From Escherichia coli (GTDB lineage: Bacteria > Pseudomonadota > Gammaproteobacteria > Enterobacterales > Enterobacteriaceae), in the NCBI RefSeq assembly GCF_029227855.1, contig NZ_CP074358.1: a stretch of 64,000 bases of DNA; one strand, written 5' to 3'. Shown piece by piece: positions 1 through 64,000 of the stretch (positions within the stretch are counted from its first letter, which is position 1; the number at the start of each line of letters is the position of its first letter). Made by a program: the position numbers and the translations under genes. The notes under the pieces are model-generated. The model had not been told where the DNA came from. It saw only the letters and a program-made list of their open reading frames with translations, and did no database searches.

Positions 1-22168: not shown

Positions 22169-22909
22169 ATGAACAATGTCATTCCCCTGCAGAATTCACC
22201 AGAACGCGTTTCCCTGTTACCCATTGCGCCGGGGGTGGATTTTGCAACAGCGCTCTCCCTTAGAAGAATGGCCACTTCCACGGGGGCCACACCGGCCTAC
22301 CTGCTGGCCCCGGAAGTGAGTGCCCTTCTCTTCTATATGCCGGATCAGCGTCACCATATGCTGTTCGCCACCCTCTGGAATACCGGAATGCGTATTGGCG
22401 AAGCCCGGATGCTGACGCCGGAATCATTTGACCTGGATGGAGTAAGACCGTTTGTGCGGATCCTGTCCGAAAAAGTGCGTGCGCGACGCGGACGCCCGCC
22501 AAAAGATGAAGTCCGCCTGGTTCCGCTGACGGATATAAGCTATGTCAGGCAGATGGAAAGCTGGATGATCACCACCCGGCCCCGTCGTCGTGAACCATTA
22601 TGGGCCGTGACCGACGAAACCATGCGCAACTGGCTGAAGCAGGCTGTCAGACGGGCCGAAGCTGACGGAGTACACTTTTCGATTCCGGTCACACCACACA
22701 CCTTCCGGCACAGCTATATCATGCACATGCTCTATCACCGCCAGCCCCGGAAAGTCATCCAGGCACTGGCTGGTCACAGGGATCCACGTTCGATGGAGGT
22801 TTATACCAGAGTGTTTGCACTGGATATGGCTGCCACGCTGGCAGTGCCTTTCACAGGTGACGGCCGGGATGCTGCGGAGATCCTGCGTACACTGCCTCCC
22901 CTGAAGTGA
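22169..22909 (+). CDS. int: Tyrosine site-specific recombinase associated with RepFIB (Int)
   Basis: 246-aa ORF with catalytic-domain motifs (HTFRHSY..HML...LAGH....M..Y) and clear paralogy to ResD at 35001..35792. Confidence 0.8.
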
Positions 22910-22914
22910 CGGCA

Positions 22915-23190
22915 TACGCGCTTCCTTATATAAGCTGTGGTCAGCAGAACAGACATAACATAAGCTGGAGCAGGTAGATAAGCTGTAGTGAGTAAACCAT
23001 GTTTTATGAAGGGAGCAATGCCTCAGCATCAGGTTACGGGGTGACTCACGTAAGGGACAGGCAGATGGCAGCTCAGCCACAGGCAGCACTGCAGGAAACT
23101 GAATATAAACAGCAGTGAGCAGACCACTCACTGCACCTGATAATATAAGCTGTAGTCAGTAAAGGAGCACTCTTCACTGACTACAGTTTA
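22915..23190. repeat. RepFIB iterons (ACAGCTTAT-containing repeats), set downstream of repA
   Basis: Multiple copies of ...TATAAGCTGTRGT... read in the sequence. Confidence 0.7.
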
Positions 23191-23193
23191 TGT

Positions 23194-24171
23194 TCAGCGG
23201 GATTTGAAGAGTTTTTCCAGGTCATCCAGTGTGATGCCCAGTTTTTCAAGCAGGGCAAGTTTCTCCGCCATCTCCGGACTGACTTTTTCCGCAGGTGAAG
23301 GTGGCAACGGATTTTCCTTACTCTCATCATTCGGCGCTTTTAACCGGGGACGCCGGTAGTGAATACAGAAGAATTTTGTCCGCCCCCGCTGGATCTCCGT
23401 GTAATCAAGATATCCAATCTCGCGCAACTGCTCCATTGCCCGTCTGACCGTCTGGTTCTGGGAAAATACAGGAGACTTCAGATTGAGGCGTGCACGCAGC
23501 CGCGCCAGCGATATCGGTGCCGGATCCCGGGGCAGGCTCTCTATAAAGGTGTAGAGTGCCTGGGCGGACTCCCGTCGCTTCAGGGCATTAATCGCCTTAA
23601 GCTGGAGAAGGACTTTTCTGTCAAACTGGTACAGTTCAAACAGGCGGGGATCAGCCTGTAACTGAACAATATCCCGCTCAGTATCGTAGTAGGCTGACTG
23701 TACCAGATGGGTGATGTATTCCCGGGTGTGCTTCTCATCGGTACGGGAAAACGAGATCACGGTACCGGCAATGCGCTTCAGGGAAGGGCTGATGCGCTCA
23801 CGCAGCCTGCGGGATGACTGGCTTGAAGGTATACCACACAGTTTTGCAAACTCAACAAAAGGCAGTTCAACTTTGTCACCAATCACGTTATGGCGGGCAA
23901 AGGAATGAATGATCCCCACCCAGGTCTTGAAATCGTTATCCATATCCAGGCGGGGGCCGGTGATCTCAACCTTATCGAATCCCTCAGCACGGGCCAGGGA
24001 AAGACGAGTCAGCTCTTCCGTGGCATCAGTACGTGACAGTGTATTTTTTTTACTGTTCTTCAGTGATTTAAGGGTCGGTACAAAAACGCCCAGACGCATC
24101 AGCGCCACAGGTTGTACGGTGTTGTTATTGTTTGGTGTCAGTGTCACCAGCTCACCGGACGACTTATCCAC
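23194..24171 (-). CDS. repA: RepFIB replication initiator RepA
   Basis: 325-aa ORF recognised as the RepFIB initiator, flanked by iterons on both sides. Confidence 0.85.
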
Positions 24172-24289
24172 CTCGCCGAACAGTTTTTTGATGTCTGAAT
24201 TTTCGTTTTCCAGAAAGCCTCCTGCCTGTGGACAGTAAAAGAATAAACAGAAAATCGTGTGTCAGAACCCCGTCAACTGACTGAAGAAA

Positions 24290-24450
24290 AACCTGCAGTC
24301 TGTATTTAACAACTGAGTCTGGCGTACTGACCATAGTTTATGTCATTAACTTACTTCAGTATATGCATTACTGAATACAGCTTATCATGAACCTGTTACA
24401 GTTTATCCATAACATGCCACAGCTTATGTGAACGTGGTCCCGGCCCATGA
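24290..24450. repeat. RepFIB iterons, set upstream of repA
   Basis: Repeated ACAGTTTAT / ACAGCTTAT motifs. Confidence 0.65.
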
Positions 24451-24492
24451 GTGACAAGGTTTGTAGCGATATGGGGATCTTTAATGGATCCT

Positions 24493-24954
24493 TTATTGAT
24501 CATTCATGGATCTATTTACTGGATCGGGCCTCTGGATATGTGGATAAATCATTCCGGAAAAACAGCATACACTACCGATTATGAAGGCTTCAGGGCGTAC
24601 CTGCTCACTGTGATTACAGATCCATTGCGCTTCCTCGCCGGTTCGCGGGCTTCGCCCGGTCACCGGTCTGCGGCGAGCACCGTTTTTTCTGAAGTCTGTC
24701 TTTACAGGTAATTTTTGACGGAATCTGCCGTACTTCCTGAGCGTACAGTCATATCCGAAATACACTTCATATGTTTGTTTCAACGCCAGAGGCGCATACA
24801 GACTGGCTCCATGAATATCCTGATGACAGGCACTGCTGCGCAGACACCGGTCATGGATGTAACGGAAATACCAGCTGAACCACAGGTCTTCCAGTCGGGG
24901 ACACTGAGTACAGGGCTGGAGCTTGTGGATACGTATCTCTGGATCTTCAAACAC
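24493..24954 (-). CDS. Hypothetical protein with Cys-rich N-terminus (CxxC...CxxxxxCH)
   Basis: 153-aa ORF, third gene of a same-strand cluster; zinc-ribbon-like cysteine spacing. Confidence 0.4.
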   Translation of the reverse strand: MFEDPEIRIHKLQPCTQCPRLEDLWFSWYFRYIHDRCLRSSACHQDIHGASLYAPLALKQTYEVYFGYDCTLRKYGRFRQKLPVKTDFRKNGARRRPVTGRSPRTGEEAQWICNHSEQVRPEAFIIGSVCCFSGMIYPHIQRPDPVNRSMNDQ

Positions 24955-25010
24955 TTTATGGAAGGAAAGGTGTTAACCAGATCCCTTGCCTGCCTGGTTT
25001 ATATCAAGCC

Positions 25011-25652
25011 CTATAGCGACAGGACGGACAGTGTCACCTTCCAGTCAGTAGCTAAACGATCTAAGGTGTTCCTGGACAAACTGCAGGAGCCAACGTCTGA
25101 AATGATAAATAAGCGAGGGAATATCTGGTGCTGGAAGAGTTGAGATGACTGGCACATTGGTATAAATCTTGCCGTCATTCTGATCAGTTTGTAACATTCT
25201 GTAATGATCACCATTGGCTGGCGATTTTTCTGTTCAGTAATGTAATTAACCTTATCTGATGCGCTGGCCACTATTCCATCAGCTGTACTGATGGCAGGCT
25301 CCCTGTTGAGGTCTGCCGCGAGCTGTCCGCCGGACTCAACGGGCTCTGCCACAATCCGGTTATGATAGCCTGGAAACTGATCAAGGGTCAGGTCGATATA
25401 GTCCCTGGCAGGGGCGGCAATGACGTGGCCGTATCTGCCAGGACCATTATCCCACTGCATACCGACAATACAGGAGTACAGGTTGCTGCCGTCTTCCGTC
25501 AGATAATCAGTCAGCGTCTGGCTGGCCAGCTCGCTGCAACCGGCCGGGAAATCCTTCAGGTGATCATACCCGGCGGTGAGAGAAGCCTCACAGGAAGTCA
25601 GCTCCAGAGCATGTCGGAAGGCCTGCAGGCGGGTCCAGGTGTCCGCATTCAC
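25011..25652 (-). CDS. Hypothetical protein
   Basis: 213-aa ORF with GTG start at 25650-25652 overlapping the stop of the upstream small ORF. Confidence 0.45.
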   Translation of the reverse strand: MNADTWTRLQAFRHALELTSCEASLTAGYDHLKDFPAGCSELASQTLTDYLTEDGSNLYSCIVGMQWDNGPGRYGHVIAAPARDYIDLTLDQFPGYHNRIVAEPVESGGQLAADLNREPAISTADGIVASASDKVNYITEQKNRQPMVIITECYKLIRMTARFIPMCQSSQLFQHQIFPRLFIISDVGSCSLSRNTLDRLATDWKVTLSVLSL

Positions 25653-25789
25653 TTTTTCACCTTCCCGTCATGACGGGCCAGGGACTGAAGTTTACGGACG
25701 TCCTCCCGGGATCCTTTCAGCTCAGCTTTCGTATCCAGCAGCTGCGCCGCCAGCGGTCTTTTTCCCGGGAGCCGACTTTCCTGGCACAT
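25649..25789 (-). CDS. Small hypothetical protein (46 aa), translationally coupled to the 213-aa gene
   Basis: ATG at 25787-25789, stop TGA at 25649-25651 overlapping the next start; below the ORF-track size cut-off. Confidence 0.3.
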   Translation of the reverse strand: MCQESRLPGKRPLAAQLLDTKAELKGSREDVRKLQSLARHDGKVKK

Positions 25790-25802
25790 ATTCTTTTCGC
25801 AG

Positions 25803-25825
25803 TTATCCCCAGAATCTGTGGATAA
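25803..25825. promoter_or_regulatory. Inverted pair of DnaA-box-like sequences (TTATCCCCA ... TGTGGATAA)
   Basis: TGTGGATAA matches the DnaA box consensus; located in the RepFIB region just upstream of the small ORF. Confidence 0.55.
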
Positions 25826-26039
25826 CTGTTGCTCCTCTTTTGAGAGAGAAGGCTTTACTCACCGCCTGAATGCGGCAGATATGTCTGGACGATATATCTG
25901 CATACGCCGGTACTGCTTCGTCAGATTGCACGGCAGGTGAATTGCCGGGCTGGTACCATACCATATTTGCGCCGAACCCGTCCGGGGCGGTGCCGATAAC
26001 AGATGTTAAATGATTGGTCGTTTTTACATCTGTAAAAGC

Positions 26040-26074
26040 AACAGGGCCCCATGATTATATCATGGGGCCCTGTT
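26040..26074. terminator. Long perfect hairpin (ACAGGGCCCCATGA-loop-TCATGGGGCCCTGT)
   Basis: 14-bp perfect inverted repeat with a short AT loop at the transition from the RepFIB block into the AT-rich intergenic region. Confidence 0.5.
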
Positions 26075-26691
26075 ACTCTGATTCTTCGCAATAGATTGCT
26101 CTGAATTAGATGCGCCTTCTCCATATAGACTAACAGTTCTATATTATTTTACCATCTTTAAATGTGTAAGAGTTTTCTGTTTTTTATTGGTGTTTATCTG
26201 TATTTTTTGTTTTAGGAACGTTTTTGTAAGAATTATCTTTTATATTTGAGGTGATATCTTATTGTGGTTGTTGTAATAGTTTAGAGTCGTAATAAATATG
26301 ATTGATCGCCACTTTAAATGAAGTTAATCTACTGGAGATGAAGTAACTTCATTAATGCGTCATAAAAATAAAAATTCCTGTTTTGGGAAATATGAATGTG
26401 TCTGTCCCCTCCTTCGGGAGGGTGTTTTTTATCTGGAAACTGGTTTCTGGTTCTGATTTTTCTTTTTGTATTATAGCGAGTTACGCATATTTACCAATCG
26501 ATGTCTGGCAAACAGAGTATGGCGATGGTGTGATTTGTGTTTATTGGTAAAAAAAACACCCCCGTAGTGGGGGTGTTGAAACTTCAACCTATGTACTCAT
26601 TATCCTTGGATGGATGAGTAGCGTGCGATATTGAATCATATTCAGCAGGAATAATAATATTCGCAAAAAAATGGATGTGCAAGGAAATTTT

Positions 26692-26859
26692 TTATATGCT
26701 TTTGTGTGTGGTGGTTAGGTAATCAAGAAGATAAATGATGAAGTGTGCCAGTTCAGGATCAATGTTTCCATGGGAAAGCCATTTATTAATAATATCAATT
26801 AAGTTCGAAAGCTCAGGGAAGATTTGTTCAATGTTTTCCTCTGTCTCCCGCACAGTCAT
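26692..26859 (-). CDS. Small hypothetical protein (about 55 aa)
   Basis: Internal start MTVRETEEN... within track ORF 26692..26907; lies in an otherwise ORF-poor AT-rich region. Confidence 0.3.
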   Translation of the reverse strand: MTVRETEENIEQIFPELSNLIDIINKWLSHGNIDPELAHFIIYLLDYLTTTHKSI

Positions 26860-27245
26860 ATAGCGACGTCTCCTTGGGGATTGAAAACAAAAACAATAAT
26901 ACAACAAGTATGAAACAGAAGGTAGGTGGCAGGGGCGGAACAGGAAAACGCATGAGGGCGCTTCCTGGGGGAGATGCCTGGTATCTTTAGGGTTCAGTTT
27001 TGAGATCGGGAATTTTTGTACATTAAGTGCATTATTTAATCAATTGAAACGCGTAATGGATTGATTTTATCAGCAACTATCGCGTTTAAGTTGTCGATCA
27101 TATTTGAGTTGTCTCATTAAGGTCGAATCCCCTGAAAGCGGCGTATAACGTAGGAGTTCCCCTCTATAGCAATAGGTAAGGCTGTTCAAAAAAGGCTTAC
27201 CGTACAATAATTCGCTATATCCAGACGGCCCCCCTTGTCATACAA

Positions 27246-27400
27246 GCTCGTAAGCGGCCCTGACGGCCTGTCAATGCGGTACTGCCCTGTCGGGACTGCT
27301 CTACCCACATAAGTTTCTACATAGCTTGAAGCTGGATGGGGAGGTATTACGGCTTTAGCCGTAATACTTTCTTCGTCCTCGCAGCGCTGACAGTTTTCAG
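27246..27400 (+). repeat. Unassigned conserved element, copy B (paralogue of 394-585)
   Basis: Identical 23-nt core at 27246-27268, shared blocks after it, and a perfect 10-bp hairpin GTATTACGGC-TTTA-GCCGTAATAC. Confidence 0.5.
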
Positions 27401-27767
27401 GGATCAAATTTAGGTCCGCCATACACTCCGTAAAGACTCTGTCAGTTCACAGGTATTACCTAGTGAAGACGTATCATAAAATGAAAACTGTAGTTGGGTA
27501 GTTGCTCCCCCTCACGGCATGCAGGGGCTGAGGGGGAAAATTTCCTTATCTTGTTGTTGCTATTTCTGGCTTAGTCAGTTTTGAATTTTGCTTCCTAAGC
27601 AATAATCCCCTCACCGCAACAATCGTTCTTCTACACTAATAAGATCCGAAAAAAGGTAAAACCGGAACTTAATGAAATTACGGAGAATTTGACTGATATC
27701 CACTACCCCATTCTTCCGGCGTGCTATCTATACAGGCTGGTACATCTCATTTAGTCCGGAGGTTGTT

Positions 27768-28058
27768 ATGGGCGTCAAAATCACAGGTTTAGACAAAATG
27801 CAGAAACAGCTAAAAGAGGTTGAGAGAGCAACGGAGGCCTTAAACGGAAGTTATGATGTTCGTTTTGATGCTAACGATCCTAGCAGCATTGAGAACGCAA
27901 TTCAGGAAGCCTACTCCATGGTGGACGAACGCGCTTCTGGTTATGCCACTAATCCTATGGTCAGTCCATTAATCGAACACATGAAAGAAAATCTGCGCCA
28001 ACAGATTCTGGACAGTGCAGAACAACAAAGACAGGAGAGCGGACAGGATGGCGATTGA
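27768..28058 (+). CDS. Small hypothetical protein (96 aa), first gene of a coupled pair
   Basis: GGAGG 6 nt upstream of ATG 27768; stop overlaps the start of the TIR-like gene (ATGGCGATTGA). Confidence 0.6.
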   Translation: MGVKITGLDKMQKQLKEVERATEALNGSYDVRFDANDPSSIENAIQEAYSMVDERASGYATNPMVSPLIEHMKENLRQQILDSAEQQRQESGQDGD

Positions 28059-28947
28059 TATCTTTCAGTCACTTAAAAATTGCGTATTCGACCTTCAGCG
28101 CGCTGACGTTCAGAACTATCAGCAACCTCTTAAGCAATTGGCCCGGCTCTTGAACTCAGAGAATCTGCAGTCAGTTAATGCACATCTGACCCGCAATGTT
28201 GAACTTGATACCTTTCTGGCCAGGAGTGAAGATACTGAATCCAGCATGGCTGGTTCCGCTGTTCTACAGTGGCCTGATGAGCCCGCTGATATTTTGGGCC
28301 TGAAGTTGCTGCTGATCGAGAAAATGGCAGACGATAACAATTTTTCCTTTAATTTCTGTCATACATTTTTCTATGATCGAAACATTATTGAATCCATTCG
28401 AAAATTCACGTCGTCATTAGTTGCCCCGTTCGTGCGCGATTACCAGTTGTATGTGGAAAACCAACACGATCCTGAGCCTGCAGTGTTTCGGCCGGTTTCC
28501 CGAAAAATTTTTATTGTTCATGGCCATGATAATGATGCCCTTCAGTCTGTTGCCCGTTTTATATCCCGGATAGGTCTTGAGGAAATCATTCTTTCAGAAC
28601 GTCCTGACGGCTCCAGGACGATTATCGAGAAATTTGAAGCAGAGTCAGGGGATGTCAGTTTTGCCATCGTGCTGATGACGCCCGACGATAGCGGCAGTGC
28701 TCTGGCATCTGAAAGCACACGTCTCCGCGCACGCCAGAATGTCCTGTATGAGCTCGGATATTTCGCCGGGAAGCTTGGACGCGGGAAAGTACTTGTACTC
28801 AGGAAGGGAGATATCGAAATCCCTTCAGATCTTGCCGGGGTTCTCTATACCGAGCTTGATGAGCATGGTGGATGGAAACGCAAACTGCTGAGTGAGCTTG
28901 CGTATGCCGGTGTTCCTTTTGACAAGGATAAAGCATTAAGCGCCTGA
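28048..28947 (+). CDS. Protein with C-terminal TIR-like domain (CAP12/PycTIR-type, predicted nucleotide-binding TIR-like)
   Basis: C-terminal motifs FIVHGHDNDA ... LYELGYFAGKLG...VLVL recalled as hallmarks of the TIR-like family; N-terminal 150 aa unassigned. Confidence 0.65.
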   Translation: MAIDIFQSLKNCVFDLQRADVQNYQQPLKQLARLLNSENLQSVNAHLTRNVELDTFLARSEDTESSMAGSAVLQWPDEPADILGLKLLLIEKMADDNNFSFNFCHTFFYDRNIIESIRKFTSSLVAPFVRDYQLYVENQHDPEPAVFRPVSRKIFIVHGHDNDALQSVARFISRIGLEEIILSERPDGSRTIIEKFEAESGDVSFAIVLMTPDDSGSALASESTRLRARQNVLYELGYFAGKLGRGKVLVLRKGDIEIPSDLAGVLYTELDEHGGWKRKLLSELAYAGVPFDKDKALSA

Positions 28948-28968
28948 TCTCCTTCATTTAGTAAGAAA

Positions 28969-28987
28969 AAGGCCGCTAAGCGGCCTT
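28969..28987. terminator. Bidirectional rho-independent terminator between convergent operons
   Basis: Hairpin AAGGCCGC-TAA-GCGGCCTT flanked by an A-run upstream and a T-run downstream. Confidence 0.7.
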
Positions 28988-28996
28988 AATTTTTGG

Positions 28997-31222
28997 TCAG
29001 TCGTCATTTTCCAGCGCTGTTTTGAGCGCTTCCTGCTCCGGAGTCAGCTCGTTGCCGGACAGCATAACCTTCAACTTCTCTTCGACTGCTGGCCAGTCAT
29101 CAAAGAACGGACTGACCTGGTCACGCGCAATCCGGCGATATGCCCCTCGGTGGGAGCTGAAGACACTGGTCTGTAATCGTATCAACAGGTTAACAAGGCC
29201 TTCATCAGTGGTAGTAACTTCTCTGACCCATTGCTTCACGGTTTCACCTGAACTCATGTCTCTCCAGGCGTAGAGATACCCGAGAAGAGACTTGCGCAGG
29301 AGAAGCTGTTGCTGAAGTTCTGGTTGATTCATACGTTCCGCAAACCTGTCACGCAACCGTTCCGTAATATCGCGACTGAAAAGAGCATCTGAAGGCGAAG
29401 GTACTGCATTCTGAGCAAGTCCATGTTCCCAGATAAGATCCCGCATAAAATCGGCTATCCAGAACGGCGAAGCACCCGTAACGATCAGTTTTTCCATAAG
29501 CGTGATCGTTCTGGTCTCATCAATATCCTGCATATGCTTCAGCAGATGCCGTACAACCTCATTAATGGCCATTTCACGCAGGGAAAACCATGGGTTACGG
29601 ATACTGAAGCGAGTGCTCACCTCATCGGTGTGCTCGAAGAAAAAATGAACCAGTCCTGCGCACTCTTCGAAATTACGTTCTCTTATCAGGCCTGGAGTCA
29701 GTCTGCTCAGTATATGTTCAAACCAGGTTCCGGACAGACTGCCCACACTGTTGATTTTTGAGAGCAGCAATTCAGAAAGCTGCTGCTGTTTTTCCGATAC
29801 GCCAGCCTGTTCAAAAAGCTGTCTGAAGAATTCAGGTGGCAGAACATTCTGTGGTGAGGAGAAGGCAAAATAATATCGCCAGTGCGTCAGGCTGCTGAGT
29901 CGTTTACCGGTCGTCTGGATATGACGAAAATCCTCACTGACGGGCTCAAAAAGATTCAGATATTCATCATTATGTCCACTGATACCTGGGATCCAGTCTG
30001 CAAGTGTCAGAAACGAGTCTGCATTTGATGCCCTGAACGTCTTCATACATCTGATAAGCCCCTCCCGGAAGTCTGCTTTCTCTCCGTCAGAAAGCATACC
30101 CTGACCGGTTTCAATCACGGACCGTTCTGTCAGGTAATGCTCTGTCCAGTCATACAGAGCCGGGTTTGTCACCCGTATAAGCTGAAGCAGGCACAAATCA
30201 GGGAAATAAACAAAATCCCGCATCCCCGGATAAAGAAAAATCAGGGAATTAATGGCCTGATGGATTTCCCGTGGCGTCGAAAGTGCGGCACCATAGGTAT
30301 CAGTCACCGCGATGAGATCCCTTACCATTCCAGAGTCTGGCGGTTGATTATTAATTTGCTGATATAGAGCCTCAGCCCGCTGGCGAAATTCATTACGTAA
30401 ATCAAAGGCTTCAGGTCGGGGTAATTTAAAACTAAGCTGAATGATTTTCTGGAGATAACGGCTGCCATCTTCGATATTCAGCGCATGTTCAACGGCATGA
30501 GTGATAATCTGCCTGTCATAACAGAGAATATGGGTAAAGCGGGGCAGATCGGCTACTGCACGCACAAGCCTGAACACTTCCGCCACCTGGGATGGCTCCA
30601 GTCGGTCCAGATCATCCATGACAACAATGAACTTCAGATCCAGACTCACCAGTTGTCCTGCAATTTCAGCCCGAAGCTTTGTCGTGGTTTTCTGATCAAC
30701 AGCCAGACGGCTGTCTGAAAATACCTTTATTCCGCCTGCTATCCAGTTAATAATGCTGGAAAACTGTCCGATATATTGAACCAGTGGAAGGACGCGCGAT
30801 GAAGTATCCTGAGCATACTCAATCACTTTTTGAGCTTCCGGTGACAACAGATATTTACGCCAGAGCTTTTTGAAGCCCTTCGGGGGATAGCGTATTTCCA
30901 TTTCCTGCTGGATAACCGTGGCAACCGGAAGAAAGAGCGCTTCAACCGGACTGCCGCCACTCAGCCAGGGAGAAATATGCAGCACATGTGTGTGAGCATC
31001 TTTTTTCAGGGCAAGGTTTCTCAGGATCAGATTAAGGAGGCTTGTTTTACCCGATCCCCATGCACCTTCTATTCCGACAACATTTGAAGCCTCCAGAGGA
31101 AGAGTAAGGATGGAACGGGATATATTTTCTGCGATATTACCGAAACCGTATCGATCCTCAGGTACATCTTCAACTGCCGCATCAAGCCCTTTCTGGTTCC
31201 ACAGCTGCCTCAGTATCTTCAT
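28997..31222 (-). CDS. KAP-family P-loop NTPase
   Basis: 741-aa ORF with Walker A GIEGAWGSGKTSLLN and Walker B-like IVVMDDLDR, large helical C-terminal region. Confidence 0.7.
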   Translation of the reverse strand: MKILRQLWNQKGLDAAVEDVPEDRYGFGNIAENISRSILTLPLEASNVVGIEGAWGSGKTSLLNLILRNLALKKDAHTHVLHISPWLSGGSPVEALFLPVATVIQQEMEIRYPPKGFKKLWRKYLLSPEAQKVIEYAQDTSSRVLPLVQYIGQFSSIINWIAGGIKVFSDSRLAVDQKTTTKLRAEIAGQLVSLDLKFIVVMDDLDRLEPSQVAEVFRLVRAVADLPRFTHILCYDRQIITHAVEHALNIEDGSRYLQKIIQLSFKLPRPEAFDLRNEFRQRAEALYQQINNQPPDSGMVRDLIAVTDTYGAALSTPREIHQAINSLIFLYPGMRDFVYFPDLCLLQLIRVTNPALYDWTEHYLTERSVIETGQGMLSDGEKADFREGLIRCMKTFRASNADSFLTLADWIPGISGHNDEYLNLFEPVSEDFRHIQTTGKRLSSLTHWRYYFAFSSPQNVLPPEFFRQLFEQAGVSEKQQQLSELLLSKINSVGSLSGTWFEHILSRLTPGLIRERNFEECAGLVHFFFEHTDEVSTRFSIRNPWFSLREMAINEVVRHLLKHMQDIDETRTITLMEKLIVTGASPFWIADFMRDLIWEHGLAQNAVPSPSDALFSRDITERLRDRFAERMNQPELQQQLLLRKSLLGYLYAWRDMSSGETVKQWVREVTTTDEGLVNLLIRLQTSVFSSHRGAYRRIARDQVSPFFDDWPAVEEKLKVMLSGNELTPEQEALKTALENDD

Positions 31223-31223
31223 A

Positions 31224-32315
31224 TTACAGATCTCCGTACAGGCAGCGCAGCCCGGTCAGGGCCTCCGCCAGCGGGCCTTCTTGACACCGCGTGGCGAGCT
31301 CCCGGACCAGCGTCTCAAAGGCCTCCGCCGGCATAAAAATCCGCAGGCCGTCTATCCCGAAGAAGCCCTCCGGCGTGACGTTTCCGGGCGGGGAGAACAT
31401 CACTCGCTCCCCCTGGTGACCGTGCGTCAGGGCTTCCGGATGCCGGGCATACAGCGTGAACAGGCCCAGCAGTTCGGATAACGCTTCCCAGCCGTACGGC
31501 ACCACGAAGTCCTGGCCGGTGATCAGCAGGTGCAGACGGGGTGTGGTGTACCAGGCCCCCGGGCGTTCTCCGGGGTGCTGGCCGTCAACGCGGATCTCCA
31601 GGCGCAGCGTGCCGGCCTCAATGGTTTCCGTGACGGCAGAAATAACCGGGCGCAGCTCCTGTGCCAGCGTTCTTGCCTGTTCTGTGTTCCAGTCCAGGCC
31701 GCGCAGCATCAACGGGAAAACAGCTTTCAGCCGCGGCAGGGTGAAGATTTCTGCCAGCACCGCGTCCGGCACCTCCGCCAGGCCAAAACAGTCGCTCTCG
31801 AGCGGACGCAGGAGGTGTTCGGCATACATCTGATCCACCACGGGGCGCAGCGCTGCCCGGAAGGCTTCAAACTCTTCCGTCCAGTTTTTCCCGGCCAGGC
31901 GGAAAATCCCCTTCAGGTAGTGACCGTCCACAGGGCGATCGTGCTCCACCTGCCAGGCCAGCAGGTTGCCAGTGATGTCCAGCAGCGTGTCCAGGGCCGG
32001 GAGTGTGGCCAGCCTATTATGCCCGCGCAGGAAGGCCTCCCTGACGTGAACCAGGACAAAGCGCAGTTCGTCGCGGGAGAGCGCTGACGTGCCGAAGGTC
32101 TGGCCCAGAATGATATGCCGGTACAGCTGCCGGACCGTGGCCTCCGGATCGGCAATGAGCTGAAAATACCCGTCACCGGGCGCGACCGTTTTCAGGCCGT
32201 CATCGAGGAAGCGTTCGGCTAGGGCGTTGACCGAAGTATTTTCCCGACCGGCACGCGTTTTCAGCGCCTCGATAAGTTTTTTGTGAAAACGCAGGTTAAG
32301 CTGGCTTAGCATCAT
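31224..32315 (-). CDS. Protein with N-terminal ribbon-helix-helix domain and uncharacterised C-terminal domain
   Basis: N-terminus LSQLNLRFHKKLIEALKTRAGRENTSVNALAERFL fits the RHH pattern; stop is 1 nt from the KAP NTPase start; visibly GC-richer than neighbours. Confidence 0.6.
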   Translation of the reverse strand: MMLSQLNLRFHKKLIEALKTRAGRENTSVNALAERFLDDGLKTVAPGDGYFQLIADPEATVRQLYRHIILGQTFGTSALSRDELRFVLVHVREAFLRGHNRLATLPALDTLLDITGNLLAWQVEHDRPVDGHYLKGIFRLAGKNWTEEFEAFRAALRPVVDQMYAEHLLRPLESDCFGLAEVPDAVLAEIFTLPRLKAVFPLMLRGLDWNTEQARTLAQELRPVISAVTETIEAGTLRLEIRVDGQHPGERPGAWYTTPRLHLLITGQDFVVPYGWEALSELLGLFTLYARHPEALTHGHQGERVMFSPPGNVTPEGFFGIDGLRIFMPAEAFETLVRELATRCQEGPLAEALTGLRCLYGDL

Positions 32316-32342
32316 CGATCCTTTAATGTTTGTTTTGTTCTT

Positions 32343-32359
32343 AATGCTAACCTAGCATT
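32343..32359. promoter_or_regulatory. Candidate operator: perfect inverted repeat AATGCTA-ACC-TAGCATT upstream of the RHH gene
   Basis: 7-bp arms with 3-bp spacer, about 30 nt upstream of the start at 32315. Confidence 0.45.
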
Positions 32360-32997
32360 TTATTATTAGCTATTAATCAGTTTTTTAGTTTTTGAAAATT
32401 GTGATGCTTCTAAAATTACTAAAATTGAGGATTTTAATGCTACAACAATGCCTGCCTCTTCTTATTTCTCCGGAGATCCGAAAACCCCAAGTTCAGGATC
32501 TTCCTCTCCCCCCACACAACGCCACCTCCTGTAAGCACAATATGTGGTGCCGGATTCAGCTACTGATGACACTATATGTTGTGTCATCTCCCTGACCTGT
32601 GATGCGTCGCGCAGGGGCGGAAAACAGCGATATGATGATTTCCTCAGCGTGGTACACTTCCGGAAACCCGTCAATAACAGAAAAATCGGATCTGCCTGAA
32701 ATGGGCATCCGGTAATTTAATGGCGTGGTTATATGCCTGCTTATTATCTGACAGGTGATGATTTATTTAGGGGAAAATAATTCATGCTGACAGAGTGTTG
32801 TGCTGCCATGCGTAATAACTCTGAGCGACTGTTGCTTCCGGTATCAGTTGAGTGAGGATTTTCAGACCACCACGTTTTACTGACCAGTAAAAATTTTTTT
32901 TGCCCGCAAGGCTGACAAGTGACTTCTTTTAGAATTTCGGCATCCACAACCAATGGCAGGAAGCCCGATGCAAAAATTTTTAAGGAGAGCTCTTTTA

Positions 32998-33237
32998 ATG
33001 AAAATTGCTCAGCAATTACTGGAAGCCGTTCTGCAATTTATGAATGCATCTGCAATGACTCAGGTGCTGACGTTGCTATTCCTGGCTCTGATAATACAGG
33101 TACTGAAAACATTAATTACGGCGTGGATAGTAAGAAAACCATCTTCAGGAGAGATGGTTTTAGACCGGAAACCTGACTCTGCCGGGCGTAAGGATCACTG
33201 CAGGCAGCTGTCTCAACAAAGGAAAAAACATGGCTGA
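32998..33237 (+). CDS. Small hydrophobic protein (about 79 aa)
   Basis: RBS AAGGAGAG then ATG 32998; hydrophobic stretch MTQVLTLLFLALIIQVL; stop overlaps the start of the next ORF (ATGGCTGA). Confidence 0.4.
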   Translation: MKIAQQLLEAVLQFMNASAMTQVLTLLFLALIIQVLKTLITAWIVRKPSSGEMVLDRKPDSAGRKDHCRQLSQQRKKHG

Positions 33238-33519
33238 CTGGTTTATTGCAACTGAAGGTGTGAAGGTGGTGAAAGATAGTGCCAGCCTGTGGCCGCAGAT
33301 CATCACGGCGGTTTTGTCTGCCGGTACTGCATTTGGTGGTGTGTGGTACGGGCAGTGGCGGATAACACAGCGAGAGGAGGAAGCTGCAACAGCGAAGCTG
33401 GTCAGCGAACGTCTCTTTATTGCCACGGAGCTGGTTTTTCTGCTGGAGAGGTTTGCGCAGCGTTGTGCTCCAGCAGCAACAGCAACTGTGGAGCACGATC
33501 AGGATGGCAGAGGAGAAGC
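33230..33519 (+). pseudogene. Hypothetical gene truncated at its 3' end by IS3 insertion
   Basis: ORF reads from 33230 straight into the IS3 terminal repeat at 33520; final residues of the track ORF are IS-encoded. Confidence 0.5.
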
Positions 33520-33584
33520 TGATCTTACCCAGCAATAGTGGACACGCGGCTAAGTGAGTAAACTCTCAGTCAGAGGTGACTCAC

Positions 33585-33884
33585 ATGACAAAAACAGTAT
33601 CAACCAGTAAAAAACCCCGTAAACAGCATTCGCCTGAATTTCGCAGTGAAGCCCTGAAGCTTGCTGAACGCATCGGTGTTACTGCCGCAGCCCGTGAACT
33701 CAGCCTGTATGAATCACAACTCTACAACTGGCGCAGTAAACAGCAAAATCAGCAGACGTCTTCTGAACGTGAACTGGAGATGTCTACCGAGATTGCACGT
33801 CTCAAACGCCAGCTGGCAGAACGGGATGAAGAGCTGGCTATCCTCCAAAAGGCCGCGACATACTTCGCGAAGCGCCTGAAATGA
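33585..33884 (+). CDS. insE: IS3 transposase OrfA (InsE)
   Basis: Same protein as copy 1. Confidence 0.9.
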
Positions 33885-34747
33885 AGTATGTCTTTATTGA
33901 AAAACATCAGGCTGAGTTCAGCATCAAAGCAATGTGCCGCGTGCTCCGGGTGGCCCGCAGCGGCTGGTATACGTGGTGTCAGCGGCGGACAAGGATAAGC
34001 ACGCGTCAGCAGTTCCGCCAACACTGCGACAGCGTTGTCCTCGCGGCTTTTACCCGGTCAAAACAGCGTTACGGTGCCCCACGCCTGACGGATGAACTGC
34101 GTGCTCAGGGTTACCCCTTTAACGTAAAAACCGTGGCGGCAAGCCTGCGCCGTCAGGGACTGAGGGCAAAGGCCTCCCGGAAGTTCAGCCCGGTCAGCTA
34201 CCGCGCACACGGCCTGCCTGTGTCAGAAAATCTGTTGGAGCAGGATTTTTACGCCAGTGGCCCGAACCAGAAGTGGGCAGGAGACATCACGTACTTACGT
34301 ACAGATGAAGGCTGGCTGTATCTGGCAGTGGTCATTGACCTGTGGTCACGTGCCGTTATTGGCTGGTCAATGTCGCCACGCATGACGGCGCAACTGGCCT
34401 GCGATGCCCTGCAGATGGCGCTGTGGCGGCGTAAGAGGCCCCGGAACGTTATCGTTCACACGGACCGTGGAGGCCAGTACTGTTCAGCAGATTATCAGGC
34501 GCAACTGAAGCGGCATAATCTGCGTGGAAGTATGAGCGCAAAAGGTTGCTGCTACGATAATGCCTGCGTGGAAAGCTTCTTTCATTCGCTGAAAGTGGAA
34601 TGTATCCATGGAGAACACTTTATCAGCCGGGAAATAATGCGGGCAACGGTGTTTAATTATATCGAATGTGATTACAATCGGTGGCGGCGGCACAGTTGGT
34701 GTGGCGGCCTCAGTCCGGAACAATTTGAAAACAAGAACCTCGCTTAG
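33881..34747 (+). CDS. insF: IS3 transposase OrfB (InsF)
   Basis: 288 aa; differs from copy 1 at two residues. Confidence 0.9.
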
Positions 34748-35000
34748 GCCTGTGTCCATATTACGTGGGTAGGATCAGTTTGCATAAAAACGCAGCTATG
34801 TTGGGAGTAAAAGCACTGCGGTTATCACGAGAACTGAGAATGTTATGTGGCCTCCCTCTGCACGGCCTTTCCGATACACTATCGCCAACGAGGTTGGTAT
34901 TGTTGAAAGCCAGAGGTAAAACACTCCAAAAGGAGTACGAAATGGTAAAGAAGTCTAAAAAGACCGAGCAAGAGATTGAGGATTTCATAAAGGGGACATC

Positions 35001-35792
35001 ATGAGTGGCCCACAATTGCTTTCCCTGCCTGGTTCTTTTTTAACGCCTCCGGCAACATTACCTGTTGCCATTGATTACCCGGCTGCGCTGGCACTACGTC
35101 AGATGGCACTTGTGCAGGGCGAATTACCAAAATATCTGTTGGCGCCGGAGATCAGCGCCCTGCTCCGCTATGTACCGGATCTGCACCGCAAAATGTTGCT
35201 GGCCACCCTGTGGAACACGGGCGCACGTATAAACGAAGCGCTGGCGCTGACGCGGGGAGATTTTTCACTGGCGCCGCCATATCCGTTCGTACAGCTGGCC
35301 ACGCTCAAACAACGGACTGAAAAAGCGACCAGAACGGCAGGCCGTGTCCCTGCTGGCAGTCAGGTGCATCGCCTGGTTCCCCTGTCCGATACACAATACG
35401 TCAGCCAACTGCAGATGATGGTGGCCACGCTGAAAATCCCACTGGAGCGCAGAAACAAACGAACCGGAAGAATGGAGAAGGCGCGCATCTGGGAAATCAC
35501 CGACCGCACAGTTCGCACCTGGCTGAATGAAGCTGTAGAGGCCGCTGCGGCCGACGGCGTGACGTTCTCTGTTCCGGTTACCCCACATACTTTCCGCCAT
35601 TCCTACGCGATGCATATGCTGTATGCTGGTATTCCGCTGAAGGTGCTGCAGAGCCTGATGGGGCACAAGTCGATTAGTTCGACAGATGTGTACACGAAGG
35701 TGTTTGCGCTGGATGTGGCTGCACGGCACCGGGTGCAGTTTTCGATGCCTGAGTCCGATGCTGTCACAATGCTGAAAAACAGACACGCATAA
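35001..35792 (+). CDS. resD: Plasmid multimer-resolution tyrosine recombinase ResD
   Basis: 263-aa ORF recognised as F-plasmid ResD-like; catalytic motifs HTFRHSYAMHML ... LMGH. Confidence 0.85.
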   Translation: MSGPQLLSLPGSFLTPPATLPVAIDYPAALALRQMALVQGELPKYLLAPEISALLRYVPDLHRKMLLATLWNTGARINEALALTRGDFSLAPPYPFVQLATLKQRTEKATRTAGRVPAGSQVHRLVPLSDTQYVSQLQMMVATLKIPLERRNKRTGRMEKARIWEITDRTVRTWLNEAVEAAAADGVTFSVPVTPHTFRHSYAMHMLYAGIPLKVLQSLMGHKSISSTDVYTKVFALDVAARHRVQFSMPESDAVTMLKNRHA

Positions 35793-35799
35793 GTCACAA

Positions 35800-35930
35800 A
35801 TCATAATTATGAATTGTGATTTATTCTATAAAAGAAGAGACCACTGCAATATGTGATCTCTTGTATGCAAGGGTGCTTAAACAGTGTGAATTCACAAGTG
35901 TGATTTCATAAGTAATAACTTCTTGATTAT
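35800..35930. repeat. Partition-site-like direct repeats (TGTGATTT motifs) downstream of the ParA-type operon
   Basis: Three TGTGATTT-containing repeats; GTGATTTCATA recurs at about 36981. Confidence 0.5.
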
Positions 35931-36205
35931 TACGTTAGTGTTTTTAAGTATTGCTCAAGGGCTACTCTGACGATGGCACTTACATTTTTTGGATCTTTAC
36001 CATTGCGTTTATTCCTCAATGCCAGATCTTCTATTGTGACAAGCATGCTTTCACCAAGAGAGATTGTCGTCCGACATTGTTTTTCTGGTTCGGGTTTTTC
36101 CGGCGCGCCGTATGGTTTATCCGCAAGGCGCTGAGCCAGAGCCTCTGCTTGTTCTACCGTAACTGCAGCTCTGTTTAATGCTTGCTGGCTGGGTTTCTTC
36201 ACCAT
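35930..36205 (-). CDS. Small centromere-binding partition protein (ParG-like)
   Basis: 91-aa ORF immediately downstream of and overlapping the ParA-type ATPase gene. Confidence 0.7.
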   Translation of the reverse strand: MVKKPSQQALNRAAVTVEQAEALAQRLADKPYGAPEKPEPEKQCRTTISLGESMLVTIEDLALRNKRNGKDPKNVSAIVRVALEQYLKTLT

Positions 36206-36843
36206 GGGCCAAATACCTCATTCATTAAATGTTCAATTTCTGCTCTGGCTGCTGTATTGTTCGTTTCTACTACACCGGTGCCGTTGCTCATGCAATCGCG
36301 ATAGACTTTTCTGAAACAAATAACTGAATCCAGGACTTGAATTGTTGGGAATTCTTCAAGATATTCAAGGAATTCTTTTCTCTCATTTCCCCTCAAAACC
36401 GGATTGGTTGTTGCCATACTTTGTAAACAATAAACCTTAAGTTCCGGGTTAAGGTTACGCATTGCGTCTATCTGTTGTTCTAGTTCTGTAAGAGTATCCA
36501 GATCTGGTTGAGAACACTGTAGTGGCGCAATTATTTGATGTGCGACAACTCCACTCGTTATGAATTCCTTTGAGTTTCTTCCTGCGACATCCACTATTAC
36601 ATCATCGAACTTTTCATTCAGAGCCTGTAGTGTTTGTGTCAGGTTATCAAATTTCTCAACAAGGGTTATTGCTGGTAACAGTCCTGCAGCTTCTCGTTCT
36701 GCATGATGTTTTGCGGCTGTTCGTTGTAGATCTCCGTTTAACAGGCAGACTTCCCTTCCTTTATTTGCGAGAGCAATAGCCAGGTTTGATGCAATGGTAG
36801 TTTTCCCTGAACCACCTTTGTTCCCACCAACTACAGTAATCAT
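36199..36843 (-). CDS. parA: Type Ib partition ATPase (small ParA/ParF-like)
   Basis: Start MITVVGGNKGGSGKTT (deviant Walker A) at 36841-36843; 214 aa. Confidence 0.85.
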   Translation of the reverse strand: MITVVGGNKGGSGKTTIASNLAIALANKGREVCLLNGDLQRTAAKHHAEREAAGLLPAITLVEKFDNLTQTLQALNEKFDDVIVDVAGRNSKEFITSGVVAHQIIAPLQCSQPDLDTLTELEQQIDAMRNLNPELKVYCLQSMATTNPVLRGNERKEFLEYLEEFPTIQVLDSVICFRKVYRDCMSNGTGVVETNNTAARAEIEHLMNEVFGPW

Positions 36844-36849
36844 TGCAAC

Positions 36850-37070
36850 CTCATAAATGTGATGTGTGAAGTATGATGATATTTTGACACGGTAACCTGA
36901 TGTGTCAATATGCATTCATATTTATGAAGTATGAAATATGAAGTGTGTCATATGATGTAATAAATATTACTTGTGTTTTGTGATTTCATAACTATGATAG
37001 TTCTCAAATTGAGTATTACCTTGCAACCAGAAACAGTTATTTACTCAGATTGAGTATTTAAGGGGCTATA
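36850..37070. repeat. Shared centromere/promoter region with iterated short repeats between divergent partition operons
   Basis: Repeated TGATGTG, ATGAAGT and ATTGAGTATT motifs between the ParA-type start and the ParM start. Confidence 0.6.
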
Positions 37071-37071
37071 G

Positions 37072-38043
37072 ATGAACGTATACTGCGATGATGGTTCAAC
37101 AACAATCAAGTTGGCATGGAATGACAATGGGAAAATCTGTAAGTCGTTGTCGCAAAACTCATTTCGTCATGGATGGAAGGTTGACGGGTTAGGGATTCGC
37201 CAGACATTTAACTATGAACTGGATGGTAAAAAATACACGTATGATGAAGTTAGCAACCAATCTATTCTTACGACTCATATTGAGTATCAATATACGGATG
37301 TTAACCTGTTAGCTGTGCATCACGCTTTACTGAATAGTGGATTAGCGCCTCAGCCTGTATCATTGACTGTGACTTTACCTATCAGTGAGTTCTACACGAA
37401 AGAGTGTCAAAAAAATGAACTCAACATTCAGCGTAAAATTGAGAATTTAATGAGGCCGATTCGTCTTAATAAAGGCGATGTTTTCACCATTGAACACGTT
37501 GATGTGATGCCTGAATCATTGCCAGCTGTGTTTTCTCGTCTGGTCATGGATAAAGTTGGTCAGTTCGAAAAATCGCTGGTAGTTGATATTGGCGGCACTA
37601 CGCTTGATGTTGGTGTTATCGTTGGTCAATTTGACTCTGTAAGTGCCATTCATGGTAATTCTGGCATTGGTGTGTCTTCAGTTACGAAAGCTGCAATGAG
37701 TGCATTGCGCATGGCATCCAGTGATACCAGTTTCCTCGTTGCAGATGAATTGATTAAACGTCGTAATGATCCGGATTTTGTTCGGCAGGTTATAAATGAC
37801 GAAACAAAAACTGATCTGGTCCTTAATACCATTGAGGGGGCTATTGCCAGTCTGGGGGAGCAAGTAGTCAATGAGCTCGGTGATTTTCATCATGTGAATC
37901 GTGTTTATGTTGTCGGTGGTGGGGCCCCGTTGATCTATGGTTCGATAAAAACGGCATGGCACCATCTTGGGCAAAAAGTAGTGATGATGGAGTCGCCACA
38001 GACAGCACTGGTTGAAGCTATCGCGGCTTTCAAAGAGGAGTAA
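37072..38043 (+). CDS. parM: Actin-like partition ATPase ParM/StbA
   Basis: 323-aa ORF similar to R100 StbA as recalled (DDGSTTIKLAW..., DIGGTTLDV, VVGGGA). Confidence 0.85.
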   Translation: MNVYCDDGSTTIKLAWNDNGKICKSLSQNSFRHGWKVDGLGIRQTFNYELDGKKYTYDEVSNQSILTTHIEYQYTDVNLLAVHHALLNSGLAPQPVSLTVTLPISEFYTKECQKNELNIQRKIENLMRPIRLNKGDVFTIEHVDVMPESLPAVFSRLVMDKVGQFEKSLVVDIGGTTLDVGVIVGQFDSVSAIHGNSGIGVSSVTKAAMSALRMASSDTSFLVADELIKRRNDPDFVRQVINDETKTDLVLNTIEGAIASLGEQVVNELGDFHHVNRVYVVGGGAPLIYGSIKTAWHHLGQKVVMMESPQTALVEAIAAFKEE

Positions 38044-38047
38044 TATT

Positions 38048-38440
38048 GTGGACGATGAACGGAAAAGGAAAAAATTCACACTTTATCTGCATCCGGAAAA
38101 AGCTGCAGACTTTCAAACTTTGGAAGCGATAGAGTCCGTTCCGCGTTCTGAGCGTGGTGAGCTGTTCCGGAATGCATTTATTTCTGGAATGGCGTTACAC
38201 CAACTTGATCCTCGCCTGCCTGTATTGCTGACTGCCATTTTGAGCGAGGAGTTTTCAGCAGATCAGGTTGTAACCTTACTCAGTCAGACGACTGGATGGA
38301 AGCCTTCTCAGGCCGATATCAGAGCTGTGTTGACTGAACTCGGTGCTTTGCAATCTGCTGAAAAAATGCCTCCTTCTGCTACTGATTCGGTGCAGGAGGC
38401 AATGAATGATGTGCGCCTTAAAATGCAAAAATTATTCTGA
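38048..38440 (+). CDS. parR: Partition adaptor ParR/StbB
   Basis: Probable GTG start at 38048; small protein immediately after parM with StbB-like N-terminus. Confidence 0.7.
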   Translation: MDDERKRKKFTLYLHPEKAADFQTLEAIESVPRSERGELFRNAFISGMALHQLDPRLPVLLTAILSEEFSADQVVTLLSQTTGWKPSQADIRAVLTELGALQSAEKMPPSATDSVQEAMNDVRLKMQKLF

Positions 38441-38444
38441 TATA

Positions 38445-39716
38445 TCAGAATGAAGCAATGGGGATCTCAGTCCATTGTGTTGTATACGAAGGCGAGAGCA
38501 TTTCCCGTTTCATTTGCCATTCAGGGGCGGTTCCTCGCCCCGCAAACCACACTTTCCCTTTTCCCGACTGGTTCAGTTCATCGAGTGTTTTCATTAACTT
38601 TTCACTGTTTTTACGGGGCTGGATTTCATCAAATAATCCCGGCTGCGCTATACCCGATGGTGTGAAATCAGCCAGCATGACTCCTGCCTTCATATAGCGG
38701 TACCCTTCACGCCAGACATGGTTTAAGGCTCTGCATGCGGCGGCAATAATGTCCCGGCTGTCCTGTGTGGGCAATGGAAGCTTTTCCACAGCGGCATTGC
38801 TGTAACAGGGTTCTTTTACTGCAAAGGGGGATGTCCGTACAAATGTCGTCACCTGCCGGCAATACTGACGCTCCCCACGTAGTTTCTCTGCGGCCCGCTC
38901 TGCATACTGAACAACAGCCTGGTGCATGGCATCTTTGTCTGTGATTCGTTCACCAAAACTGCGACTACAGACAATCTGCTGTTTTGCCGGTGGTGCTTCT
39001 TCCAGGGATATGCAGGACTCGCCGTTGAGTTCGCGTACCGTACGCTCAAGAATGACGCTGAAGTTTTTCCGGATGAATGCCGTGTTAGCCTGCGCCAGCT
39101 GCAGTGCTGTGTTAATACCCAGCGCATTCAGCTTTTCCGTCAGTCTGCGTCCTACTCCCCAGACCTCACCAACTGGCTGCAGCCCCAGTAGCTTCAAGGT
39201 CCGATTACGGTTTTCTGCCGTCAGCGCGACCACTCCGGAAAACTGTGGCCATTGCTTTGTTGCCCACTGTGCACTTTTAGCCAGCGTTTTTGTAGGCGCA
39301 ATGCCCACCCCCATGGTGAGTCCTGTCCAGCTCTTTACCTGTTCCCTGAGCTGATGACCAAAAAACTCCGGAGAGATGCAATGATTTATCCCCCGCAAAT
39401 CAATAAACATTTCATCAATTGAGTAGGGCTCAACTGCGGGAGAAAGCGACTCCAGAACAGCCATGACCCGTTGGCTCATGCTGTGGTACAGCGCATAATT
39501 GCTGGAAAATACATGTATTTTCTTCTCCAGGCGCATCTGTCTCACCTGAAACCAGGGCTGCCCCATTCTGATGCCAAGGGCTTTTGCCTCCGGGCTGCGC
39601 GCGATCACACAGCCATCGTTATTGCTGAGTACGATGACCGGTTCGTTGCGAAGGTCCGGGCGGAAAACTTTTTCACATGAGGCGTAGAAACTGTTGATAT
39701 CAGCCAGTGCAAACAT
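38445..39716 (-). CDS. impB: Error-prone translesion DNA polymerase subunit (UmuC/MucB/ImpB family)
   Basis: 423-aa ORF starting MFALADINSFYASCE, Y-family polymerase. Confidence 0.9.
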   Translation of the reverse strand: MFALADINSFYASCEKVFRPDLRNEPVIVLSNNDGCVIARSPEAKALGIRMGQPWFQVRQMRLEKKIHVFSSNYALYHSMSQRVMAVLESLSPAVEPYSIDEMFIDLRGINHCISPEFFGHQLREQVKSWTGLTMGVGIAPTKTLAKSAQWATKQWPQFSGVVALTAENRNRTLKLLGLQPVGEVWGVGRRLTEKLNALGINTALQLAQANTAFIRKNFSVILERTVRELNGESCISLEEAPPAKQQIVCSRSFGERITDKDAMHQAVVQYAERAAEKLRGERQYCRQVTTFVRTSPFAVKEPCYSNAAVEKLPLPTQDSRDIIAAACRALNHVWREGYRYMKAGVMLADFTPSGIAQPGLFDEIQPRKNSEKLMKTLDELNQSGKGKVWFAGRGTAPEWQMKREMLSPSYTTQWTEIPIASF

Positions 39717-40153
39717 CAGCGTAACTCCCGCGTCCTGTGTATCACGTGAGTGACAACACCAAAAATACAGATGTTTTCCGGATACAGTGTGCGGAATTCC
39801 GGGCTGTCTGAAACCGGCTCCAGTGCCGGGCGTGGGCGCAACAGCAGTCGTTTGACGGTGAACTCACCGTCGATCTCAGCGATAACGATGTCCCCGTGTT
39901 GTGGTTTTTCGGCCCTGTCCACTACCAGCAGATCACCATTCTGCACGCCAGCCTGGTTCATCGATTCACCGCTGGCGCGCAGAAAGAAGGTGGCTGCAGG
40001 TCTGCTGATGCAATAGCTGTTCAGATCCAGTTCCTGCTCAGCATAATCAGTGGCAGGCGAAGGAAAACCGGCCTGGCAACGATCGGCAAACAACGGTCGC
40101 ACGTAACTGTCATCGCCTGAAGGGTCAGCCGGACGGTGATAAACGGTACTCAT
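39716..40153 (-). CDS. impA: UmuD/MucA/ImpA-like self-cleaving accessory protein
   Basis: 145-aa ORF with LexA-like peptidase domain, overlapping impB start. Confidence 0.85.
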   Translation of the reverse strand: MSTVYHRPADPSGDDSYVRPLFADRCQAGFPSPATDYAEQELDLNSYCISRPAATFFLRASGESMNQAGVQNGDLLVVDRAEKPQHGDIVIAEIDGEFTVKRLLLRPRPALEPVSDSPEFRTLYPENICIFGVVTHVIHRTRELR

Positions 40154-40398
40154 GCTGCAGGCAGCCAGCTGTCGTCCTGCCAGATTTCTTCCAGCAGAGA
40201 CAGGATACGTTCTTTATCCTTGTCGTTGCGGGCTCCTGTGACAGATACAGACGGGGCGCTGCCCTGGTCAATACGCAGCCAGATTTCCGGGTAGTGTGGT
40301 TTCAGACGTTGTTCGATTTCATTCTGTAGCGCCTGAAGTGTGCCTGATTTGAGGTTTTTTGTGCTCTGGCGGTCGAAAAGAATTTCAATGCGGATCAT
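40150..40398 (-). CDS. impC: ImpC
   Basis: 82-aa product MIRIEILFDRQSTKNLKSG... from ATG at 40396-40398, first gene of the three-gene imp operon. Confidence 0.75.
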   Translation of the reverse strand: MIRIEILFDRQSTKNLKSGTLQALQNEIEQRLKPHYPEIWLRIDQGSAPSVSVTGARNDKDKERILSLLEEIWQDDSWLPAA

Positions 40399-40789
40399 GT
40401 TCTCATCTCCCTTTTCTTTTGCTGTATGTATATACAGTATTCTAATAACTGAATTCACACAGTCAAATGTCCTTATTGTGACTAAAAAACGCTCAGCTCT
40501 CTGAGTGTGTGCCTGTATGCCTGCTGTGGACTGCTGTGTCCAGCTTATCCACAGCATTATGCGCACGGTTCTGTGGACAAAATACCTGGTTACCCAGGCC
40601 GTGCCGGCACGTTAACCGGGCTGCATCCGATGCAAGTGTGTCGCTGTTGCCGGCCTCCTCACCCGGTCACGTTTCGTCGTTCCTCCTCCACGCGCTGCGG
40701 CTTCGGGGCCGCACCTGCATTCGTATGCGGTCGCCCGGTTACAGGTGCGGCACGGCCTGATGGAGGCCGCATGTAAGAGGAGAATTCCC

Positions 40790-41716
40790 ATGCCAAACTG
40801 GTGCGCCAATCGTATGTATTTTTCTGCCGAACCGGCACAGATTGCTGAGATTAAACGACTGGCCAGCGGTGCCGTCACACCGTTTTATCGCCGCGCCACA
40901 AATGAAGGTATTCAGTTGTTTCTGGCCGGAAGTGCCGGACTTCTGCAAACCACTGAAGATGTGCGGTTTGAACCATGCCCCGGACTGAGCGCTGCCGGAC
41001 GTGGCGTTGTATCGACGGAAAATATTGCGTTCACCCGCTGGCTGACACTCCTGCAGGACAGTGTACTGCTGGATGAGCAAAACTGCCTGATGCTGCATGA
41101 ACTCTGGCTGCAGAGCGGTACTGGACAGCGTCGCTGGGAAGGATTACCGGATGATGCCAGGGAAACCATCACTGTGCATTTCACCGCAAAAAGAGGTGAC
41201 TGGTGTGACATCTGGGGTAACGAGGATATATCGGTGTGGTGGAACCGTCTGTGTGACAACGTACTGCCGGAAAAAACCATGCCGTTTGACCTGTTGACGG
41301 TTCTGCCGACCCGCCTGGATGTTGAAGTAAATGGCTTTAACGGTGGTGTTCTGAACGGTGTTCCTTCTGCATATCACTGGTATACAGAACGGTATGGCGT
41401 GAAGTGGCCTTGTGGGTATGACCTGAATATCAGCAGTCAGGGAGAAAACTTCATTCAGGTTGATTTCGACACGCCGTGGTGTCAGCCGGAAAGCGACGTT
41501 ATTGCAGAATTAAGCCGCCGTTTCAGCTGCACGCTGGAGCACTGGTTTGCCGAACAGGGCTGTGATTTCTGTGGCTGGCAGTTGTATGAGCGCGGAGAGC
41601 TCGTTGATGTGCTGTGGGGGGAACTGGAATGGTCTTCCCCGACAGATGACGATGAGCTGCCGGAAGTCACCGGACCTGCGTGGATAGTCGACAATGTGGC
41701 GCATTATGGCGGATGA
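40790..41716 (+). CDS. Hypothetical leading-region protein
   Basis: GAGGAG RBS upstream of ATG 40790; about 308 aa; no family assigned. Confidence 0.5.
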   Translation: MPNWCANRMYFSAEPAQIAEIKRLASGAVTPFYRRATNEGIQLFLAGSAGLLQTTEDVRFEPCPGLSAAGRGVVSTENIAFTRWLTLLQDSVLLDEQNCLMLHELWLQSGTGQRRWEGLPDDARETITVHFTAKRGDWCDIWGNEDISVWWNRLCDNVLPEKTMPFDLLTVLPTRLDVEVNGFNGGVLNGVPSAYHWYTERYGVKWPCGYDLNISSQGENFIQVDFDTPWCQPESDVIAELSRRFSCTLEHWFAEQGCDFCGWQLYERGELVDVLWGELEWSSPTDDDELPEVTGPAWIVDNVAHYGG

Positions 41717-42100
41717 AGTATGACGGAGACGGGCGGGCAACCGCCCGTTTCTTTTCCGGTAAAGGATGTCGCCGTGCTCCTCTTTTTACTGCGCCGGCTG
41801 ACGCGGCGCGGCATAAACGCTGCCTGTGGTCAGTGTCCCGCGTCCGGTGGGTACGGGACGGGCGCTTTTACCGCTCCCGGCTGGCGTCGGTGACAGTGTA
41901 CGCCAGCCTGTCGCCCTTTTCTGATGAGCGCCCTTCAAGCCGCTTTCGCGGCATAGCCTTGCCGTCAAAAAGACGACGGCTGCGGTATTCCACGGTCGGC
42001 CTGACCCGTTACCGGACGCGGTGAACAGCCCACAGGCAGCGGGGAACGGGCACCACAGGGGTGCCCTCCCGGTGCCTTCTGTAAGAGAAGGAGTGTTGTT

Positions 42101-42784
42101 ATGTCCCGTTTTGTCCTCGGTAACTGCATCGATGTTATGGCCCGTATTCCTGATAACGCCATTGATTTCATACTGACTGACCCGCCATATCTCGTCGGTT
42201 TCCGTGACCGTTCCGGGCGCACCATCGCCGGTGATAAAACCGACGAATGGCTGCAACCGGCCTGTAATGAAATGTACCGCGTGCTGAAAAAAGATGCGCT
42301 GATGGTGAGCTTCTATGGCTGGAACCGCGTCGATCGCTTTATGGCCGCCTGGAAAAATGCGGGATTCAGCGTGGTTGGCCACCTGGTATTTACCAAAACC
42401 TACACATCGAAGGCCGCATATGTGGGCTATCGCCACGAATGCGCTTACATCCTGGCAAAAGGGCGTCCGGCGCTGCCTCAGAAGCCATTGCCCGACGTGC
42501 TGGGCTGGAAATATTCAGGCAACCGCCATCACCCGACGGAAAAGCCTGTTACCAGCCTGCAACCACTGATTGAGAGCTTCACACACCCGAACGCGATTGT
42601 GCTGGACCCGTTTGCAGGCAGCGGCTCAACCTGTGTGGCTGCCCTTCAGTCCAGACGCCGGTATATCGGTATCGAGCTGCTTGAACAGTATCACCGTGCC
42701 GGACAGCAACGACTGGCCGCCGTGCAACGGGCCATGCAGCAGGGGGCCGCGAATAATAACTGGTTTGAACCGGAGGCTGCGTAA
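42101..42784 (+). CDS. Orphan DNA methyltransferase (N6-adenine/N4-cytosine type, DPPY motif)
   Basis: Motifs DPPY and FAGSGST; no adjacent restriction enzyme gene. Confidence 0.75.
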   Translation: MSRFVLGNCIDVMARIPDNAIDFILTDPPYLVGFRDRSGRTIAGDKTDEWLQPACNEMYRVLKKDALMVSFYGWNRVDRFMAAWKNAGFSVVGHLVFTKTYTSKAAYVGYRHECAYILAKGRPALPQKPLPDVLGWKYSGNRHHPTEKPVTSLQPLIESFTHPNAIVLDPFAGSGSTCVAALQSRRRYIGIELLEQYHRAGQQRLAAVQRAMQQGAANNNWFEPEAA

Positions 42785-43018
42785 ATGAACTATGCCGGAC
42801 ACGAAAACCTTCGTGCTGAAGTGGCGGAGGTGGCCAATGCCATGTGTGACCTTCGGGCCAGGCTGAACGATATGGAGCATCGCTGTCGCTTTGATTCCGA
42901 TGTGCTCGTTGAACGCCTGGCACGCCAGACGCTGTATCGCGCCAATCGCCTGTTCATGGAGGCATATACCGAAATTCTTGAACTGGATGCGTGCTTCAAA
43001 GATTAAGGGGGAGACGAA

Positions 43019-43453
43019 ATGTACGGAACATGCAAAACGCTCTGCCGGGAGCTGGCAGCAAAGTATCCGGGAGACACGCCGCTGATGCTGCTTATCTGGT
43101 CCCCGGAAGAGATTCAGGCCCTCGCTGACGGAATGGATATTTCCCTGTCCGATCATGAAATCAGGACTGTCCTGGCGCGCCTGGAGGACATCCCGGAAGA
43201 CCAGCGGACTGAATCCGGTATTTCTTCCGCCGCTGCGATGGAGATTATCAGCAACGTGAGCGAAAACCGCCAGGTGACCGTCTCTGCTGAACTGCTGGCG
43301 TCCCTGATTCAGACTGCTGAACAGGCACTGTGGAAACGTGAATGGGCCGCCCGGGATCATGGCCTCGCCGTCCCGGAATGCGTCACCCGCCGTCAGGCGG
43401 TGATTAATCAGGCCCGCACCCTGCTGAAAAACAACACACACGAAAACGACTGA
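43019..43453 (+). CDS. Hypothetical leading-region protein (paralogue of 45171..45593)
   Basis: 144 aa; shares [14 protein letters not shown] / [10 protein letters not shown] blocks with the paralogue. Confidence 0.55.
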
Positions 43454-43503
43454 TGTTATCGCCGCCTGCCCTGCGGGCGGCGATACAGGGAGAACGCTTA
43501 ATC

Positions 43504-44070
43504 ATGAACGAAAACTGCACGCTGAACGCACTGATTTGTCGTCACGCCCGCAACCTGCTGCTGGCGCAGGGCTGGCCGGAGGAGACGGATGTTGATCAGC
43601 GAGATCCACAGAACTATCCGGGCTGGATCAGCATTTACGTGCGGCTGGATGCGCCCCGGCTGGCGACGTTACTCGTCAACCGCCACGATTGCGTACTGCC
43701 GCCGGTCCTGGCTTCCGCCATGCAAAAACTGACCGGAACCGGGGCGGAGCTGGTACTGTCCGGCAGTCAGTGGCAGTCGCTGCCGGTACTTCCGGCAGAC
43801 GGAACGCAGGTGTCTTTCCCGTATGCCGGCGAATGGCTGATCGAAGACGAAATCAGGGCTGTACTTGCGGCGGTGCGCGATGCGGTACGCAGTGTCAGTT
43901 GCCGGGTGGCAGAAGATGCACGGCGTATCCGGGCGGCGCTGACCACCACCGGTCAGACGTTGCTGACCCGCCAGACGCGCCGCTTTCGTCTGGTTGTGAA
44001 GGAAAGCGATTACCCCTGCTGGCTTGATGAAGATGACGAAAATCTGCCGTGGTGCTCGATGCCATTCTGA
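43504..44070 (+). CDS. Hypothetical leading-region protein
   Basis: ATG at 43504 (MNENCTL...), about 188 aa. Confidence 0.45.
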
Positions 44071-44698
44071 ACCGTGGCGCACGTTTTTCCTCTGTGGAAA
44101 TGTACCTGGTCTGTGAGTGTGTGGAGCATATCCTGGCCAGTGGTCTGGTCTGTGATGTGCTGCGTATACCAGATGAACCGTCCCGTCGCTGGTTTGACCG
44201 GGATATTCTGCGGGAGGTTGTTCTGGAGGCACGGGATGAAATCCGCAGCATGGCGGATGCACTGGCGAAAATCCGGAAATGATGACGCTGGCGGGGAAAA
44301 ATCTCCGCCTTTTCCAGCCGGTCCTCGGACAGAGCACAAAGGAAGTCGCCGCCGGGTCCGCTTTACCCGGCCATGCAGGGCATGGCCTTGTGGTTTTTCA
44401 GTTATGTGGCCTCAGCGTCGTGTGCGGGCTGTGCCGTGCCTCCATCTTAGCCGGGCTGGCGTTGATGCAAGGGTACGCTTCGCCGCTGCGGTCACCCGGT
44501 CCCTCCTTCCCGTCTGCCGTGATTTTCCGGTCGTTCACCCGCTCAGATTTCGCGGTCTCACCCTGCAACTCCCGTCAGCCGTGTGCGTCAGGCTGCGGCT
44601 TCCCTTGCGCCCCTGCATCCCCGCCTGTTCGCCCGGCTTTTATGGAGGCACGGCACCGCCCGGTGTCGCGGAATATGTGAACAACAGAGGAAAACATC

Positions 44699-45124
44699 AT
44701 GCAATATGCGAAACCTGTCACTCTGAATGTTGAAGAGTGCGACCGTCTCTCCTTTCTGCCGTATCTGTTTGGCAACGATTTTCTGTATGCCGAGGCGTAT
44801 GTGTACGCGCTGGCGCAAAAAATGATGCCGGAATATCAGGGAGGCTTCTGGCACTTCATCCGCCTGCCGGACGGTGGCGGTTACATGATGCCGGATGGCG
44901 ACCGTTTCCACATGGTGAACGGTGCAAACTGGTTTGACCGTACCGTGAGTGCTGATGCCGCAGGCATCATCCTGACCTCCCTTGTGATTAACCGCCAGTT
45001 GTGGCTGTACCACGACAGCGGGGATGCAGGACTGACCCAGCTTTACCGGATGCGCGATGCGCAGTTGTGGCGTCACATCGAATTTCACCCCGAATGCAAC
45101 GCGATTTACGCGGCTCTGGACTGA
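44699..45124 (+). CDS. Antirestriction protein, ArdB/KlcA/YfjX-like
   Basis: 141-aa ORF with WHF..LP.GGG.MMPD...[20 protein letters not shown] block recalled from this family. Confidence 0.65.
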
Positions 45125-45170
45125 TTAACGGACGGGGCGGCAATGCCGCCCCTGTAAAGGAGACGAGAAC

Positions 45171-45593
45171 ATGTACTGTACTGTTAAAGAAATTATCCGC
45201 GAAGTGCTGGATACAGACGTGCCGGACAGTGAATGCGTTTTTGCCGTAGTGCTGACCCGTGGGGATGTGCGTCACATAGCCCAGGACTGGAGTCTGACAG
45301 ACGATGAGCTGGAAACCGTCATGCAGCGGCTGGACGATGCCTTTGAATATGGTGCGGATGTCAGCGTTGTTCACGGCGTTGTTCGTGAACTGATGGAAGA
45401 AAAGCGCGCCAGCCGTCAGGTGACAGTCCCGGCGGTGATGCTGGAAAAAGTGATGGCGCTGGCAGGCAGTGAAATGAAGCGCCTGTATGCCGTCGGGAGT
45501 GAGAACGGGGGCGACGGTGACGCATTCGTCAGGGAGGAACGCGAAGCAATGGACGTTGTGTTACAGGCGCTGGACGGGGAGACGATGTCATGA
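45171..45593 (+). CDS. Hypothetical leading-region protein (paralogue of 43019..43453)
   Basis: 140 aa, clear paralogy. Confidence 0.55.
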   Translation: MYCTVKEIIREVLDTDVPDSECVFAVVLTRGDVRHIAQDWSLTDDELETVMQRLDDAFEYGADVSVVHGVVRELMEEKRASRQVTVPAVMLEKVMALAGSEMKRLYAVGSENGGDGDAFVREEREAMDVVLQALDGETMS

Positions 45594-45969
45594 ATATCAG
45601 CACAGAAACCCGCGAAATTCTGCGTAATTACAGGGCCGTGATTAATGCGCGGCGTCGTGAAATGGGGCAGAAACCGCTCACCACCGCGCAGATTGTTGAT
45701 GAAATCTGCGATTTTGTGGCGAATCAGCAGGCGGTTTTCCTGGGCGGTCACTACATCTTACAGGGTAGCAGAAACAGGTGATACAGGGGCAGGCGGTGGA
45801 GGCCGCCTGTCAGTCCGCGCGAAAACCCCTGGCAGGCTGACGCCTGCCGGAAGGGAAGCGGACCACGCTGGCGCGTCGCCCGTTACCCTTCCCGTCTGTG
45901 ATGTGTCTGACTCAGGAGTGTTTCTTTCTTATGTTATGGAACTGTTCCTGATGTTGTTGTTCCTTTATC

Positions 45970-46395
45970 TGCTGCTCTGATTCTGACTACTGCAGTGTTG
46001 TTCTGTCTGCCGGGCGCACCTTCGGCTCCCGGCATCCCGGCAAAAGGCCGCCGGGATGTAAGGGGCAACGCCGTTTCGCGCACGCGCTCTCCGTCGTTGC
46101 GGCGGGTCCCTGCTCATTGCCTGCCGGTGCCACACACCCGTATGAGTCCCTGTCGCCGGGGGCTGATACAGCCACAACCTGCCGCACTGACTGTCCAGGG
46201 TAAATGAACAGCCCACAAAATTTTTTACCCAAAACCCGGTAAAAAATTTTGCGTTCTGCCCAGGACAGGTGCGTCAGGCCGTGGCAGTGATGCCCCTTGC
46301 GGCGAAGGTTCTCAAACGGGTGAAGTTCATACCACAGGGAATACAGCAGCAGGTTCCCGCGAAACGTCAAAACCGCGGCTCCCGAAACTCAACGG
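45970..46395 (+). repeat. Frpo-like leading-region repeat, copy 1 (shortened)
   Basis: Shares start and end blocks with the copies at 49114 and 54541 but lacks about 200 bp internally; GC-rich with hairpin potential. Confidence 0.6.
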
Positions 46396-46912
46396 GTGAT
46401 GTTCTTTAAAAATCAGGATTTATTTCAGGCTCCGGCAATACGCATTTATGTGTTCTGTCAGTCATCCGGCTGGCAGGTAATGAGAACGCAGGAACAGAAG
46501 GAGGAAAACACCGGAGAACGTCAGACGCAGATATGAAAAAAGCAGGTCAGGGACCTGCTTAATCCACACCGCAGAGACTGCACGAACAGTCTTTACGGTT
46601 TCATTAATTAACGTCATAAGAGGCTAAATTATGACAGTAAGTATTGTTTCACCTTCCGCAGCGGCTGTAAAGCCCCGCCGTCATCCCCGTTGCAGACGCG
46701 AAGACATCCCCGCGCCGGAAATTGACCCCGTGCTGAAAGCCTTCGGGCGACACATTGCCCGGAGTTTTCACCGGGGGCGTGGTGTACACATCCCCGCCAT
46801 GAAAAACACGGCCTTCGGGCAGGTGCTCCGCACACTCGAACTGAAACGCGCTTTTAACTGATGAGGTGAGCCGCCCCGCGAGGGGCGGCAACAGACGGAA
46901 GGAGAACATTTT

Positions 46913-48274
46913 ATGACATTAGCAGCAATCACCATGACCGCCCCGGAAGCCGCCAGCCCTGTGCAGATGTACCGCGCGACCTACTCACCGGATGACAACA
47001 AACTGCGCCTGTATGCCGTGTCACGTCTTGACTCGGAGACGTATAAAAAAGTGCATGATGCCGGTTTCCGCTGGGCACCAAAACAGGCGCTGTTTGTCGC
47101 GCCAGCCTGGACACCGGGCCGGGAAGACGTGCTCCTCTCACTTGCCGGAGAGATTGAGGATGAAGACAGCACGCTCGCTGAACGTCAGGAAGCACGGGCG
47201 GAGCGGTTTACCGGATACAGCGGAAAGCGGGCCAGTGAATCCGCACAGGCACTTGATGAAGTGGAAAGACTGGCCGCGATGATCCCGCCCGGTCAGCCCA
47301 TTCTTGTGGGGCATCACAGCGAACGCCGCACCCGTCGTGATGCGCAGCGTATTGAAAACGGCATGAAACGAGCCGTGATGCTCTTTGAACGTGCGGAATA
47401 CTGGGAAGAGCGGGCGCGGTCGGCACTGCTTCACGCGAAGTATAAAGAACGTCCGGACGTTCGCTGGCGTCGTATCAAAAAAATCGAAGCTGATTTGCGC
47501 AAGGCTGAAAAGACCATCGCGCAGTCGCAGAAATATCTGACGATGTGGCGGGCTGAATCGCTGGATCTGAATATGGCAAAACTCATCAGCAGTCATGACC
47601 ATATCAGCGCCTGTTTCCCGCTGGATACGTATCCGCGCCCGGCAGAAAAAAGCCAGTATGAAGGAAGTCGATCGTTATGGTCGGCCCTGGATGATGACAT
47701 CATCACCACGGAGCAGGCCCGCGAAATTGCGATCCGCTGTCATGAACGGCAGATTCAGCATCAACAACGCTGGGTTAACCACTATCAGAACCGCCTGATC
47801 TATGAGCGTGCCATGCTGGACGAAAGCGGCGGCGTGGTTACCCGGACACAGGATTTTGAGCCGGGCGGACAGGTTTTCAGCCGGGGCGAGTGGCTGACCA
47901 TCATCCGTGTGAACAAAAGCAACGGGGCGGTGAGTTCAGTCACAACGCCAAATTACAGTTTTCTCGGGTACAGCGGCACGATGAAAGTGACGCCCGATCG
48001 CATCACGGACTACAAAGCACCATCGGCAGAAGAGGCTGCCGTCGCCAGTCAGGCCGCGAAGCGTCCGCCGGTAGTCAACTATCCGGGGGAAGGTTTCCGG
48101 GAAATGACAAAGGCACAGTGGGCCGCCCTGCCCCGGGACTGTAAGGCCGTGCGCAGTGTGGCAGAAGCAGAAGACCACGGGGCATACCGGTACCGCCGCA
48201 CAATGGACAATAATTTCCGCCTGGTGAATGTGTATATCACCGACATGAAAATCACGGAAATCCCACAGAAATAA
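46913..48274 (+). CDS. Conserved leading-region protein of unknown function
   Basis: 453-aa ORF immediately downstream of Frpo-like repeat 1. Confidence 0.6.
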   Translation: MTLAAITMTAPEAASPVQMYRATYSPDDNKLRLYAVSRLDSETYKKVHDAGFRWAPKQALFVAPAWTPGREDVLLSLAGEIEDEDSTLAERQEARAERFTGYSGKRASESAQALDEVERLAAMIPPGQPILVGHHSERRTRRDAQRIENGMKRAVMLFERAEYWEERARSALLHAKYKERPDVRWRRIKKIEADLRKAEKTIAQSQKYLTMWRAESLDLNMAKLISSHDHISACFPLDTYPRPAEKSQYEGSRSLWSALDDDIITTEQAREIAIRCHERQIQHQQRWVNHYQNRLIYERAMLDESGGVVTRTQDFEPGGQVFSRGEWLTIIRVNKSNGAVSSVTTPNYSFLGYSGTMKVTPDRITDYKAPSAEEAAVASQAAKRPPVVNYPGEGFREMTKAQWAALPRDCKAVRSVAEAEDHGAYRYRRTMDNNFRLVNVYITDMKITEIPQK

Positions 48275-48321
48275 GGTATATCCCCCCGGGAAAATCCCCG
48301 GAGGATGACGGAGATAATGAT

Positions 48322-48885
48322 ATGCACAGTCAGTTAAGAGAACGTATCCGGCTGATGCGCGCAAGGCTGGATAACGCCGCGCCGGTTGCTGAAATCCGGG
48401 CTGAATCTCAGCTTTTTGTGACTCCTGCCCCGGTCTGTGATCGCCTGGTGATGCTGGCGGAGATCAGCAACCGTGATCACATTCTGGAACCCTCTGCCGG
48501 CACCGGGGCCATACTGCGGGCGATTCGGGATACCGCGCCGGGGGCCATGTGTGATGCGGTGGAAATCAACAGCGGGCTGGTCCGGTATCTGCGGGAAAAT
48601 TTTAACGGTGTCAGGGTTCAGTGTGGCGACTTCATGGAATGGCAGCCAGTGCAGTATTACAGCCGGGTTATCATGAATCCGCCGTTCAGCCACGGGCAGG
48701 ATATCCGGCATATCCTGCGGGCCTTTTCCCTGTTGCGTCCGGGTGGCGTGCTGGTCGCCGTCTGTCTCAACGGACCACGCCAGCAGGAGAAGCTGTTACC
48801 GTTTTCTGACGTCCGCGAGGAGCTGCCGCGCGGCACGTTTGCTTATACCGATGTCCCGACGATGATTATTCGTCTGCGTGCCTGA
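48322..48885 (+). CDS. Orphan SAM-dependent methyltransferase (N6-adenine-like, NPPF motif)
   Basis: Motif I LEPSAGTGAILRAI and motif IV MNPPF. Confidence 0.7.
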   Translation: MHSQLRERIRLMRARLDNAAPVAEIRAESQLFVTPAPVCDRLVMLAEISNRDHILEPSAGTGAILRAIRDTAPGAMCDAVEINSGLVRYLRENFNGVRVQCGDFMEWQPVQYYSRVIMNPPFSHGQDIRHILRAFSLLRPGGVLVAVCLNGPRQQEKLLPFSDVREELPRGTFAYTDVPTMIIRLRA

Positions 48886-49063
48886 TGACACAGGGCCGGC
48901 GGGAGGATAAATGCCTGTCTGCCCGCGCCGGGAAAAAACGCGCGCCGGTGGCGCTGAAAGGGGCCGCGCTCACGCGCCGCCCCTTTCATTACGCGGACGT
49001 TCTGATGGGGGCTTCTGTTTCTTCATGCCTGTCATTTGTCTGTTACTGATGATGTTGTTGTTC

Positions 49064-49102
49064 CTGCTACTGCTACTGCTACTGCTACTGCTACTGCTAC
49101 TG
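49064..49102. repeat. Hexanucleotide tandem repeat (CTGCTA)x6 plus partial unit
   Basis: Read directly; equivalent position ahead of the other two Frpo-like copies has no expansion. Confidence 0.9.
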
Positions 49103-49113
49103 TTCTTCTTTTT

Positions 49114-49740
49114 CCTGCTGCTCTGATTCTGACTACTGCAGTGTTGTCCTGTCTGCCGGGCGCACCTTCGGCTCCCGGCTGCCTGGCGGCATCCGGTCGT
49201 CAGGCCCGACTCCGACAGGCAGCTGCTGGCGCACCTGCCAGTCTCCGCCGAACCCGCTGGCGCGGTTTCGGGCTGTCGCTACGGTCCGATGCGTGAAAAC
49301 CCCGGGCTTGCAGCGACCGTTCCGGTCGCGCCACCCTTGTCGCGCCGTGGCCTGCGCTCCTGGCATCCCGGCAAAAGGCCGCCGGGATGTAAGGGGCAAC
49401 GCCGTTTCGCAAACCGCGCTTCACGTCGTTGCGGCGGGTCCCTGCCCGTTGTTCTGTCCGGTGCCATTCACCTGTTTAAGCCCCTGTCGCCGGGGGCAAA
49501 GACAGCCACAACCGTCTCCGCCAGTCCAGGGGTGAAATGTACATCCCGCAAAACTTTTTGCCCAAAAGCAGGCAAAAACTTTTGCGGTCTGCCCCCGGAC
49601 AGTCGTTTCCGTCCGTGGCAGTGATGCCCCTTGCGGCGAAGGTTCTCAAAAAGGTGATGGTGAATACCGGAGGGAACAAAAGGCAGGTCCCCGCAAAACG
49701 TCAAAACCGCGGCTCCCGAAACTCAAAAGATGATGGGGGC
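49114..49740 (+). repeat. Frpo-like leading-region repeat, copy 2
   Basis: About 625 bp, near-identical to copy 3; immediately upstream of ssb. Confidence 0.65.
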
Positions 49741-49768
49741 TGAAAACATCAACAGAAGGAGGCACATC

Positions 49769-50604
<836 letters not shown>

Positions 50605-50669
50605 GAGAGGTGCCGGACGGGGACACGTCCGGCAGACAATCATTATTACCGTTTTGGGAGGTACTAACT

Positions 50670-52628
50670 ATGTCAGTTACAGAGTCTAAGGCAAAAACGG
50701 AGCGTAAATCCAGCCGTAAACCTGCAAAAACGCAGGAAACAGTCCTGTCTGCCCTGCTGGCGCAGACGGAGGAAGTGAGCGTGCCGCTGGCCTCACTGAT
50801 TAAATCACCGCTGAATGTGCGCACGGTGCCGTATTCTGTGGAGTCCGTCAGCGAACTGGCTGAGTCCATTAAGGGCGTTGGCCTGTTGCAGAATCTGGTC
50901 GTGCATACCCTGCCTGGTGACCGTTACGGTGTCGCCGCAGGTGGTCGCCGACTGGCTGCACTCAACATGCTGGCAGAGCGTGGCATCCTTACGGCTGACT
51001 GGCCTGTACGCGTGAAGGTCATTCCGCAGGAACTGGCGACTGCCGCATCAATGACTGAAAACGGTCATCGTCGGGATATGCACCCTGCCGAACAGATTGC
51101 CGGATTCCGCGCAATGGCGCAGGAAGGCAAAACACCTGCGCAGACTGGCGACCTGCTGGGCTATTCACCCCGCCACGTCCAGCGAATGCTGAAACTGGCA
51201 GACCTTGCACCCGTCATCCTTGATGCGCTGGCAGAAGACCGCATCACCACCGAACACTGTCAGGCGCTGGCGCTGGAGAACGACACCGCGCGTCAGGTGC
51301 AGGTGTTTGAAGCCGCCTGCCAGTCAGGATGGGGCGGTAAACCGGATGTGCGGGTTATCCGCAACCTGATTACCGAAAGTGAAGTGGCGGTGGCTGGGAA
51401 CAGTAAATTCCGCTTCGTGGGGGCTGATGCCTTCTCGCCAGACGAACTGCGCACCGATTTGTTCAGCGACGACGAGGGTGGCTATGTGGACTGCGTGGCG
51501 CTCGATGCCGCCCTGCTGGAAAAACTCCAGGCTGTCGCAGAGTTCCTTCGGGAAGCCGAAGGCTGGGGATGGTGTGCCGGACGCATGGAGCCTGTAGATG
51601 AGTGCCGTGAGGATGCCGGAACATACCGCTGTCTGCCGGAGCCGGAAGCGGTGCTGACGGAGGCGGAAGAAGAACGTCTGAACGAACTGATGGCTCGTTA
51701 CGACGCGCTGGAAAACCAGTGTGAGGAATCTGACCTGCTGGAAGCAGAAATGAAGCTGATGCGCTGCATGGCGAAGGTCAGAGCGTGGACGCCGGAGATG
51801 CGTGCCGGAGGTGGAGTGGTGGTGTCCTGGCGTTATGGCAACGTGTGTGTCCAGCGTGGTGTGCAGTTGCGCAGTGAGGATGACGTGGCTGACGACGCTG
51901 ACCGCACGGAACAGGTGCAGGAGAAAGCGTCAGTGGGGGGAATCAGTCTGCCACTGCTGACGAAAATGTCTTCCGAACGCACGCTGGCAGTCCAGGCGGC
52001 GCTTATGCAGCAACCGGACAAATCTCTGGCACTGCTGGCATGGACGCTCTGCCTGAATGTGTTTGGCAGCGGAGCGTACAGTAAACCGGCACAAATCAGC
52101 CTGGAATGTAAACATTATTCGCTGACCAGCGATGCGCCGTCAGGGAAGGAAGGTGTCGCATTCATGGCGCTGATGGCAGAAAAAGCCCGTCTTGCTGCCC
52201 TGTTACCGGAGGGATGGTCACGGGACATGACGACCTTCCTGTCACTCAGTCAGGAGGTGCTGTTATCCCTGCTCAGTTTCTGCACCGCATGCAGCCTTAA
52301 CGGTGTCCAGACCCGTGAGTGTGGTCACACGTCACGCAGTCCGCTTGACTCGCTGGAAAGCGCTATCGGATTCCACATGCGCGACTGGTGGCAGCCGACA
52401 AAAGCAAACTTCTTCGGACACCTGAAAAAGCCGCAGATTATCACAGCCCTGAATGAGGCAGGACTGTCCGGTGCCGCACGGGACGCGGAGAAGATGAAGA
52501 AAGGTGATGCGGCTGAACATGCAGAGCACCATAAGAAAGACAACCGCTGGGTTCCAGGCTGGATGTGTGCACCACATCCACAGACAGATGCCACTGAACG
52601 CACCGATAACCTGGCTGATGCCGCCTGA
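50670..52628 (+). CDS. ParB-like nuclease domain protein of the leading region
   Basis: ATG at 50670; about 652 aa with N-terminal ParB/Srx-like region (GLLQNLVVH...AGGRR). Confidence 0.75.
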   Translation: MSVTESKAKTERKSSRKPAKTQETVLSALLAQTEEVSVPLASLIKSPLNVRTVPYSVESVSELAESIKGVGLLQNLVVHTLPGDRYGVAAGGRRLAALNMLAERGILTADWPVRVKVIPQELATAASMTENGHRRDMHPAEQIAGFRAMAQEGKTPAQTGDLLGYSPRHVQRMLKLADLAPVILDALAEDRITTEHCQALALENDTARQVQVFEAACQSGWGGKPDVRVIRNLITESEVAVAGNSKFRFVGADAFSPDELRTDLFSDDEGGYVDCVALDAALLEKLQAVAEFLREAEGWGWCAGRMEPVDECREDAGTYRCLPEPEAVLTEAEEERLNELMARYDALENQCEESDLLEAEMKLMRCMAKVRAWTPEMRAGGGVVVSWRYGNVCVQRGVQLRSEDDVADDADRTEQVQEKASVGGISLPLLTKMSSERTLAVQAALMQQPDKSLALLAWTLCLNVFGSGAYSKPAQISLECKHYSLTSDAPSGKEGVAFMALMAEKARLAALLPEGWSRDMTTFLSLSQEVLLSLLSFCTACSLNGVQTRECGHTSRSPLDSLESAIGFHMRDWWQPTKANFFGHLKKPQIITALNEAGLSGAARDAEKMKKGDAAEHAEHHKKDNRWVPGWMCAPHPQTDATERTDNLADAA

Positions 52629-52682
52629 TGAACAACCACACCGCCCCGCCGGAGACGGGGCGGCAGCAAGGGAGATATCGTG

Positions 52683-53117
52683 ATGAAAACTGAACTGACC
52701 CTGAATGCCCTGCAGTCCATGAACGCACAGGAATATGAAGATATCCGTGCTGCGGGAAGCGATATGCGCCGTAATCTCACTCACGAGGTGATGCGTGAAG
52801 TGGACGCACCGGCTAACTGGATGATGAATGGCGAGTATGGCAGTGAGTTCGGGGGCTTTTTCCCCGTCCAGGTTCGTTTCACGCCAGCCCACGAACGTTT
52901 CCACCTGGCGTTATGTTCACCGGGCGATGTCTCTCAGGTCTGGGTGCTGGTTCTGGTGAATGCCGGTGGTGAGCCGTTTGCGGTGGTTCAGGTACAGCGG
53001 CGGTTTGCACCGGAAGCCGTCAGCCATTCACTGGCACTGGCGGCGTCACTGGACGCGCAGGGGTACAGCGTCAGTGACATCATCCATATCCTGATGGCGG
53101 AAGGAGGTCAGGCATGA
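52683..53117 (+). CDS. psiB: Plasmid SOS inhibition protein PsiB
   Basis: [27 protein letters not shown]... recognised as PsiB. Confidence 0.95.
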
Positions 53118-53833
53118 GCGCACGTTCACAGGCACTGGTTCCTCTCAGCACAGAGCAACAGGCCGCATGGCGGGCGGTGGCGGAGACCGAAAAACGCCGC
53201 CATCAGGGTAACACGCTGGCTGAATATCCGTATGCGGGGGCGTTTTTCCGCTGTCTGAACGGAAGCCGCAGGATATCGCTGTCTGACCTGCGATTTTTCA
53301 TGCCGTCCCTGACCGCAGAAGAACTGCACGGCAACCGTCTTCAGTGGCTGTATGCCATCGATGTGCTGATTGAAACACAGGGCGAGGTCTGCCTCCTTCC
53401 CCTTCCCGGTGATGCAGCAGAGCGCTTGTTCCCGTCGGTGCGGTTTCGTGTCAGGGAACGCAGTCGCCATAAATCCGCGCTGGTCATGCAGAAGTACAGC
53501 CGCCAGCAGGCGAGGGAGGCAGAGCAGAAAGCCCGTGCGTACCAGGCGCTGGTCGCTCAGGCTGAAATCGAACTGGCATTCCATTCGCCGGAAACAGTCG
53601 GAAGCTGGCATGCACGCTGGAGTGACCGGGTGGCAGAGCATGACCTGGAAACCCTGTTCTGGCAGTGGGGCGAGCGTTTTCCGTCACTGGCCGGAATGGA
53701 ACGCTGGCAGTGGCAGGATATGCCATTCTGGCAGGTCATCGCAGAGGCTGGTATGGCGGCAAGGGTGGTTGGTCATGCTGTTCGTGAGATGGAGCGGTGG
53801 ATGGTGCCGAACAAACTCCGGGAGGCAGCGTGA
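53114..53833 (+). CDS. psiA: Plasmid SOS inhibition protein PsiA
   Basis: 239-aa ORF overlapping psiB stop. Confidence 0.9.
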
Positions 53834-54112
53834 TGCGGCAACAATCACACGGATTTCCCGTGAACGGTCTGAATGAGCGGATTATTTTCAGGGAAAGTGA
53901 GTGTGGTCAGCGTGCAGGTATATGGGCTATGATGTGCCCGGCGCTTGAGGCTTTCTGCCTCATGACGTGAAGGTGGTTTGTTGCCGTGTTGTGTGGCAGA
54001 AAGAAGATAGCCCCGTAGTAAGTTAATTTTCATTAACCACCACGAGGCATCCCTATGTCTAGTCCACATCAGGATAGCCTCTTACCGCGCTTTGCGCAAG
54101 GAGAAGAAGGCC

Positions 54113-54271
54113 ATGAAACTACCACGAAGTTCCCTTGTCTGGTGTGTGTTGATCGTGTGTCTCACACTGTTGATATTCACTTATCTGACACGAAAATCGC
54201 TGTGCGAGATTCGTTACAGAGACGGACACAGGGAGGTGGCGGCTTTCATGGCTTACGAATCCGGTAAGTAG
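54113..54271 (+). CDS. hok: Hok-family type I toxin (flmA/hok), inside overlapping mok frame (54055..54267); antisense Sok expected just upstream on the minus strand
   Basis: Translation [52 protein letters not shown] matches Hok. Confidence 0.9.
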
Positions 54272-54540
54272 CAACCTGGAGGCGGGCGCAGGCCCGCCTT
54301 TTCAGGACTGATGCTGGTCTGACTACTGAAGCGCCTTTATAAAGGGGCTGCTGGTTCGCCGGTAGCCCCTTTCTCCTTGCTGATGTTGTACGGGCATGAA
54401 CAACCTGACTTCAGGAAGGTCGTTTCCCTTCAGGAACGGGGATGAACGCGCGCCTGCGGCGCCCGTTCTTTTCCCCCGCCTTCTCTGGTTATGGCCTGTC
54501 AGAAATCACATCACCTTCCCTGTGATTATTCTCTTTTTCT

Positions 54541-55165
54541 TCCTGCTCTGATTCTGACTACTGCAGTGTTGTCCTGTCTGCCGGGCGCACCTTCGGCTCC
54601 CGGCTGCCTGGCGGCATCCGGTCGTCAGGCCCGACTCCGACAGGCAGCTGCTGGCGCACCTGCCAGTCTCCGCCGAACCCGCTGGCGCGGTTTCGGGCTG
54701 TCGCTACGGTCCGATGCGTGAAAACCCCGGGCTTGCAGCGACCGTTCCGGTCGCGCCGCCTCTGTCGCGCCGTGGCCTGCGCTCCTGGCATCCCGGCAAA
54801 AGGCCGCCGGGATGTAAGGGGCAACGCCGTTTCGCAAACCGCGCTTCACGTCGTTGCGGCGGGTCCCTGCCCGTTGTTCTGTCCGGTGCCATTCACCTGT
54901 TTAAGCCCCTGTCGCCGGGGGCTGATACAGCCACAACCTGCCGCACTGACTGTCCAGGGTAAATGAACAGCCCGCAAAACTTTTTGCCCAGAAGCAGGCA
55001 AAAACTTTTGCGGTCTGCCCCCGGACAGTCGTTTCCGGCCGTGGCAGTGATGCCCCATGCGGCGAAGGTTCTCAAACAGGTGATGGTGAATACCGGAGGG
55101 AACAAAAGGCAGGTCCCCGCAAAACGTCAAAACCGCGGCTCCCGAAACTCAACAGATGATGGGGG
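54541..55165 (+). repeat. Frpo-like leading-region repeat, copy 3
   Basis: Near-identical to copy 2. Confidence 0.65.
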
Positions 55166-55193
55166 CTGAAAACCAGAGAGAGGAGAAAGCAGG

Positions 55194-55481
55194 ATGAGTA
55201 CCCGAAATATCCAAGTTAACACCGCGTCGTACACGCTTCTTGTTGCCGGGAAGAAAAAAAACACCGGGGAAGAGTGGGACGTCCTGGAATTCAGCAGCCT
55301 GACTGAGCTGAAAAAATATCGCAAAAGCCACCCGGAAAAGATGGCCTTCAGTTATAGCTACGCGCTCAGTCAGGGTGTGGATAAGCAGTTCCGCCATATC
55401 AACATTGCGGAAGCCGATCACTTCAAACAGTTCCTGCGTCAGATTAAGCGTGCCGGCCTCGATATCCGGGCGATCTGCTGA
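55194..55481 (+). CDS. Hypothetical leading-region protein
   Basis: 95-aa ORF directly downstream of Frpo-like repeat 3. Confidence 0.5.
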   Translation: MSTRNIQVNTASYTLLVAGKKKNTGEEWDVLEFSSLTELKKYRKSHPEKMAFSYSYALSQGVDKQFRHINIAEADHFKQFLRQIKRAGLDIRAIC

Positions 55482-55600
55482 CCGGATGTGATGAATACCC
55501 CTCCTGATTGTTGCAATCTTGTTAATGGAGATCGGGGGGGGATGATATTAAGCGGAAAAATTTTTTATTAAATTTATTCTTTCATAAAGGAGTAGCTGTT

Positions 55601-56365
55601 ATGCGATTAGCTTCCCGTTTTGGTCGGTATAATTCCATCCGCCGTGAACGTCCTTTAACGGATGATGAATTAATGCAGTTCGTGCCTTCGGTATTTTCCG
55701 GTGATAAACCTGAGTCCCGGAGTGAACGTTATACGTATATTCCAACAATCAATATCATCAATAAGTTACGTGATGAAGGTTTCCAGCCATTCTTTGCCTG
55801 TCAGAGTCGGGTTCGTGATTTGGGACGTCGCGAATACAGTAAACATATGTTACGTCTTCGCAGGGAAGGGCATATTAACGGACAGGAAGTTCCTGAAATT
55901 ATCCTGCTTAATTCACATGATGGTTCATCCAGTTATCAGATGATCCCCGGAATTTTTCGTTTTGTCTGCACAAATGGCCTGGTGTGCGGAAATAATTTTG
56001 GCGAAATCCGCGTTCCACATAAAGGTGATATTGTCGGGCAGGTTATCGAGGGAGCGTATGAAGTGCTCGGTGTCTTTGATAAGGTCACTGATAATATGGA
56101 GGCGATGAAAGAAATTCATCTTAACAGTGACGAGCAACATTTATTTGGCAGAGCTGCACTGATGGTCAGGTATGAAGATGAAAATAAAACGCCAGTGACA
56201 CCTGAACAGATAATTATTCCCCGTCGTCGGGAAGACAAACAGAACGATCTCTGGACAACCTGGCAGCGGGTTCAGGAGAATATGATAAAAGGTGGATTAT
56301 CGGGGCGAAGTGCCTCCGGAAAAATACCAGGACAAGAGCCATTACAGGTATTGATGGTGATATAA
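55601..56365 (+). CDS. Conserved leading-region protein (DUF932-like by recollection, unverified)
   Basis: 254-aa ORF; family assignment is from memory only. Confidence 0.5.
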   Translation: MRLASRFGRYNSIRRERPLTDDELMQFVPSVFSGDKPESRSERYTYIPTINIINKLRDEGFQPFFACQSRVRDLGRREYSKHMLRLRREGHINGQEVPEIILLNSHDGSSSYQMIPGIFRFVCTNGLVCGNNFGEIRVPHKGDIVGQVIEGAYEVLGVFDKVTDNMEAMKEIHLNSDEQHLFGRAALMVRYEDENKTPVTPEQIIIPRRREDKQNDLWTTWQRVQENMIKGGLSGRSASGKIPGQEPLQVLMVI

Positions 56366-56717
56366 GAATCAACAAGGCGTTATGGGTGATTGCCGAACAG
56401 TTCAGAAAGTGGAAGTCATGATAATATAAGTAAAGCCCCGAAAAAATTTTCGGGGCTTTACTTATATTATCATTTTTCGGCATTGCTGTGTCGTCTGATA
56501 TACCTCAATTTCATCAACCGGCTTTCCGGTTGTCTGTAAATATTGTGCCCGCGAAAAATGGTCTGGCAGGAGGCTGCGCAGTTACCGGGTATATATAAGA
56601 TGGGTTCCCGCTTCGCGGGGCTTCGGCCAGTCAGTATTGTCACTCATATGATATTTTTGTGTGTGGCCTTCCATGCCGCTTTTGCGGCATAACCGGTATC
56701 TGACAATGTCTGTAAGA

Positions 56718-57227
56718 TTAATTGTTCTGCACGCTGTTAATTTCCGGAAGTGATTTCTTCGTGGCCGGAAGCCGGATACCTTTACTGCTTTTTATCCCGG
56801 TATAAATCCGGTAAACATCTGATGCGTAGGCAAGACGTCTCTGGTTCTGGCGTTCGGTTTTCCTGAATCCGGCATTGTATGCACCAACGGCCTCCCAGGT
56901 GACGCCCCATTTTTTAAATGCTATTGCCAGATAATAAGCACCGGTATAAATGTTCATGCAGGGATCTGTTGTCAGATGTTCTGGCTTAATTCCGTAGCGG
57001 GCCAGTTCGTTAAAATGCTGGGAATCTACCTGCATCAGTCCGCTGCCATATCCCGTTACCGGATTAATACCGATGGCATTAACCCGGTAACGGGATTCTT
57101 GCCATGATATTGCTCTCAGTAAATCAGGATCTATTTTGTAATCCCGGCCTGCAAGATCAAAGCAATCAGTGGCCTGGCAGATCTCATTTATAAACATCAG
57201 GCAGATGGCTAACATCCATTTTTTCAT
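56718..57227 (-). CDS. Lytic transglycosylase (F orf169 / gene X)
   Basis: ATG at 57225-57227 gives 169 aa with signal peptide and transglycosylase motifs (ISWQESRYR...GLMQV...AYNAG). Confidence 0.9.
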
Positions 57228-57289
57228 TTTTCCACCTCTGGTGACTTTATCCGTAAATAATTTAACCCACTCCACAAAAAGGCTCAACA

Positions 57290-57640
57290 GGTTGGTGGTT
57301 CTCACCACCAAAAGCACCACACCCCACGCAAAAACAAGTTTTTGCTGATTTTTCTTTATAAATAGAGAGTTATGAAAAATTAGTTTCTCTTACTCTCTTT
57401 ATGATATTTAAAAAAGCGGTGTCGGCGCGGCTACAACAACGCGCCGACACCGCTTTGTAGGGGTGGTGCTGACTATTTTTATAAAAAACATTATTTTATA
57501 TTAGGGGTGCTGCTAGCGGCGCGGTGTGTTTTTTTATAGGATACCGCTAGGGGCGCTGCTAGCGGTGCGTCCCTGTTTGCATTATGAATTTTAGTGTTTC
57601 GAAATTAACTTTATTTTATGTTCAAAAAAGGTAATCTCTA
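57290..57640. other. oriT: F-like origin of transfer (oriT) with nic region and TraM/TraY/IHF binding repeats
   Basis: Minus strand reads TTTGCGTGGGGTGT/GGTGCTTTTGGTGGTGAGAACCACC (F nic context) at about 57305-57340; inverted and direct repeats upstream of traM. Confidence 0.85.
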
Positions 57641-58024
57641 ATGGCTAAGGTGAACCTGTATATCAGCAATGATGCCTATGAAAAAATAAATGCGATTATT
57701 GAGAAGCGTCGACAGGAAGGGGCAAGGGAAAAAGATGTCAGTTTTTCAGCAACAGCTTCAATGCTTCTTGAACTGGGGCTTCGTGTACATGAGGCTCAGA
57801 TGGAGCGTAAAGAGTCTGCATTTAATCAGACTGAGTTTAATAAATTGCTTCTTGAATGCGTTGTAAAAACACAATCATCAGTAGCGAAAATTTTGGGTAT
57901 TGAGTCTCTCAGTCCTCATGTCTCCGGAAATCCAAAGTTTGAATATGCCAATATGGTTGAAGATATCAGGGAGAAGGTATCATCTGAGATGGAACGATTT
58001 TTTCCAAAAAATGATGATGAATAA
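57641..58024 (+). CDS. traM: Relaxosome protein TraM
   Basis: 127 aa MAKVNLYISNDAYEKINAII... Confidence 0.95.
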   Translation: MAKVNLYISNDAYEKINAIIEKRRQEGAREKDVSFSATASMLLELGLRVHEAQMERKESAFNQTEFNKLLLECVVKTQSSVAKILGIESLSPHVSGNPKFEYANMVEDIREKVSSEMERFFPKNDDE

Positions 58025-58129
58025 AAGAAATTTGACTTCGTTCAAATATCAGAGTTTTTATGATTTAAAAAGGTGACAGTACGAAAGATAATTAGTATAT
58101 TAATTACGTGGTTAATGCCACGTTAAAAT

Positions 58130-58212
58130 TTGAATTTGAAAATCGCCGATGCAGGGAGTTCTCTCCTCCCTGCATCGACTGTCCATAGAATCCTTTGTGA
58201 GGAGGTTCCTAT
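58130..58212 (-). ncRNA. finP: FinP antisense RNA (approximate extent)
   Basis: Complementary to the traJ leader and RBS; 11-bp perfect stem GATGCAGGGAG/CTCCCTGCATC at 58148-58176. Confidence 0.55.
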
Positions 58213-58900
58213 GTATCCGATGGATCGTATTCAACAAAAACATGCTCGTCAAATAGATCTGCTGGAAAATCTGACGGCAGTTATTCAGGATTATCCAAAT
58301 CCAGCCTGTATCAGGGACGAAACTGGAAAATTTATTTTTTGCAATACGCTGTTTCATGAGTCATTTCTTACACAAGATCAAAGTGCTGAAAAATGGCTTC
58401 TGTCGCAGAGAGATTTTTGTGAATTGATCTCTGTCACAGAGATGGAAGCATACAGGAATGAGCATACGCATCTTAATCTTGTAGAGGATGTTTTTATTCA
58501 GAACAGATTCTGGACAATATCTGTCCAGTCATTTCTTAATGGACACAGAAATATCATTCTGTGGCAATTTTATGATGCTGCTCATGTTCGTCATAAAGAC
58601 AGTTATAATCAAAAAACGATTGTCAGTGATGATATCAGAAATATAATCAGAAGAATGAGTGATGATTCTTCTGTATCATCATATGTAAATGATGTCTTTT
58701 ACTTATATAGCACCGGAATCAGTCATAATGCTATAGCAAGAATATTAAACATATCCATCTCCACATCAAAGAAACACGCGTCTCTGATATGCGACTACTT
58801 CTCTGTTTCTAATAAAGATGAGTTAATCATCTTACTCTACAATAAAAAGTTTATTCATTATTTGTACGAGAAGGCTATGTGTATCATAAATACGCGTTAA
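58211..58900 (+). CDS. traJ: Transfer activator TraJ
   Basis: ATG at 58211 after GGAGG; 229 aa MYPMDRIQQKHARQIDLLENL... Confidence 0.9.
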   Translation: MYPMDRIQQKHARQIDLLENLTAVIQDYPNPACIRDETGKFIFCNTLFHESFLTQDQSAEKWLLSQRDFCELISVTEMEAYRNEHTHLNLVEDVFIQNRFWTISVQSFLNGHRNIILWQFYDAAHVRHKDSYNQKTIVSDDIRNIIRRMSDDSSVSSYVNDVFYLYSTGISHNAIARILNISISTSKKHASLICDYFSVSNKDELIILLYNKKFIHYLYEKAMCIINTR

Positions 58901-58992
58901 TAAAGTGTTAATAAAATATAGGCTTTCCGTCTATTTACCTTTTCTGATTATTCTGCAAACATAAGTAGTAACCAGAAGATAAACAGCGGGAG

Positions 58993-59394
58993 GTGTTATT
59001 GAAAAGATTTGGTACACGTTCTGCAACAGGTAAGATGGTAAAACTAAAATTACCTGTAGATGTGGAAAGTCTATTAATTGAGGCAAGTAACAGAAGCGGA
59101 AGAAGTCGATCGTTTGAGGCAGTAATAAGACTTAAAGATCATCTTCACCGCTATCCAAAGTTTAACAGGGCAGGGAATATCTATGGTAAGTCGCTGGTTA
59201 AGTATCTGACAATGCGTCTGGATGATGAAACTAACCAGCTACTTATTGCAGCCAAAAATCGTAGTGGATGGTGTAAAACAGATGAGGCTGCAGACAGAGT
59301 TATTGATCATTTGATCAAGTTTCCTGATTTTTATAACTCGGAGATATTCAGGGAGGCAGATAAAGAGGAAGATATAACATTTAATACACTCTAG
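58993..59394 (+). CDS. traY: Relaxosome accessory protein TraY
   Basis: Non-ATG start (GTG 58993 or TTG 58999); translation KRFGTRSATGKMVKLKLPVD... Confidence 0.85.
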   Translation: MLLKRFGTRSATGKMVKLKLPVDVESLLIEASNRSGRSRSFEAVIRLKDHLHRYPKFNRAGNIYGKSLVKYLTMRLDDETNQLLIAAKNRSGWCKTDEAADRVIDHLIKFPDFYNSEIFREADKEEDITFNTL

Positions 59395-59426
59395 TTTTAT
59401 TCATTTATCCGAAATTGAGGTAACTT

Positions 59427-59786
59427 ATGAATGCTGTTTTAAGTGTTCAGGGTGCTTCTGCGCCCGTCAAAAAGAAGTCGTTTTTTTCTAAATTCACTCG
59501 TCTGAATATGCTTCGCCTGGCTCGCGCTGTGATCCCGGCTGCTGTTCTGATGATGTTCTTCCCGCAACTGGCAATGGCAGCACAGGGCCAGGACCTGATG
59601 GCAAGCGGTAACACCACGGTTAAGGCGACCTTCGGTAAGGACTCCAGTGTTGTTAAATGGGTCGTTCTGGCTGAAGTTCTGGTCGGTGCGGTCATGTACA
59701 TGATGACCAAAAACGTCAAGTTCCTGGCCGGTTTTGCCATCATCTCTGTATTTATTGCTGTGGGTATGGCCGTCGTTGGCCTCTGA
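59427..59786 (+). CDS. traA: Propilin TraA
   Basis: 119 aa with long leader and pilin core [22 protein letters not shown]... Confidence 0.95.
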
Positions 59787-59800
59787 CAGGAAATAAAACG

Positions 59801-60112
59801 ATGTCGGGAGACGAGAATAAACTTAAGAAATATCGTTTCCCGGAAACACTGACCAACCAGAGCCGCTGGTTTGGCCTGCCACTGGATGAACTGATCCCCG
59901 CAGCAATCTGTATTGGCTGGGGTATCACAACATCGAAATATCTGTTCGGTATTGGTGCAGCGGTTCTGGTTTATTTCGGGATTAAAAAACTGAAAAAAGG
60001 GCGGGGCAGTTCCTGGTTACGTGACCTGATTTACTGGTATATGCCAACAGCCCTGCTGCGCGGTATTTTTCATAATGTTCCCGATTCGTGTTTCCGGCAG
60101 TGGATTAAATAG
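59801..60112 (+). CDS. traL: Pilus assembly protein TraL
   Basis: 103-aa ORF in canonical position. Confidence 0.9.
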
Positions 60113-60133
60113 AACTGATACCAGGATTGTTAT

Positions 60134-60700
60134 ATGGAACACGGTGCCCGTTTAAGTACCAGTCGTGTAATGGCCATCGCCTTTATATTTATGTCAGTGC
60201 TTATTGTTCTCAGCCTCTCTGTTAACGTCATTCAGGGGGTGAATAACTACCGTCTTCAGAATGAGCAACGCACTGCGGTGACGCCAATGGCATTTAATGC
60301 CCCCTTTGCCGTGTCACAGAATAGTGCCGATACCTCTTATTTACAGCAGATGGCGCTGTCATTTATTGCCCTCCGTCTGAATGTTTCATCAGAAACTGTC
60401 GATGCCTCACATCAGGCGCTTCTGCAATATATTCGTCCGGGGGCACAGAACCAGATGAAAGTTATTCTGGCCGAAGAAGCCCAGCGTATTAAAAACGATA
60501 ACGTGAATTCTGCTTTTTTCCAGACCAGTGTCCGTGTCTGGCCTCAGTATGGCCGTGTGGAAATTCGTGGAGTGCTTAAAACCTGGATTGGTGATTCAAA
60601 ACCTTTCACTGATATCAAACATTACATCCTTATTCTGAAGCGGGAAAACGGGGTGACCTGGCTGGATAATTTCGGGGAAACAGACGATGAGAAAAAATAA
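60134..60700 (+). CDS. traE: Pilus assembly protein TraE
   Basis: 188-aa ORF with N-terminal membrane anchor. Confidence 0.9.
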
Positions 60701-61415
60701 TACAGCAATAATATTCGGCGGCCTGTTTTTTTCCTGCAACGTGATGGCCGGAGCCGGTACGCTGGCCCCCACAGTGGTGCCAATGGTGAACGGTGGTCAG
60801 GCCAGTATTGCCATCAGTAATACCAGCCCGAATCTGTTTACCGTTCCCGGTGACCGGATTATCGCCGTGAACAGTCTGGATGGTGCCCTGACCAATAATG
60901 AGCAGACTGCTTCCGGCGGTGTGGTGGTGGCCACCGTCAACAAAAAGCCCTTTACGTTCATTCTGGAAACTGAGCGGGGTCTGAACCTTTCCATTCAGGC
61001 CGTTCCCCGTGAAGGCGCGGGGCGTACCATTCAGCTGGTCAGTGACCTGCGCGGAACCGGAGAAGAAGCCGGCGCGTGGGAAACGTCCACGCCTTACGAA
61101 TCCCTGCTTGTGACCATCAGCCAGGCTGTCCGTGGCGGAAAATTACCTGCAGGCTGGTATCAGGTTCCTGTGACAAAGGAAACCCTGAAGGCCCCTGCGG
61201 GTCTGTCTTCAGTGGCAGATGCAGTATGGATGGGGAATCACCTGAAGATGGTCCGCTTTACCGTGGAAAATAAAACGCTGTCTGCCCTGAATATCCGGGA
61301 AAGTGATTTCTGGCAGCCGGGAACCCGTGCCGTGATGTTCAGCCAGCCTGCCAGCCAGTTACTGGCAGGTGCGCGCATGGATGTGTATGTCATCCGTGAC
61401 GGGGAGGGCAACTGA
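60687..61415 (+). CDS. traK: Secretin-like pilus assembly protein TraK
   Basis: 242 aa with signal peptide. Confidence 0.9.
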
Positions 61416-62842
61416 TGGCCAGTATCAATACCATTGTGAAACGCAAGCAGTACCTGTGGCTGGGGATTGTGGTTGTCGGTGCAGCCTCCGCGATTGGTGG
61501 TGCGCTGTATCTGTCTGATGTGGACATGTCCGGTAACGGTGAAACCGTGGCTGAACAGGAGCCTGTGCCGGATATGACCGGTGTGGTGGATACGACCTTT
61601 GATGACAAGGTGCGTCAGCATGCCACCACCGAGATGCAGGTGACGGCAGCGCAGATGCAGAAGCAGTATGAGGAAATCCGTCGTGAGCTGGATGTTCTGA
61701 ACAAACAGCGCGGTGATGACCAGCGTCGTATTGAAAAGCTGGGACAGGACAATGCCGCCCTGGCAGAGCAGGTAAAAGCCCTGGGTGCTAATCCCGTCAC
61801 GGCGACCGGTGAGCCTGTACCGCAGATGCCTGCCTCACCGCCCGGCCCGGAAGGCGAACCACAGCCAGGAAACACCCCCGTATCCTTCCCGCCGCAGGGC
61901 AGCGTTGCTGTTCCACCGCCGACGGCGTTTTATCCCGGGAATGGTGTCACGCCACCACCACAGGTGACGTACCAGTCTGTGCCGGTGCCTAACCGGATAC
62001 AGCGTAAGGTGTTTACCCGTAATGAGGGAAAACAGGGACCATCACTGCCGTACATTCCGTCAGGAAGTTTTGCGAAAGCCATGCTGATTGAAGGGGCGGA
62101 TGCCAATGCCTCTGTCACCGGTAATGAATCCACGGTGCCGATGCAGCTGCGTATCACCGGCCTGGTGGAAATGCCGAACAGCAAGACGTATGACGCAACG
62201 GGATGTTTTGTGGGTCTGGAAGCCTGGGGGGATGTGTCCAGTGAGCGTGCCATTGTACGCACCCGCAATATCAGTTGCCTGAAGGACGGCAAAACTATTG
62301 ATATGCCGATTAAGGGGCATGTCAGCTTCCGGGGTAAAAACGGTATCAAGGGCGAAGTGGTGATGCGTAACGGCAAAATCCTCGGCTGGGCATGGGGCGC
62401 GGGATTTGTTGACGGTATCGGTCAGGGAATGGAGCGCGCCTCCCAGCCGGCTGTCGGGCTGGGTGCCACAGCCGCTTACGGGGCTGGTGATGTCCTGAAA
62501 ATGGGTATCGGTGGCGGCGCATCGAAAGCCGCACAGACGCTCAGTGACTACTACATCAAACGTGCCGAACAGTATCACCCGGTGATACCGATTGGTGCGG
62601 GCAACGAAGTGACCGTGGTGTTCCAGGACGGCTTCCAGCTGAAAACCGTGGAAGAGATGGCGCTGGAACGCACGCAGAGCAGAGCGGAAGAAGACAATCC
62701 GGAAAGTCCGGTTCCTGTTCCGCCATCGGCTGAAAGTCATCTTAACGGCTTTAATACTGACCAGATGCTGAAGCAGCTGGGCAACCTGAATCCGCAGCAG
62801 TTTATGTCCGGCAGCCAGGGAGGGGGCAACGATGGCAAATAA
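61415..62842 (+). CDS. traB: Pilus assembly/T4SS core protein TraB
   Basis: 475 aa, Pro-rich central region. Confidence 0.9.
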   Translation: MASINTIVKRKQYLWLGIVVVGAASAIGGALYLSDVDMSGNGETVAEQEPVPDMTGVVDTTFDDKVRQHATTEMQVTAAQMQKQYEEIRRELDVLNKQRGDDQRRIEKLGQDNAALAEQVKALGANPVTATGEPVPQMPASPPGPEGEPQPGNTPVSFPPQGSVAVPPPTAFYPGNGVTPPPQVTYQSVPVPNRIQRKVFTRNEGKQGPSLPYIPSGSFAKAMLIEGADANASVTGNESTVPMQLRITGLVEMPNSKTYDATGCFVGLEAWGDVSSERAIVRTRNISCLKDGKTIDMPIKGHVSFRGKNGIKGEVVMRNGKILGWAWGAGFVDGIGQGMERASQPAVGLGATAAYGAGDVLKMGIGGGASKAAQTLSDYYIKRAEQYHPVIPIGAGNEVTVVFQDGFQLKTVEEMALERTQSRAEEDNPESPVPVPPSAESHLNGFNTDQMLKQLGNLNPQQFMSGSQGGGNDGK

Positions 62843-63422
62843 TATGTCGTCCCGTCAGGCGTGCCATGCCGCCCGGTATGTTGTCGCCCGGGTTCTGCGA
62901 GGACTGTTCTGGTGTCTGAAGTACACCGTCATTCTGCCACTGGCCACAATGGCCCTGATGGCTCTGTTTGTTTTATGGAAGGACAACACCACGCCGGGGA
63001 AATTACTGGTTAAGGAGATTAACTTCGTAAGACAAACAGCACCTGCCGGACAGTTCCCGGTCAGTGAATGCTGGTTTTCTTCCTCTGATTCTTCAGGCAG
63101 ATCAGAAATACAGGATATCTGCCATTACCGCGCGGCTGATGCTGCAGATTATGTCAGGGAGACTGACCGGTCACTGATGCAACTGGTCACCGCATTATGG
63201 GCAACACTGGCACTGATGTATGTCTCGCTGGCAGCGATCACCGGGAAATATCCGGTGCGACCCGGAAAAATGAAATGTATCCGGGTGGTAACCGCAGATG
63301 AACATCTGAAGGAAGTTTATACGGAAGACGCTTCCCTGCCGGGAAAAATCAGGAAATGCCCTGCTTATCTTCCTGATGACAGAACAAACAGAAACAACGG
63401 AGATAAAAATGAACATGCGTAA
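62832..63422 (+). CDS. traP: Conjugal transfer protein TraP
   Basis: 196-aa membrane protein in canonical position. Confidence 0.8.
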   Translation: MANNMSSRQACHAARYVVARVLRGLFWCLKYTVILPLATMALMALFVLWKDNTTPGKLLVKEINFVRQTAPAGQFPVSECWFSSSDSSGRSEIQDICHYRAADAADYVRETDRSLMQLVTALWATLALMYVSLAAITGKYPVRPGKMKCIRVVTADEHLKEVYTEDASLPGKIRKCPAYLPDDRTNRNNGDKNEHA

Positions 63423-63606
63423 TATTAATGTTATTACAGCCCTCTCTGTGCCAGGTAAAACCGTGTCAGATGATTTTATGCATGCTGTTCTCTGTAACTG
63501 CGCCACAAGAATCGTACTTCCTGCACCGGAGAAATTCGGTTCTGAGTCATTGCCGGACAATTTTAATATGACTGCTGTCGGTGTGATGAAGAATTCAGAA
63601 ATATAA
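63409..63606 (+). CDS. trbD: TrbD
   Basis: ATG at 63409 (MNMRNINVITALSVPGK...), 65 aa. Confidence 0.7.
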   Translation: MNMRNINVITALSVPGKTVSDDFMHAVLCNCATRIVLPAPEKFGSESLPDNFNMTAVGVMKNSEI

Positions 63607-63617
63607 GGAACCCTTCG

Positions 63618-63869
63618 ATGAATAAGCTGGTTTCTGATGGCAGCGTCAAAAAAATAAATTATCCGGTGCTGTATGAGTCCGGAATAACACCTCCGTTATG
63701 TGAAGTCAGTGCACCAGAACCTGATGCGGGGGGAAAACGCATTGTGGCATATGTTTATAAATCATCACGGAGTACGGTTTTTGAAAATCCTGACATTGTA
63801 AAAACCTGTACGGTCAGGGATTTGAAGAAGGATTTTGTGAACTGCGATGAGAAAGGTGAGGGACAATGA
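63618..63869 (+). CDS. trbG: TrbG
   Basis: 83-aa ORF between trbD and traV. Confidence 0.7.
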   Translation: MNKLVSDGSVKKINYPVLYESGITPPLCEVSAPEPDAGGKRIVAYVYKSSRSTVFENPDIVKTCTVRDLKKDFVNCDEKGEGQ

Positions 63870-64000
63870 AACAGATTTCTTTATTTATTCCTCTGCTGGG
63901 GACCTTATTACTTTCCGGCTGTGCCGGAACCAGTACGGAATTTGAGTGTAACGCCACCACATCCGATACCTGTATGACGATGGAGCAGGCCAATGAGAAG
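63866..64000 (+). CDS. traV: Lipoprotein TraV (5' part only, runs off the window)
   Basis: MKQISLFIPLLGTLLLSGCAG lipobox. Confidence 0.85.
   Translation, partial: MKQISLFIPLLGTLLLSGCAGTSTEFECNATTSDTCMTMEQANEK

Follow-up and report, generated by a model that had tools for sequence, protein, structure and literature searches.

An unannotated 16-bp palindrome in F-type plasmids: a candidate minus-strand terminator within a relic of a ColE1-type plasmid

A perfect palindrome on the RepFIA side of F-type plasmids

The window analysed here, meaning the whole stretch of 64,000 nucleotides, belongs to an F-type IncFIA/FIB plasmid, and the F plasmid itself (NC_002483.1) matches it at 99.9%. Between the RepFIB replication gene repA and the RepFIA side, the window contains a gene for a hypothetical protein, fragments resembling ColE1-type plasmids, a degenerate Xer recombination core, a perfect palindrome, an AT-rich flank and the gene for the small RNA UptR (Table 1). 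No record that we examined carries an annotated feature over the palindrome.

Table 1. Features at and around the palindrome, in window coordinates
Feature	Position	Strand	Details
RepFIB repA	23194-24171	-	
213-aa 'hypothetical protein' gene	25011-25652	-	Family widespread on Enterobacterales plasmids
ColE1-type ori-proximal fragment	25753..25867	+	DnaA-box hairpin CAGTTATCCCCAGAATCTGTGGATAACTG at 25800-25828
9-bp direct repeat, left copy	25826..25834	+	CTGTTGCTC; straddles 3' base of DnaA-box hairpin
244-bp segment	25835..26078	.	Kept in F-type plasmids and pLR-24_1, deleted in ~50 relatives; palindrome at its end
Degenerate cer/parB-type Xer core	25989..26016	+	XerC arm GGTGCCGATAA, centre CAGATG, XerD remnant TTAAATGATTG
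Proposed minus-strand intrinsic terminator	26023..26076	-	18-bp stem (26038-26076), then tail UUUUACAGAUGUAAA (26037 down to 26023)
Perfect palindrome	26040..26074	.	16-bp arms 26040-26055 and 26059-26074, loop TAT 26056-26058
9-bp direct repeat, right copy	26070..26078	+	CTGTTACTC; first 5 nt form base of palindrome right arm
AT-rich flank	26079..26500	.	GC 0.27-0.35
Promoter-like site	26497..26470	-	TTGGTA-16-TATAAT; 10/12 match; inside AT-rich flank
UptR small RNA gene	26555..26646	-	Rfam match 124.8 bits vs gathering score 100
Second ColE1-type fragment	26921..26998	+	81-83% to ColE1 1048-1125; 78-nt piece upstream of ori

The two arms of the palindrome, AACAGGGCCCCATGAT on the left and ATCATGGGGCCCTGTT on the right, form a stem that is GC-rich at its base and AT-rich at its tip. 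An earlier note on this DNA had described a 14-bp perfect stem with arms ACAGGGCCCCATGA and TCATGGGGCCCTGT; both are contained in the 16-bp stem, so the structure had been slightly understated, and a repeat search extends the arms imperfectly to 19 nt at 95% (26037-26077). The hairpin folds at -30.6 kcal/mol as plus-strand RNA, at -35.3 kcal/mol as minus-strand RNA and at -19.5 kcal/mol as DNA, with folding z-scores of -6.8 to -8.9 and not one dinucleotide shuffle folding equally well. Perfect inverted repeats of 16 bp whose loops measure at most 10 nt should arise by chance ~1.6e-4 times per 64 kb (64000 x 11 x 4^-16). The palindrome is therefore far beyond chance and non-random. It is not the longest in the window, as two others have longer arms (56418-56473, with 27-bp arms and 56 bp in total; 57413-57456, with 17-bp arms and a 10-nt loop). 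The GC content steps from ~0.52 to ~0.27 exactly at the hairpin.

The F plasmid and more than 300 F-type plasmids carry the hairpin in identical form. We found it in 346 of 5,426 complete E. coli genomes, at a median of one copy and always in the same F context, in ~316 PLSDB plasmids, and in 35 metagenome contigs with identical flanks throughout; it is absent from phages (50,697 records). Repeats of the REP/BIME kind are intergenic and present in many copies per genome, and the single-copy occurrence of the palindrome in E. coli genomes, plasmids, species genomes and metagenomes rules out a dispersed palindromic repeat of this kind. Outside the F context, the core GGGCCCCATGA...TCATGGGGCCC occurs in unrelated organisms only. 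Two such bacterial sequences, a Gemmatimonadetes MAG (L015, 2096-2118) and an environmental contig (L041, 1660-1682), carry this 11-bp stem core between an A run and a T run; judged by their sequence, these look like independent classical two-way terminators.

The position of the palindrome also needs revision. It had been placed at the boundary between RepFIB and an island, but shared RepFIB homology ends ~1.3 kb further left, at 24587-24789 in most of the ~3,500 IncFIB plasmids, and the F-specific block on the island side starts at ~27650. The hairpin instead lies ~290 bp inside a module that starts at ~25750 and continues, in other plasmids, to ccdAB and repE of RepFIA. The sequence to the left of this module varies between lineages, and linkage to the RepFIA side was found in every lineage examined. 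With most IncFIB plasmids breaking well to the left of the module edge, a recombination breakpoint at the edge of RepFIB was also rejected as an account of the palindrome.

Two neighbouring regions deserve mention in their own right. The F-specific block from ~27650 encodes a TIR-domain protein, a KAP NTPase and pif genes; the product of 28015-28947 (plus strand) contains a CAP12/Pycsar-effector TIR domain (E = 4e-37), followed in F by a P-loop (KAP-type) NTPase and pifC, and the block looks like an anti-phage defence cluster. On the other side, the 213-aa protein has no Pfam or NCBIfam match. Members of its family are usually ~268 aa long, and the F copy has an intact N-terminus and is shortened and diverged after about residue 107. 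Because the gene belongs to a real family and its N-terminus is intact, it must have its own promoter between 25653 and the hairpin.

The ColE1-type relic around the palindrome

By sequence comparison, the surroundings of the hairpin (25753-26998) are a decayed relic of a ColE1-type plasmid, which F-type plasmids carry in linkage with their RepFIA side. From left to right, the relic comprises the DnaA-box hairpin fragment, the Xer core, the palindrome, AT-rich DNA and UptR. Three ColE1-type plasmids, ColE1 among them, align with the leftmost fragment in their ori-proximal region, which lies ~300 bp from the 3' end of rop. It includes a homologue of the ColE1/pMB1 DnaA-box hairpin, a structure distinct from the palindrome and 210 bp to its left. 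Two short fragments are all that is left of the ori, and both rop and mob have been lost. Neither RNAI nor RNAII was detected in the relic, so the replicon is not intact. The order of the two fragments is permuted relative to ColE1, which suggests that a ColE1-type plasmid integrated in the distant past and was later heavily deleted. UptR is located roughly where RNAI would be in the relic. The idea that UptR derives from ColE1 RNAI was discarded: the two have no similarity, and only the 78-nt piece at 26921-26998 is ColE1-like.

The Xer core lies 24 bp to the left of the palindrome. We assessed it against the published dif, cer and psi cores (PMC2410131) and against described criteria for Xer sites, in which the XerD arm is normally better conserved than the XerC arm and the centre spans 6-8 bp (bioRxiv 10.1101/2024.04.05.588136). 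Aligned with five small-plasmid sites, the window has a recognisable XerC arm and a 6-bp centre, CAGATG, identical to the centre in pRHB31-C01_4. The conserved XerD arm with its inner TTATG is missing: the remnant TTAAATGATTG is 5 bp short of TTATGGTAAAT, and the same gap is common to all F-type copies and to the divergent plasmid pLR-24_1. The core is probably dead and, lacking a proper XerD arm, ought not to be classified as a working Xer site. About 800 small mobilizable plasmids match the window at 25965-26008, a stretch that includes 25 conserved nt upstream of the core (25965-25988); the match always ends at 26008. The matched sequences are cer/parB-type Xer sites, for example GGTGCTGATAA CGGATG TTATGGTAAAT. 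The palindrome falls outside this homology, and none of the small plasmids examined has anything equivalent to it. We also considered whether an insertion had split the Xer site and displaced the second half of the XerD arm; this was rejected, as the sole candidate for that half (26381-26391) is within chance expectation.

Could the palindrome itself be a recombination site, as had been suggested? Its arms (AACAGGGCCCCATGAT) are unlike GGTGCG.. or TTATG.TAAA., and with a centre of 3 bp it does not resemble a Xer core. A broader version of this idea is that the palindrome acts at the level of DNA, forming a cruciform or a single-strand fold that serves in protein binding, in priming (as an ssi or primosome site) or in recombination, perhaps together with the DnaA-box hairpin. 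Such a role would suit its stable folding as DNA and its AT-rich tip and flank, its position 210 bp from the DnaA-box hairpin and 24 bp from the Xer-like core, and the fact that deletion endpoints (described below) fall at the bases of both hairpins. We nonetheless consider it quite unlikely: the centre is too short for the 6-8 bp core of a tyrosine recombinase, the 16-bp perfect symmetry exceeds what protein binding needs, the only natural change in the stem, in pLR-24_1, is a true mismatch in DNA, and the palindrome is single-copy and confined to one lineage. The literature that we searched maps no ssi signal to the hairpin region of F.

The cer-like site raises a further alternative. A promoter within cer drives synthesis of the small RNA Rcd (PMC4393325), and the palindrome might be the plus-strand terminator of an Rcd-like small RNA transcribed from a Pcer-like promoter in the cer-like site. 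The geometry is similar, with a hairpin and U run in ColE1 ~55-73 nt after the XerD arm (read from the sequence) and a window hairpin that ends ~75 nt after the central region. The hexamers equivalent to the promoter are poor, however (CCGAAC, GATAAC), and our scan finds no plus-strand promoter there. Small plasmids with real 28-bp-type sites have no such hairpin downstream, and their homology to the window has already ended at 26008. Since the plus-strand tail is weak as well, and the change in pLR-24_1 breaks the plus-strand stem, we regard an Rcd-like RNA as very unlikely.

A 244-bp segment missing from related plasmids

Some 50 plasmids without the hairpin match the window only from 26070 rightwards, at ~94%, and in these, of which pRHB25-C20_2 is an example, the DnaA-box hairpin directly adjoins CTGTTGCTCTGATTC. 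The segment that they lack has a 9-bp direct repeat at its ends, near-perfect in F. The repeat is perfect in pLR-24_1, where the right copy also reads CTGTTGCTC. This plasmid represents a third lineage, ~93% identical over 680 bp; its left flank resembles that of the hairpin-less plasmids, yet it retains the full 244-bp segment. ColE1-type homology, moreover, crosses the left junction of the segment and extends to ~25867. Together with the state of pLR-24_1, this homology shows that the segment was deleted in the relatives rather than inserted in F. The loss fits replication slippage between short direct repeats, each of the 9-bp copies straddling the 3' base of a hairpin. Slippage of this kind explains how the hairpin was lost in one lineage, but not what the hairpin does.

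The same repeat could be read as a 9-bp target duplication, with the 244-bp segment as a MITE or IS-derived cassette and the palindrome marking the end of a mobile element. The flanking repeat, near-perfect or perfect, and the apparent 'empty site' in the relatives are what an insertion would leave. Such a reading is extremely unlikely and in our view already largely refuted: the ColE1-type homology across the left junction makes the filled state the contiguous one, the segment has no terminal inverted repeats, and it is single-copy in every collection searched, with no second copy in 5,426 E. coli genomes, 72,556 plasmids, 50,697 phage records, 100,044 species genomes and the metagenome collection.

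The plasmids that lost the segment are otherwise complete, and many are typed as conjugative. Absence from ~50 related plasmids means that the hairpin is dispensable and that any role it has is non-essential. The earlier note had named absence from related plasmids as part of what would speak against its proposals, and to that extent the comparison goes against them. A separate deletion, of 77 bp (~26114-26190), is seen in plasmids of the pUM146/pUTI89 type; it affects the AT-rich flank just to the right of the hairpin and removes a weak minus-strand promoter-like site (26170..26143).

A candidate minus-strand terminator

The sequences that follow the stem differ between the two strands. On the minus strand, an 18-bp stem runs immediately into UUUUAC (GC-UUUU), a U run only 4 long, and on the plus strand the stem is followed by UUACUCUGAUUC. 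A simple terminator rule (5 T in 8) failed on both strands; the stem-loop itself is what an intrinsic terminator calls for, stable and GC-rich, with z ~ -7. We also computed a d'Aubenton-Carafa-type terminator score, which is a heuristic only and was combined here with present-day energy parameters. By this score the minus strand of the window reaches +23.8 and the plus strand +8.0, compared with +44.4 for the UptR terminator as a control and values at or below -14.5 for all of 60 random 70-nt windows. The corresponding values in pLR-24_1 are +21.4 for the minus strand and -12.5 for the plus strand. That plasmid also provides the sole natural substitution in the stem, a G-to-A change that keeps the minus-strand RNA fully paired through a G.U wobble but puts an A.C mismatch into the DNA and the plus-strand RNA; the support that variation gives to the minus-strand reading consists of this one substitution. 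Of the earlier proposal that the palindrome is a bidirectional terminator, the terminator part is thus plausible on the minus strand, and the plus-strand scores lend bidirectionality little weight.

Neither open reading frames nor known RNAs account for the hairpin. Among the ORFs and Rfam matches examined, no gene or known RNA ends at it. ORFs across or beside it have no Pfam or NCBIfam matches, and an ORF of 47 aa on the plus strand, ending 27 nt short of the hairpin, carries a frameshift in pLR-24_1; a coding sequence was rejected on these grounds. A known RNA family was rejected too, as the hairpin draws only sub-threshold matches to a microRNA precursor family (30.7 bits vs a gathering score of 100), of the sort expected from a generic hairpin. 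With intrinsic terminators of enterobacterial plasmids, such as that of UptR, it shares a GC-rich stem-loop, U residues on the minus strand, a location in non-coding DNA and a positive score. It differs in its stem, which at 16-19 bp is longer than typical terminator stems and than the 7-9 bp of the UptR terminator.

Coupled with the strand asymmetry, these features lead us to propose, with what we judge an even chance of being right, that the hairpin is an intrinsic (Rho-independent) terminator that works mainly on the minus strand. The stem core that recurs independently in L015 and L041, between an A run and a T run, agrees with this reading. Transcripts running leftward out of the AT-rich stretch with UptR would fold into the hairpin and be released at the short U run, GC-UUUU; the tail at 26023-26037 corresponds to a point near 39.47 kb in NC_002483.1. 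With termination here, they would not run on into the dead cer-like Xer site and the DnaA-box hairpin, nor into the 213-aa gene's promoter region and, beyond it, RepFIB. We infer from the sequence that a transcript reaches the hairpin and ends there. If so, leftward termination could keep read-through transcription away from the RepFIB replicon and the neighbouring gene, which would be relevant to vectors and typing schemes. The hairpin was probably inherited together with the ColE1-type relic.

The main alternative, somewhat unlikely in our view, is that the hairpin is an inert leftover with no present role, either the former terminator of a ColE1-type plasmid gene or a by-product of rearrangement, preserved because F-type plasmids are young and nearly identical. 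The surroundings are clearly decayed, as the 5-bp gap in the XerD arm, the permuted ori fragments and the loss of rop and mob attest. ColE1 and p28NP3, moreover, each have a minus-strand gene whose end adjoins the XerD arm, the place where one would look for such a terminator. A whole lineage has lost the hairpin, and conservation is of little informative value because the copies are nearly all identical. Against an inert remnant, the hairpin has stayed almost intact across the ~7% divergence of pLR-24_1, where the minus-strand RNA still pairs despite the sole change, and a promoter-like site directed towards it has been conserved.

This site, 26497..26470 on the minus strand, is the best promoter-like match in a 3-kb scan; it lies ~390 nt upstream of the hairpin and faces it from the right. 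All lineages conserve it, and its identification is a match to consensus. A more specific form of the minus-strand terminator reading, which we hold to be unlikely, is that the hairpin ends an unannotated non-coding RNA of ~400 nt that starts at 26497..26470, just downstream of UptR. UptR has a strong terminator of its own at 26577..26555, 480 bp from the hairpin. Were the ~400-nt RNA real, F would have a second, so far unknown plasmid RNA running through the AT-rich stretch, and in the hairpin-less lineage this transcript would extend into the DnaA-box hairpin and the neighbouring gene's promoter region.

The hairpin is a previously unannotated feature of an ordinary kind in a very well-known plasmid and matters little for biology at large; of more use are two by-products of the analysis, the relic in which it sits and the deletion mediated by repeats. 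For the annotation of F, a very strong stem-loop is now placed in its context and the idea of a RepFIB edge is corrected. The stretch between RepFIB and the RepFIA side holds a decayed ColE1-type remnant with a probably dead multimer-resolution site. In the relatives, the loss of 244 bp is a clean natural case of deletion between 9-bp repeats located at the bases of hairpins.

Two smaller structures lie within the AT-rich stretch. One, at 26407-26422 on the plus strand, is a conserved terminator-like hairpin, CCCTCCTTCGGGAGGG followed by TGTTTTTTAT; the other is a 10-bp inverted repeat at 26317-26353. Both may belong to an undescribed small transcript.

Follow-up and report, generated by a model that had tools for sequence, protein, structure and literature searches.

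We analyzed a 64,000-nucleotide stretch of DNA (the window) from Escherichia coli (contig NZ_CP074358.1) around positions 26100 to 33519, an interval between RepFIB and an IS3 element. A prior sequence-only reading had described this interval as an accessory island built from convergent gene pairs and ending in a gene truncated by IS3. The features that it listed are all present, and some of them need correction. From position 21926 to about 32493-32666, the window is 99.65% identical at the DNA level to classic F. This F-like span contains RepFIB, an AT-rich spacer with the UptR small RNA gene, yuaX and a TIR-like gene, and the pifA and pifC genes. Nearly the entire interval was found in 69 plasmids and in F itself.

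The AT-rich spacer and the two convergent gene pairs

The GC content falls to 0.31 to 0.40 over positions 26000 to 27000 and is 0.395 over 26100 to 27641, compared with 0.489 for the whole window. The longest open reading frames (ORFs) here encode 55 to 78 amino acids, and the strongly AT-rich part covers only about 1 kb of the 1.6-kb stretch. Four terminator-like hairpins lie at 26407 (+), 26577 (−), 26965 (+), and 27566 (+), but a scan over 8 kb found 12 sites against an expectation of 7.2 ± 2.7, which is not a significant excess. The strongest hairpin (a 9-bp stem containing 6 GC pairs, then a T-run) is the intrinsic terminator (26577 to 26555) of a UptR small RNA gene (Rfam RF02568; 26555 to 26646, minus strand), which matches the full covariance model (positions 1 to 92) at 124.8 bits, above the gathering score of 100 (E = 1.9e-21). 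The spacer is present in 308 plasmids and is retained in plasmids L003 and L004, which lack the cargo genes next to it; it is RepFIB-adjacent backbone and not part of an island.

Two convergent coupled pairs follow as described, with 27768 to 28947 on the plus strand facing 28997 to 32312 on the minus strand. The first pair begins with yuaX (27768 to 28058, +), encoding a helical protein of about 95 to 96 amino acids identical to F WP_000538310.1, and yuaX overlaps a TIR-like gene (28048 to 28947, +) by 11 nucleotides. Position 28048 was chosen as the start of the latter because all homologues are 298 to 301 amino acids long. The resulting 299-amino-acid protein consists of a helical N-terminal domain of about 140 residues (1 to 138) and a CAP12/Pycsar-type TIR domain (PF10137) with the NVxxExG catalytic-Glu motif, in which the Glu is invariant. 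Its best structural matches are Cap12 TIR-STING and TIR-SAVED, and it matches the profile of PADLOC candidate PDC-S35 (E = 2.4e-65). Although PDC-S35 is catalogued as a single-gene family, an overlapping yuaX-like small gene lies directly upstream of the TIR-like gene in all six distant homologues inspected, whose wider neighborhoods differ; the upstream genes of homologues fall into the precomputed Pfam family PF27363 (YuaX). The pair also occurs in chromosomes and prophage-like regions of Pseudomonas, Agrobacterium, Vibrio, Methylobacterium, Roseateles, and Halomonas. The yuaX and TIR-like genes form a conserved, self-contained two-gene unit, and we predict an NAD-consuming abortive-infection module in which YuaX would either restrain or trigger the TIR enzyme. 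Assignment of the TIR-like gene as a CBASS or Pycsar effector was rejected, since no adjacent CD-NTase or pyrimidine cyclase gene is found in the block or in the six homologous loci, and the protein scores 42 with the NCBIfam Cap12 model, below the cutoff of 450.

A bidirectional terminator-like hairpin (28969 to 28987; an 8-bp stem containing 6 GC pairs, with a T-run on each strand) separates the TIR-like gene from the convergent pifA (28997 to 31222, −). The pifA product is a KAP-family P-loop NTPase of about 741 amino acids, the protein through which F excludes phage T7 by abortive infection. It matches PADLOC PifA (E = 2.9e-290), shares 740 of 741 residues with F PifA (E530D), and carries the label phage T7 exclusion protein in the annotation of related records. 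The gene directly upstream of it in this operon, after a 1-nucleotide gap, is pifC (31224 to 32312, −), encoding the pif operon repressor and fertility inhibitor, identical to F PifC. In F, T7 abortive infection through PifA is set off by gp1.2 and gp10 (PMC8594841), and PifC acts against IncP/IncW conjugation (PMC5696584). Judged by sequence, the window operon is this known abortive-infection system, with a repressor that is predicted also to inhibit rival conjugative plasmids. The sharp change in composition noted between neighboring genes is evident here, with a GC content of 0.63 and a GC3 of 0.76 in pifC versus 0.48 and 0.49 in pifA.

The third pair, IS3, and the ResD-type recombinase gene

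A third coupled pair was also correctly recognized. Its small gene (32968 to 33237, +; start as in related annotated records) encodes an 89-amino-acid protein with one transmembrane (TM) segment, has an alternative ATG at 32998 with an AAGGAG Shine-Dalgarno sequence, and overlaps by 8 nucleotides the next gene, which starts at 33230, the two sharing ATGGCTGA. The second gene is represented by a 5′ fragment (33230 to 33519, +; the first 96 complete codons) that runs into IS3. It has no natural end before 33520, as the intact homologues recovered for this ORF are 229 amino acids long; an intact allele lies in pTW11681_81 (L002) at 6631 to 7320. The product, with 272 homologues, is predicted to be a membrane-anchored four-helix-bundle protein (model pLDDT, 82.5). 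It matches PADLOC PDC-S67 weakly, as a distant relative (E = 1.3e-15, residues 33 to 210); searches returned no Pfam family, informative homologue, or informative fold match for it, and no NCBIfam or Pfam match for the 89-amino-acid protein or for this one. Other members of the 229-amino-acid family lack a conserved counterpart of the small gene upstream. Classification of the pair as a ccdAB type II toxin-antitoxin was rejected, as neither CcdA nor CcdB homology was found and the equivalence is positional only.

The IS3 copy (33520 to 34777, +; 1,258 bp) starts with TGATCTTACC, has TGATC...GATCA ends, and carries orfA/orfB; a second copy is 99.4% identical. On its right side, 173 bp of the target are missing, and its flanks, AGC and GTT, do not show the 3-bp target duplication of a simple insertion. 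None of 5,426 complete E. coli genomes has this exact junction. Beyond the element, a 227-nucleotide 3′ fragment of the interrupted gene (34778 to 35004, +) continues in frame, and its stop codon overlaps the ATG of an integrase gene (ATGA). The last gene is interrupted at 33520, as had been proposed, but is not merely truncated, and the island does not end at IS3. The coupled gene (35001 to 35792, +) encodes a ResD-type tyrosine recombinase with 90% identity to F ResD over 244 amino acids and with matches to Xer/integron-integrase families; it is presumed to be the enzyme for the rfsF sites described below. The suggestion that IS3 inactivated the module formed by the third pair is supported. 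The larger gene has been destroyed by two independent insertion sequence (IS) events, by IS3 in the window and by IS26 in L004.

Two rfsF-type sites bound the cargo block

The published target of the ResD recombinase, rfsF, has the 28-bp pattern AGATCCGNAA-N8-TTNCGGATCT, with 10-bp inverted repeats around an 8-bp spacer, and acts experimentally as a site of replicon fusion and resolution (PMC8299605). Two such sites lie in direct orientation in the window. The distal site L (AGATCCGAAA-aaaggtaa-AACCGGAACT; 27642 to 27669, +) delimits the cargo block on the left; its left arm is perfect and its right arm partly degenerate, with all three departures from the published pattern. The proximal site R (AGATCCGAAA-accccaag-TTCAGGATCT; 32474 to 32501, +) has a hybrid core with a single departure, at core position 22, and the rfsF of F itself, at 45922, fits the pattern perfectly. 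Within the 64 kb, exact matches to the 11-mer AGATCCGAAAA are limited to 27642 and 32474, compared with about 0.03 expected by our own calculation; shuffled sequence gave 0.4 site matches per window at no more than two arm mismatches. The spacers of the two sites differ at six of eight positions, which, together with the right-arm departures of site L, should hinder direct recombination between them. Recombination of site L by ResD is presumed.

Site R joins DNA of two origins. To its left there are no mismatches to F over 32174 to 32493 and dense mismatches from 32494 onward; to its right there are no mismatches to pTW11681_81 over 32489 to 32733, that is, from core position 16. The crossover between F-type and pTW11681_81-type DNA lies within core positions 16 to 20. 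The region of pEC958 homologous to F RepFIA was reported to begin at the same base, F 45922 (PMC4398462), and foreign DNA starting at rfsF has been described for IncI1, IncR, and Klebsiella virulence plasmid fusions (PMC8004404, PMC9412624, PMC8299605).

At least 80% of the cargo block (the two convergent pairs, approximately 4.8 kb) is present in 870 plasmids, among them versions about 87% identical in Klebsiella and copies on IncHI2 and IncFIB/HI1B replicons. Homology between the window and Salmonella IncHI2 pJT01 or Klebsiella pXH1507-1 begins exactly at 27642, the first base of site L. Plasmid L003 represents the empty site; it lacks the 4.8 kb and carries a composite of site L (left part) and an F-type site R (right part), and its homology to the window stops at core position 17 of site L. 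The two pairs travel as one block bounded by rfsF-type sites, not by the edges of gene pairs. In five or more independent comparisons, homology is lost within the 28-bp core and the outer flanks are unrelated (window versus F and L002; versus L003; versus L076 and L077; L008 versus L006; L006 versus L007).

In several genera, comparable pairs of sites, and in one case an array of three, enclose different cargo, including Gabija with vapBC, CBASS, PDC-S06, and pifC with a PDC-S64-like protein and an ATPase. A Citrobacter plasmid and a Pectobacterium element share the CBASS cassette at 90.3% identity; the match covers precisely the interval from one site to the next, and the flanking DNA is unrelated. 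Where CBASS is missing, the same Pectobacterium position has a single site. PADLOC had no match in two of eight two-site intervals, and ten proteins beside further rfsF-type sites gave just one weak match; among these ten are an RHS core domain, an esterase/AraC pair, sugar-use genes, and a transposase. The cargo bounded by rfsF is often, but not always, anti-phage. The order of rfsF, ccdAB or the 229-amino-acid gene, and an integrase gene recurs in approximately 20 Enterobacterales species. Since pifC adjoins rfsF in many genera, it may be a long-standing neighbor of the site and not freely mobile cargo; the window DNA ceases to match L037 and L041 at the stop codon of pifC, which makes the pifC/effector junction a real swap point.

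A proposed three-piece model and competing explanations

We favor, with good confidence, a reading of the interval as three pieces placed side by side by ResD-type site-specific recombination. RepFIB-adjacent F backbone with the UptR gene (26100 to 27641) is followed by approximately 4.8 kb of cargo between two directly oriented rfsF-type sites (27642 to 32501), holding two modules that face each other, and then by a ResD operon in which the small membrane protein gene and the 229-amino-acid gene stand in place of ccdAB of F. The fusion of these pieces is probably catalyzed by ResD. While PifA/PifC, rfsF, IS3, and UptR were already known, our literature search turned up no account of the two-site cassette layout, of the conserved YuaX-TIR pair, or of the 229-amino-acid family, and no paper on candidate families PDC-S35 and PDC-S67.

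The sequence-only reading of a patchwork of independently acquired two-gene modules, with borders at the edges of gene pairs and an IS3-cut remnant at the end, was right about the mosaic. The differing composition of neighboring genes, the swap point after pifC, and the interruption of the last gene by IS3 all agree with it. It is nonetheless unlikely, being largely refuted by the breakpoint mapping: both convergent pairs are coinherited in the 870 plasmids, including the diverged Klebsiella versions, the block edges are 28-bp sites, the AT-rich part is backbone, and the disrupted operon extends past IS3. Slightly less probable still is that the 28-bp sites serve merely in multimer resolution and that the cargo came to differ through ordinary homologous recombination, or through IS activity, in conserved DNA close by. 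In many plasmids the variable parts are indeed flanked by conserved DNA (pifC, resD, and the RepFIB spacer), some copies have clearly been remodeled by IS26 and IS3, and the spacers of L and R are dissimilar, but the breaks inside the core with unrelated outer flanks speak against this explanation. The identity shared at the breaks is at most 20 bp, a length at which RecA recombination is inefficient. Furthermore, rfsF is experimentally a fusion as well as a resolution site (PMC8299605). A fixed RepFIB backbone segment, as suggested by the nearly whole interval in F and 69 plasmids, is already refuted, since RepFIB plasmids L003 and L004 keep the spacer with no cargo or with Gabija and vapBC in its place, the cargo sits on IncHI2 and IncFIB/HI1B replicons, and the spacer is found in 308 plasmids versus 870 for the cargo.

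A different question concerns the function of the small-gene-first pairs, and it is conceivable, albeit the less probable option, that YuaX with the TIR-like protein, and likewise the small gene with the 229-amino-acid gene, are plasmid-addiction toxin-antitoxin or plasmid-competition factors instead of anti-phage modules. Both pairs overlap as ccdA-ccdB does, the third pair occupies the ccdAB position, its larger gene was lost to independent IS events twice, and in this clade free TIR NADases are toxic unless regulated (bioRxiv 10.64898/2026.04.30.722052). An anti-phage role for YuaX-TIR is favored over this possibility by its occurrence in chromosomes and prophage-like regions of six genera and by the strong match to a PADLOC candidate derived from defense islands; the small gene upstream of the 229-amino-acid family, moreover, is not conserved.

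Comparison with known systems

Classic F (NC_002483.1, 35375 to 45941) has the same gene order as the window, namely, repB, a 213-amino-acid ORF, UptR, yuaX, the TIR-like gene, pifA, pifC, and rfsF, with identical YuaX, TIR-like protein, and PifC and a single difference, E530D, in PifA. Past core position ~20 of rfsF, the window DNA is no longer that of F: ccdAB lies to the right of rfsF in F, whereas the window has the small TM gene and the IS3-disrupted 229-amino-acid gene; the ResD proteins are 90% identical; and RepFIA lies beyond in F, where the window has a stb/parM region. The third pair resembles the ccdA-ccdB-resD operon of F in lying between rfsF and the recombinase gene in the same orientation, in starting with the small gene, and in being translationally coupled to the recombinase gene, but it has no sequence similarity to ccdAB, and its larger protein is membrane anchored. 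Many other unrelated small genes fill this slot in other species. CBASS Cap12 (TIR-STING) and Pycsar PycTIR have the PF10137 TIR domain and NVxxExG motif of the TIR-like protein, which lacks a STING, SAVED, or TM sensor and in their place has the helical N-terminal domain and the obligatory overlapping yuaX partner gene.

The rfsF/ResD (D protein) system of F has the same 28-bp 10-8-10 core adjoining a ResD-type tyrosine recombinase gene, and in this system, including the reported IncI1 "Delta/Col" gene-set switch, foreign DNA begins at the site, as in the window; the window adds a second, distal direct site that encloses a discrete cargo block. Integron gene cassettes and Acinetobacter pdif modules are discrete modules bounded by short tyrosine-recombinase sites. 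Like the rfsF blocks, they place the same module in unrelated backbones and occur in arrays. Integrons and pdif modules use attC hairpins or XerC/D 11-6-11 sites, while the window sites are rfsF-type 10-8-10 cores, and the rfsF-bounded modules differ further in being multigenic, with their own promoters and terminators, and in having ResD as the candidate enzyme.

Layout of the interval and its identity with F

The interval at 26100-33519 had been described in a sequence-only reading as a patchwork accessory island that ends in a gene truncated by IS3. Our analysis confirmed the observation and supported the interpretation in part only. The AT-rich, ORF-poor stretch lies at 26100-27641 (GC content of 0.395, against 0.489 for the whole window) and is accompanied by two convergent coupled pairs, one on the plus strand (27768-28058 and 28048-28947) and one on the minus strand (31224-32312 and 28997-31222), which meet at a hairpin (28969-28987). 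The sharp change in composition between neighboring genes was also recovered, with a GC3 of 0.76 in pifC and 0.49 in pifA. Terminator-like hairpins are indeed present in the AT-rich stretch, but they show no significant enrichment, with 12 sites in an 8-kb scan against 7.2 ± 2.7 expected. The same stretch includes a full-length match to the UptR sRNA family above the gathering score, with its own terminator (26555-26646, minus strand). Immediately left of the interval is a perfect 41-nt palindrome (aacagggccccatgattatatcatggggccctgtt, 26037-26077), probably a bidirectional terminator behind the 213-aa ORF; the Rfam mir-5595 matches at this position are spurious and fall on both strands of the palindrome.

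Alignment of window positions 21926-32666 with F positions 35375-46114 gave 99.65% identity. YuaX, the TIR-like protein, and PifC are identical to the F proteins, and PifA differs by one substitution. The classic F gene order is repB, 213-aa ORF, 55-aa ORF, 96-aa gene, nucleotide-binding protein gene, pifA, pifC, ccdA, ccdB, integrase gene (resD), and repE, and plasmid megablast returned the gene names hypothetical protein, "nucleotide-binding protein," P-loop NTPase/"phage T7 exclusion protein," and pifC. The PADLOC PifA model matches the window PifA with an E value of 2.9e-290. PifA is the abortive-infection protein of F against T7 (PMC8594841), and PifC is the repressor of PifA and also an inhibitor of IncP/IncW conjugation (PMC5696584). 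The window sequence is mostly classic F, fused at rfsF to a ResD operon of the pTW11681_81 type that was damaged by IS3. Elsewhere, the window carries a fimbrial operon of the chaperone-usher kind, with an usher of 835 aa, and a gene for an AraC-family regulator (6348-13112 and 15649-16449), which mark its source as a virulence plasmid of the EAEC/ETEC type; among whole records, pAA of strain K41V1 comes closest, at 81% coverage.

Breakpoints at rfsF-type sites

Breakpoints relative to related plasmids map to two places, 27642 and 32474, that share the 11-mer AGATCCGAAAA, of which these are the only two exact copies within the 64 kb. Each 11-mer opens a 28-bp unit with arms AGATCCG and CGGATCT separated by 14 bp, and the two units, site L (27642-27669, plus strand, distal) and site R (32474-32501, plus strand, proximal), bound a cargo block of about 4.8 kb. 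The unit is the published replicon-fusion site rfsF of F, 28 bp long, in which inverted repeats of 10 bp enclose a spacer of 8 bp and for which the search pattern is AGATCCGNAANNNNNNNNTTNCGGATCT (PMC8299605). The F copy at 45922 fits the published pattern perfectly, and the F region that corresponds to the pEC958 RepFIA replicon begins at this nucleotide (PMC4398462). By sequence, distal and proximal sites fall into two classes whose spacers differ, for which reason site L and site R should recombine only poorly with each other. An attractive conjecture is that exchange takes place between like sites carried by different replicons. A weak rfsF-like 28-mer at 55462-55489 (ATATCCG-N14-CGGATGT, one mismatch per arm) is probably a chance match.

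The comparisons place the breakpoints inside the sites themselves. The window matches F without mismatch over 32174-32493 and diverges by about 15 to 20% beyond that, while it matches pTW11681_81, a plasmid with the intact 229-aa gene, without mismatch from 32489 rightward and shows no homology to it left of 32467. This makes site R a hybrid whose crossover falls within core positions 16 to 20. In pE16EC1059-1, which represents the empty site, the AT-rich backbone is retained, the 4.8 kb is absent, and there is one site, whose left part is that of site L and whose right part is that of a site R of the F type. The window cargo also occurs in IncHI2 Salmonella and IncFIB/HI1B Klebsiella plasmids, with homology from the first base of site L, and the Klebsiella copy belongs to a three-site array. 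A Citrobacter plasmid and a Pectobacterium element have in common a CBASS cyclase and 4TM module, 90.3% identical and with its limits exactly at the two sites, while their DNA beyond these limits is unrelated; in a sister Pectobacterium contig, the module is absent and a single site is present. Klebsiella plasmid pXH1507-1 (sites at 2595 and 4886) shows the order site, DUF3800 module, site, yuaX, TIR gene, pifA, and truncated pifC, which suggests that modules can be stacked.

Cargo between the sites and a possible second swap point

Cargo found within site pairs includes Gabija with vapBC, CBASS, PDC-S06, and pifC with a PDC-S64-like protein and an ATPase; two site-pair intervals had no PADLOC match. 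When one genome per species was scanned, about 30 Enterobacterales genomes proved to have the exact site, typically with cargo before it and, after it, ccdAB or the 229-aa gene and then the resD-like gene; pifC is often the first cargo gene. The idea that all cargo at such sites is anti-phage was unsupported, as the proteins at further sites in other species mostly lack a PADLOC match; they include an RHS core domain, an esterase/AraC pair, sugar-use genes, and a transposase. Gene sets of IncI1 plasmids named "Delta" and "Col" (including pifA and ibfA) switch at rfsF (PMC8004404), and in IncR plasmids foreign DNA is suspected to enter at rfsF (PMC9412624).

Beside rfsF, pifC is constant, whereas PifA is only about 40% identical or replaced, a pattern suggesting that swaps also occur at a second point, the pifC stop codon; such a point would also explain the jump in GC. 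In comparison records L037 (5665-9576) and L041 (1258-5167), pifC is 83 to 85% identical, and the place of pifA behind it is taken by a 292-aa gene that is PDC-S64-like and, convergent to it, a HEC-04-like ATPase gene of 521 aa. PifC may be a general regulator heading variable effector genes. On the other side of the cargo, the 213-aa ORF by RepFIB (25011-25652, minus strand) shares 56% identity, across its N-terminal 113 aa, with a gene of a Pluralibacter contig (L036, 4583-5368) that sits inside a two-site interval with a 377-aa ORF resembling the annotated DUF3800 gene of pXH1507-1. The DNA to the left of site L could be an old cassette in its own right.

The YuaX and TIR-like pair

The 299-aa protein carries a CAP12/Pycsar-type TIR domain (Pfam E value, 8.6e-37) and matches the PADLOC candidate PDC-S35 (E value, 2.4e-65). 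Its family gave 5,366 matches among 8,000 candidates scored, and because nearly all are 298 to 301 aa long, the gene start is placed at 28048. In six of six distant homologues (Pseudomonas, Agrobacterium, Vibrio, Methylobacterium, Roseateles, and Halomonas), a gene of 94 to 127 aa with the precomputed Pfam label PF27363 (YuaX) lies directly upstream of and overlaps the TIR-like gene, although the wider neighborhood is different in each; the 96-aa YuaX of the window can be aligned with these small proteins. The TIR family, with more than 5,000 proteins, seems always to come with the same small partner. As the overlapping partner is kept amid changing neighborhoods and no cyclase or CD-NTase gene lies beside the pair, we read YuaX and TIR as a self-contained two-gene module. 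By analogy with its TIR clade (bioRxiv 10.64898/2026.04.30.722052), we predict that it is an NADase, which may be restrained or triggered by the small partner. F is the reference conjugative plasmid, yet this gene pair adjoining pifA has no described function.

The disrupted 229-aa gene and the recombinases

The third coupled pair noted from the sequence is real, with both plus-strand ORFs containing ATGGCTGA (33230-33237), and the IS3 element begins exactly at 33520, as had been noted, and has its last base at 34777. Plasmids without IS3 show the intact layout, three genes in a row of 89, 229, and 263 aa, the last for a site-specific integrase, with an overlap at each junction. Compared with the intact allele, the window retains the first 290 nt of the 229-aa gene, followed by IS3 and a loss of 173 bp. 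The disruption is thus genuine, but the gene does not end at IS3, since its last 227 nt persist in frame as far as the integrase ATG. A simple IS3 insertion was rejected, as the flanks (AGC versus GTT) indicate no target duplication and the 173 bp are missing; an inversion between two inverted IS3 copies was rejected as the source of the loss, as the 173 bp occur nowhere else in the window and the flanks are unpaired. The two copies (4872-6132, minus strand; 33520-34777, plus strand) are 99.4% identical and inverted, and bracket about 27 kb containing the fimbrial operon, RepFIB, and the pif block, with a matching 3-bp duplication at neither. None of 5,426 complete E. coli genomes contained the same junction, and it is spanned by none of the plasmid matches.

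The 229-aa family comprises 272 detected homologues in Enterobacterales, and the protein has no Pfam, NCBIfam, or PDB-sequence match. Behind a very conserved N terminus, the structure model has a transmembrane helix and a four-helix bundle, for which a fold search returned generic bundle matches only. In Pectobacterium, Citrobacter, and Pantoea, the 229-aa gene precedes one for a tyrosine recombinase, directly adjoining it in two of the three genera, with a 115-aa gene intervening in Pectobacterium. A conserved upstream partner was rejected, as the small genes there are unrelated. Our best guess, held with low confidence, is a putative membrane-acting toxin or abortive-infection effector. The same gene is independently 5'-truncated by IS26 in pDETEC81 (12684-13190), and several shorter database variants exist (P0009 and P0018 to P0020), hinting at recurrent inactivation.

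In F-type plasmids, ccdA-ccdB fill the slot upstream of the recombinase gene that is taken here by the 229-aa gene, and in other species many unrelated small genes do so. Recurring small-gene families with no annotated function (starts MGRSIPVK..., MCDLC...NYFHT..., and MGKPTFRSF...) lie between rfsF and the resD-like gene, differently combined in L001, L006, L008, L033, L036, L048, and L052. The window recombinase has 90% identity to F ResD. A second ResD-family tyrosine recombinase gene (22169-22909, plus strand), 49% identical to the gene at 35001-35792, lies on the far side of RepFIB, as in F, and could also act on rfsF-like sites.

A possible cassette-exchange system

PifA/PifC, rfsF/ResD, IS3, and UptR are already established, and the interest of the interval is its site-bounded cargo architecture and the unstudied TIR pair rather than the IS3 truncation. 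We tentatively propose, as a reading somewhat short of probable, that enterobacterial plasmids and integrative elements possess a cassette-exchange system made up of rfsF-type sites and recombinases of the ResD family; F would in that case carry, next to pifA, a second, uncharacterized defense system, the predicted YuaX and TIR NADase. Multigene modules, often anti-phage (PifA, YuaX with TIR, CBASS, Gabija, and PDC-S06), would each lie between a distal and a proximal class of 28-bp site and would be locked in place by the unlike spacers of the two classes, while like-with-like exchange between coresident replicons could still occur. A literature search, weak evidence with most subscription journals outside its reach, found no description of YuaX and TIR as an obligatory pair, of the 229-aa family as an alternative to ccdAB, or of cassettes closed off by two sites whose modules move between genera with exact limits, and nothing on PDC-S35, PDC-S67, YuaX, or rfsF-linked defense cassettes.

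For annotation, the idea offers two 28-bp sites as simple marks by which to delimit accessory cargo on IncF, IncI, IncHI, and related plasmids. Module movement by rfsF and ResD, if true, would explain the identical, sharp-edged blocks common to unrelated plasmids. A role in moving defense or competition modules would make rfsF/ResD a new site-specific route of spread alongside integrons, pdif modules, and transposons.

What the first reader, a model, noticed from the sequence alone, without database searches (positions are those of the whole stretch)
27768..28987. Small protein + TIR-like protein pair with no signal-generating enzyme nearby
Seen: a 96-aa ORF with strong RBS whose stop overlaps the start of a 300-aa ORF (ATGGCGATTGA). 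The second protein carries C-terminal motifs FIVHGHD and LYELGYF that I recall as hallmarks of the TIR-like domain used by CBASS/Pycsar effectors; its N-terminal 150 aa has no recognisable motif. No cyclase, RT or SIR2/SLOG gene is adjacent. The pair is convergent with the KAP NTPase operon and shares its terminator. Inference: a TIR-type effector with an unknown sensor or regulator, possibly a new two-gene defence or toxin-antitoxin-like module, or one arm of a four-gene island.
Basis: partly seen in the sequence, partly recalled or inferred. Interest (0 to 1): 0.8.

Follow-up and report, generated by a model that had tools for sequence, protein, structure and literature searches.

The report
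F-plasmid YuaX–YuaY TIR defence-like pair
These are the uncharacterised F-plasmid genes yuaX and yuaY, a widely conserved pair in which a small helical protein appears to dock onto the front half of a TIR-type NAD-destroying enzyme, which looks like a self-contained phage-defence or suicide module with a previously undescribed sensor.

Summary
A 96-aa ORF (27768-28058) overlaps a 299-aa ORF (28048-28947) through ATGGCGATTGA. The second protein has a C-terminal CAP12/Pycsar-type TIR domain (PF10137, E 8e-37). The two proteins are YuaX and YuaY of the F plasmid, and I found no paper on them.

The pairing is not accidental. Of 57 full-length YuaY homologues across Proteobacteria and other phyla, 52 have a YuaX homologue directly upstream, 4 have it fused in frame, and 1 lacks it. 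No third gene is conserved, so no cyclase is involved. TIR homologues with other N-termini lack YuaX.

AlphaFold places YuaX against the YuaY N-domain as one confident helical unit (pTM 0.80), with no convincing match among solved structures. The same YuaX+N-domain unit is also found fused to a 2-TM tail, a HEPN domain, or a PDC-M14B-like tail.

Best reading: an autonomous two-gene abortive-infection or toxin-antitoxin-like module. YuaX plus the N-domain would sense or restrain, and the TIR domain would deplete NAD+. The trigger is unknown and nothing has been tested experimentally.

It is not CBASS, Pycsar or Thoeris, and it is not part of Pif. Only its TIR half matches PADLOC candidate PDC-S35. 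Verdict: a new variant of a known kind, of moderately high interest.

The parts
27758..27762 (+). Shine-Dalgarno GGAGG, 5 nt upstream of the yuaX ATG
   Evidence: Read directly from the sequence.
27768..28058 (+). yuaX: a 96-aa protein of the Pfam YuaX family (PF27363). It is predicted to be a three-helix bundle with an acidic C-terminal tail, and is the proposed regulatory or sensor subunit.
   Evidence: ORF. An exact match in the protein collection is named YUAX_ECOLI. PF27363:YuaX is precomputed. A homologue lies directly upstream of YuaY in 52 of 57 loci and is fused in 4. Helices in the AF2 model are 7-25, 38-59 and 66-90.
28048..28058 (+). The 11-nt overlap ATGGCGATTGA, containing the yuaY start and the yuaX stop. 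Translational coupling is inferred.
   Evidence: In related loci the small ORF ends within a few bases of the large ORF's start.
28048..28497 (+). yuaY N-terminal all-helical domain (residues 1-150). It has no known family and is the predicted docking partner of YuaX.
28504..28860 (+). yuaY CAP12/Pycsar-type TIR domain (residues 153-271; the ORF continues to the stop at 28947). It carries FIVHGHD (28510-28530), TPDD, and NVLYELGYF with the putative catalytic Glu235 (28750-28752). It is the proposed NAD+-degrading effector.
   Evidence: PF10137 at E 7.9e-37. PADLOC PDC-S35 at 2e-65, plus CBASS TIR effector and PycTIR models. PDB Cap12 and PycTIR matches, with the E of the FEFG motif aligned to E235. 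Foldseek best hits are TIR-STING 9lmq and 7un8. E235 is invariant in 25 homologues.
28969..28987 (.). Bidirectional terminator-like hairpin AAGGCCGC-TAA-GCGGCCTT, shared by yuaY (+) and pifA (-)
   Evidence: 8 pairs, 6 of them GC, with T-rich tails on both strands.

Best explanation
yuaX-yuaY is an autonomous, mobile two-gene conflict module of the abortive-infection or toxin-antitoxin-like kind.

Shown:
- The two genes are translationally overlapped, and are almost always adjacent or fused.
- No third gene is conserved with them.
- YuaY ends in a CAP12/Pycsar-clade TIR domain that retains the glutamate aligning with the TIR-STING active-site motif.
- The YuaX+N-domain unit recurs with other cell-killing output domains.

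Inferred:
- YuaX, a three-helix bundle, docks on the helical N-domain of YuaY to form one composite regulatory or sensor unit. In uninfected cells this unit would keep the TIR domain from self-associating.
- An unknown trigger changes this unit. Most likely it is a phage protein, or a phage-induced loss or displacement of YuaX.
- The TIR domains then oligomerise, as in TIR-STING and other PF10137 TIRs, and hydrolyse NAD+.
- This stops growth or kills the infected cell before phage release. On a plasmid it could also penalise plasmid loss.
For: 1. Identity of the effector.
- PF10137 at E 7.9e-37.
- The nearest solved relatives by sequence and fold are the NADases TIR-STING/Cap12 and PycTIR.
- E235 is invariant and aligns with the Glu of the TIR-STING FEFG motif.
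- A 2026 preprint (10.64898/2026.04.30.722052) reports that CAP12/Pycsar-clade TIRs become active NADases by oligomerisation. It also reports that one lacking a regulatory domain is spontaneously toxic in E. coli.

2. Obligate pairing.
- Of 57 full-length homologues, 52 have YuaX directly upstream, 4 are in-frame YuaX-YuaY fusions, and 1 lacks it.
- In the reverse test seeded on YuaX in IMG/VR, 7 of 8 loci have YuaY directly downstream.
- The 23 TIR-only matches in the same scan, which align only from about residue 111-153 on and so have other N-termini, all lack YuaX.

3. Physical association with the N-domain.
- Natural fusions exist as dozens of 90%-identity clusters of about 404 aa.
- AF2 of YuaX plus residues 1-150 gives pLDDT 90.7 and pTM 0.80, against pTM 0.47 for YuaY alone.
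- YuaX divergence tracks N-domain divergence (partial r 0.50) and not TIR divergence (partial r 0.17).

4. Autonomy. The next most common neighbour family occurs in only 5 of 57 loci.

5. Swappable outputs on the same YuaX+N-domain unit.
- Two TM helices: P0266, P0291, P0394 and others.
- A Hypoth_Ymh HEPN domain: P0311, PF09509 at 1.5e-32.
- A PDC-M14B-like tail: P0369, P0410, P0429 and others.

6. Context.
- In the window it lies next to PifA.
- About half of 19 large neighbours sampled elsewhere hit PADLOC models, including a type I RM methylase, PDC-S37/Hhe, Mokosh-like, SIR2-like and E1-E2/JAB.
- In IMG/VR contigs it sits next to integrases and tail or terminase genes.

7. The sensor half evolves faster than the effector. 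Mean pairwise identity is 0.50 for YuaX and 0.51 for the N-domain, against 0.68 for TIR.
Against: - No experiment exists. NADase activity, toxicity, YuaX-YuaY binding and phage protection are all untested.
- The docking inference rests on pTM and pLDDT of a linked construct. I could not inspect PAE or contacts.
- The defence-island evidence is a hand-picked sample of large neighbours with no background rate.
- The composite helical unit has no informative structural relative, so 'sensor' is a role assigned from architecture alone.
- F has been studied for decades, and no exclusion phenotype has been assigned to these genes in the papers I could search.
- In L097 and L098 an IS21 element truncates yuaX while a full-length yuaY remains downstream. 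Either YuaY is not toxic without YuaX, or it is simply no longer expressed.
Confidence: 0.6

Rival explanations
1. Classical type II toxin-antitoxin addiction module. YuaX would be a labile antitoxin that neutralises the YuaY NADase. Loss of the plasmid, or shut-off of host expression, would free the toxin. The main role would be plasmid or island maintenance rather than phage sensing.
For: - A small upstream gene overlaps a larger gene that encodes a potentially toxic enzyme.
- The pair is carried on plasmids next to ccdAB and replication modules in related plasmids.
- It is frequent on mobile elements.
- The predicted tight YuaX:YuaY contact fits neutralisation.
Against: - In-frame YuaX-YuaY fusions are common. 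This fits poorly with an antitoxin that must be degraded away from its toxin.
- YuaX has no detectable DNA-binding domain typical of type II antitoxins; no Pfam or NCBIfam hit.
- YuaX co-varies with the non-catalytic N-domain, not with the TIR domain it would have to inhibit.
- yuaX truncated by IS21 coexists with intact yuaY, although polarity could explain this.
- The two readings are not exclusive, because many TA-like modules act in defence.
Confidence: 0.2
2. Orphan effector of a nucleotide second-messenger system of the CBASS or Pycsar type. YuaX plus the N-domain would bind a cyclic nucleotide made by a cyclase encoded elsewhere.
For: The TIR domain belongs to the clade used by CBASS Cap12 and Pycsar PycTIR effectors. 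Those effectors have the same overall layout of a sensor domain plus a TIR domain.
Against: - No cyclase is present in the window or conserved in any of 57 loci.
- The NCBIfam Cap12 models score 42 and 36 bits against a cut-off of 450.
- The N-domain and YuaX match no STING, SAVED, CARF or cNMP-binding family.
- From my knowledge of these families, known CBASS and Pycsar effectors are encoded in an operon with their cyclase.
Confidence: 0.05
3. Not a conflict system. It would be a housekeeping or regulatory nucleotide- or NAD-processing enzyme with a small accessory subunit, for example a nucleosidase or deoxyribosyltransferase-like activity used by the plasmid or host.
For: - TIR-like folds are related to nucleoside 2-deoxyribosyltransferases, which appear among weak fold hits (7o62).
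- Databases annotate the protein only as 'nucleotide-binding protein'.
- No phenotype is known.
Against: - The distribution is patchy and mobile, with unrelated neighbours in nearly every genome.
- It is carried on plasmids and prophages and next to defence genes.
- The TIR domain is replaced by membrane or HEPN outputs on the same N-terminal unit. That is typical of cell-killing effectors, not of metabolism.
Confidence: 0.1
4. A component of the F-plasmid Pif (T7 exclusion) system, that is, a four-gene island pifC-pifA plus yuaXY working together.
For: - The pair is convergent with pifA and shares a terminator hairpin.
- It occurs together with pifA in many IncF plasmids and in the Erwinia locus L002.
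Against: - The genes lie in opposite transcription units.
- Of the 57 homologous loci, 55 lack any PifA or PifC homologue next to the pair.
- Many E. coli plasmids match only the first 259 nt of the query, upstream of yuaX, and so lack the pair.
Confidence: 0.03

Closest known systems
CBASS Cap12 (TIR-STING, e.g. Sphingobacterium faecium SfSTING, PDB 7un8; 9lmq)
   Same: - The same TIR clade (PF10137), and the best sequence and fold match among solved structures.
- The conserved DD and NV.(F/Y)E.G(Y/L)F motifs, including the glutamate.
- The layout of a sensor domain plus a TIR domain.
- Activation by sensor-driven TIR oligomerisation leading to NAD+ depletion is the model I borrow.
   Different: - No STING domain and no CD-NTase.
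- The sensor is N-terminal, all-helical and split over two polypeptides.
- NCBIfam Cap12 scores are 42 and 36 bits against a cut-off of 450.
Pycsar effector PycTIR (PDB 8jsj)
   Same: A C-terminal PF10137 TIR domain in a protein of about 300 aa. The PADLOC PycTIR model hits at 1e-9 and the PDB sequence at 0.002.
   Different: No adjacent pyrimidine cyclase, no similarity outside the TIR domain, and an obligatory small partner protein.
PADLOC candidate system PDC-S35 (single-gene, untested)
   Same: YuaY hits all five PDC-S35 models, at best 2.3e-65. PADLOC would therefore probably label YuaY this way.
   Different: - The match covers only YuaY residues about 102/145-295, that is the TIR half. 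The N-terminal parts of the models are unmatched.
- PDC-S35 is defined as one gene.
- YuaX and the N-domain match nothing in PADLOC even at E 10.
- I found no paper that mentions PDC-S35.
Fused or split toxin-antitoxin defence proteins such as CapRel-SJ46. This is an analogy from my own knowledge and was not tested here.
   Same: A toxic enzymatic domain held in check by a small helical 'antitoxin-like' element. That element is a separate gene in some lineages and fused in others, and it doubles as the phage sensor.
   Different: An unrelated fold and chemistry (tRNA pyrophosphorylation versus a predicted NADase). Here the small element is N-terminal or upstream, and is predicted to bind a dedicated adaptor domain rather than the enzyme itself.
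Thoeris (ThsB TIR + ThsA)
   Same: A bacterial TIR protein in a small defence operon.
   Different: - In Thoeris the TIR makes a signal for a separate effector gene.
- Here no effector gene accompanies the pair.
- The TIR family differs (PF10137, not PF08937).
- The TIR position can be taken by terminal effectors (2-TM, HEPN), so TIR is the output here, not the signal generator.

Membership tests
Pfam CAP12-PCTIR_TIR (PF10137) TIR clade | Significant match to the family HMM over the whole domain | tested here: met
   E 7.9e-37; residues 153-271 against model positions 1-118 of 119.
Pfam CAP12-PCTIR_TIR (PF10137) TIR clade | Conserved glutamate of the TIR active-site motif | tested here: met
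   E235 is invariant in 25 homologues. It aligns with the E of FEFG in Cap12 chains 9lmq and 7un8. That this Glu is catalytic comes from the literature and my memory, and was not assayed.
Pfam CAP12-PCTIR_TIR (PF10137) TIR clade | NAD+ hydrolase activity | not testable with these tools
   Needs an enzyme assay.
CBASS (Cap12 effector) | CD-NTase cyclase encoded in the same operon | tested here: not met
   None in the window. No conserved neighbour in 57 loci.
CBASS (Cap12 effector) | STING or SAVED nucleotide-sensing domain; score above the NCBIfam Cap12 cut-off | tested here: not met
   NF050171 scores 42 bits and NF050172 scores 36 bits, against a cut-off of 450, and both match the TIR region only. 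There is no Pfam domain in residues 1-150.
Pycsar (PycTIR effector) | Adjacent PycC pyrimidine cyclase | tested here: not met
Thoeris | ThsB-type TIR plus a ThsA (SIR2/SLOG, Macro or TM) effector gene in the operon | tested here: not met
   No ThsA or ThsB PADLOC hit for the pair or its window neighbours. No conserved partner other than YuaX.
PADLOC PDC-S35 candidate | Match to the PDC-S35 HMMs | tested here: met
   Five models hit, at 2.3e-65 to 4.6e-42, but only over the C-terminal half of YuaY and the C-terminal 55-75% of each model.
PADLOC PDC-S35 candidate | Single-gene system | tested here: not met
   YuaX is adjacent or fused in 56 of 57 loci.
Pfam YuaX family (PF27363) | Match to the family HMM | tested here: inconclusive
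   The Pfam-A copy behind profile_search lacks this family; its only hit was DUF3801 at E 0.014. The precomputed annotation gives PF27363 for the 94 hits with E <= 3e-11 (two weak fragmentary hits lack it) and names the family YuaX. The exact sequence is named YUAX_ECOLI.
Type II toxin-antitoxin module | Small adjacent gene whose product binds the toxin | tested here: inconclusive
   Adjacency and overlap are shown. Binding is predicted only from AF2 of a linked construct, and to the N-domain rather than the TIR domain.
Type II toxin-antitoxin module | Antitoxin with a DNA-binding domain that autoregulates the operon, and proteolytic lability | tested here: not met
   The DNA-binding part was tested: no HTH, RHH or AbrB family was detected in YuaX, and the model is a plain three-helix bundle. 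Lability cannot be tested here. Frequent fusions argue against it.
Pif (F-plasmid T7 exclusion) system | Co-inheritance with pifA and pifC | tested here: not met
   Only the window and L002 have PifA next to the pair. The other 55 loci do not.

The most novel reading that the evidence does not exclude
YuaX plus the YuaY N-domain would be a previously unrecognised, widespread family of two-part phage-sensing modules, with 587 representative clusters at 50% identity. It can drive at least four different suicide outputs: TIR NADase, 2-TM, HEPN RNase and a PDC-M14B-like tail. Its F-plasmid member would be a second, overlooked phage-exclusion system sitting beside PifA. Some phages would carry solo YuaX homologues as antidotes or decoys (L090).
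Probability: 0.3. Interest if true: 0.78.

Novelty: new variant of a known kind. Interest (0 to 1): 0.62.

Why it matters
- Reach. The genes sit on F itself and on about 1,200 IncF-type plasmids of E. coli and Klebsiella. The full pair is in 232 of 5,426 complete E. coli genomes. A functional NADase suicide module there would affect phage therapy and typing, plasmid stability, and the interpretation of F-mediated phage exclusion, which is classically attributed to PifA alone.
- Mechanism. It offers a TIR effector of the CBASS/Pycsar clade that works without any second messenger. Instead it is controlled by a new split helical unit that also drives membrane, HEPN and other outputs. Finding its trigger would define a new sensing principle.
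- Practical. The results give an easy annotation rule: PADLOC's single-gene candidate PDC-S35 hit on these proteins should be read as a two-gene system.

Tried and rejected
Literature
- Searches for PDC-S35, PF27363, yuaX/yuaY and pifB found nothing relevant. Hits were author initials, an anaesthesia acronym, or Wolbachia PifA/B.
- I recall from memory an old genetic locus 'pifB' placed downstream of pifA. I could not verify this. No sizeable ORF exists downstream of pifA on its strand.

Family searches
- Pfam, NCBIfam, PADLOC and PHROGs searches of YuaX and of YuaY 1-150 found no informative family.
- The DUF3801 hit (E 0.014) was rejected as chance.

Structure searches
- Foldseek against the PDB with full-length YuaY recognised only the TIR half.
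- BFVD gave nothing.

Other checks
- Phage genome collection: only TIR-domain-level matches, and no full pair.
- Promoter scan: no sigma-70 consensus on the + strand upstream of yuaX, so the promoter is unresolved.
- Natural knock-outs of yuaX are uninformative about toxicity. The cases found are contig ends, remnants whose yuaY has also been lost, or an IS21 insertion that is also polar on yuaY.

Readings rejected
- A CBASS, Pycsar or Thoeris reading (no cyclase or ThsA).
- A four-gene island with pifCA.
- TIR as a signal generator, because the same position is filled by terminal effectors in relatives.
Full report
**1. What is in the sequence**

The window is an IncF (F-like) plasmid segment.
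- It carries a 325-aa ORF at 23194-24171 whose sequence I recognise as the RepFIB initiator. That assignment is from memory, and NCBIfam gave no hit.
- It carries a tyrosine recombinase.
- It carries pifA at 28997-31222 on the minus strand (PADLOC PifA, E 2.9e-290).
- It carries the 363-aa gene at the position of pifC at 31224-32315.

The reported pair is exactly as described.
- The 96-aa ORF runs 27768-28058, with a GGAGG 5 nt before its ATG.
- The second ORF runs 28048-28947 and encodes 299 aa.
- The two overlap through ATGGCGATTGA.
- FIVHGHD is residues 155-161 and LYELGYF is residues 233-239.
- A hairpin at 28969-28987 scores as a terminator in both directions, between yuaY and the convergent pifA.

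An exact-sequence look-up names the proteins YuaX and YuaY, which are Swiss-Prot 'uncharacterized protein' entries. Current RefSeq annotation calls them 'YuaX family protein' and 'TIR domain-containing protein'. Pfam has a YuaX family, PF27363.

**2. How common it is**

- DNA related to the locus is in 1243 PLSDB plasmids, almost all Klebsiella (607) or Escherichia (564). Of these, 356 hold most of the query.
- Among complete E. coli genomes, 588 of 5426 have some match and 232 have the full pair. Of 616 matching places, 595 are on plasmids.

**3. The effector**

- YuaY residues 153-271 match PF10137 (CAP12/Pycsar effector TIR) at 7.9e-37 over the whole model.
- PADLOC gives PDC-S35 (an untested single-gene candidate) at 2e-65, and weaker hits to CBASS TIR effectors and PycTIR, all confined to the C-terminal half.
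- NCBIfam Cap12 models score 42 and 36 bits against a cut-off of 450.
- A profile of 25 homologues finds only Cap12 (9lmq, 7un8) and PycTIR (8jsj) among PDB sequences. The DD motif and the glutamate of N-V-x-(F/Y)-E-x-G align with them.
- E235 is invariant.
- The AF2 model of YuaY has pLDDT 78 and pTM 0.47, with a helical N-domain, a disordered linker at 141-149 and an alpha/beta TIR domain. It matches TIR-STING best in the PDB.
- A 2026 preprint reports that TIRs of this clade become NADases by oligomerisation. It also reports that one without a regulatory domain is spontaneously toxic in E. coli.

I therefore take NAD+ hydrolysis after self-association as the likely output. This is an inference, not a demonstration.

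**4. The pairing is obligate, and it is tied to the N-domain**

About 300-aa proteins aligning with YuaY end to end at 45-55% identity occur in many groups. These include Pseudomonas, Vibrio, Agrobacterium, Bradyrhizobium, Bordetella, Gemmatimonadetes and Myxococcales MAGs, and others.

In the 57 full-length loci from one-genome-per-species contigs:
- 52 have a YuaX homologue ending at or overlapping the YuaY start (phmmer E 1e-15 to 1e-56);
- 4 encode YuaX and YuaY as one ORF of about 404 aa (L047, L050, L052, L063);
- 1 (L048) lacks YuaX and looks like a truncated fusion.

The 23 loci that match only from about residue 111-153 on, and so have other N-termini, have no YuaX.

Seeding the search on YuaX instead, in IMG/VR, 7 of 8 loci have YuaY directly downstream.

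Fused forms are numerous, forming dozens of clusters carrying PF27363+PF10137.

Clustering all neighbouring ORFs finds no third conserved gene. The next family is present in 5 of 57 loci. There is therefore no cyclase, and no link to pifCA outside enterobacterial plasmids and the Erwinia locus.

**5. YuaX and the N-domain look like one unit**

I made a paired alignment of 46 natural pairs and fusions, using YuaX plus YuaY residues 1-150. I predicted the window's two parts joined as in the natural fusions.
- Mean pLDDT is 90.7 and pTM is 0.80. All five models score 88.5 or higher, and only the junction is of low confidence.
- For two units joined by a floppy linker, a pTM this high implies a confidently placed interface. 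I could not inspect PAE, so this is indirect.
- Across 52 pairs, YuaX and the N-domain diverge equally fast (mean identity 0.50 and 0.51), while TIR is slower (0.68).
- YuaX divergence correlates with the N-domain after controlling for TIR (partial r 0.50), but hardly with TIR after controlling for the N-domain (0.17). The comparisons are not phylogenetically independent.
- It has no family match in Pfam, NCBIfam, PADLOC or PHROGs.

**6. Swappable outputs**

A YuaX profile finds 587 representative clusters among 1.84 billion proteins. Some longer members keep YuaX plus the N-domain but end differently.
- Two predicted TM helices: P0266, P0291, P0394 from Bradyrhizobium isolates, P0395 and P0396.
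- A Hypoth_Ymh/TIGR02391 HEPN domain: P0311, with PF09509 at 1.5e-32 and also PADLOC Aga_HEPN and PD-Lambda-3_B. It sits on an element with ParA/ParB and an integrase.
- A shared tail resembling PADLOC candidate PDC-M14B: P0369, P0410, P0429, P0442, P0445 and P0450. P0382 joins YuaX to a different middle region and the same kind of tail.

A constant N-terminal unit with interchangeable cell-damaging C-termini is the usual architecture of abortive-infection proteins. It indicates that TIR is the terminal effector here, not a signal generator.

**7. Context**

- In the window the pair abuts PifA.
- Of 19 large neighbours sampled elsewhere, about half hit PADLOC models at E < 1e-5. These include a type I RM methylase, PDC-S37/Hhe, Mokosh-like helicases, a SIR2/STALD-like protein, E1-E2/JAB and a PD-T4-6-like kinase.
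- This sample was hand-picked and has no background control.
- In IMG/VR contigs the pair lies beside integrases, tail genes and a small terminase.

**8. Interpretation**

The best-supported reading is an autonomous two-gene module of the abortive-infection or toxin-antitoxin-like kind.
- YuaX and the N-domain would form a restraining or sensing unit.
- An unknown trigger would release TIR self-association.
- NAD+ would then be depleted.

A plain addiction-type TA reading is the main rival. The frequent fusions, the lack of a DNA-binding antitoxin domain, and the association of YuaX with the non-catalytic domain all weaken it. The two readings overlap, however.

An orphan CBASS or Pycsar effector, a metabolic enzyme, and a Pif component are each poorly supported.

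**9. Limits**

- No activity, binding, toxicity or phage phenotype has been measured.
- The trigger is unknown.
- The promoter was not found.
- Natural yuaX disruptions were uninformative.
- The paper library holds nothing on these genes. That does not exclude work in journals it does not cover.

**10. Verdict**

This is not a member of CBASS, Pycsar or Thoeris. It is a new variant of TIR-effector defence-like systems, with a novel split sensor, carried on the F plasmid.

Noticed in passing
L090 3959-4285 (+) (IMG/VR UViG 3300035696_002907): A solo YuaX homologue of 108 aa (HMM E 4.5e-26) with no YuaY. It lies on the opposite strand between a phage portal-like gene and a large-terminase-like gene. 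It could be a phage-borne antidote or decoy against YuaXY-type systems, or just a remnant.
   Followed up: partly
window 26555-26646 (-): A full-length match to the Rfam sRNA family UptR (RF02568): 124.8 bits against a gathering score of 100, E 1.4e-21. It lies in the mostly non-coding stretch about 1.1 kb upstream of yuaX.
   Followed up: no
L097 2501-5252 and L098 2206-4957: In some IncFII plasmids an IS21-family element (IstA/IstB) is inserted in the 3' part of yuaX. This leaves an 83-aa truncated product, with a full-length 299-aa yuaY about 2 kb downstream. It is a natural yuaX-disrupted, yuaY-intact state, but the insertion is probably polar on yuaY.
   Followed up: partly
L094-L096 2501-2671 (Cronobacter chromosomes): A 56-aa YuaX remnant is followed by a gene for a YobI-ATPase-domain protein of more than 1200 aa instead of yuaY, next to umuDC-like genes. 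This suggests gene turnover at a variable (defence?) hotspot.
   Followed up: no
P0369, P0410, P0429, P0442, P0445, P0450 (C-terminal ~120 aa): The third output type fused to YuaX+N-domain has a conserved 'INIHNSTIGAVQTG' stretch followed by helices, and weakly matches PADLOC PDC-M14B. From memory the motif resembles short amyloid-signalling or RHIM-like motifs. This was not tested.
   Followed up: no
L063 872-5547 (+), upstream of the fused YuaX-YuaY gene: Three co-oriented genes lie just upstream. One is an MBL/LmuA-like protein, one is an E1-E2/JAB fusion protein (PADLOC E 6e-25), and one is a 399-aa protein with no PADLOC hit. They look like a separate ubiquitin-like conjugation defence operon adjacent to the pair.
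   Followed up: no
window 27400-27658 versus many E. coli plasmids (hits H36-H40): Many IncF plasmids match only the first 259 nt of the query and then diverge. The yuaXY-pif segment therefore appears to be a replaceable cassette with a recurrent breakpoint near window position 27658.
   Followed up: no

Follow-up and report, generated by a model that had tools for sequence, protein, structure and literature searches.

A two-gene repressor and KAP NTPase locus identified as the pif operon of an F-like plasmid

Two adjacent minus-strand genes in the 64,000-nucleotide stretch of DNA analysed here (the window) encode a protein with an RHH-like N-terminus and a large P-loop NTPase. A first-pass annotation, made from the sequence without databases, treated them as a candidate undescribed defence module and knew of no described system with this pairing, which raises the question of whether the locus is new and, if it is not, what it does. 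The pif operon (for phage inhibition by F) has textbook status among F-plasmid loci, and within the KAP family PifA is the founding member from bacteria. We conclude that the pair is already known, being this long-described F operon and not an undescribed defence module, and we put at about 0.95 the probability that the locus is pifC–pifA, carried by an F-like IncFIA/FIB plasmid. The two genes are as follows.

28997-31222, minus strand: pifA, 741 aa, KAP-family P-loop NTPase, the T7 exclusion (abortive infection) protein of F
31224-32312, minus strand: pifC, 362-aa transcriptional repressor PifC (also RepC, protein C)

The identification is carried by near-identity to F itself. Over 3601 nt the region is 99.9% DNA-identical to positions 42348-45948 of the F plasmid (NC_002483.1), a segment annotated there as 'transcriptional repressor PifC' and 'P-loop NTPase'. 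PifC agrees with its F counterpart (WP_000952217.1) at 362 of 362 residues, and PifA with WP_000698737.1 at 740 of 741, the sole substitution being E530D, with the genomic position also the same. The operon adjoins the RepFIA/oriV1 backbone, and the sequence upstream of window position 32666 resembles the pAA plasmid NZ_PP261916.1. The label 'phage T7 exclusion protein' is found in one record, CP076044.1, most RefSeq records giving only 'P-loop NTPase fold protein', and the NCBIfam profiles contain no model above cut-off for either protein. The claim of novelty does not survive these comparisons, as profile searches place the pair in a characterised system and PifA has a PADLOC model of its own; no result runs counter to the identification as pif.

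That model (PDLC02361) is matched by PifA with an E-value of 2.9e-290 and 963 bits, residues 8-740 aligning to positions 2-718 of a 720-position profile. The profile check suggested for the NTPase bore out its KAP assignment, with residues 28-331 matching Pfam KAP_NTPase (PF07693) at E 6.3e-43. Both nucleotide-binding motifs read from the sequence are present in the 741-aa product: Walker A, GIEGAWGSGKTSLLN, begins at residue 50 (GAWGSGKT being residues 53-60), and Walker B, IVVMDDLDR, at residue 199 (VVMDDLDR being residues 200-207). No transmembrane helix is predicted in PifA because no hydrophobic 19-residue segment exceeds the Kyte–Doolittle cut-off of 1.3, the highest mean in the scan being 1.27. 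KAP membership is unaffected by this, since PifA is a documented exception within a family that takes its name from Kidins220/ARMS and PifA (PMC13001434). A single-sequence PDB search with PifA returned no meaningful solved structure.

PifC is less easily placed, having no Pfam domain above threshold and no PADLOC model. Its open reading frame was first described as encoding 363 aa, and such a frame does exist (31224-32315, from an in-frame ATG at 32315); RefSeq begins the gene at the second ATG, 32312, which gives 362 aa and has the better spacing, 6 nt past AAGGA. The gene is, as had been noticed, visibly richer in GC than its neighbour: it has 63% (GC3 76%), whereas pifA has 48% and the window 49%. 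We predict that PifC begins with an Arc-like RHH domain, continues into a helical domain at its centre and ends, over residues 225-362, in a Whirly/PUR-like α/β domain. For the RHH-like N-terminus, already suspected from the sequence, a profile of the PifC family matches Arc, Mnt and CopG in the PDB at residues 4-48 (E 0.012-0.02), hhalign aligns the family to Arc with a probability of 80% (E 1.4e-5), the AF2 model has two helices at residues 11-23 and 28-41, and some family members match Pfam RHH_1 or DUF6364; these lines of evidence are singly modest and jointly consistent. Arc and Mnt are reached only by the family profile, a single-sequence PDB search with PifC giving no meaningful match. 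Designed repeat proteins matched by 58 N-terminal residues of PifC in a PDB search were judged spurious.

The arrangement of the two genes had been read correctly, and so had the hairpin beyond them. The pifC stop codon (TAA, 31224-31226) and the pifA start codon (ATG, 31220-31222) are separated by 1 nt, and a gap of 0-1 nt is kept in five homologous loci. The elements at the junction and at the downstream end are as follows.

31232-31235, minus strand: GGAG Shine–Dalgarno sequence for pifA, read from the sequence, within the conserved ...LYGDL codons at the end of pifC
28969-28987, both strands: bidirectional intrinsic terminator, AAGGCCGC-TAA-GCGGCCTT, a G+C-rich hairpin with T-runs on both strands, the terminator scan being positive on each

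On this reading of the junction, pifA is to be regarded as translationally coupled to pifC. The terminator ends both the operon and its neighbour, a convergent gene for a TIR-domain PDC-S35 defence candidate.

Upstream of pifC lies the element that had been proposed as the operon's own palindromic operator, and it is present as a perfect 7-3-7 repeat, the sole exact copy in the window.

32343-32359, no strand assigned: palindrome AATGCTA-ACC-TAGCATT, candidate PifC operator (pifO core), 31 nt upstream of the pifC start
32434-32442, no strand assigned: second copy of TTAATGCTA, a direct repeat and doubtful candidate for an auxiliary operator half-site, lying 93 nt further upstream than the copy in the palindrome
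32316-32460, minus strand: AT-rich pifC leader/promoter region, collinear with F

When the 350-nt upstream region is shuffled, 13% of the shuffled sequences contain a perfect inverted repeat whose arms are 7 nt long, so the palindrome is not improbable by itself and owes its significance to conservation in diverged homologues. Among loci gathered by tblastn with PifC, five others retain the core TGCTA-N3-TAGCA between -43 and -47 with diverged flanks, their PifC identities being 92, 86, 65, 39 and 35%. Two types of palindrome, TGCTA-N3-TAGCA and ATGACAT-N-ATGTCAT, co-vary with a single residue of the RHH β-strand, N or T, which is N6 in this PifC. This conservation and covariation lead us to infer that PifC binds at the palindrome, which would then be pifO. 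With up to 3 mismatches allowed, the window yielded 3 matches to the palindrome against 3.4 expected, which is chance level and gives no evidence of further PifC sites there. At the position of the second repeat copy, GTAGCA is partly conserved in the homologue alignment. A consensus scan of 28800-32800 found no canonical sigma-70 site, and a distant blastn search with the upstream region was uninformative on pifC, being swamped by a backbone segment common to more than 5000 IncF plasmids.

Taken together with the literature, these features suggest how the operon may work. PifC, through its Arc-like N-terminus, would bind the TGCTA-N3-TAGCA element that closely precedes its gene and by this autoregulation keep expression of the operon low, and the 1-nt spacing of stop and start, with a Shine–Dalgarno sequence in the 3' end of pifC, would couple translation of pifA to that of its repressor. 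According to published work on F, PifA would then respond to the products of T7 genes 1.2 and 10 (it is described as an Abi system against phage T7 whose action requires gp1.2 and gp10; PMC8594841) and abort the infection by membrane depolarisation, permeability lesions and nucleotide leakage (depolarisation and leakage: PMC13001434). PifC would in addition curb the conjugation of co-resident IncP and IncW plasmids, pifC being described both as the 'pif operon regulatory gene' and as a fertility inhibitor aimed at type IV coupling proteins (PMC5696584), an inhibition ascribed elsewhere to 'unknown mechanisms' (PMC8744291). The earlier proposal of an autoregulated module serving abortive infection or acting against plasmids thus accords with how the pif operon is described, with a regulator that acts on rival plasmids. 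In this scheme the identity with F, the family assignments, the RHH domain, the conservation and covariation of the operator and the coupling come from the present analysis, and T7 exclusion, regulation by pifC and fertility inhibition come from the literature.

The wider PifC family shows that the regulator does not always keep the same company. The PifC–PifA pair with its 1-nt junction recurs at 42% and 36-38% PifC identity, and across the 13 loci sampled for downstream partners, PifC-like genes are coupled to PifA, coupled to a PDC-S64-like protein (in pESI-like Salmonella plasmids), as in a pair carried by pN55391, or partnerless; other partners are 202-aa and 284-aa proteins of no known kind. 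One tentative idea, to which we give rather poor odds, is that these proteins are portable regulator or sensor modules, in which the regulator has an RHH domain of switchable operator specificity (N or T) and is translationally coupled, through a conserved ...YGD(L/V)-stop-ATG junction, to defence effectors that can be exchanged for one another. On this view the Whirly/PUR-like domain might recognise coupling proteins or the single-stranded DNA that is transferred. Were that so, such recognition would connect the control of abortive-infection effectors with the inhibition of fertility in rival plasmids. In our literature searches neither the domain architecture of PifC nor the swapping of its cargo was found described.

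Accepting the locus as pif leaves room for different views of what it is for. The strongest of these, though we consider it unlikely, is that its main role is competition between plasmids together with replication control, T7 exclusion being a side effect. It draws on the inhibition of IncP and IncW conjugation through coupling proteins, on the position of the operon beside the RepFIA/oriV1 backbone, and on the very narrow phage range of PifA, which affected only T7 and one close relative in the BASEL collection, whose authors suggest that RexAB and PifA may serve primarily for something other than defence (PMC8594841). However, diverged plasmids and chromosomes alike keep PifA orthologues together with PifC, the PDC-S64-like defence candidate is another partner of PifC-like genes, and the TIR-domain PDC-S35 candidate sits next door, which is typical defence-island behaviour. 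Less probable still, at long odds in our estimate, is a toxin–antitoxin-like arrangement in which PifC both represses and, through its large C-terminal region, neutralises PifA until phage infection frees it. The architecture does resemble a type II module with an RHH antitoxin, but PifC homologues occur without a partner gene or with unrelated ones, and pifA alone is reportedly sufficient for exclusion (Schmitt and Molineux).

The remaining two readings have almost nothing left to them. Membership of a Qat-type or other multi-gene KAP system, with the NTPase working alongside partner enzymes, could appeal to weak partial QatA matches (PADLOC E 1.3e-14; NCBIfam 39.4 bits) but is ruled out by score and neighbourhood, the NCBIfam QatA cut-off being 600 bits, the PADLOC PifA model scoring 963 bits against 52 for QatA, and the neighbours being pifC and the convergent TIR gene with no adjacent QatB-, QatC- or QatD-like genes. 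That the pair is a previously undescribed two-gene defence module is equally remote, for although the lack of a Pfam domain or PADLOC model for PifC and the generic labels of most RefSeq PifA records explain why a reader without databases could not place it, near-identity to the F pif genes, a dedicated PADLOC PifA model and a decades-old literature on both proteins stand against it.

With the locus identified as pif, there is no discovery as such; its use is for calibration, since raw sequence alone had been enough to infer the right kind of function. The side results (an Arc-like RHH domain with operator covariation, a Whirly/PUR-like C-terminus and interchangeable partners) offer cheap, testable handles, and they bear on two questions in the literature, namely the way in which PifC inhibits coupling proteins, and the mode of action and primary role of PifA.

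Of the known systems, the closest is the pif operon of F (NC_002483.1 42445-45760), with which the junction, palindrome, terminator and convergent TIR neighbour are all shared; the operon differs from it in the one PifA substitution, and in that, upstream of window position 32666, other ORFs and an IS3-family element stand in place of the ccdAB found in F. Arc and Mnt of phage P22 resemble PifC in their N-terminal fold, the first 40 residues of PifC-family proteins aligning to Arc 6-44 including the Q-x-N-x-R β-strand face, and in a short palindromic operator (putative for PifC) adjoining the regulated gene, whereas PifC has some 320 extra residues, forming the predicted helical and Whirly/PUR-like domains, and a second published activity in fertility inhibition through coupling proteins. 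QatA and PDC-S20, bacterial KAP NTPases of defence islands, share with PifA the KAP P-loop core and its Walker A and B motifs, but match only weakly and in part, a C-terminal region of about 400 aa in PifA being specific to the PifA model. RexAB of phage lambda is likened to PifA by description, both being said to sense specific phage proteins, to kill by membrane depolarisation and to act over a narrow range, although the proteins are unrelated.

The two coupled minus-strand genes of the window are the pif operon of the F plasmid, a locus that is already known. A megablast search of 28900-32500 against PLSDB matched 1297 plasmids, among them F itself (NC_002483.1; 99.9% identity, 100% query cover), where the two genes are annotated as 'transcriptional repressor PifC' and as 'P-loop NTPase fold protein'; one matched record names the NTPase 'phage T7 exclusion protein'. 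PifC is identical in the window and in F, PifA has a single difference (E530D), and the 741-aa PifA is a full-length match to the PADLOC PifA model (E 2.9e-290) as well as matching Pfam KAP_NTPase (E 6.3e-43). The first-pass annotation had proposed an undescribed defence module, a reading borne out in part: it named the right kind of function, but the novelty claim is refuted by the PADLOC match and the identity to F. What is mildly new is limited to comparative detail of PifC, namely an Arc-like ribbon-helix-helix (RHH) domain with operator covariation, a predicted Whirly/PUR-like domain and cargo swapping. The PADLOC matches of PifA to QatA and PDC-S20 are partial and weak, and Qat membership was rejected because the NCBIfam QatA score is 39 bits where the cut-off is 600, and because the neighbouring genes do not fit.

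The PifA protein of F ranks among the classical abortive-infection systems of E. coli, with an effect in the BASEL panel limited to T7 and its close relative Bas65; sensitivity depends on phage gp1.2, and gp10 also plays a role (PMC8594841). The protein lends its name to the KAP family ('Kidins220/ARMS and PifA') without having the transmembrane helices usual for that family, and membrane depolarisation and nucleotide leakage have been reported for it (PMC13001434). In line with this absence, the PifA sequence has no 19-residue stretch whose mean Kyte-Doolittle hydropathy exceeds 1.3. The pifC gene is described as the 'pif operon regulatory gene' and as the gene by which the F factor inhibits transfer of RP4 (Miller, Lanka and Malamy 1985, as cited in PMC5696584); IncW conjugation is also inhibited by PifC, the target being the coupling protein (PMC5696584), by a mechanism termed unknown (PMC8744291). 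Defence may be secondary to plasmid competition, an idea raised in the literature (PMC8594841), and either way what the locus is stays unchanged.

The operon and its surroundings contain the following features:

27768-28058, plus strand: 96-aa ORF just upstream of the TIR gene
28048-28947, plus strand: TIR-domain protein, 299 aa (Pfam PF10137, E 8e-37, CAP12/Pycsar-type TIR)
28969-28987, both strands: G+C-rich hairpin with T-runs on both strands, terminator scan positive in both orientations
28997-31222, minus strand: pifA, 741-aa ORF call
PifA residue 50: Walker A GIEGAWGSGKTSLLN, motif reading
PifA residue 199: Walker B-like IVVMDDLDR, motif reading
31224-32315, minus strand: pifC, 363-aa ORF call
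31224-31226, minus strand: pifC stop TAA, 1 nt from the pifA ATG at 31220-31222
31232-31235, minus strand: GGAG within the final codons of pifC
32343-32359: perfect 7-3-7 palindrome AATGCTA-ACC-TAGCATT, single exact copy in the window
32434-32442: second TTAATGCTA copy, candidate auxiliary half-site
32523-32549 and 32557-32583: imperfect 27-nt direct repeat
32565-32588: 8-nt inverted repeat GATGACAC/GTGTCATC
33576-33884 and 33881-34747: orfA and orfB of an IS3-family element
35001-35792: ResD-like site-specific integrase

Everything that had been picked out by eye (ORFs, junction, GGAG, Walker motifs, palindrome, terminator and GC step) was found in the sequence, except that the RefSeq start of the 363-aa frame is its second ATG at 32312, giving 362 aa and a better spacing from AAGGA. 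The G+C content of pifC is 63% (GC3 76%), compared with 48% in pifA and 49% across the window, and only 55% in the RHH-encoding first 150 nt, suggesting that the body of the regulator is mosaic or foreign in origin.

The RHH domain that had been proposed for the PifC N-terminus is supported by profile comparison and structure prediction. The sole Pfam match of the 363-aa ORF is a sub-threshold one to DUF6364 (residues 2-44), and the family is small, with 142 representatives, many of them fragments, among the 1.84 billion representative proteins scanned. A profile built from 23 full-length members matches Arc, Mnt and CopG-family structures at residues 4-48 (E 0.012-0.02), and hhalign places it on Arc residues 6-44 (probability 80%, E 1.4e-5), aligning PifC Q4, N6 and R8 with the Q-x-N-x-R base-reading strand. 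When members were scanned individually, 14 of the 23 matched DUF6364 at E<=0.1 and one matched RHH_1. The AF2 model (pLDDT 87.4, pTM 0.81) has helices at 11-23 and 28-41, preceded by an unstructured N-terminal strand segment, as expected of a monomeric RHH protein.

Miller and Malamy reportedly defined pifO genetically as the cis site for autoregulation. The palindrome is statistically unremarkable alone, as perfect inverted repeats with arms of 7 nt turn up in 253 of 2000 shuffled versions of the upstream region. Its core, TGCTA-N3-TAGCA, is kept at positions -43 to -47 relative to the start codon in diverged pifC homologues from Klebsiella plasmids (92, 86 and 65% identity), a metagenomic contig (39%) and a Cronobacter plasmid (35%), among which the flanking sequence is not alignable. 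Homologues without this core mostly have another palindrome, ATGACAT-N-ATGTCAT (or GACATCATGTC), farther upstream, and a β-strand residue of the RHH domain tracks the class: SQL-N-LRF accompanies TGCTA...TAGCA, and SQL-T-LRF accompanies ATGACAT...ATGTCAT in the homologous loci L004, L007, L009 and L016. The covariation gives the strongest support available for the inference that PifC binds at the palindrome; the second TTAATGCTA copy may be an auxiliary half-site.

Comparison of homologous loci indicates that the PifC-PifA pairing is conserved yet not obligatory. Pairs with a 0-1 nt stop/start gap occur at 92, 86, 42 and 36-38% PifC identity, and in each tested locus (L002, L009, L016) the partner is full-length PifA by the PADLOC model (E below 1e-260). 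On the pESI-like Salmonella Infantis plasmid pN55391 (L004 1272-5460), an 81%-identical PifC homologue is coupled through the same 1-nt stop/start junction, not to PifA but to a 289-aa protein resembling PDC-S64/DUF3644; a CBASS cyclase and 4TM effector pair is found directly upstream of this homologue. Elsewhere 202-aa or 284-aa proteins of unknown kind come next, or nothing obvious lies downstream. PifC thus appears to behave as a module able to carry different cargo, which fits with its independent fertility-inhibition activity. A toxin-antitoxin-like relationship between PifC and PifA is possible, given that the operon architecture fits and that the BASEL authors were unable to make an ectopic pifA construct that worked (PMC8594841), but it is weakened by PifC homologues standing alone. 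A 65%-identical pifC on Klebsiella pneumoniae pP35B (L005 434-6782) looks like a pseudogene, being interrupted by an in-frame stop and not annotated as a CDS; two separate CDSs make up its PifA partner, and on the other strand, immediately upstream, is the anti-phage gene ppl.

The 299-aa TIR gene is convergent with pifA, shares the bidirectional terminator with it, and has a product that matches PDC-S35, a candidate system in PADLOC (E 2e-65). This gene also adjoins pifA in F, labelled 'nucleotide-binding protein', so that the classical F plasmid itself has a TIR-type defence candidate next to pif. On the other side, upstream of the pif promoter, non-coding 32460-32680 holds the direct and 8-nt inverted repeats and matches >5000 IncF-type plasmids, mostly without pifC and with no annotated feature in the matches; it may be part of the oriV1/rfsF backbone region. 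PifC has also been described as RepC, needed for oriV1 replication.

Collinearity with F extends from 22899 to 32666 of the window (99.6%), beyond which the window, unlike F, resembles pAA-type IncFIA/FIB plasmids. In F, ccdA and ccdB lie 580 nt upstream of pifC; in the window, 32667-35792 instead holds other short ORFs, the IS3-family element and then the ResD-like integrase, an arrangement resembling that of the pAA plasmid NZ_PP261916.1.

Follow-up and report, generated by a model that had tools for sequence, protein, structure and literature searches.

A pB171-type double partition cassette and its heptad repeat arrays in a 64-kb stretch of Escherichia coli DNA

For the double par locus of pB171, an EPEC virulence plasmid of E. 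coli (Ebersbach & Gerdes 2001; Ringgaard et al. 2007), published work has established partition activity, ParA oscillation, the binding of ParB and ParR to parC, centromere pairing and cross-talk. Work attributed to Ringgaard et al. (2007) reportedly found repression of par1, the non-cognate operon, by ParB in pB171 and an involvement of IHF in par2. The adjacent type I and type II par loci have a single common regulatory region (PMC6519299). [quoted passage not shown] The ParB protein is of the ribbon-helix-helix (RHH) type and there are two parC sites (PMC2441792); arrays of repeats to which ParB binds lie on either side of parAB (PMC7602700). For ParR, the structure of which is PDB 2JD3 (PMC3074162), two 10-bp direct repeats are located upstream of parM (PMC9426499).

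The DNA analyzed here (the window) is a stretch of 64,000 nucleotides from Escherichia coli. Its positions 35793-38440 very probably hold an intact double partition cassette of the pB171 type, in which two divergent operons, parA and parB on the minus strand and parM and parR on the plus strand, are arranged around a shared control region (Table 1). The initial annotation had described a ParA-type gene with a small partner on the minus strand, a ParM/ParR pair on the plus strand and associated repeats, and had placed all of them correctly to within a few bases. It had also put about 230 bp of repeats between the operons and more repeats downstream of the ParA-type operon. The parMR and parAB operons diverge from a shared central cis region: parA starts at 36843 and parM at 37072, which gives a spacer of 228 bp, against the roughly 200 bp expected of such a locus. 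The downstream region, parC2, is 137 bp long, contains nine in-phase TRTGA cores and occupies the entire gap between the stop codon of a resD-like recombinase gene and the stop codon of parB.

Table 1. Genes, repeat regions and predicted signals of the double partition cassette, in window coordinates
Feature	Position	Strand	Description
parC2	35793-35929		137-bp cis-acting repeat region downstream of parB
parC2 heptad cluster a	35794-35821		TCACAAA TCATAAT TATGAAT TGTGATT; first pair reverse, second pair forward
Terminator-like hairpin and T-run	35835-35862	-	mid-parC2; 10-bp stem with 4 GC pairs, then CTTTTATAGA
parC2 heptad cluster b	35885-35912		TGTGAAT TCACAAG TGTGATT TCATAAG; orientation alternates
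IHF-consensus exact match	35916-35928	-	AATCAAGAAGTTA = WATCAANNNNTTR; adjoins parB stop codon
parB	35930-36205	-	91 aa; type Ib centromere-binding protein, N-terminal tail followed by RHH domain
parA	36199-36843	-	214 aa; type Ib Walker-type (MinD-like) partition ATPase without N-terminal HTH domain
parC1	36844-37071		228-bp cis-acting/regulatory region common to both divergent operons
parC1 heptad cluster a	36851-36878		TCATAAA TGTGATG TGTGAAG TATGATG
Candidate P2 (parAB promoter)	36881-36908	-	TTGACA, 16 nt, TG-CAAAAT; 10/12 consensus, extended -10 TG
parC1 heptad cluster c	36916-36999		12 contiguous heptads in a single register
Candidate P1 (parMR promoter)	36971-36998	+	TTGTGT, 16 nt, TATGAT; 8/12 consensus
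ParR site R1	37003-37017	+	CTCAAATTGAGTATT; includes 10-bp ATTGAGTATT and perfect 5-1-5 palindrome CTCAA-A-TTGAG
ParR site R2	37044-37058	+	CTCAGATTGAGTATT; spaced 41 bp, or about four helical turns, from R1
parM	37072-38043	+	323 aa; actin-like partition ATPase
parR	38048-38440	+	130 aa, GTG start; adaptor and centromere-binding protein

Collinearity with pB171 was judged against eight contigs that encode the exact 2JD3 ParR and stood in for the pB171 record (AB024946 / NC_002142). All eight have the same four genes, of the same lengths and with the same 228-bp spacer, and align to the window without gaps. Mismatches amounted to 0-5% per segment: none in the 276 bp of parB, 3-4 of 645 in parA, 10-13 of 972 in parM, 6 of 393 in parR, 6-12 of 228 in parC1 and 6-7 of 137 in parC2. 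All four open reading frames of the window are intact, with 97-100% identity to the pB171 type. The likeness to pB171 par1/par2 proposed at the outset was borne out by ParR, which is identical to 2JD3 (named there 'StbB') at 126 of 130 residues, and by the gene order, orientation and lengths, the spacer, the ParR repeats and the two-sided ParB arrays, all of which agree. The window copy is an allelic variant of the pB171 type, with four amino-acid changes in ParR and 3-5% divergence in parC1 and parC2. It lies in another, mosaic backbone, with a different resD allele, an IS replacing ccdAB and an F-like pif/RepFIB region upstream; relative to the pB171-type contigs the resD allele is far more diverged than the par genes, and an alignment of resD plus parC2 is 82.9% identical. 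The F sopABC genes, as a third partition system, are absent from the window. The same four-gene synteny was found in a 74%-identical locus of Enterobacter cloacae (L011), which keeps the heptad arrays, the ParR sites and both promoter candidates and in which parC1 is conserved in blocks. Another locus (L012) has par2 without par1, with an IS in the place of par1.

PLSDB records containing at least 80% of the element in question numbered 975 for par1, 1035 for par2 with parC1 and 981 for the whole cassette. The initial annotation was right to call the locus not novel: the double par cassette is already known and is common on enterobacterial plasmids. Its suggestion that the locus would point to the relatives of the backbone held only weakly. 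The approximately 980 carriers vary in Inc type, size and genus, so the cassette carries little information on backbone ancestry, and the adjacent resD allele differs. Plasmids of about 300-320 kb from Salmonella are among the carriers.

The plus-strand genes form a type II ParMRC system, with parR directly downstream of parM and repeats upstream of parM. ParM is an actin-fold ATPase, matching Pfam StbA_N (PF06406, 217 bits) and the ParM C-terminal domain (PF21523, 150 bits), and its residues 2-295 match structures of R1 ParM (E 2.3e-75). ParR matches Pfam Plasmid_stab_B (PF10784, 102 bits). Shine-Dalgarno sequences AAGGGG and GAGGAG precede the parM ATG and the parR GTG, respectively. Two palindromic sites of the form CTCAA-N-TTGAG lie just upstream of parM, and the 10-bp direct repeat ATTGAGTATT is found at 37008-37017 and 37049-37058. 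Both copies are invariant in the relatives; site R1 is invariant across the eight pB171-type contigs and its core is kept in L011. The ParMRC system of plasmid R1 (the parA locus) likewise consists of an actin-like ParM, an RHH ParR and a promoter-containing parC upstream of parM. However, parC of R1 has ten 11-bp iterons whereas the window has two ParR sites, and R1, unlike the window, has neither a linked type I system nor a shared regulatory region.

With both strands counted there are 22 TRTGA cores (best form TGTGATTT), which lie in either orientation; 13 belong to parC1 and nine to parC2. Composition-preserving shuffles yielded about 0.4-1.0 cores per strand (about 0.4-0.5 for parC2), and none of 5000 reached the plus-strand counts. 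The cores keep to a 7-bp register: neighbors exactly 7 bp apart occur eight times in parC1 and six times in parC2, which was matched by 0 of 20000 random placements. Runs of at least three in-phase cores were found only in parC1 and parC2 within the 64-kb window. Cluster a of parC1 is positioned between the -10 hexamer of the predicted parA promoter and the parA Shine-Dalgarno sequence and is nearly invariant in L011. The long cluster c reads TCATATT TATGAAG TATGAAA TATGAAG TGTGTCA TATGATG TAATAAA TATTACT TGTGTTT TGTGATT TCATAAC TATGATA, and its variation among relatives is mainly at core position 2, from R to R. Substitutions in cluster a of parC2 (35797 C>T and 35816 G>A) are also at this degenerate position, as are seven of the nine in-core substitutions. 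The invariant-core bases, which make up 88 of the 365 positions of the repeat regions, take 2 of the 33 substitutions (binomial P = 0.007). This pattern points to selection on the repeats.

The extent of parC2 could be drawn differently. Positions 35793-35866 might represent the 3′ flank of the recombinase gene with its terminator and lie outside the centromere, which would leave parC2 as 35885-35929 only. An estimated 500-600 PLSDB plasmids (14 in a sample of 40 rows, taken at even intervals from 1697 records) match query positions 1-74 and none of the remaining par2/parC1 query. In p.CT30-P2 the 74-bp stretch lies between the recombinase gene and the genes for colicins M and B that come after it, in a neighborhood that lacks par genes. 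Since the resD-proximal 74 bp occur in plasmids without par genes, we infer their membership in the centromere from the heptads. Against the narrower delimitation, the TRTGA core of parC1 recurs in this part in four perfect heptads, all in phase, and the substitutions of this part obey the R/Y degeneracy of the core. It is also present beside the resD allele of the window as well as beside the different one of the pB171 type, and thus travels with par and not with one resD allele. The orphan copies are equally well explained as truncated remnants of parC2. We therefore regard the shorter parC2 as unlikely and take the whole 137 bp as the repeat region.

A stock promoter scan gave the parA candidate alone, and a relaxed scan gave two candidates for parM. 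In L011 the parA candidate, P2, retains a TTGACT -35 and a CAAAAT -10 (read by eye); in the window its -35 hexamer doubles as the heptad TGTCAAT of parC1 cluster b. Candidate P1 lies within the four final ParB heptads of cluster c, and L011 conserves both of its hexamers and the 16-nt spacing, with a changed spacer sequence. TTGACA-16-CAATAT (36884-36911, 9/12) was set aside as the main P1 candidate since its -10 is not conserved in L011, but it may still be the parM promoter. The exact promoter functions of P1 and P2 are predictions from these matches, and the hairpin in the middle of parC2 is a candidate terminator of the parAB operon. Matches to the IHF consensus number four in 64 kb. The one beside parB is the sole place in parC1 or parC2 that matches with at most one mismatch, and the 35922 C>A substitution of the relatives leaves its agreement with the consensus intact. 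In parC1 no IHF consensus was found even when one mismatch was allowed. IHF would presumably bind at the site beside parB.

The par2 operon is a type Ib ParABS system, and in the proposed mechanism ParB dimers would bind the 7-bp TRTGA arrays of parC1 and parC2 cooperatively and in either orientation. The ParB-DNA complexes would stimulate ATP hydrolysis by nucleoid-bound ParA-ATP dimers, and ParA gradients or oscillation would then space plasmid copies evenly on the nucleoid. In par1, a type II ParMRC system, ParR would bind the two sites just upstream of parM, and the ParR complex would capture the growing ends of actin-like ParM filaments so that sister plasmids are pushed apart. Both ParB and ParR would double as repressors. 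ParB heptads flanking and overlapping the predicted parA promoter suggest autoregulation of parA, those over the predicted parM promoter would yield the published cross-repression of par1 by ParB, and ParR site R1 is located at the predicted parM transcription start. The window copy is probably functional, judging from its sequence.

The same features could be explained if one system alone mattered and the other was redundant, silenced (for example, par1 switched off through ParB cross-repression) or decaying. Repression of par1 by ParB has been reported in pB171 work cited in PMC11950199, the best candidate for a parM promoter in the window is covered by ParB heptads, and L012 has par2 only, with an IS where par1 is expected. 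In Shigella pINV the contributions of two partition systems are conditional and partly masking (PMC6519299). However, none of the four open reading frames of the window is disrupted, and about 975-1035 plasmids carry par1 and par2 of this allele together, either one being hardly ever found alone. The pairing is also kept in L011 at 74% identity, and its persistence across such divergence argues for selection on both systems. A single effective system is accordingly an unlikely reading, and we favor two maintained systems.

ParA has the deviant Walker A motif KGGSGKT within GGNKGGSGKTT and reads MITVVGGNKGGSGKTT from residue 1. Its 214 residues (about 200-230 expected), the KGGxxGK[ST] signature and the lack of an N-terminal HTH domain identify it as a type Ib ParA. 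The match to NCBIfam ParA_partition runs end to end (profile positions 6-203 of 203) with 116 bits, yet under the equivalog cutoff of 180; the Pfam matches are MipZ, AAA_31 and CbiA. A GAGGT Shine-Dalgarno sequence lies 5 nt upstream of the ATG, and this start was preferred because of it and because it agrees with the gene calls on all related contigs. A mechanical reading frame of 238 aa reaching 36915 was rejected, as it starts inside parC1, upstream of the predicted parA promoter.

The initial annotation made its reading depend on the 91-aa product being a DNA-binding protein, and ParB is indeed an RHH centromere-binding protein. Its description as ParG-like is appropriate for fold and architecture but not for sequence, in which no similarity to ParG is detectable. 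A single-sequence search of PDB with ParB returned nothing meaningful, and a profile search of PDB returned RHH matches below threshold only. The N-terminus, MVKKPSQQA...EQAEALAQRLADKPYG, is strongly conserved within the family and has low to moderate pLDDT; these features are suggestive of a tail that may stimulate the ParA ATPase. Similarities to TP228 are evident in both proteins. ParF and the window ParA are small Walker ATPases of about 206-214 aa that match over their full length (4DZZ, E 3e-7), and ParG and ParB are both RHH proteins with a flexible N-terminal tail. In both systems the upstream centromere is made of short degenerate repeats and also serves as the operator (PMC3130281). 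The parH centromere of TP228 differs in that it consists of tetramer boxes and AT-rich spacers at one upstream site, whereas the window has 7-bp heptads at two sites.

RefSeq/PGAP labels ParA as 'division plane positioning ATPase MipZ' and ParB as 'hypothetical protein / CopG family transcriptional regulator', and such names stand on hundreds of plasmids. That the minus-strand pair is no partition system but a positioning ATPase like MipZ or MinD together with a transcriptional repressor of the CopG type, in agreement with these names and with MipZ as the top Pfam match of ParA (50.5 bits), is extremely improbable: of the 262 positions of the MipZ profile only 2-147 are matched, in contrast to the end-to-end ParA_partition and ParF matches, the pair is plasmid-borne with repeat arrays on both flanks, and its genes are those of pB171 par2, for which partition function is experimentally established (PMC4270457, PMC2441792).

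The delta/omega-parS system of pSM19035 (Streptococcus pyogenes) resembles this partition pair in combining a type Ib ParA with a small RHH ParB. In both cases contiguous 7-bp units, direct and inverted, overlap promoters, which implies that the centromere-binding protein is also a repressor. The omega heptad is WATCACW, and at least four contiguous heptads are needed for full ParA activation in pSM19035 (PMC9499535). On the other strand WATCACW reads WGTGATW, and TGTGATT is present three times in the window (35815, 35899 and 36979). Every window cluster has at least four contiguous good heptads, that is, the pSM19035 minimum. On the other hand, the proteins have no detectable sequence similarity, the window consensus (TRTGAW) is looser and the host phylum differs; pSM19035 is also unlike the window in its six parS sites and in lacking a linked ParMRC system. 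The likeness of the heptad sequences may be coincidental. As a tentative and rather doubtful proposal, the ParB centromere of the pB171 family could follow an omega-like heptad code, and the orphan half-parC2 may still bind ParB. Such a code may consist of contiguous TRTGAW units in either orientation, at least four per functional cluster, with the omega TGTGATT included. If true, it would indicate a shared or convergent grammar of RHH centromeres in proteobacterial and firmicute type Ib systems.

Overall, the cassette adds no new biology to the pB171 system, which has served for two decades as a model of ParA-driven equipositioning. It pinpoints the plasmid segregation machinery and its centromeres and is useful for annotation. 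The parC sites are likely determinants of partition incompatibility among the plasmids that share the cassette, which include virulence and resistance plasmids of the IncF group as well as others. If ParB binds half-parC2, plasmids of the ColBM/ColV type and others could hitch-hike on co-resident double-par plasmids; alternatively, the carriers of half-parC2 could be incompatible with such co-residents.

The analysis of the ORF list and the sequence revealed two minus-strand and two plus-strand ORFs diverging from a 228-bp spacer, in agreement with the layout and the spacing of about 230 bp proposed in the initial annotation. The start of parA was placed at the ATG at 36843, because it is preceded by GAGGT, gives the N-terminus MITVVGGNKGGSGKTT and yields the 214-aa protein called on every related contig; a mechanical 238-aa ORF extending to 36915 was rejected. 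The GTG at 38048 was taken as the parR start from the alignment to PDB 2JD3. These two starts set the limits of the spacer at 36844-37071 (parC1). A second region of 137 bp separates the recombinase and parB stop codons (35793-35929, parC2).

Features of the double par locus and its flanks
Feature	Position	Strand	Details
resD-like tyrosine recombinase	35001-35792		one flank of the cassette
parC2a heptads	from 35794		TCACAAA TCATAAT TATGAAT TGTGATT
terminator-like hairpin	35862 to 35835	minus	between parC2a and parC2b
parC2b heptads	from 35885		TGTGAAT TCACAAG TGTGATT TCATAAG
IHF consensus	35916-35928		exact match, one of four in the window
parB	35930-36205	minus	91-aa ORF
parA	36199-36843	minus	214 aa, Walker-type ATPase
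parC1a heptads	from 36851		TCATAAA TGTGATG TGTGAAG TATGATG
candidate parA promoter	36908-36903, 36886-36881	minus	TTGACA, 16 nt, TG-CAAAAT; consensus scan
parC1b heptads	from 36896		two heptads
parC1c heptads	36916-36999		twelve, contiguous
candidate parM promoter	36971-36998		TTGTGT-16-TATGAT, 8/12; best conserved candidate
predicted ParR sites R1, R2	37003-37017, 37044-37058		CTCA(A/G)ATTGAGTATT, two copies 41 bp apart, downstream of the heptads
parM	37072-38043	plus	323-aa ORF
parR	38048-38440	plus	130 aa, GTG start
impCAB/umuDC-like operon	38445 to about 40400		other flank of the cassette

The plus-strand pair was readily assigned by Pfam: ParM matches StbA_N (217 bits) and the ParM C-terminal domain (150 bits), and ParR matches Plasmid_stab_B (102 bits). 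R1 ParM structures align with the window ParM (E 2.3e-75). Pfam matches of ParA are MipZ, AAA_31 and CbiA; the window ParA aligns over its full length to TP228 ParF (4DZZ, E 3e-7).

Crystal structure 2JD3 is that of pB171 ParR (PMC3074162), and the comparison with pB171 was therefore made through this sequence and through contigs encoding exactly that ParR. The window ParR is identical to 2JD3 at 126 of 130 positions. All eight retrieved loci with the exact 2JD3 ParR have the same four genes (91, 214, 323 and 130 aa) and the same 228-bp spacer, and all eight align to the window without gaps, with mismatches of 0/276 in parB, 3-4/645 in parA, 10-13/972 in parM, 6/393 in parR, 6-12/228 in parC1 and 6-7/137 in parC2. 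This demonstrated that the window holds the pB171 double par locus in a closely related allelic form, as the likeness to par1/par2 had suggested; it is thus an already known and extensively characterised system. Across these loci the centromere regions diverge by 3-5% and the genes by 0-1.5%, parB being nucleotide-identical throughout; many changes in the centromere regions swap A and G at position 2 of the heptad core, which is degenerate.

As a possible point against the double locus, the initial annotation had named the case that the 91-aa ORF is not a DNA-binding protein. The Pfam match of ParB to the ribbon-helix-helix (RHH) family RHH_1 is barely over the gathering score (21.7 bits). In an alignment of 28 ParB homologues from Enterobacterales and Aeromonas, the strand R-T-T-I-S-L is invariant, and the two helices after it are conserved, as is the N-terminal tail. 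When a profile of this alignment was compared with PDB, the RHH proteins EndoAI and CopG came out on top, aligned on the strand and helices, at a non-significant E of 0.1-0.3. In the AlphaFold model (mean pLDDT 74.8), an extended segment precedes two helices, 52-68 and 75-90, that are predicted with confidence. The RHH_1 match, family profile and model argue with moderate support against a protein that does not bind DNA. That ParB is an RHH protein is moderately well supported and agrees with the recognition of parC by pB171 ParB via an RHH motif (PMC2441792).

De novo k-mer counting identified TGTGA and TATGA as standing out. On both strands together there are 13 TRTGA cores in parC1 and nine in parC2; shuffled sequence contains about 0.4-1.0 per strand, and the plus-strand counts were reached in none of 5000 shuffles. 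Adjacent cores are exactly 7 bp apart in eight cases in parC1 and six in parC2, which was matched by 0 of 20000 random placements. No in-phase runs of at least three cores were found elsewhere in the 64-kb window. The repeats described between the operons and downstream of the ParA-type operon are therefore real and consist of phased TRTGA cores. Of the nine core substitutions seen in the eight close relatives, seven are R-to-R (or Y-to-Y) at core position 2, and only 2 of the 33 distinct substitutions hit the invariant-core bases (88/365; binomial P = 0.007). Such a pattern marks a binding motif under constraint.

Both predicted ParR sites are invariant in the eight relatives, and each includes the 10-bp direct repeat that PMC9426499 gives for ParR of pB171. 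Each is a 5-1-5 palindrome, CTCAA-N-TTGAG, a form that fits a symmetric RHH dimer.

The consensus scan gave a single strong minus-strand promoter, with heptad cluster a on one side and clusters b-c on the other; its -35 hexamer forms part of cluster b. Sequence read by eye indicates that this predicted parA promoter is kept in the diverged locus of Enterobacter cloacae plasmid OW849308.1 (2982-5500; 74% nucleotide identity), found by a distant search. In the same locus both hexamers and the spacing of the parM candidate are preserved, and the spacer sequence is changed. Both assignments are predictions and not mapped starts. The last four ParB heptads cover the parM candidate, which is directed onto R1. 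This arrangement would explain autoregulation by ParR, with the promoter firing onto R1, as well as the repression that ParB is reported to exert on par1, with heptads lying over the promoter. Ringgaard et al. are said to have described that repression in 2007. By transfer from the studied pB171 system, nucleoid-bound ParA-ATP of par2 would be stimulated by ParB-parC complexes, and ParR bound to its sites in par1 would link plasmids to ParM filaments so that the copies are pushed apart. This coupling and pushing are outlined in the introduction of PMC4270457, the ParR helical scaffold is described in PMC5016525, and a passage of PMC11950199 cites Ringgaard et al. 2007 for the par1/par2 interplay.

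The E. cloacae locus has the synteny of the window (recombinase, parB, parA, spacer, parM, parR, impB), in-phase TRTGA heptads in the spacer and downstream region, and two CTCAA-N-(T/C)TGAG sites. Identity in ParR is 58%, and the N-terminal strand KKFT(L/V)YLHP is conserved. Enterobacter ludwigii plasmid NZ_OX147890.1 (2989-3920) carries parAB only, with heptad arrays on both sides and ISEc36 at the expected position of par1. The two form a diverged lineage of 71-74% nucleotide identity.

In its architecture, par2 works like other type Ib systems whose centromere-binding proteins are of the RHH type, and its centromere grammar comes closest to that of omega/parS of pSM19035. There, contiguous 7-bp heptads WATCACW, direct or inverted, overlap promoters, and full ParA activation requires at least four contiguous heptads (PMC9499535); in the window no cluster has fewer than four good heptads. 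TGTGATT, present at 35815, 35899 and 36979, is the exact reverse complement of the omega consensus heptad AATCACA, which could be coincidence or a common RHH recognition preference. Sequence and profile searches detected no similarity between the window proteins and the omega system, so that the likeness is one of working and not of membership.

The whole cassette is at least 80% covered in 981 PLSDB records, par2 with parC1 in 1035 and par1 in 975, indicating that par1 and par2 of this allele are almost never separated. Escherichia and Salmonella are the main hosts (plasmids of about 300-320 kb among them), with Klebsiella and Shigella also represented. The parR end (38440) and that of the convergent minus-strand Y-family polymerase gene (impB/umuC-like, 38445-39716) are separated by a 4-bp gap, leaving no room for separate terminators.

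Collinearity with the leading region of IncF plasmid pS65EC spans window 34777-57351 and extends as far as traM. The slot that separates resD from the leading region holds repE (RepFIA) and sopABC in F (NC_002483.1, 3674-8567); in the window it is filled by the double par locus and impCAB (35793-40500), and sopAB is absent from the window. Across resD and parC2 the window is 82.9% identical to pB171-type contigs, versus 97-100% in the neighbouring par genes. This places a recombination boundary close to the stop codon of resD or to the beginning of parC2 and makes the cassette a mobile module in mosaic backbones; the suggestion that the locus points to the backbone's relatives accordingly holds only weakly. 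Homology to the F pif region stops at 32717 and that to pS65EC starts at 34777. The ccdA-ccdB genes, which precede resD on F and pB171-type contigs, are absent from the window, their place (32718-34776) being taken by an IS3-family element (transposase ORF 33881-34747). In pS65EC the same neighbourhood has IS26, which suggests a hot spot for insertions at this junction.

In roughly 500-600 PLSDB plasmids the match is confined to the first 74 bp past the resD-like stop codon (35793-35866), which comprise parC2 heptad cluster a and the hairpin (4001-4074 in NZ_CP032080.1). In ColBM/IncFIB plasmid p.CT30-P2 the colicin M and B genes directly follow this stub, without par genes nearby. The stub looks like half a centromere that was orphaned when the par cassette was replaced.

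In RefSeq/PGAP, ParA goes under the name 'division plane positioning ATPase MipZ'; ParB is entered as 'hypothetical protein' or 'CopG family transcriptional regulator'. ParA matches NCBIfam ParA_partition end to end at 116 bits, under the equivalog cutoff of 180, which probably explains its naming. The pB171-type par2, a model system, is under-described in public annotation.

Follow-up and report, generated by a model that had tools for sequence, protein, structure and literature searches.

Why does a perfect hexanucleotide array stand at the edge of one of three related promoter-like units in the leading region of an IncF-type plasmid, and does its length matter to the plasmid or simply drift? 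The DNA analyzed here (the window) is a 64,000-nucleotide stretch of Escherichia coli contig NZ_CP074358.1 (assembly GCF_029227855.1), in which an IncF-type conjugative plasmid is represented by its leading region and by the first part of its transfer region. In Rfam comparisons sok is matched at 53939-54115 and the traJ 5'UTR/FinP pair at 58106-58217. Upstream of this pair the minus strand carries, at 57310-57323, an exact match to the F-type oriT nic-region sequence GGTGTGGTGCTTTT. The placement of this sequence on the minus strand makes that strand the transferred strand (T-strand), and the plus-strand genes are then the ones read from the T-strand. The gene order, taken from the list of open reading frames (ORFs) and from the PGAP annotation of a plasmid 99.6% identical to the window, is as follows: antirestriction, DUF1380, DUF3560, class I SAM methyltransferase, the array, ssb, DUF905, a ParB-like gene, psiB, psiA, hok/sok, a ygeA-like ORF and a DUF932 gene. 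The two genes on either side of the array are both on the plus strand: the class I SAM-dependent methyltransferase gene at 48322-48885 (ORF list and PGAP annotation in related plasmids), and ssb at 49769-50308 (ORF list and PGAP at the matching pPN156 coordinates), which is the first gene 3' of the Frpo2-type unit.

In plasmid F, Frpo1 lies 5' of ygeA/B and Frpo2 lies 5' of ssb, and early expression of the genes downstream of each from the incoming single strand needs Frpo1 and Frpo2, respectively (PMC9849209). The window has three such Frpo-like units, all on the minus strand. Copy 1 (45941-46413; direct-repeat families and edge alignment) is a shortened unit, copy 2 (49107-49747; direct-repeat families D1-D5 and homology to F Frpo2) is the equivalent of Frpo2 / ssp1b, acts in single-stranded form on the transferred strand and lies 5' of ssb, and copy 3 (54512-55173; direct repeats and edge alignment) is the equivalent of Frpo1 and lies 5' of the ygeA-like and DUF932 genes. 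In the window copy 1 falls about 185 nt short of its usual length in related plasmids: in most records the matches to a 221-nt query from it form two pieces that together extend over about 406 nt. It is also without the segment equivalent to about 49188-49355 of copy 2. Just 3' of copy 1, at 46537-46636 on the minus strand, is a 98.9-bit match to the Rfam family AS-pc01 (RF02875, 'Antisense to pHK01_035') that abuts the start of a small ORF at 46631-46861.

The array itself is (CTGCTA)x6 plus CTG on the plus strand at 49064-49102, or (TAGCAG)n on the transferred strand, and it lies in the leading region between the SAM-methyltransferase gene and the Frpo2-type unit 5' of ssb. Tandem Repeats Finder gives it a period of 6, 6.5 copies, 100% matches and a score of 78, the highest of any tandem repeat in the window, and these are the head-to-tail short units of high identity that make up a VNTR; direct reading of the sequence agrees, so the tandem CTGCTA array reported at this place by an initial annotation of the DNA is indeed there. 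The 12-mer CTGCTACTGCTA, with at most one mismatch allowed, occurs five times, every time inside the array (0.2 occurrences are expected from shuffled sequences). Alignment of the three left edges finds no array at the equivalent place in copies 1 and 3, also as had been reported. To the right of the array, three-way conservation of the Frpo-like copies starts in a pyrimidine-rich border (TTCTTCTTTTTCCTGCTGCTCTGA, 49103-49126), of which other plasmids and metagenome alleles carry the variants CTGCTC... and ...CCGCTC. To the left is TGATG(ATG)TTGTTGTTC (49050-49063), which is common to copy 1, and the 16-mer TGATGTTGTTGTTCCT immediately left of the array (49050-49065) has an exact second occurrence at copy 1 (45949-45964). 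The array is thus an expansion within the repeat unit and was not placed ahead of it; its initial description as standing ahead of copy 2 is corrected by the 16-mer common to copy 1, which puts it inside the unit. This left border carries a 3-bp polymorphism immediately left of the array (CTGATGATGTTG versus CTGATGTTG, window 49053-49058), and among the metagenome alleles listed 90 have ATGATG and 30 have ATG.

How variable is the array? Its copy number, read directly in 17 plasmids, is 1, 2, 2, 3, 4, 5, 6, 6, 6, 7, 7, 8, 9, 9, 10, 11 and 12 units (range 1-12), and in each of the 15 plasmid alleles that were fetched (1, 2, 2, 3, 4, 5, 6, 7, 7, 8, 9, 9, 10, 11 and 12 units) the array is perfect. 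A 241-nt query across the array has matches in at least 5000 plasmids, and the full-length matches differ from it in length by -30 to +36 nt, every difference being a multiple of 3. The full locus is present in 1554 of 5426 complete E. coli genomes, where a length ladder from -33 to +51 nt, again with steps that are all multiples of 3, implies about 1-15 array units. The odd multiples of 3 arise because of the neighboring ATG/ATGATG polymorphism, and the length differences among the 15 fetched alleles are composed of 6-bp steps plus this ATG indel. BLAST rows are ordered by likeness to the query and show the range of n and not its frequency, so frequencies were taken from a pattern scan of metagenomes; the pattern admitted n = 1-11 units, and the alleles are the first matches (at least 120) from short-read assemblies and not a random census. 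Among these matches the counts for n = 1 to 11 are 9, 16, 17, 19, 22, 13, 11, 7, 4, 1 and 1, respectively, a smooth distribution with a single peak, a mode of 4-5 and a tail to 11. Six units is an ordinary length among the metagenome alleles, and the term "expanded" that the initial annotation used for the array is apt relative to copies 1 and 3 only and does not fit these at least 120 alleles, in which six units is common. No array with zero units was seen in the plasmid alleles or in the metagenome alleles, the pattern for the latter having needed at least one unit.

The array changes faster than its flanks. Plasmids L001 and L006 have zero differences over about 1300 flanking nt and carry 6 and 8 units, and L005 and L007, also with zero differences over about 1300 flanking nt, carry 7 and 12. 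The left edges of the other two units, which are without a perfect array, served as controls that span thousands of plasmids: the copy 3 edge is 220-222 nt long in all full-length plasmid matches and the copy 1 edge gives no length ladder across plasmids, so a general instability of Frpo left edges is ruled out. The array therefore has two further marks of a VNTR, whole-unit polymorphism among relatives and change that outpaces the flanks. The initial suggestion of a slippage-prone tract that varies between isolates stands, in that repeat number is not invariant across related plasmids (1-12 units in plasmids and about 1-15 in genomes) and differs even where 1.3 kb of flanking sequence is identical.

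We consider the tract likely to be a near-neutral microsatellite (VNTR), one that sits in a non-coding spacer of the IncF leading region and changes by slippage. Perfect head-to-tail CTGCTA units would misalign during DNA synthesis (slipped-strand mispairing) so that whole units are gained or lost, and copy number would drift between about 1 and 15 much faster than point changes occur in the flanks; we infer slippage as the mechanism from the fact that the changes are in whole units. Conjugation would add further chances of slippage, as the tract would then be exposed as single-stranded DNA and copied by discontinuous complementary-strand synthesis, which in F stalls at the structured single-stranded DNA promoter ssp2 (bioRxiv 10.64898/2026.01.09.698686). 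The single-peaked shape of the allele distribution fits a drifting microsatellite and not an ON/OFF switch, and a quantitative effect of copy number on expression or fitness is still conceivable.

To which of its neighbors does the array belong? The Frpo2 unit is a mosaic. Its left half comes in two distinct sequence types, that of the window (49127-49300) and an F-like type (as in L017, pHN7A8, at 32100-32260), which are present in about 54 and 66, respectively, of the metagenome alleles listed; the hairpin half is conserved. Where the right flank is F-like, in pHN7A8-type plasmids and in metagenome alleles, the array retains its methyltransferase-side flank, and since it travels with that flank it belongs to the spacer downstream of the methyltransferase gene and not to the promoter. 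In three metagenome contigs (L026, L093 and L097) a second unit with an array lies between hok/sok and the DUF932 gene, so the initial statement that only one copy has the array is correct for the window and not for these contigs. In L093 a 3' remnant of the methyltransferase gene lies ahead of the second array, which suggests that recombination among Frpo-like repeats moved the array segment. The second unit gives these contigs four Frpo cores, and its site is equivalent to about 54400-54550 of the window.

Plasmid F (NC_002483), whose Frpo2 has been found experimentally to drive early ssb expression (PMC9849209), is without the DUF3560 and methyltransferase genes and without a CTGCTA array at the left edge of Frpo2, and the array is thus absent from the characterized F Frpo elements. 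At that edge F has a different pyrimidine-rich tandem repeat, TTCCTCTTC x5.2, at 13016-13062 of the F record (L018), a site homologous to about 49040-49126 of the window. The F repeat also varies, with full-length plasmid matches that differ by -9, -18, -19 and -30 nt. Two lineages thus have different microsatellites at the same spot, and it could be that a simple pyrimidine tract is favored there.

The above measurements demonstrate that array length varies, but does it tune early, single-strand-dependent expression of ssb and the genes downstream through spacing or structure at the upstream edge of Frpo2, for example by altered SSB loading or by the approach of the polymerase that turns the strand duplex and the promoter off? 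The initial annotation had proposed that repeat length could alter spacing or structure where the ssb promoter region begins, and the array does abut a conserved Frpo-like unit, in a position where F-type plasmids have another variable simple repeat. Complementary-strand synthesis would cross the array just ahead of the structured unit, and in F a stall of this synthesis at the hairpin of a single-stranded DNA promoter is known, and it prolongs induction; the stall, however, was mapped at ssp2 and not at Frpo2/ssp1b (bioRxiv 10.64898/2026.01.09.698686). Structure prediction also argues against tuning of this kind. The T-strand of 49020-49770, folded as single-stranded DNA, has a predicted energy of -187.8 kcal/mol (z = -8.0), and its minimum-energy and centroid structures contain the main long imperfect hairpin of the Frpo unit (49436-49722, minus strand), which is like that of a characterized single-stranded DNA promoter. 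The array lies about 330 nt from this hairpin on the 3' side of the T-strand, that is, upstream in the mRNA sense, so it is not transcribed from Frpo2. In the centroid structure it is left unpaired, and on its own, as single-stranded DNA, the array has no stable fold, doing no better than its shuffles. When the T-strand was refolded with n = 0 to 20 units, the minimum-energy structure of the hairpin was identical throughout and the total folding energy ranged only from -203.7 to -208.6 kcal/mol. With the hairpin about 330 nt off and insensitive to n, the array is ruled out as part of the Frpo structure, and it is not part of the T-strand hairpin that rebuilds the -35 and -10 boxes in an Frpo / ssi class 1 promoter. 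No sigma-70-type duplex promoter was found in 48850-49800, which rules out the array as a spacer in a promoter of that kind, and no RNA family covers it at the gathering threshold (matches at E up to 1 are at chance level only), which rules it out as a known RNA element. The promoter effect originally suggested is not supported: the hairpin is distant and does not respond to n, the array is unstructured, no sigma-70-type promoter was found nearby, and the active Frpo2 of F has no CTGCTA array. In addition, the allele distribution is smooth and single-peaked, and deletion of Frpo2 leaves the conjugation frequency of F unchanged (PMC9849209), so that any selection for fine tuning is probably weak. 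We regard control of early expression by array length as very unlikely. DnaG primase prefers CTG on its template, and the CTG trinucleotides of the array are on the non-transferred strand, which rules out DnaG priming on the incoming strand by way of the array.

Might the array instead be part of a gene? Two plus-strand ORFs cross it, both annotated by PGAP as hypothetical proteins: a poly-Leu ORF of 71 codons (48911-49126) and an ORF of 86 codons with a TTG start (49036-49296) in the Ala-Thr frame, in which the array reads GCT-ACT and which, to judge solely from the published register of the repeat, would be the 'yddA' of an earlier report (PMC6052338). RefSeq/PGAP also annotates the two overlapping hypothetical proteins at the corresponding places in L001-L016, with WP_ accessions of their own for most of the repeat-number alleles that were fetched. 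The initial annotation took the poly-Leu ORF for just the translation of the repeat, and this is true of the Leu run but not of the first approximately 51 codons, which are unique sequence. One could suppose that the poly-Leu frame encodes a short hydrophobic membrane peptide, made in coupling with or after the methyltransferase, whose transmembrane length is set by the repeat. The frame is open in every allele, for at least 30 codons 5' of the array in 101 of 101, and it ends at the conserved TGA in 93 of 101; most lineages have some in-frame ATG, which in the lineage of the window is preceded by GGGAGGATAA and in another lineage overlaps the methyltransferase stop codon; T is at position 2 in 29 consecutive codons, non-repeat flanks included; and PGAP calls the ORF. 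Against this, lineages differ in the position of the start or lack it (counted back from the array, the first in-frame ATG is at 60 codons in 46 of 101 alleles, at 50-52 codons in 22, and at only 12-13 or 5 codons in 27), and a 1-nt indel between lineages shifts the upstream frame. The Ala-Thr frame has no in-frame ATG in 96 of the 101 alleles.

A coding signal is absent from the substitutions as well. Among 55 distinct upstream flanks, 46 variable columns split 16:15:15 over the three codon positions, and synonymous and non-synonymous changes stand at about 12:43 whichever of the three frames is used (13:43 in the Ala-Thr frame), so that in the poly-Leu frame 43 of 55 substitutions are non-synonymous, as in the other two. 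The even split together with equal ratios in all frames is the expectation for non-coding DNA. Of the five ORFs at the left edges of the three Frpo-like units, none has a Pfam match. Moreover, no stop occurs within the array in any of the three forward frames, and long open frames are expected by chance at such GC richness. Thus neither 'yddA' nor the poly-Leu ORF has the conserved start and frame or the third-position and synonymous excess of a protein-coding gene, and both look like annotation artifacts; the ORF calls would be by-products of a stop-poor, GC-rich sequence with a period-3 composition. As the unit is 6 bp long, the array can switch no reading frame on or off. We find a membrane peptide quite unlikely. 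All three Frpo-like copies have an ORF that stops at one and the same conserved TGA (in CTGCTCTGATTCTGA; 45980, 49126 and 54551), and the stretch before this TGA is T-rich at each edge, with a period of 3 and a Leu/Phe-rich translation; this common feature is probably compositional.

The occurrence of (CTGCTA)n here and (TTCCTCTTC)n in F could also be taken to mean that the entry side of Frpo2, where complementary-strand synthesis on the incoming strand arrives first, is a selected pad of simple sequence, for which different IncF lineages keep different unstructured pyrimidine/purine microsatellites and whose length could adjust the time that the leading region spends single-stranded. We think this very unlikely. 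If it were true, length would set the duration of induction of ssb, psiB and the anti-defense genes, and the plasmid would have heritable and rapidly reversible variation in its establishment behavior.

The near-neutral microsatellite is thus the reading that we prefer, and its polymorphism is already in the literature: the same repeat was described, as GCTACT within 'yddA', among near-identical plasmids of the F33:A-:B- lineage, which have 7-8+ copies and in which near-identical plasmids differ only by the GCTACT repeat and a 9-bp repeat in traD (PMC6052338). GCTACT is CTGCTA in a shifted register, and at 32031-32078 pHN7A8 has (CTGCTA)8, with the methyltransferase gene on one side and ssb on the other; these 8 units equal the value in Table 2 of that report, and the locus is therefore the same. 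The earlier report placed the repeat inside a gene and followed it in one lineage, whereas here it is found at about 1-15 units across IncF plasmids, with no coding signature, and is placed relative to the Frpo unit. No function is assigned to the array in the literature that was searched, and recent papers on Frpo are silent on it. That the array lengths are polymerase or assembler errors is extremely improbable, for although some sequencing chemistries are error-prone at tandem repeats, discrete whole-unit alleles recur in hundreds of independent sequences (complete plasmids, complete genomes and metagenome assemblies), the pHN7A8 record has the published number of units (PMC6052338), and an array of 9-90 nt fits within a typical read.

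What use is such a locus? Most likely its biological weight is small and it will be mainly useful as a plasmid-typing marker. It separates otherwise identical IncF resistance plasmids and can thus help to trace very recent transmission, and comparisons of plasmids by SNPs or by length must ignore the repeat or handle it explicitly. Spurious hypothetical proteins called from a non-coding VNTR also inflate protein databases and pangenome counts. An effect of repeat length on early expression would constitute a new and reversible control on plasmid establishment; none of our results points there.

How does the array compare with known repeat systems? It resembles the bacterial microsatellites or VNTRs of MLVA-type schemes in its perfect short units, whole-unit changes, a rate that outpaces point substitution, and single-peaked alleles, and differs from those loci in that it is on a conjugative plasmid beside a single-strand promoter; no formal typing use of it was found in the literature searched. 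The CAACAGCCG 9-bp repeat in traD of F-like plasmids is likewise an in-register tandem repeat that varies among otherwise identical IncF plasmids (PMC6052338), but it is inside a real protein-coding gene whereas the array is in a non-coding spacer. Simple-sequence contingency loci, as in Neisseria and Haemophilus, also have a slippage-prone repeat near an expression signal; the array differs from these in that its 6-bp unit shifts no frame, it is not located between -35 and -10 boxes and so does not change their spacing, and its alleles are not bimodal and form no ON and OFF length clusters. Nor does it seem to be an array of iterons or of other protein-binding sites, as the number of units is not conserved and a period of 6 bp is out of step with the helical repeat. 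Finally, the unit that it borders is homologous to F Frpo2 over the hairpin half and, like the Frpo / ssi class 1 promoters (Masai and Arai 1997; PMC9849209), is predicted to fold into a long stable hairpin on the T-strand. The array lies outside that hairpin and is absent from F, and it is thus a neighbor of the promoter rather than a component of it.
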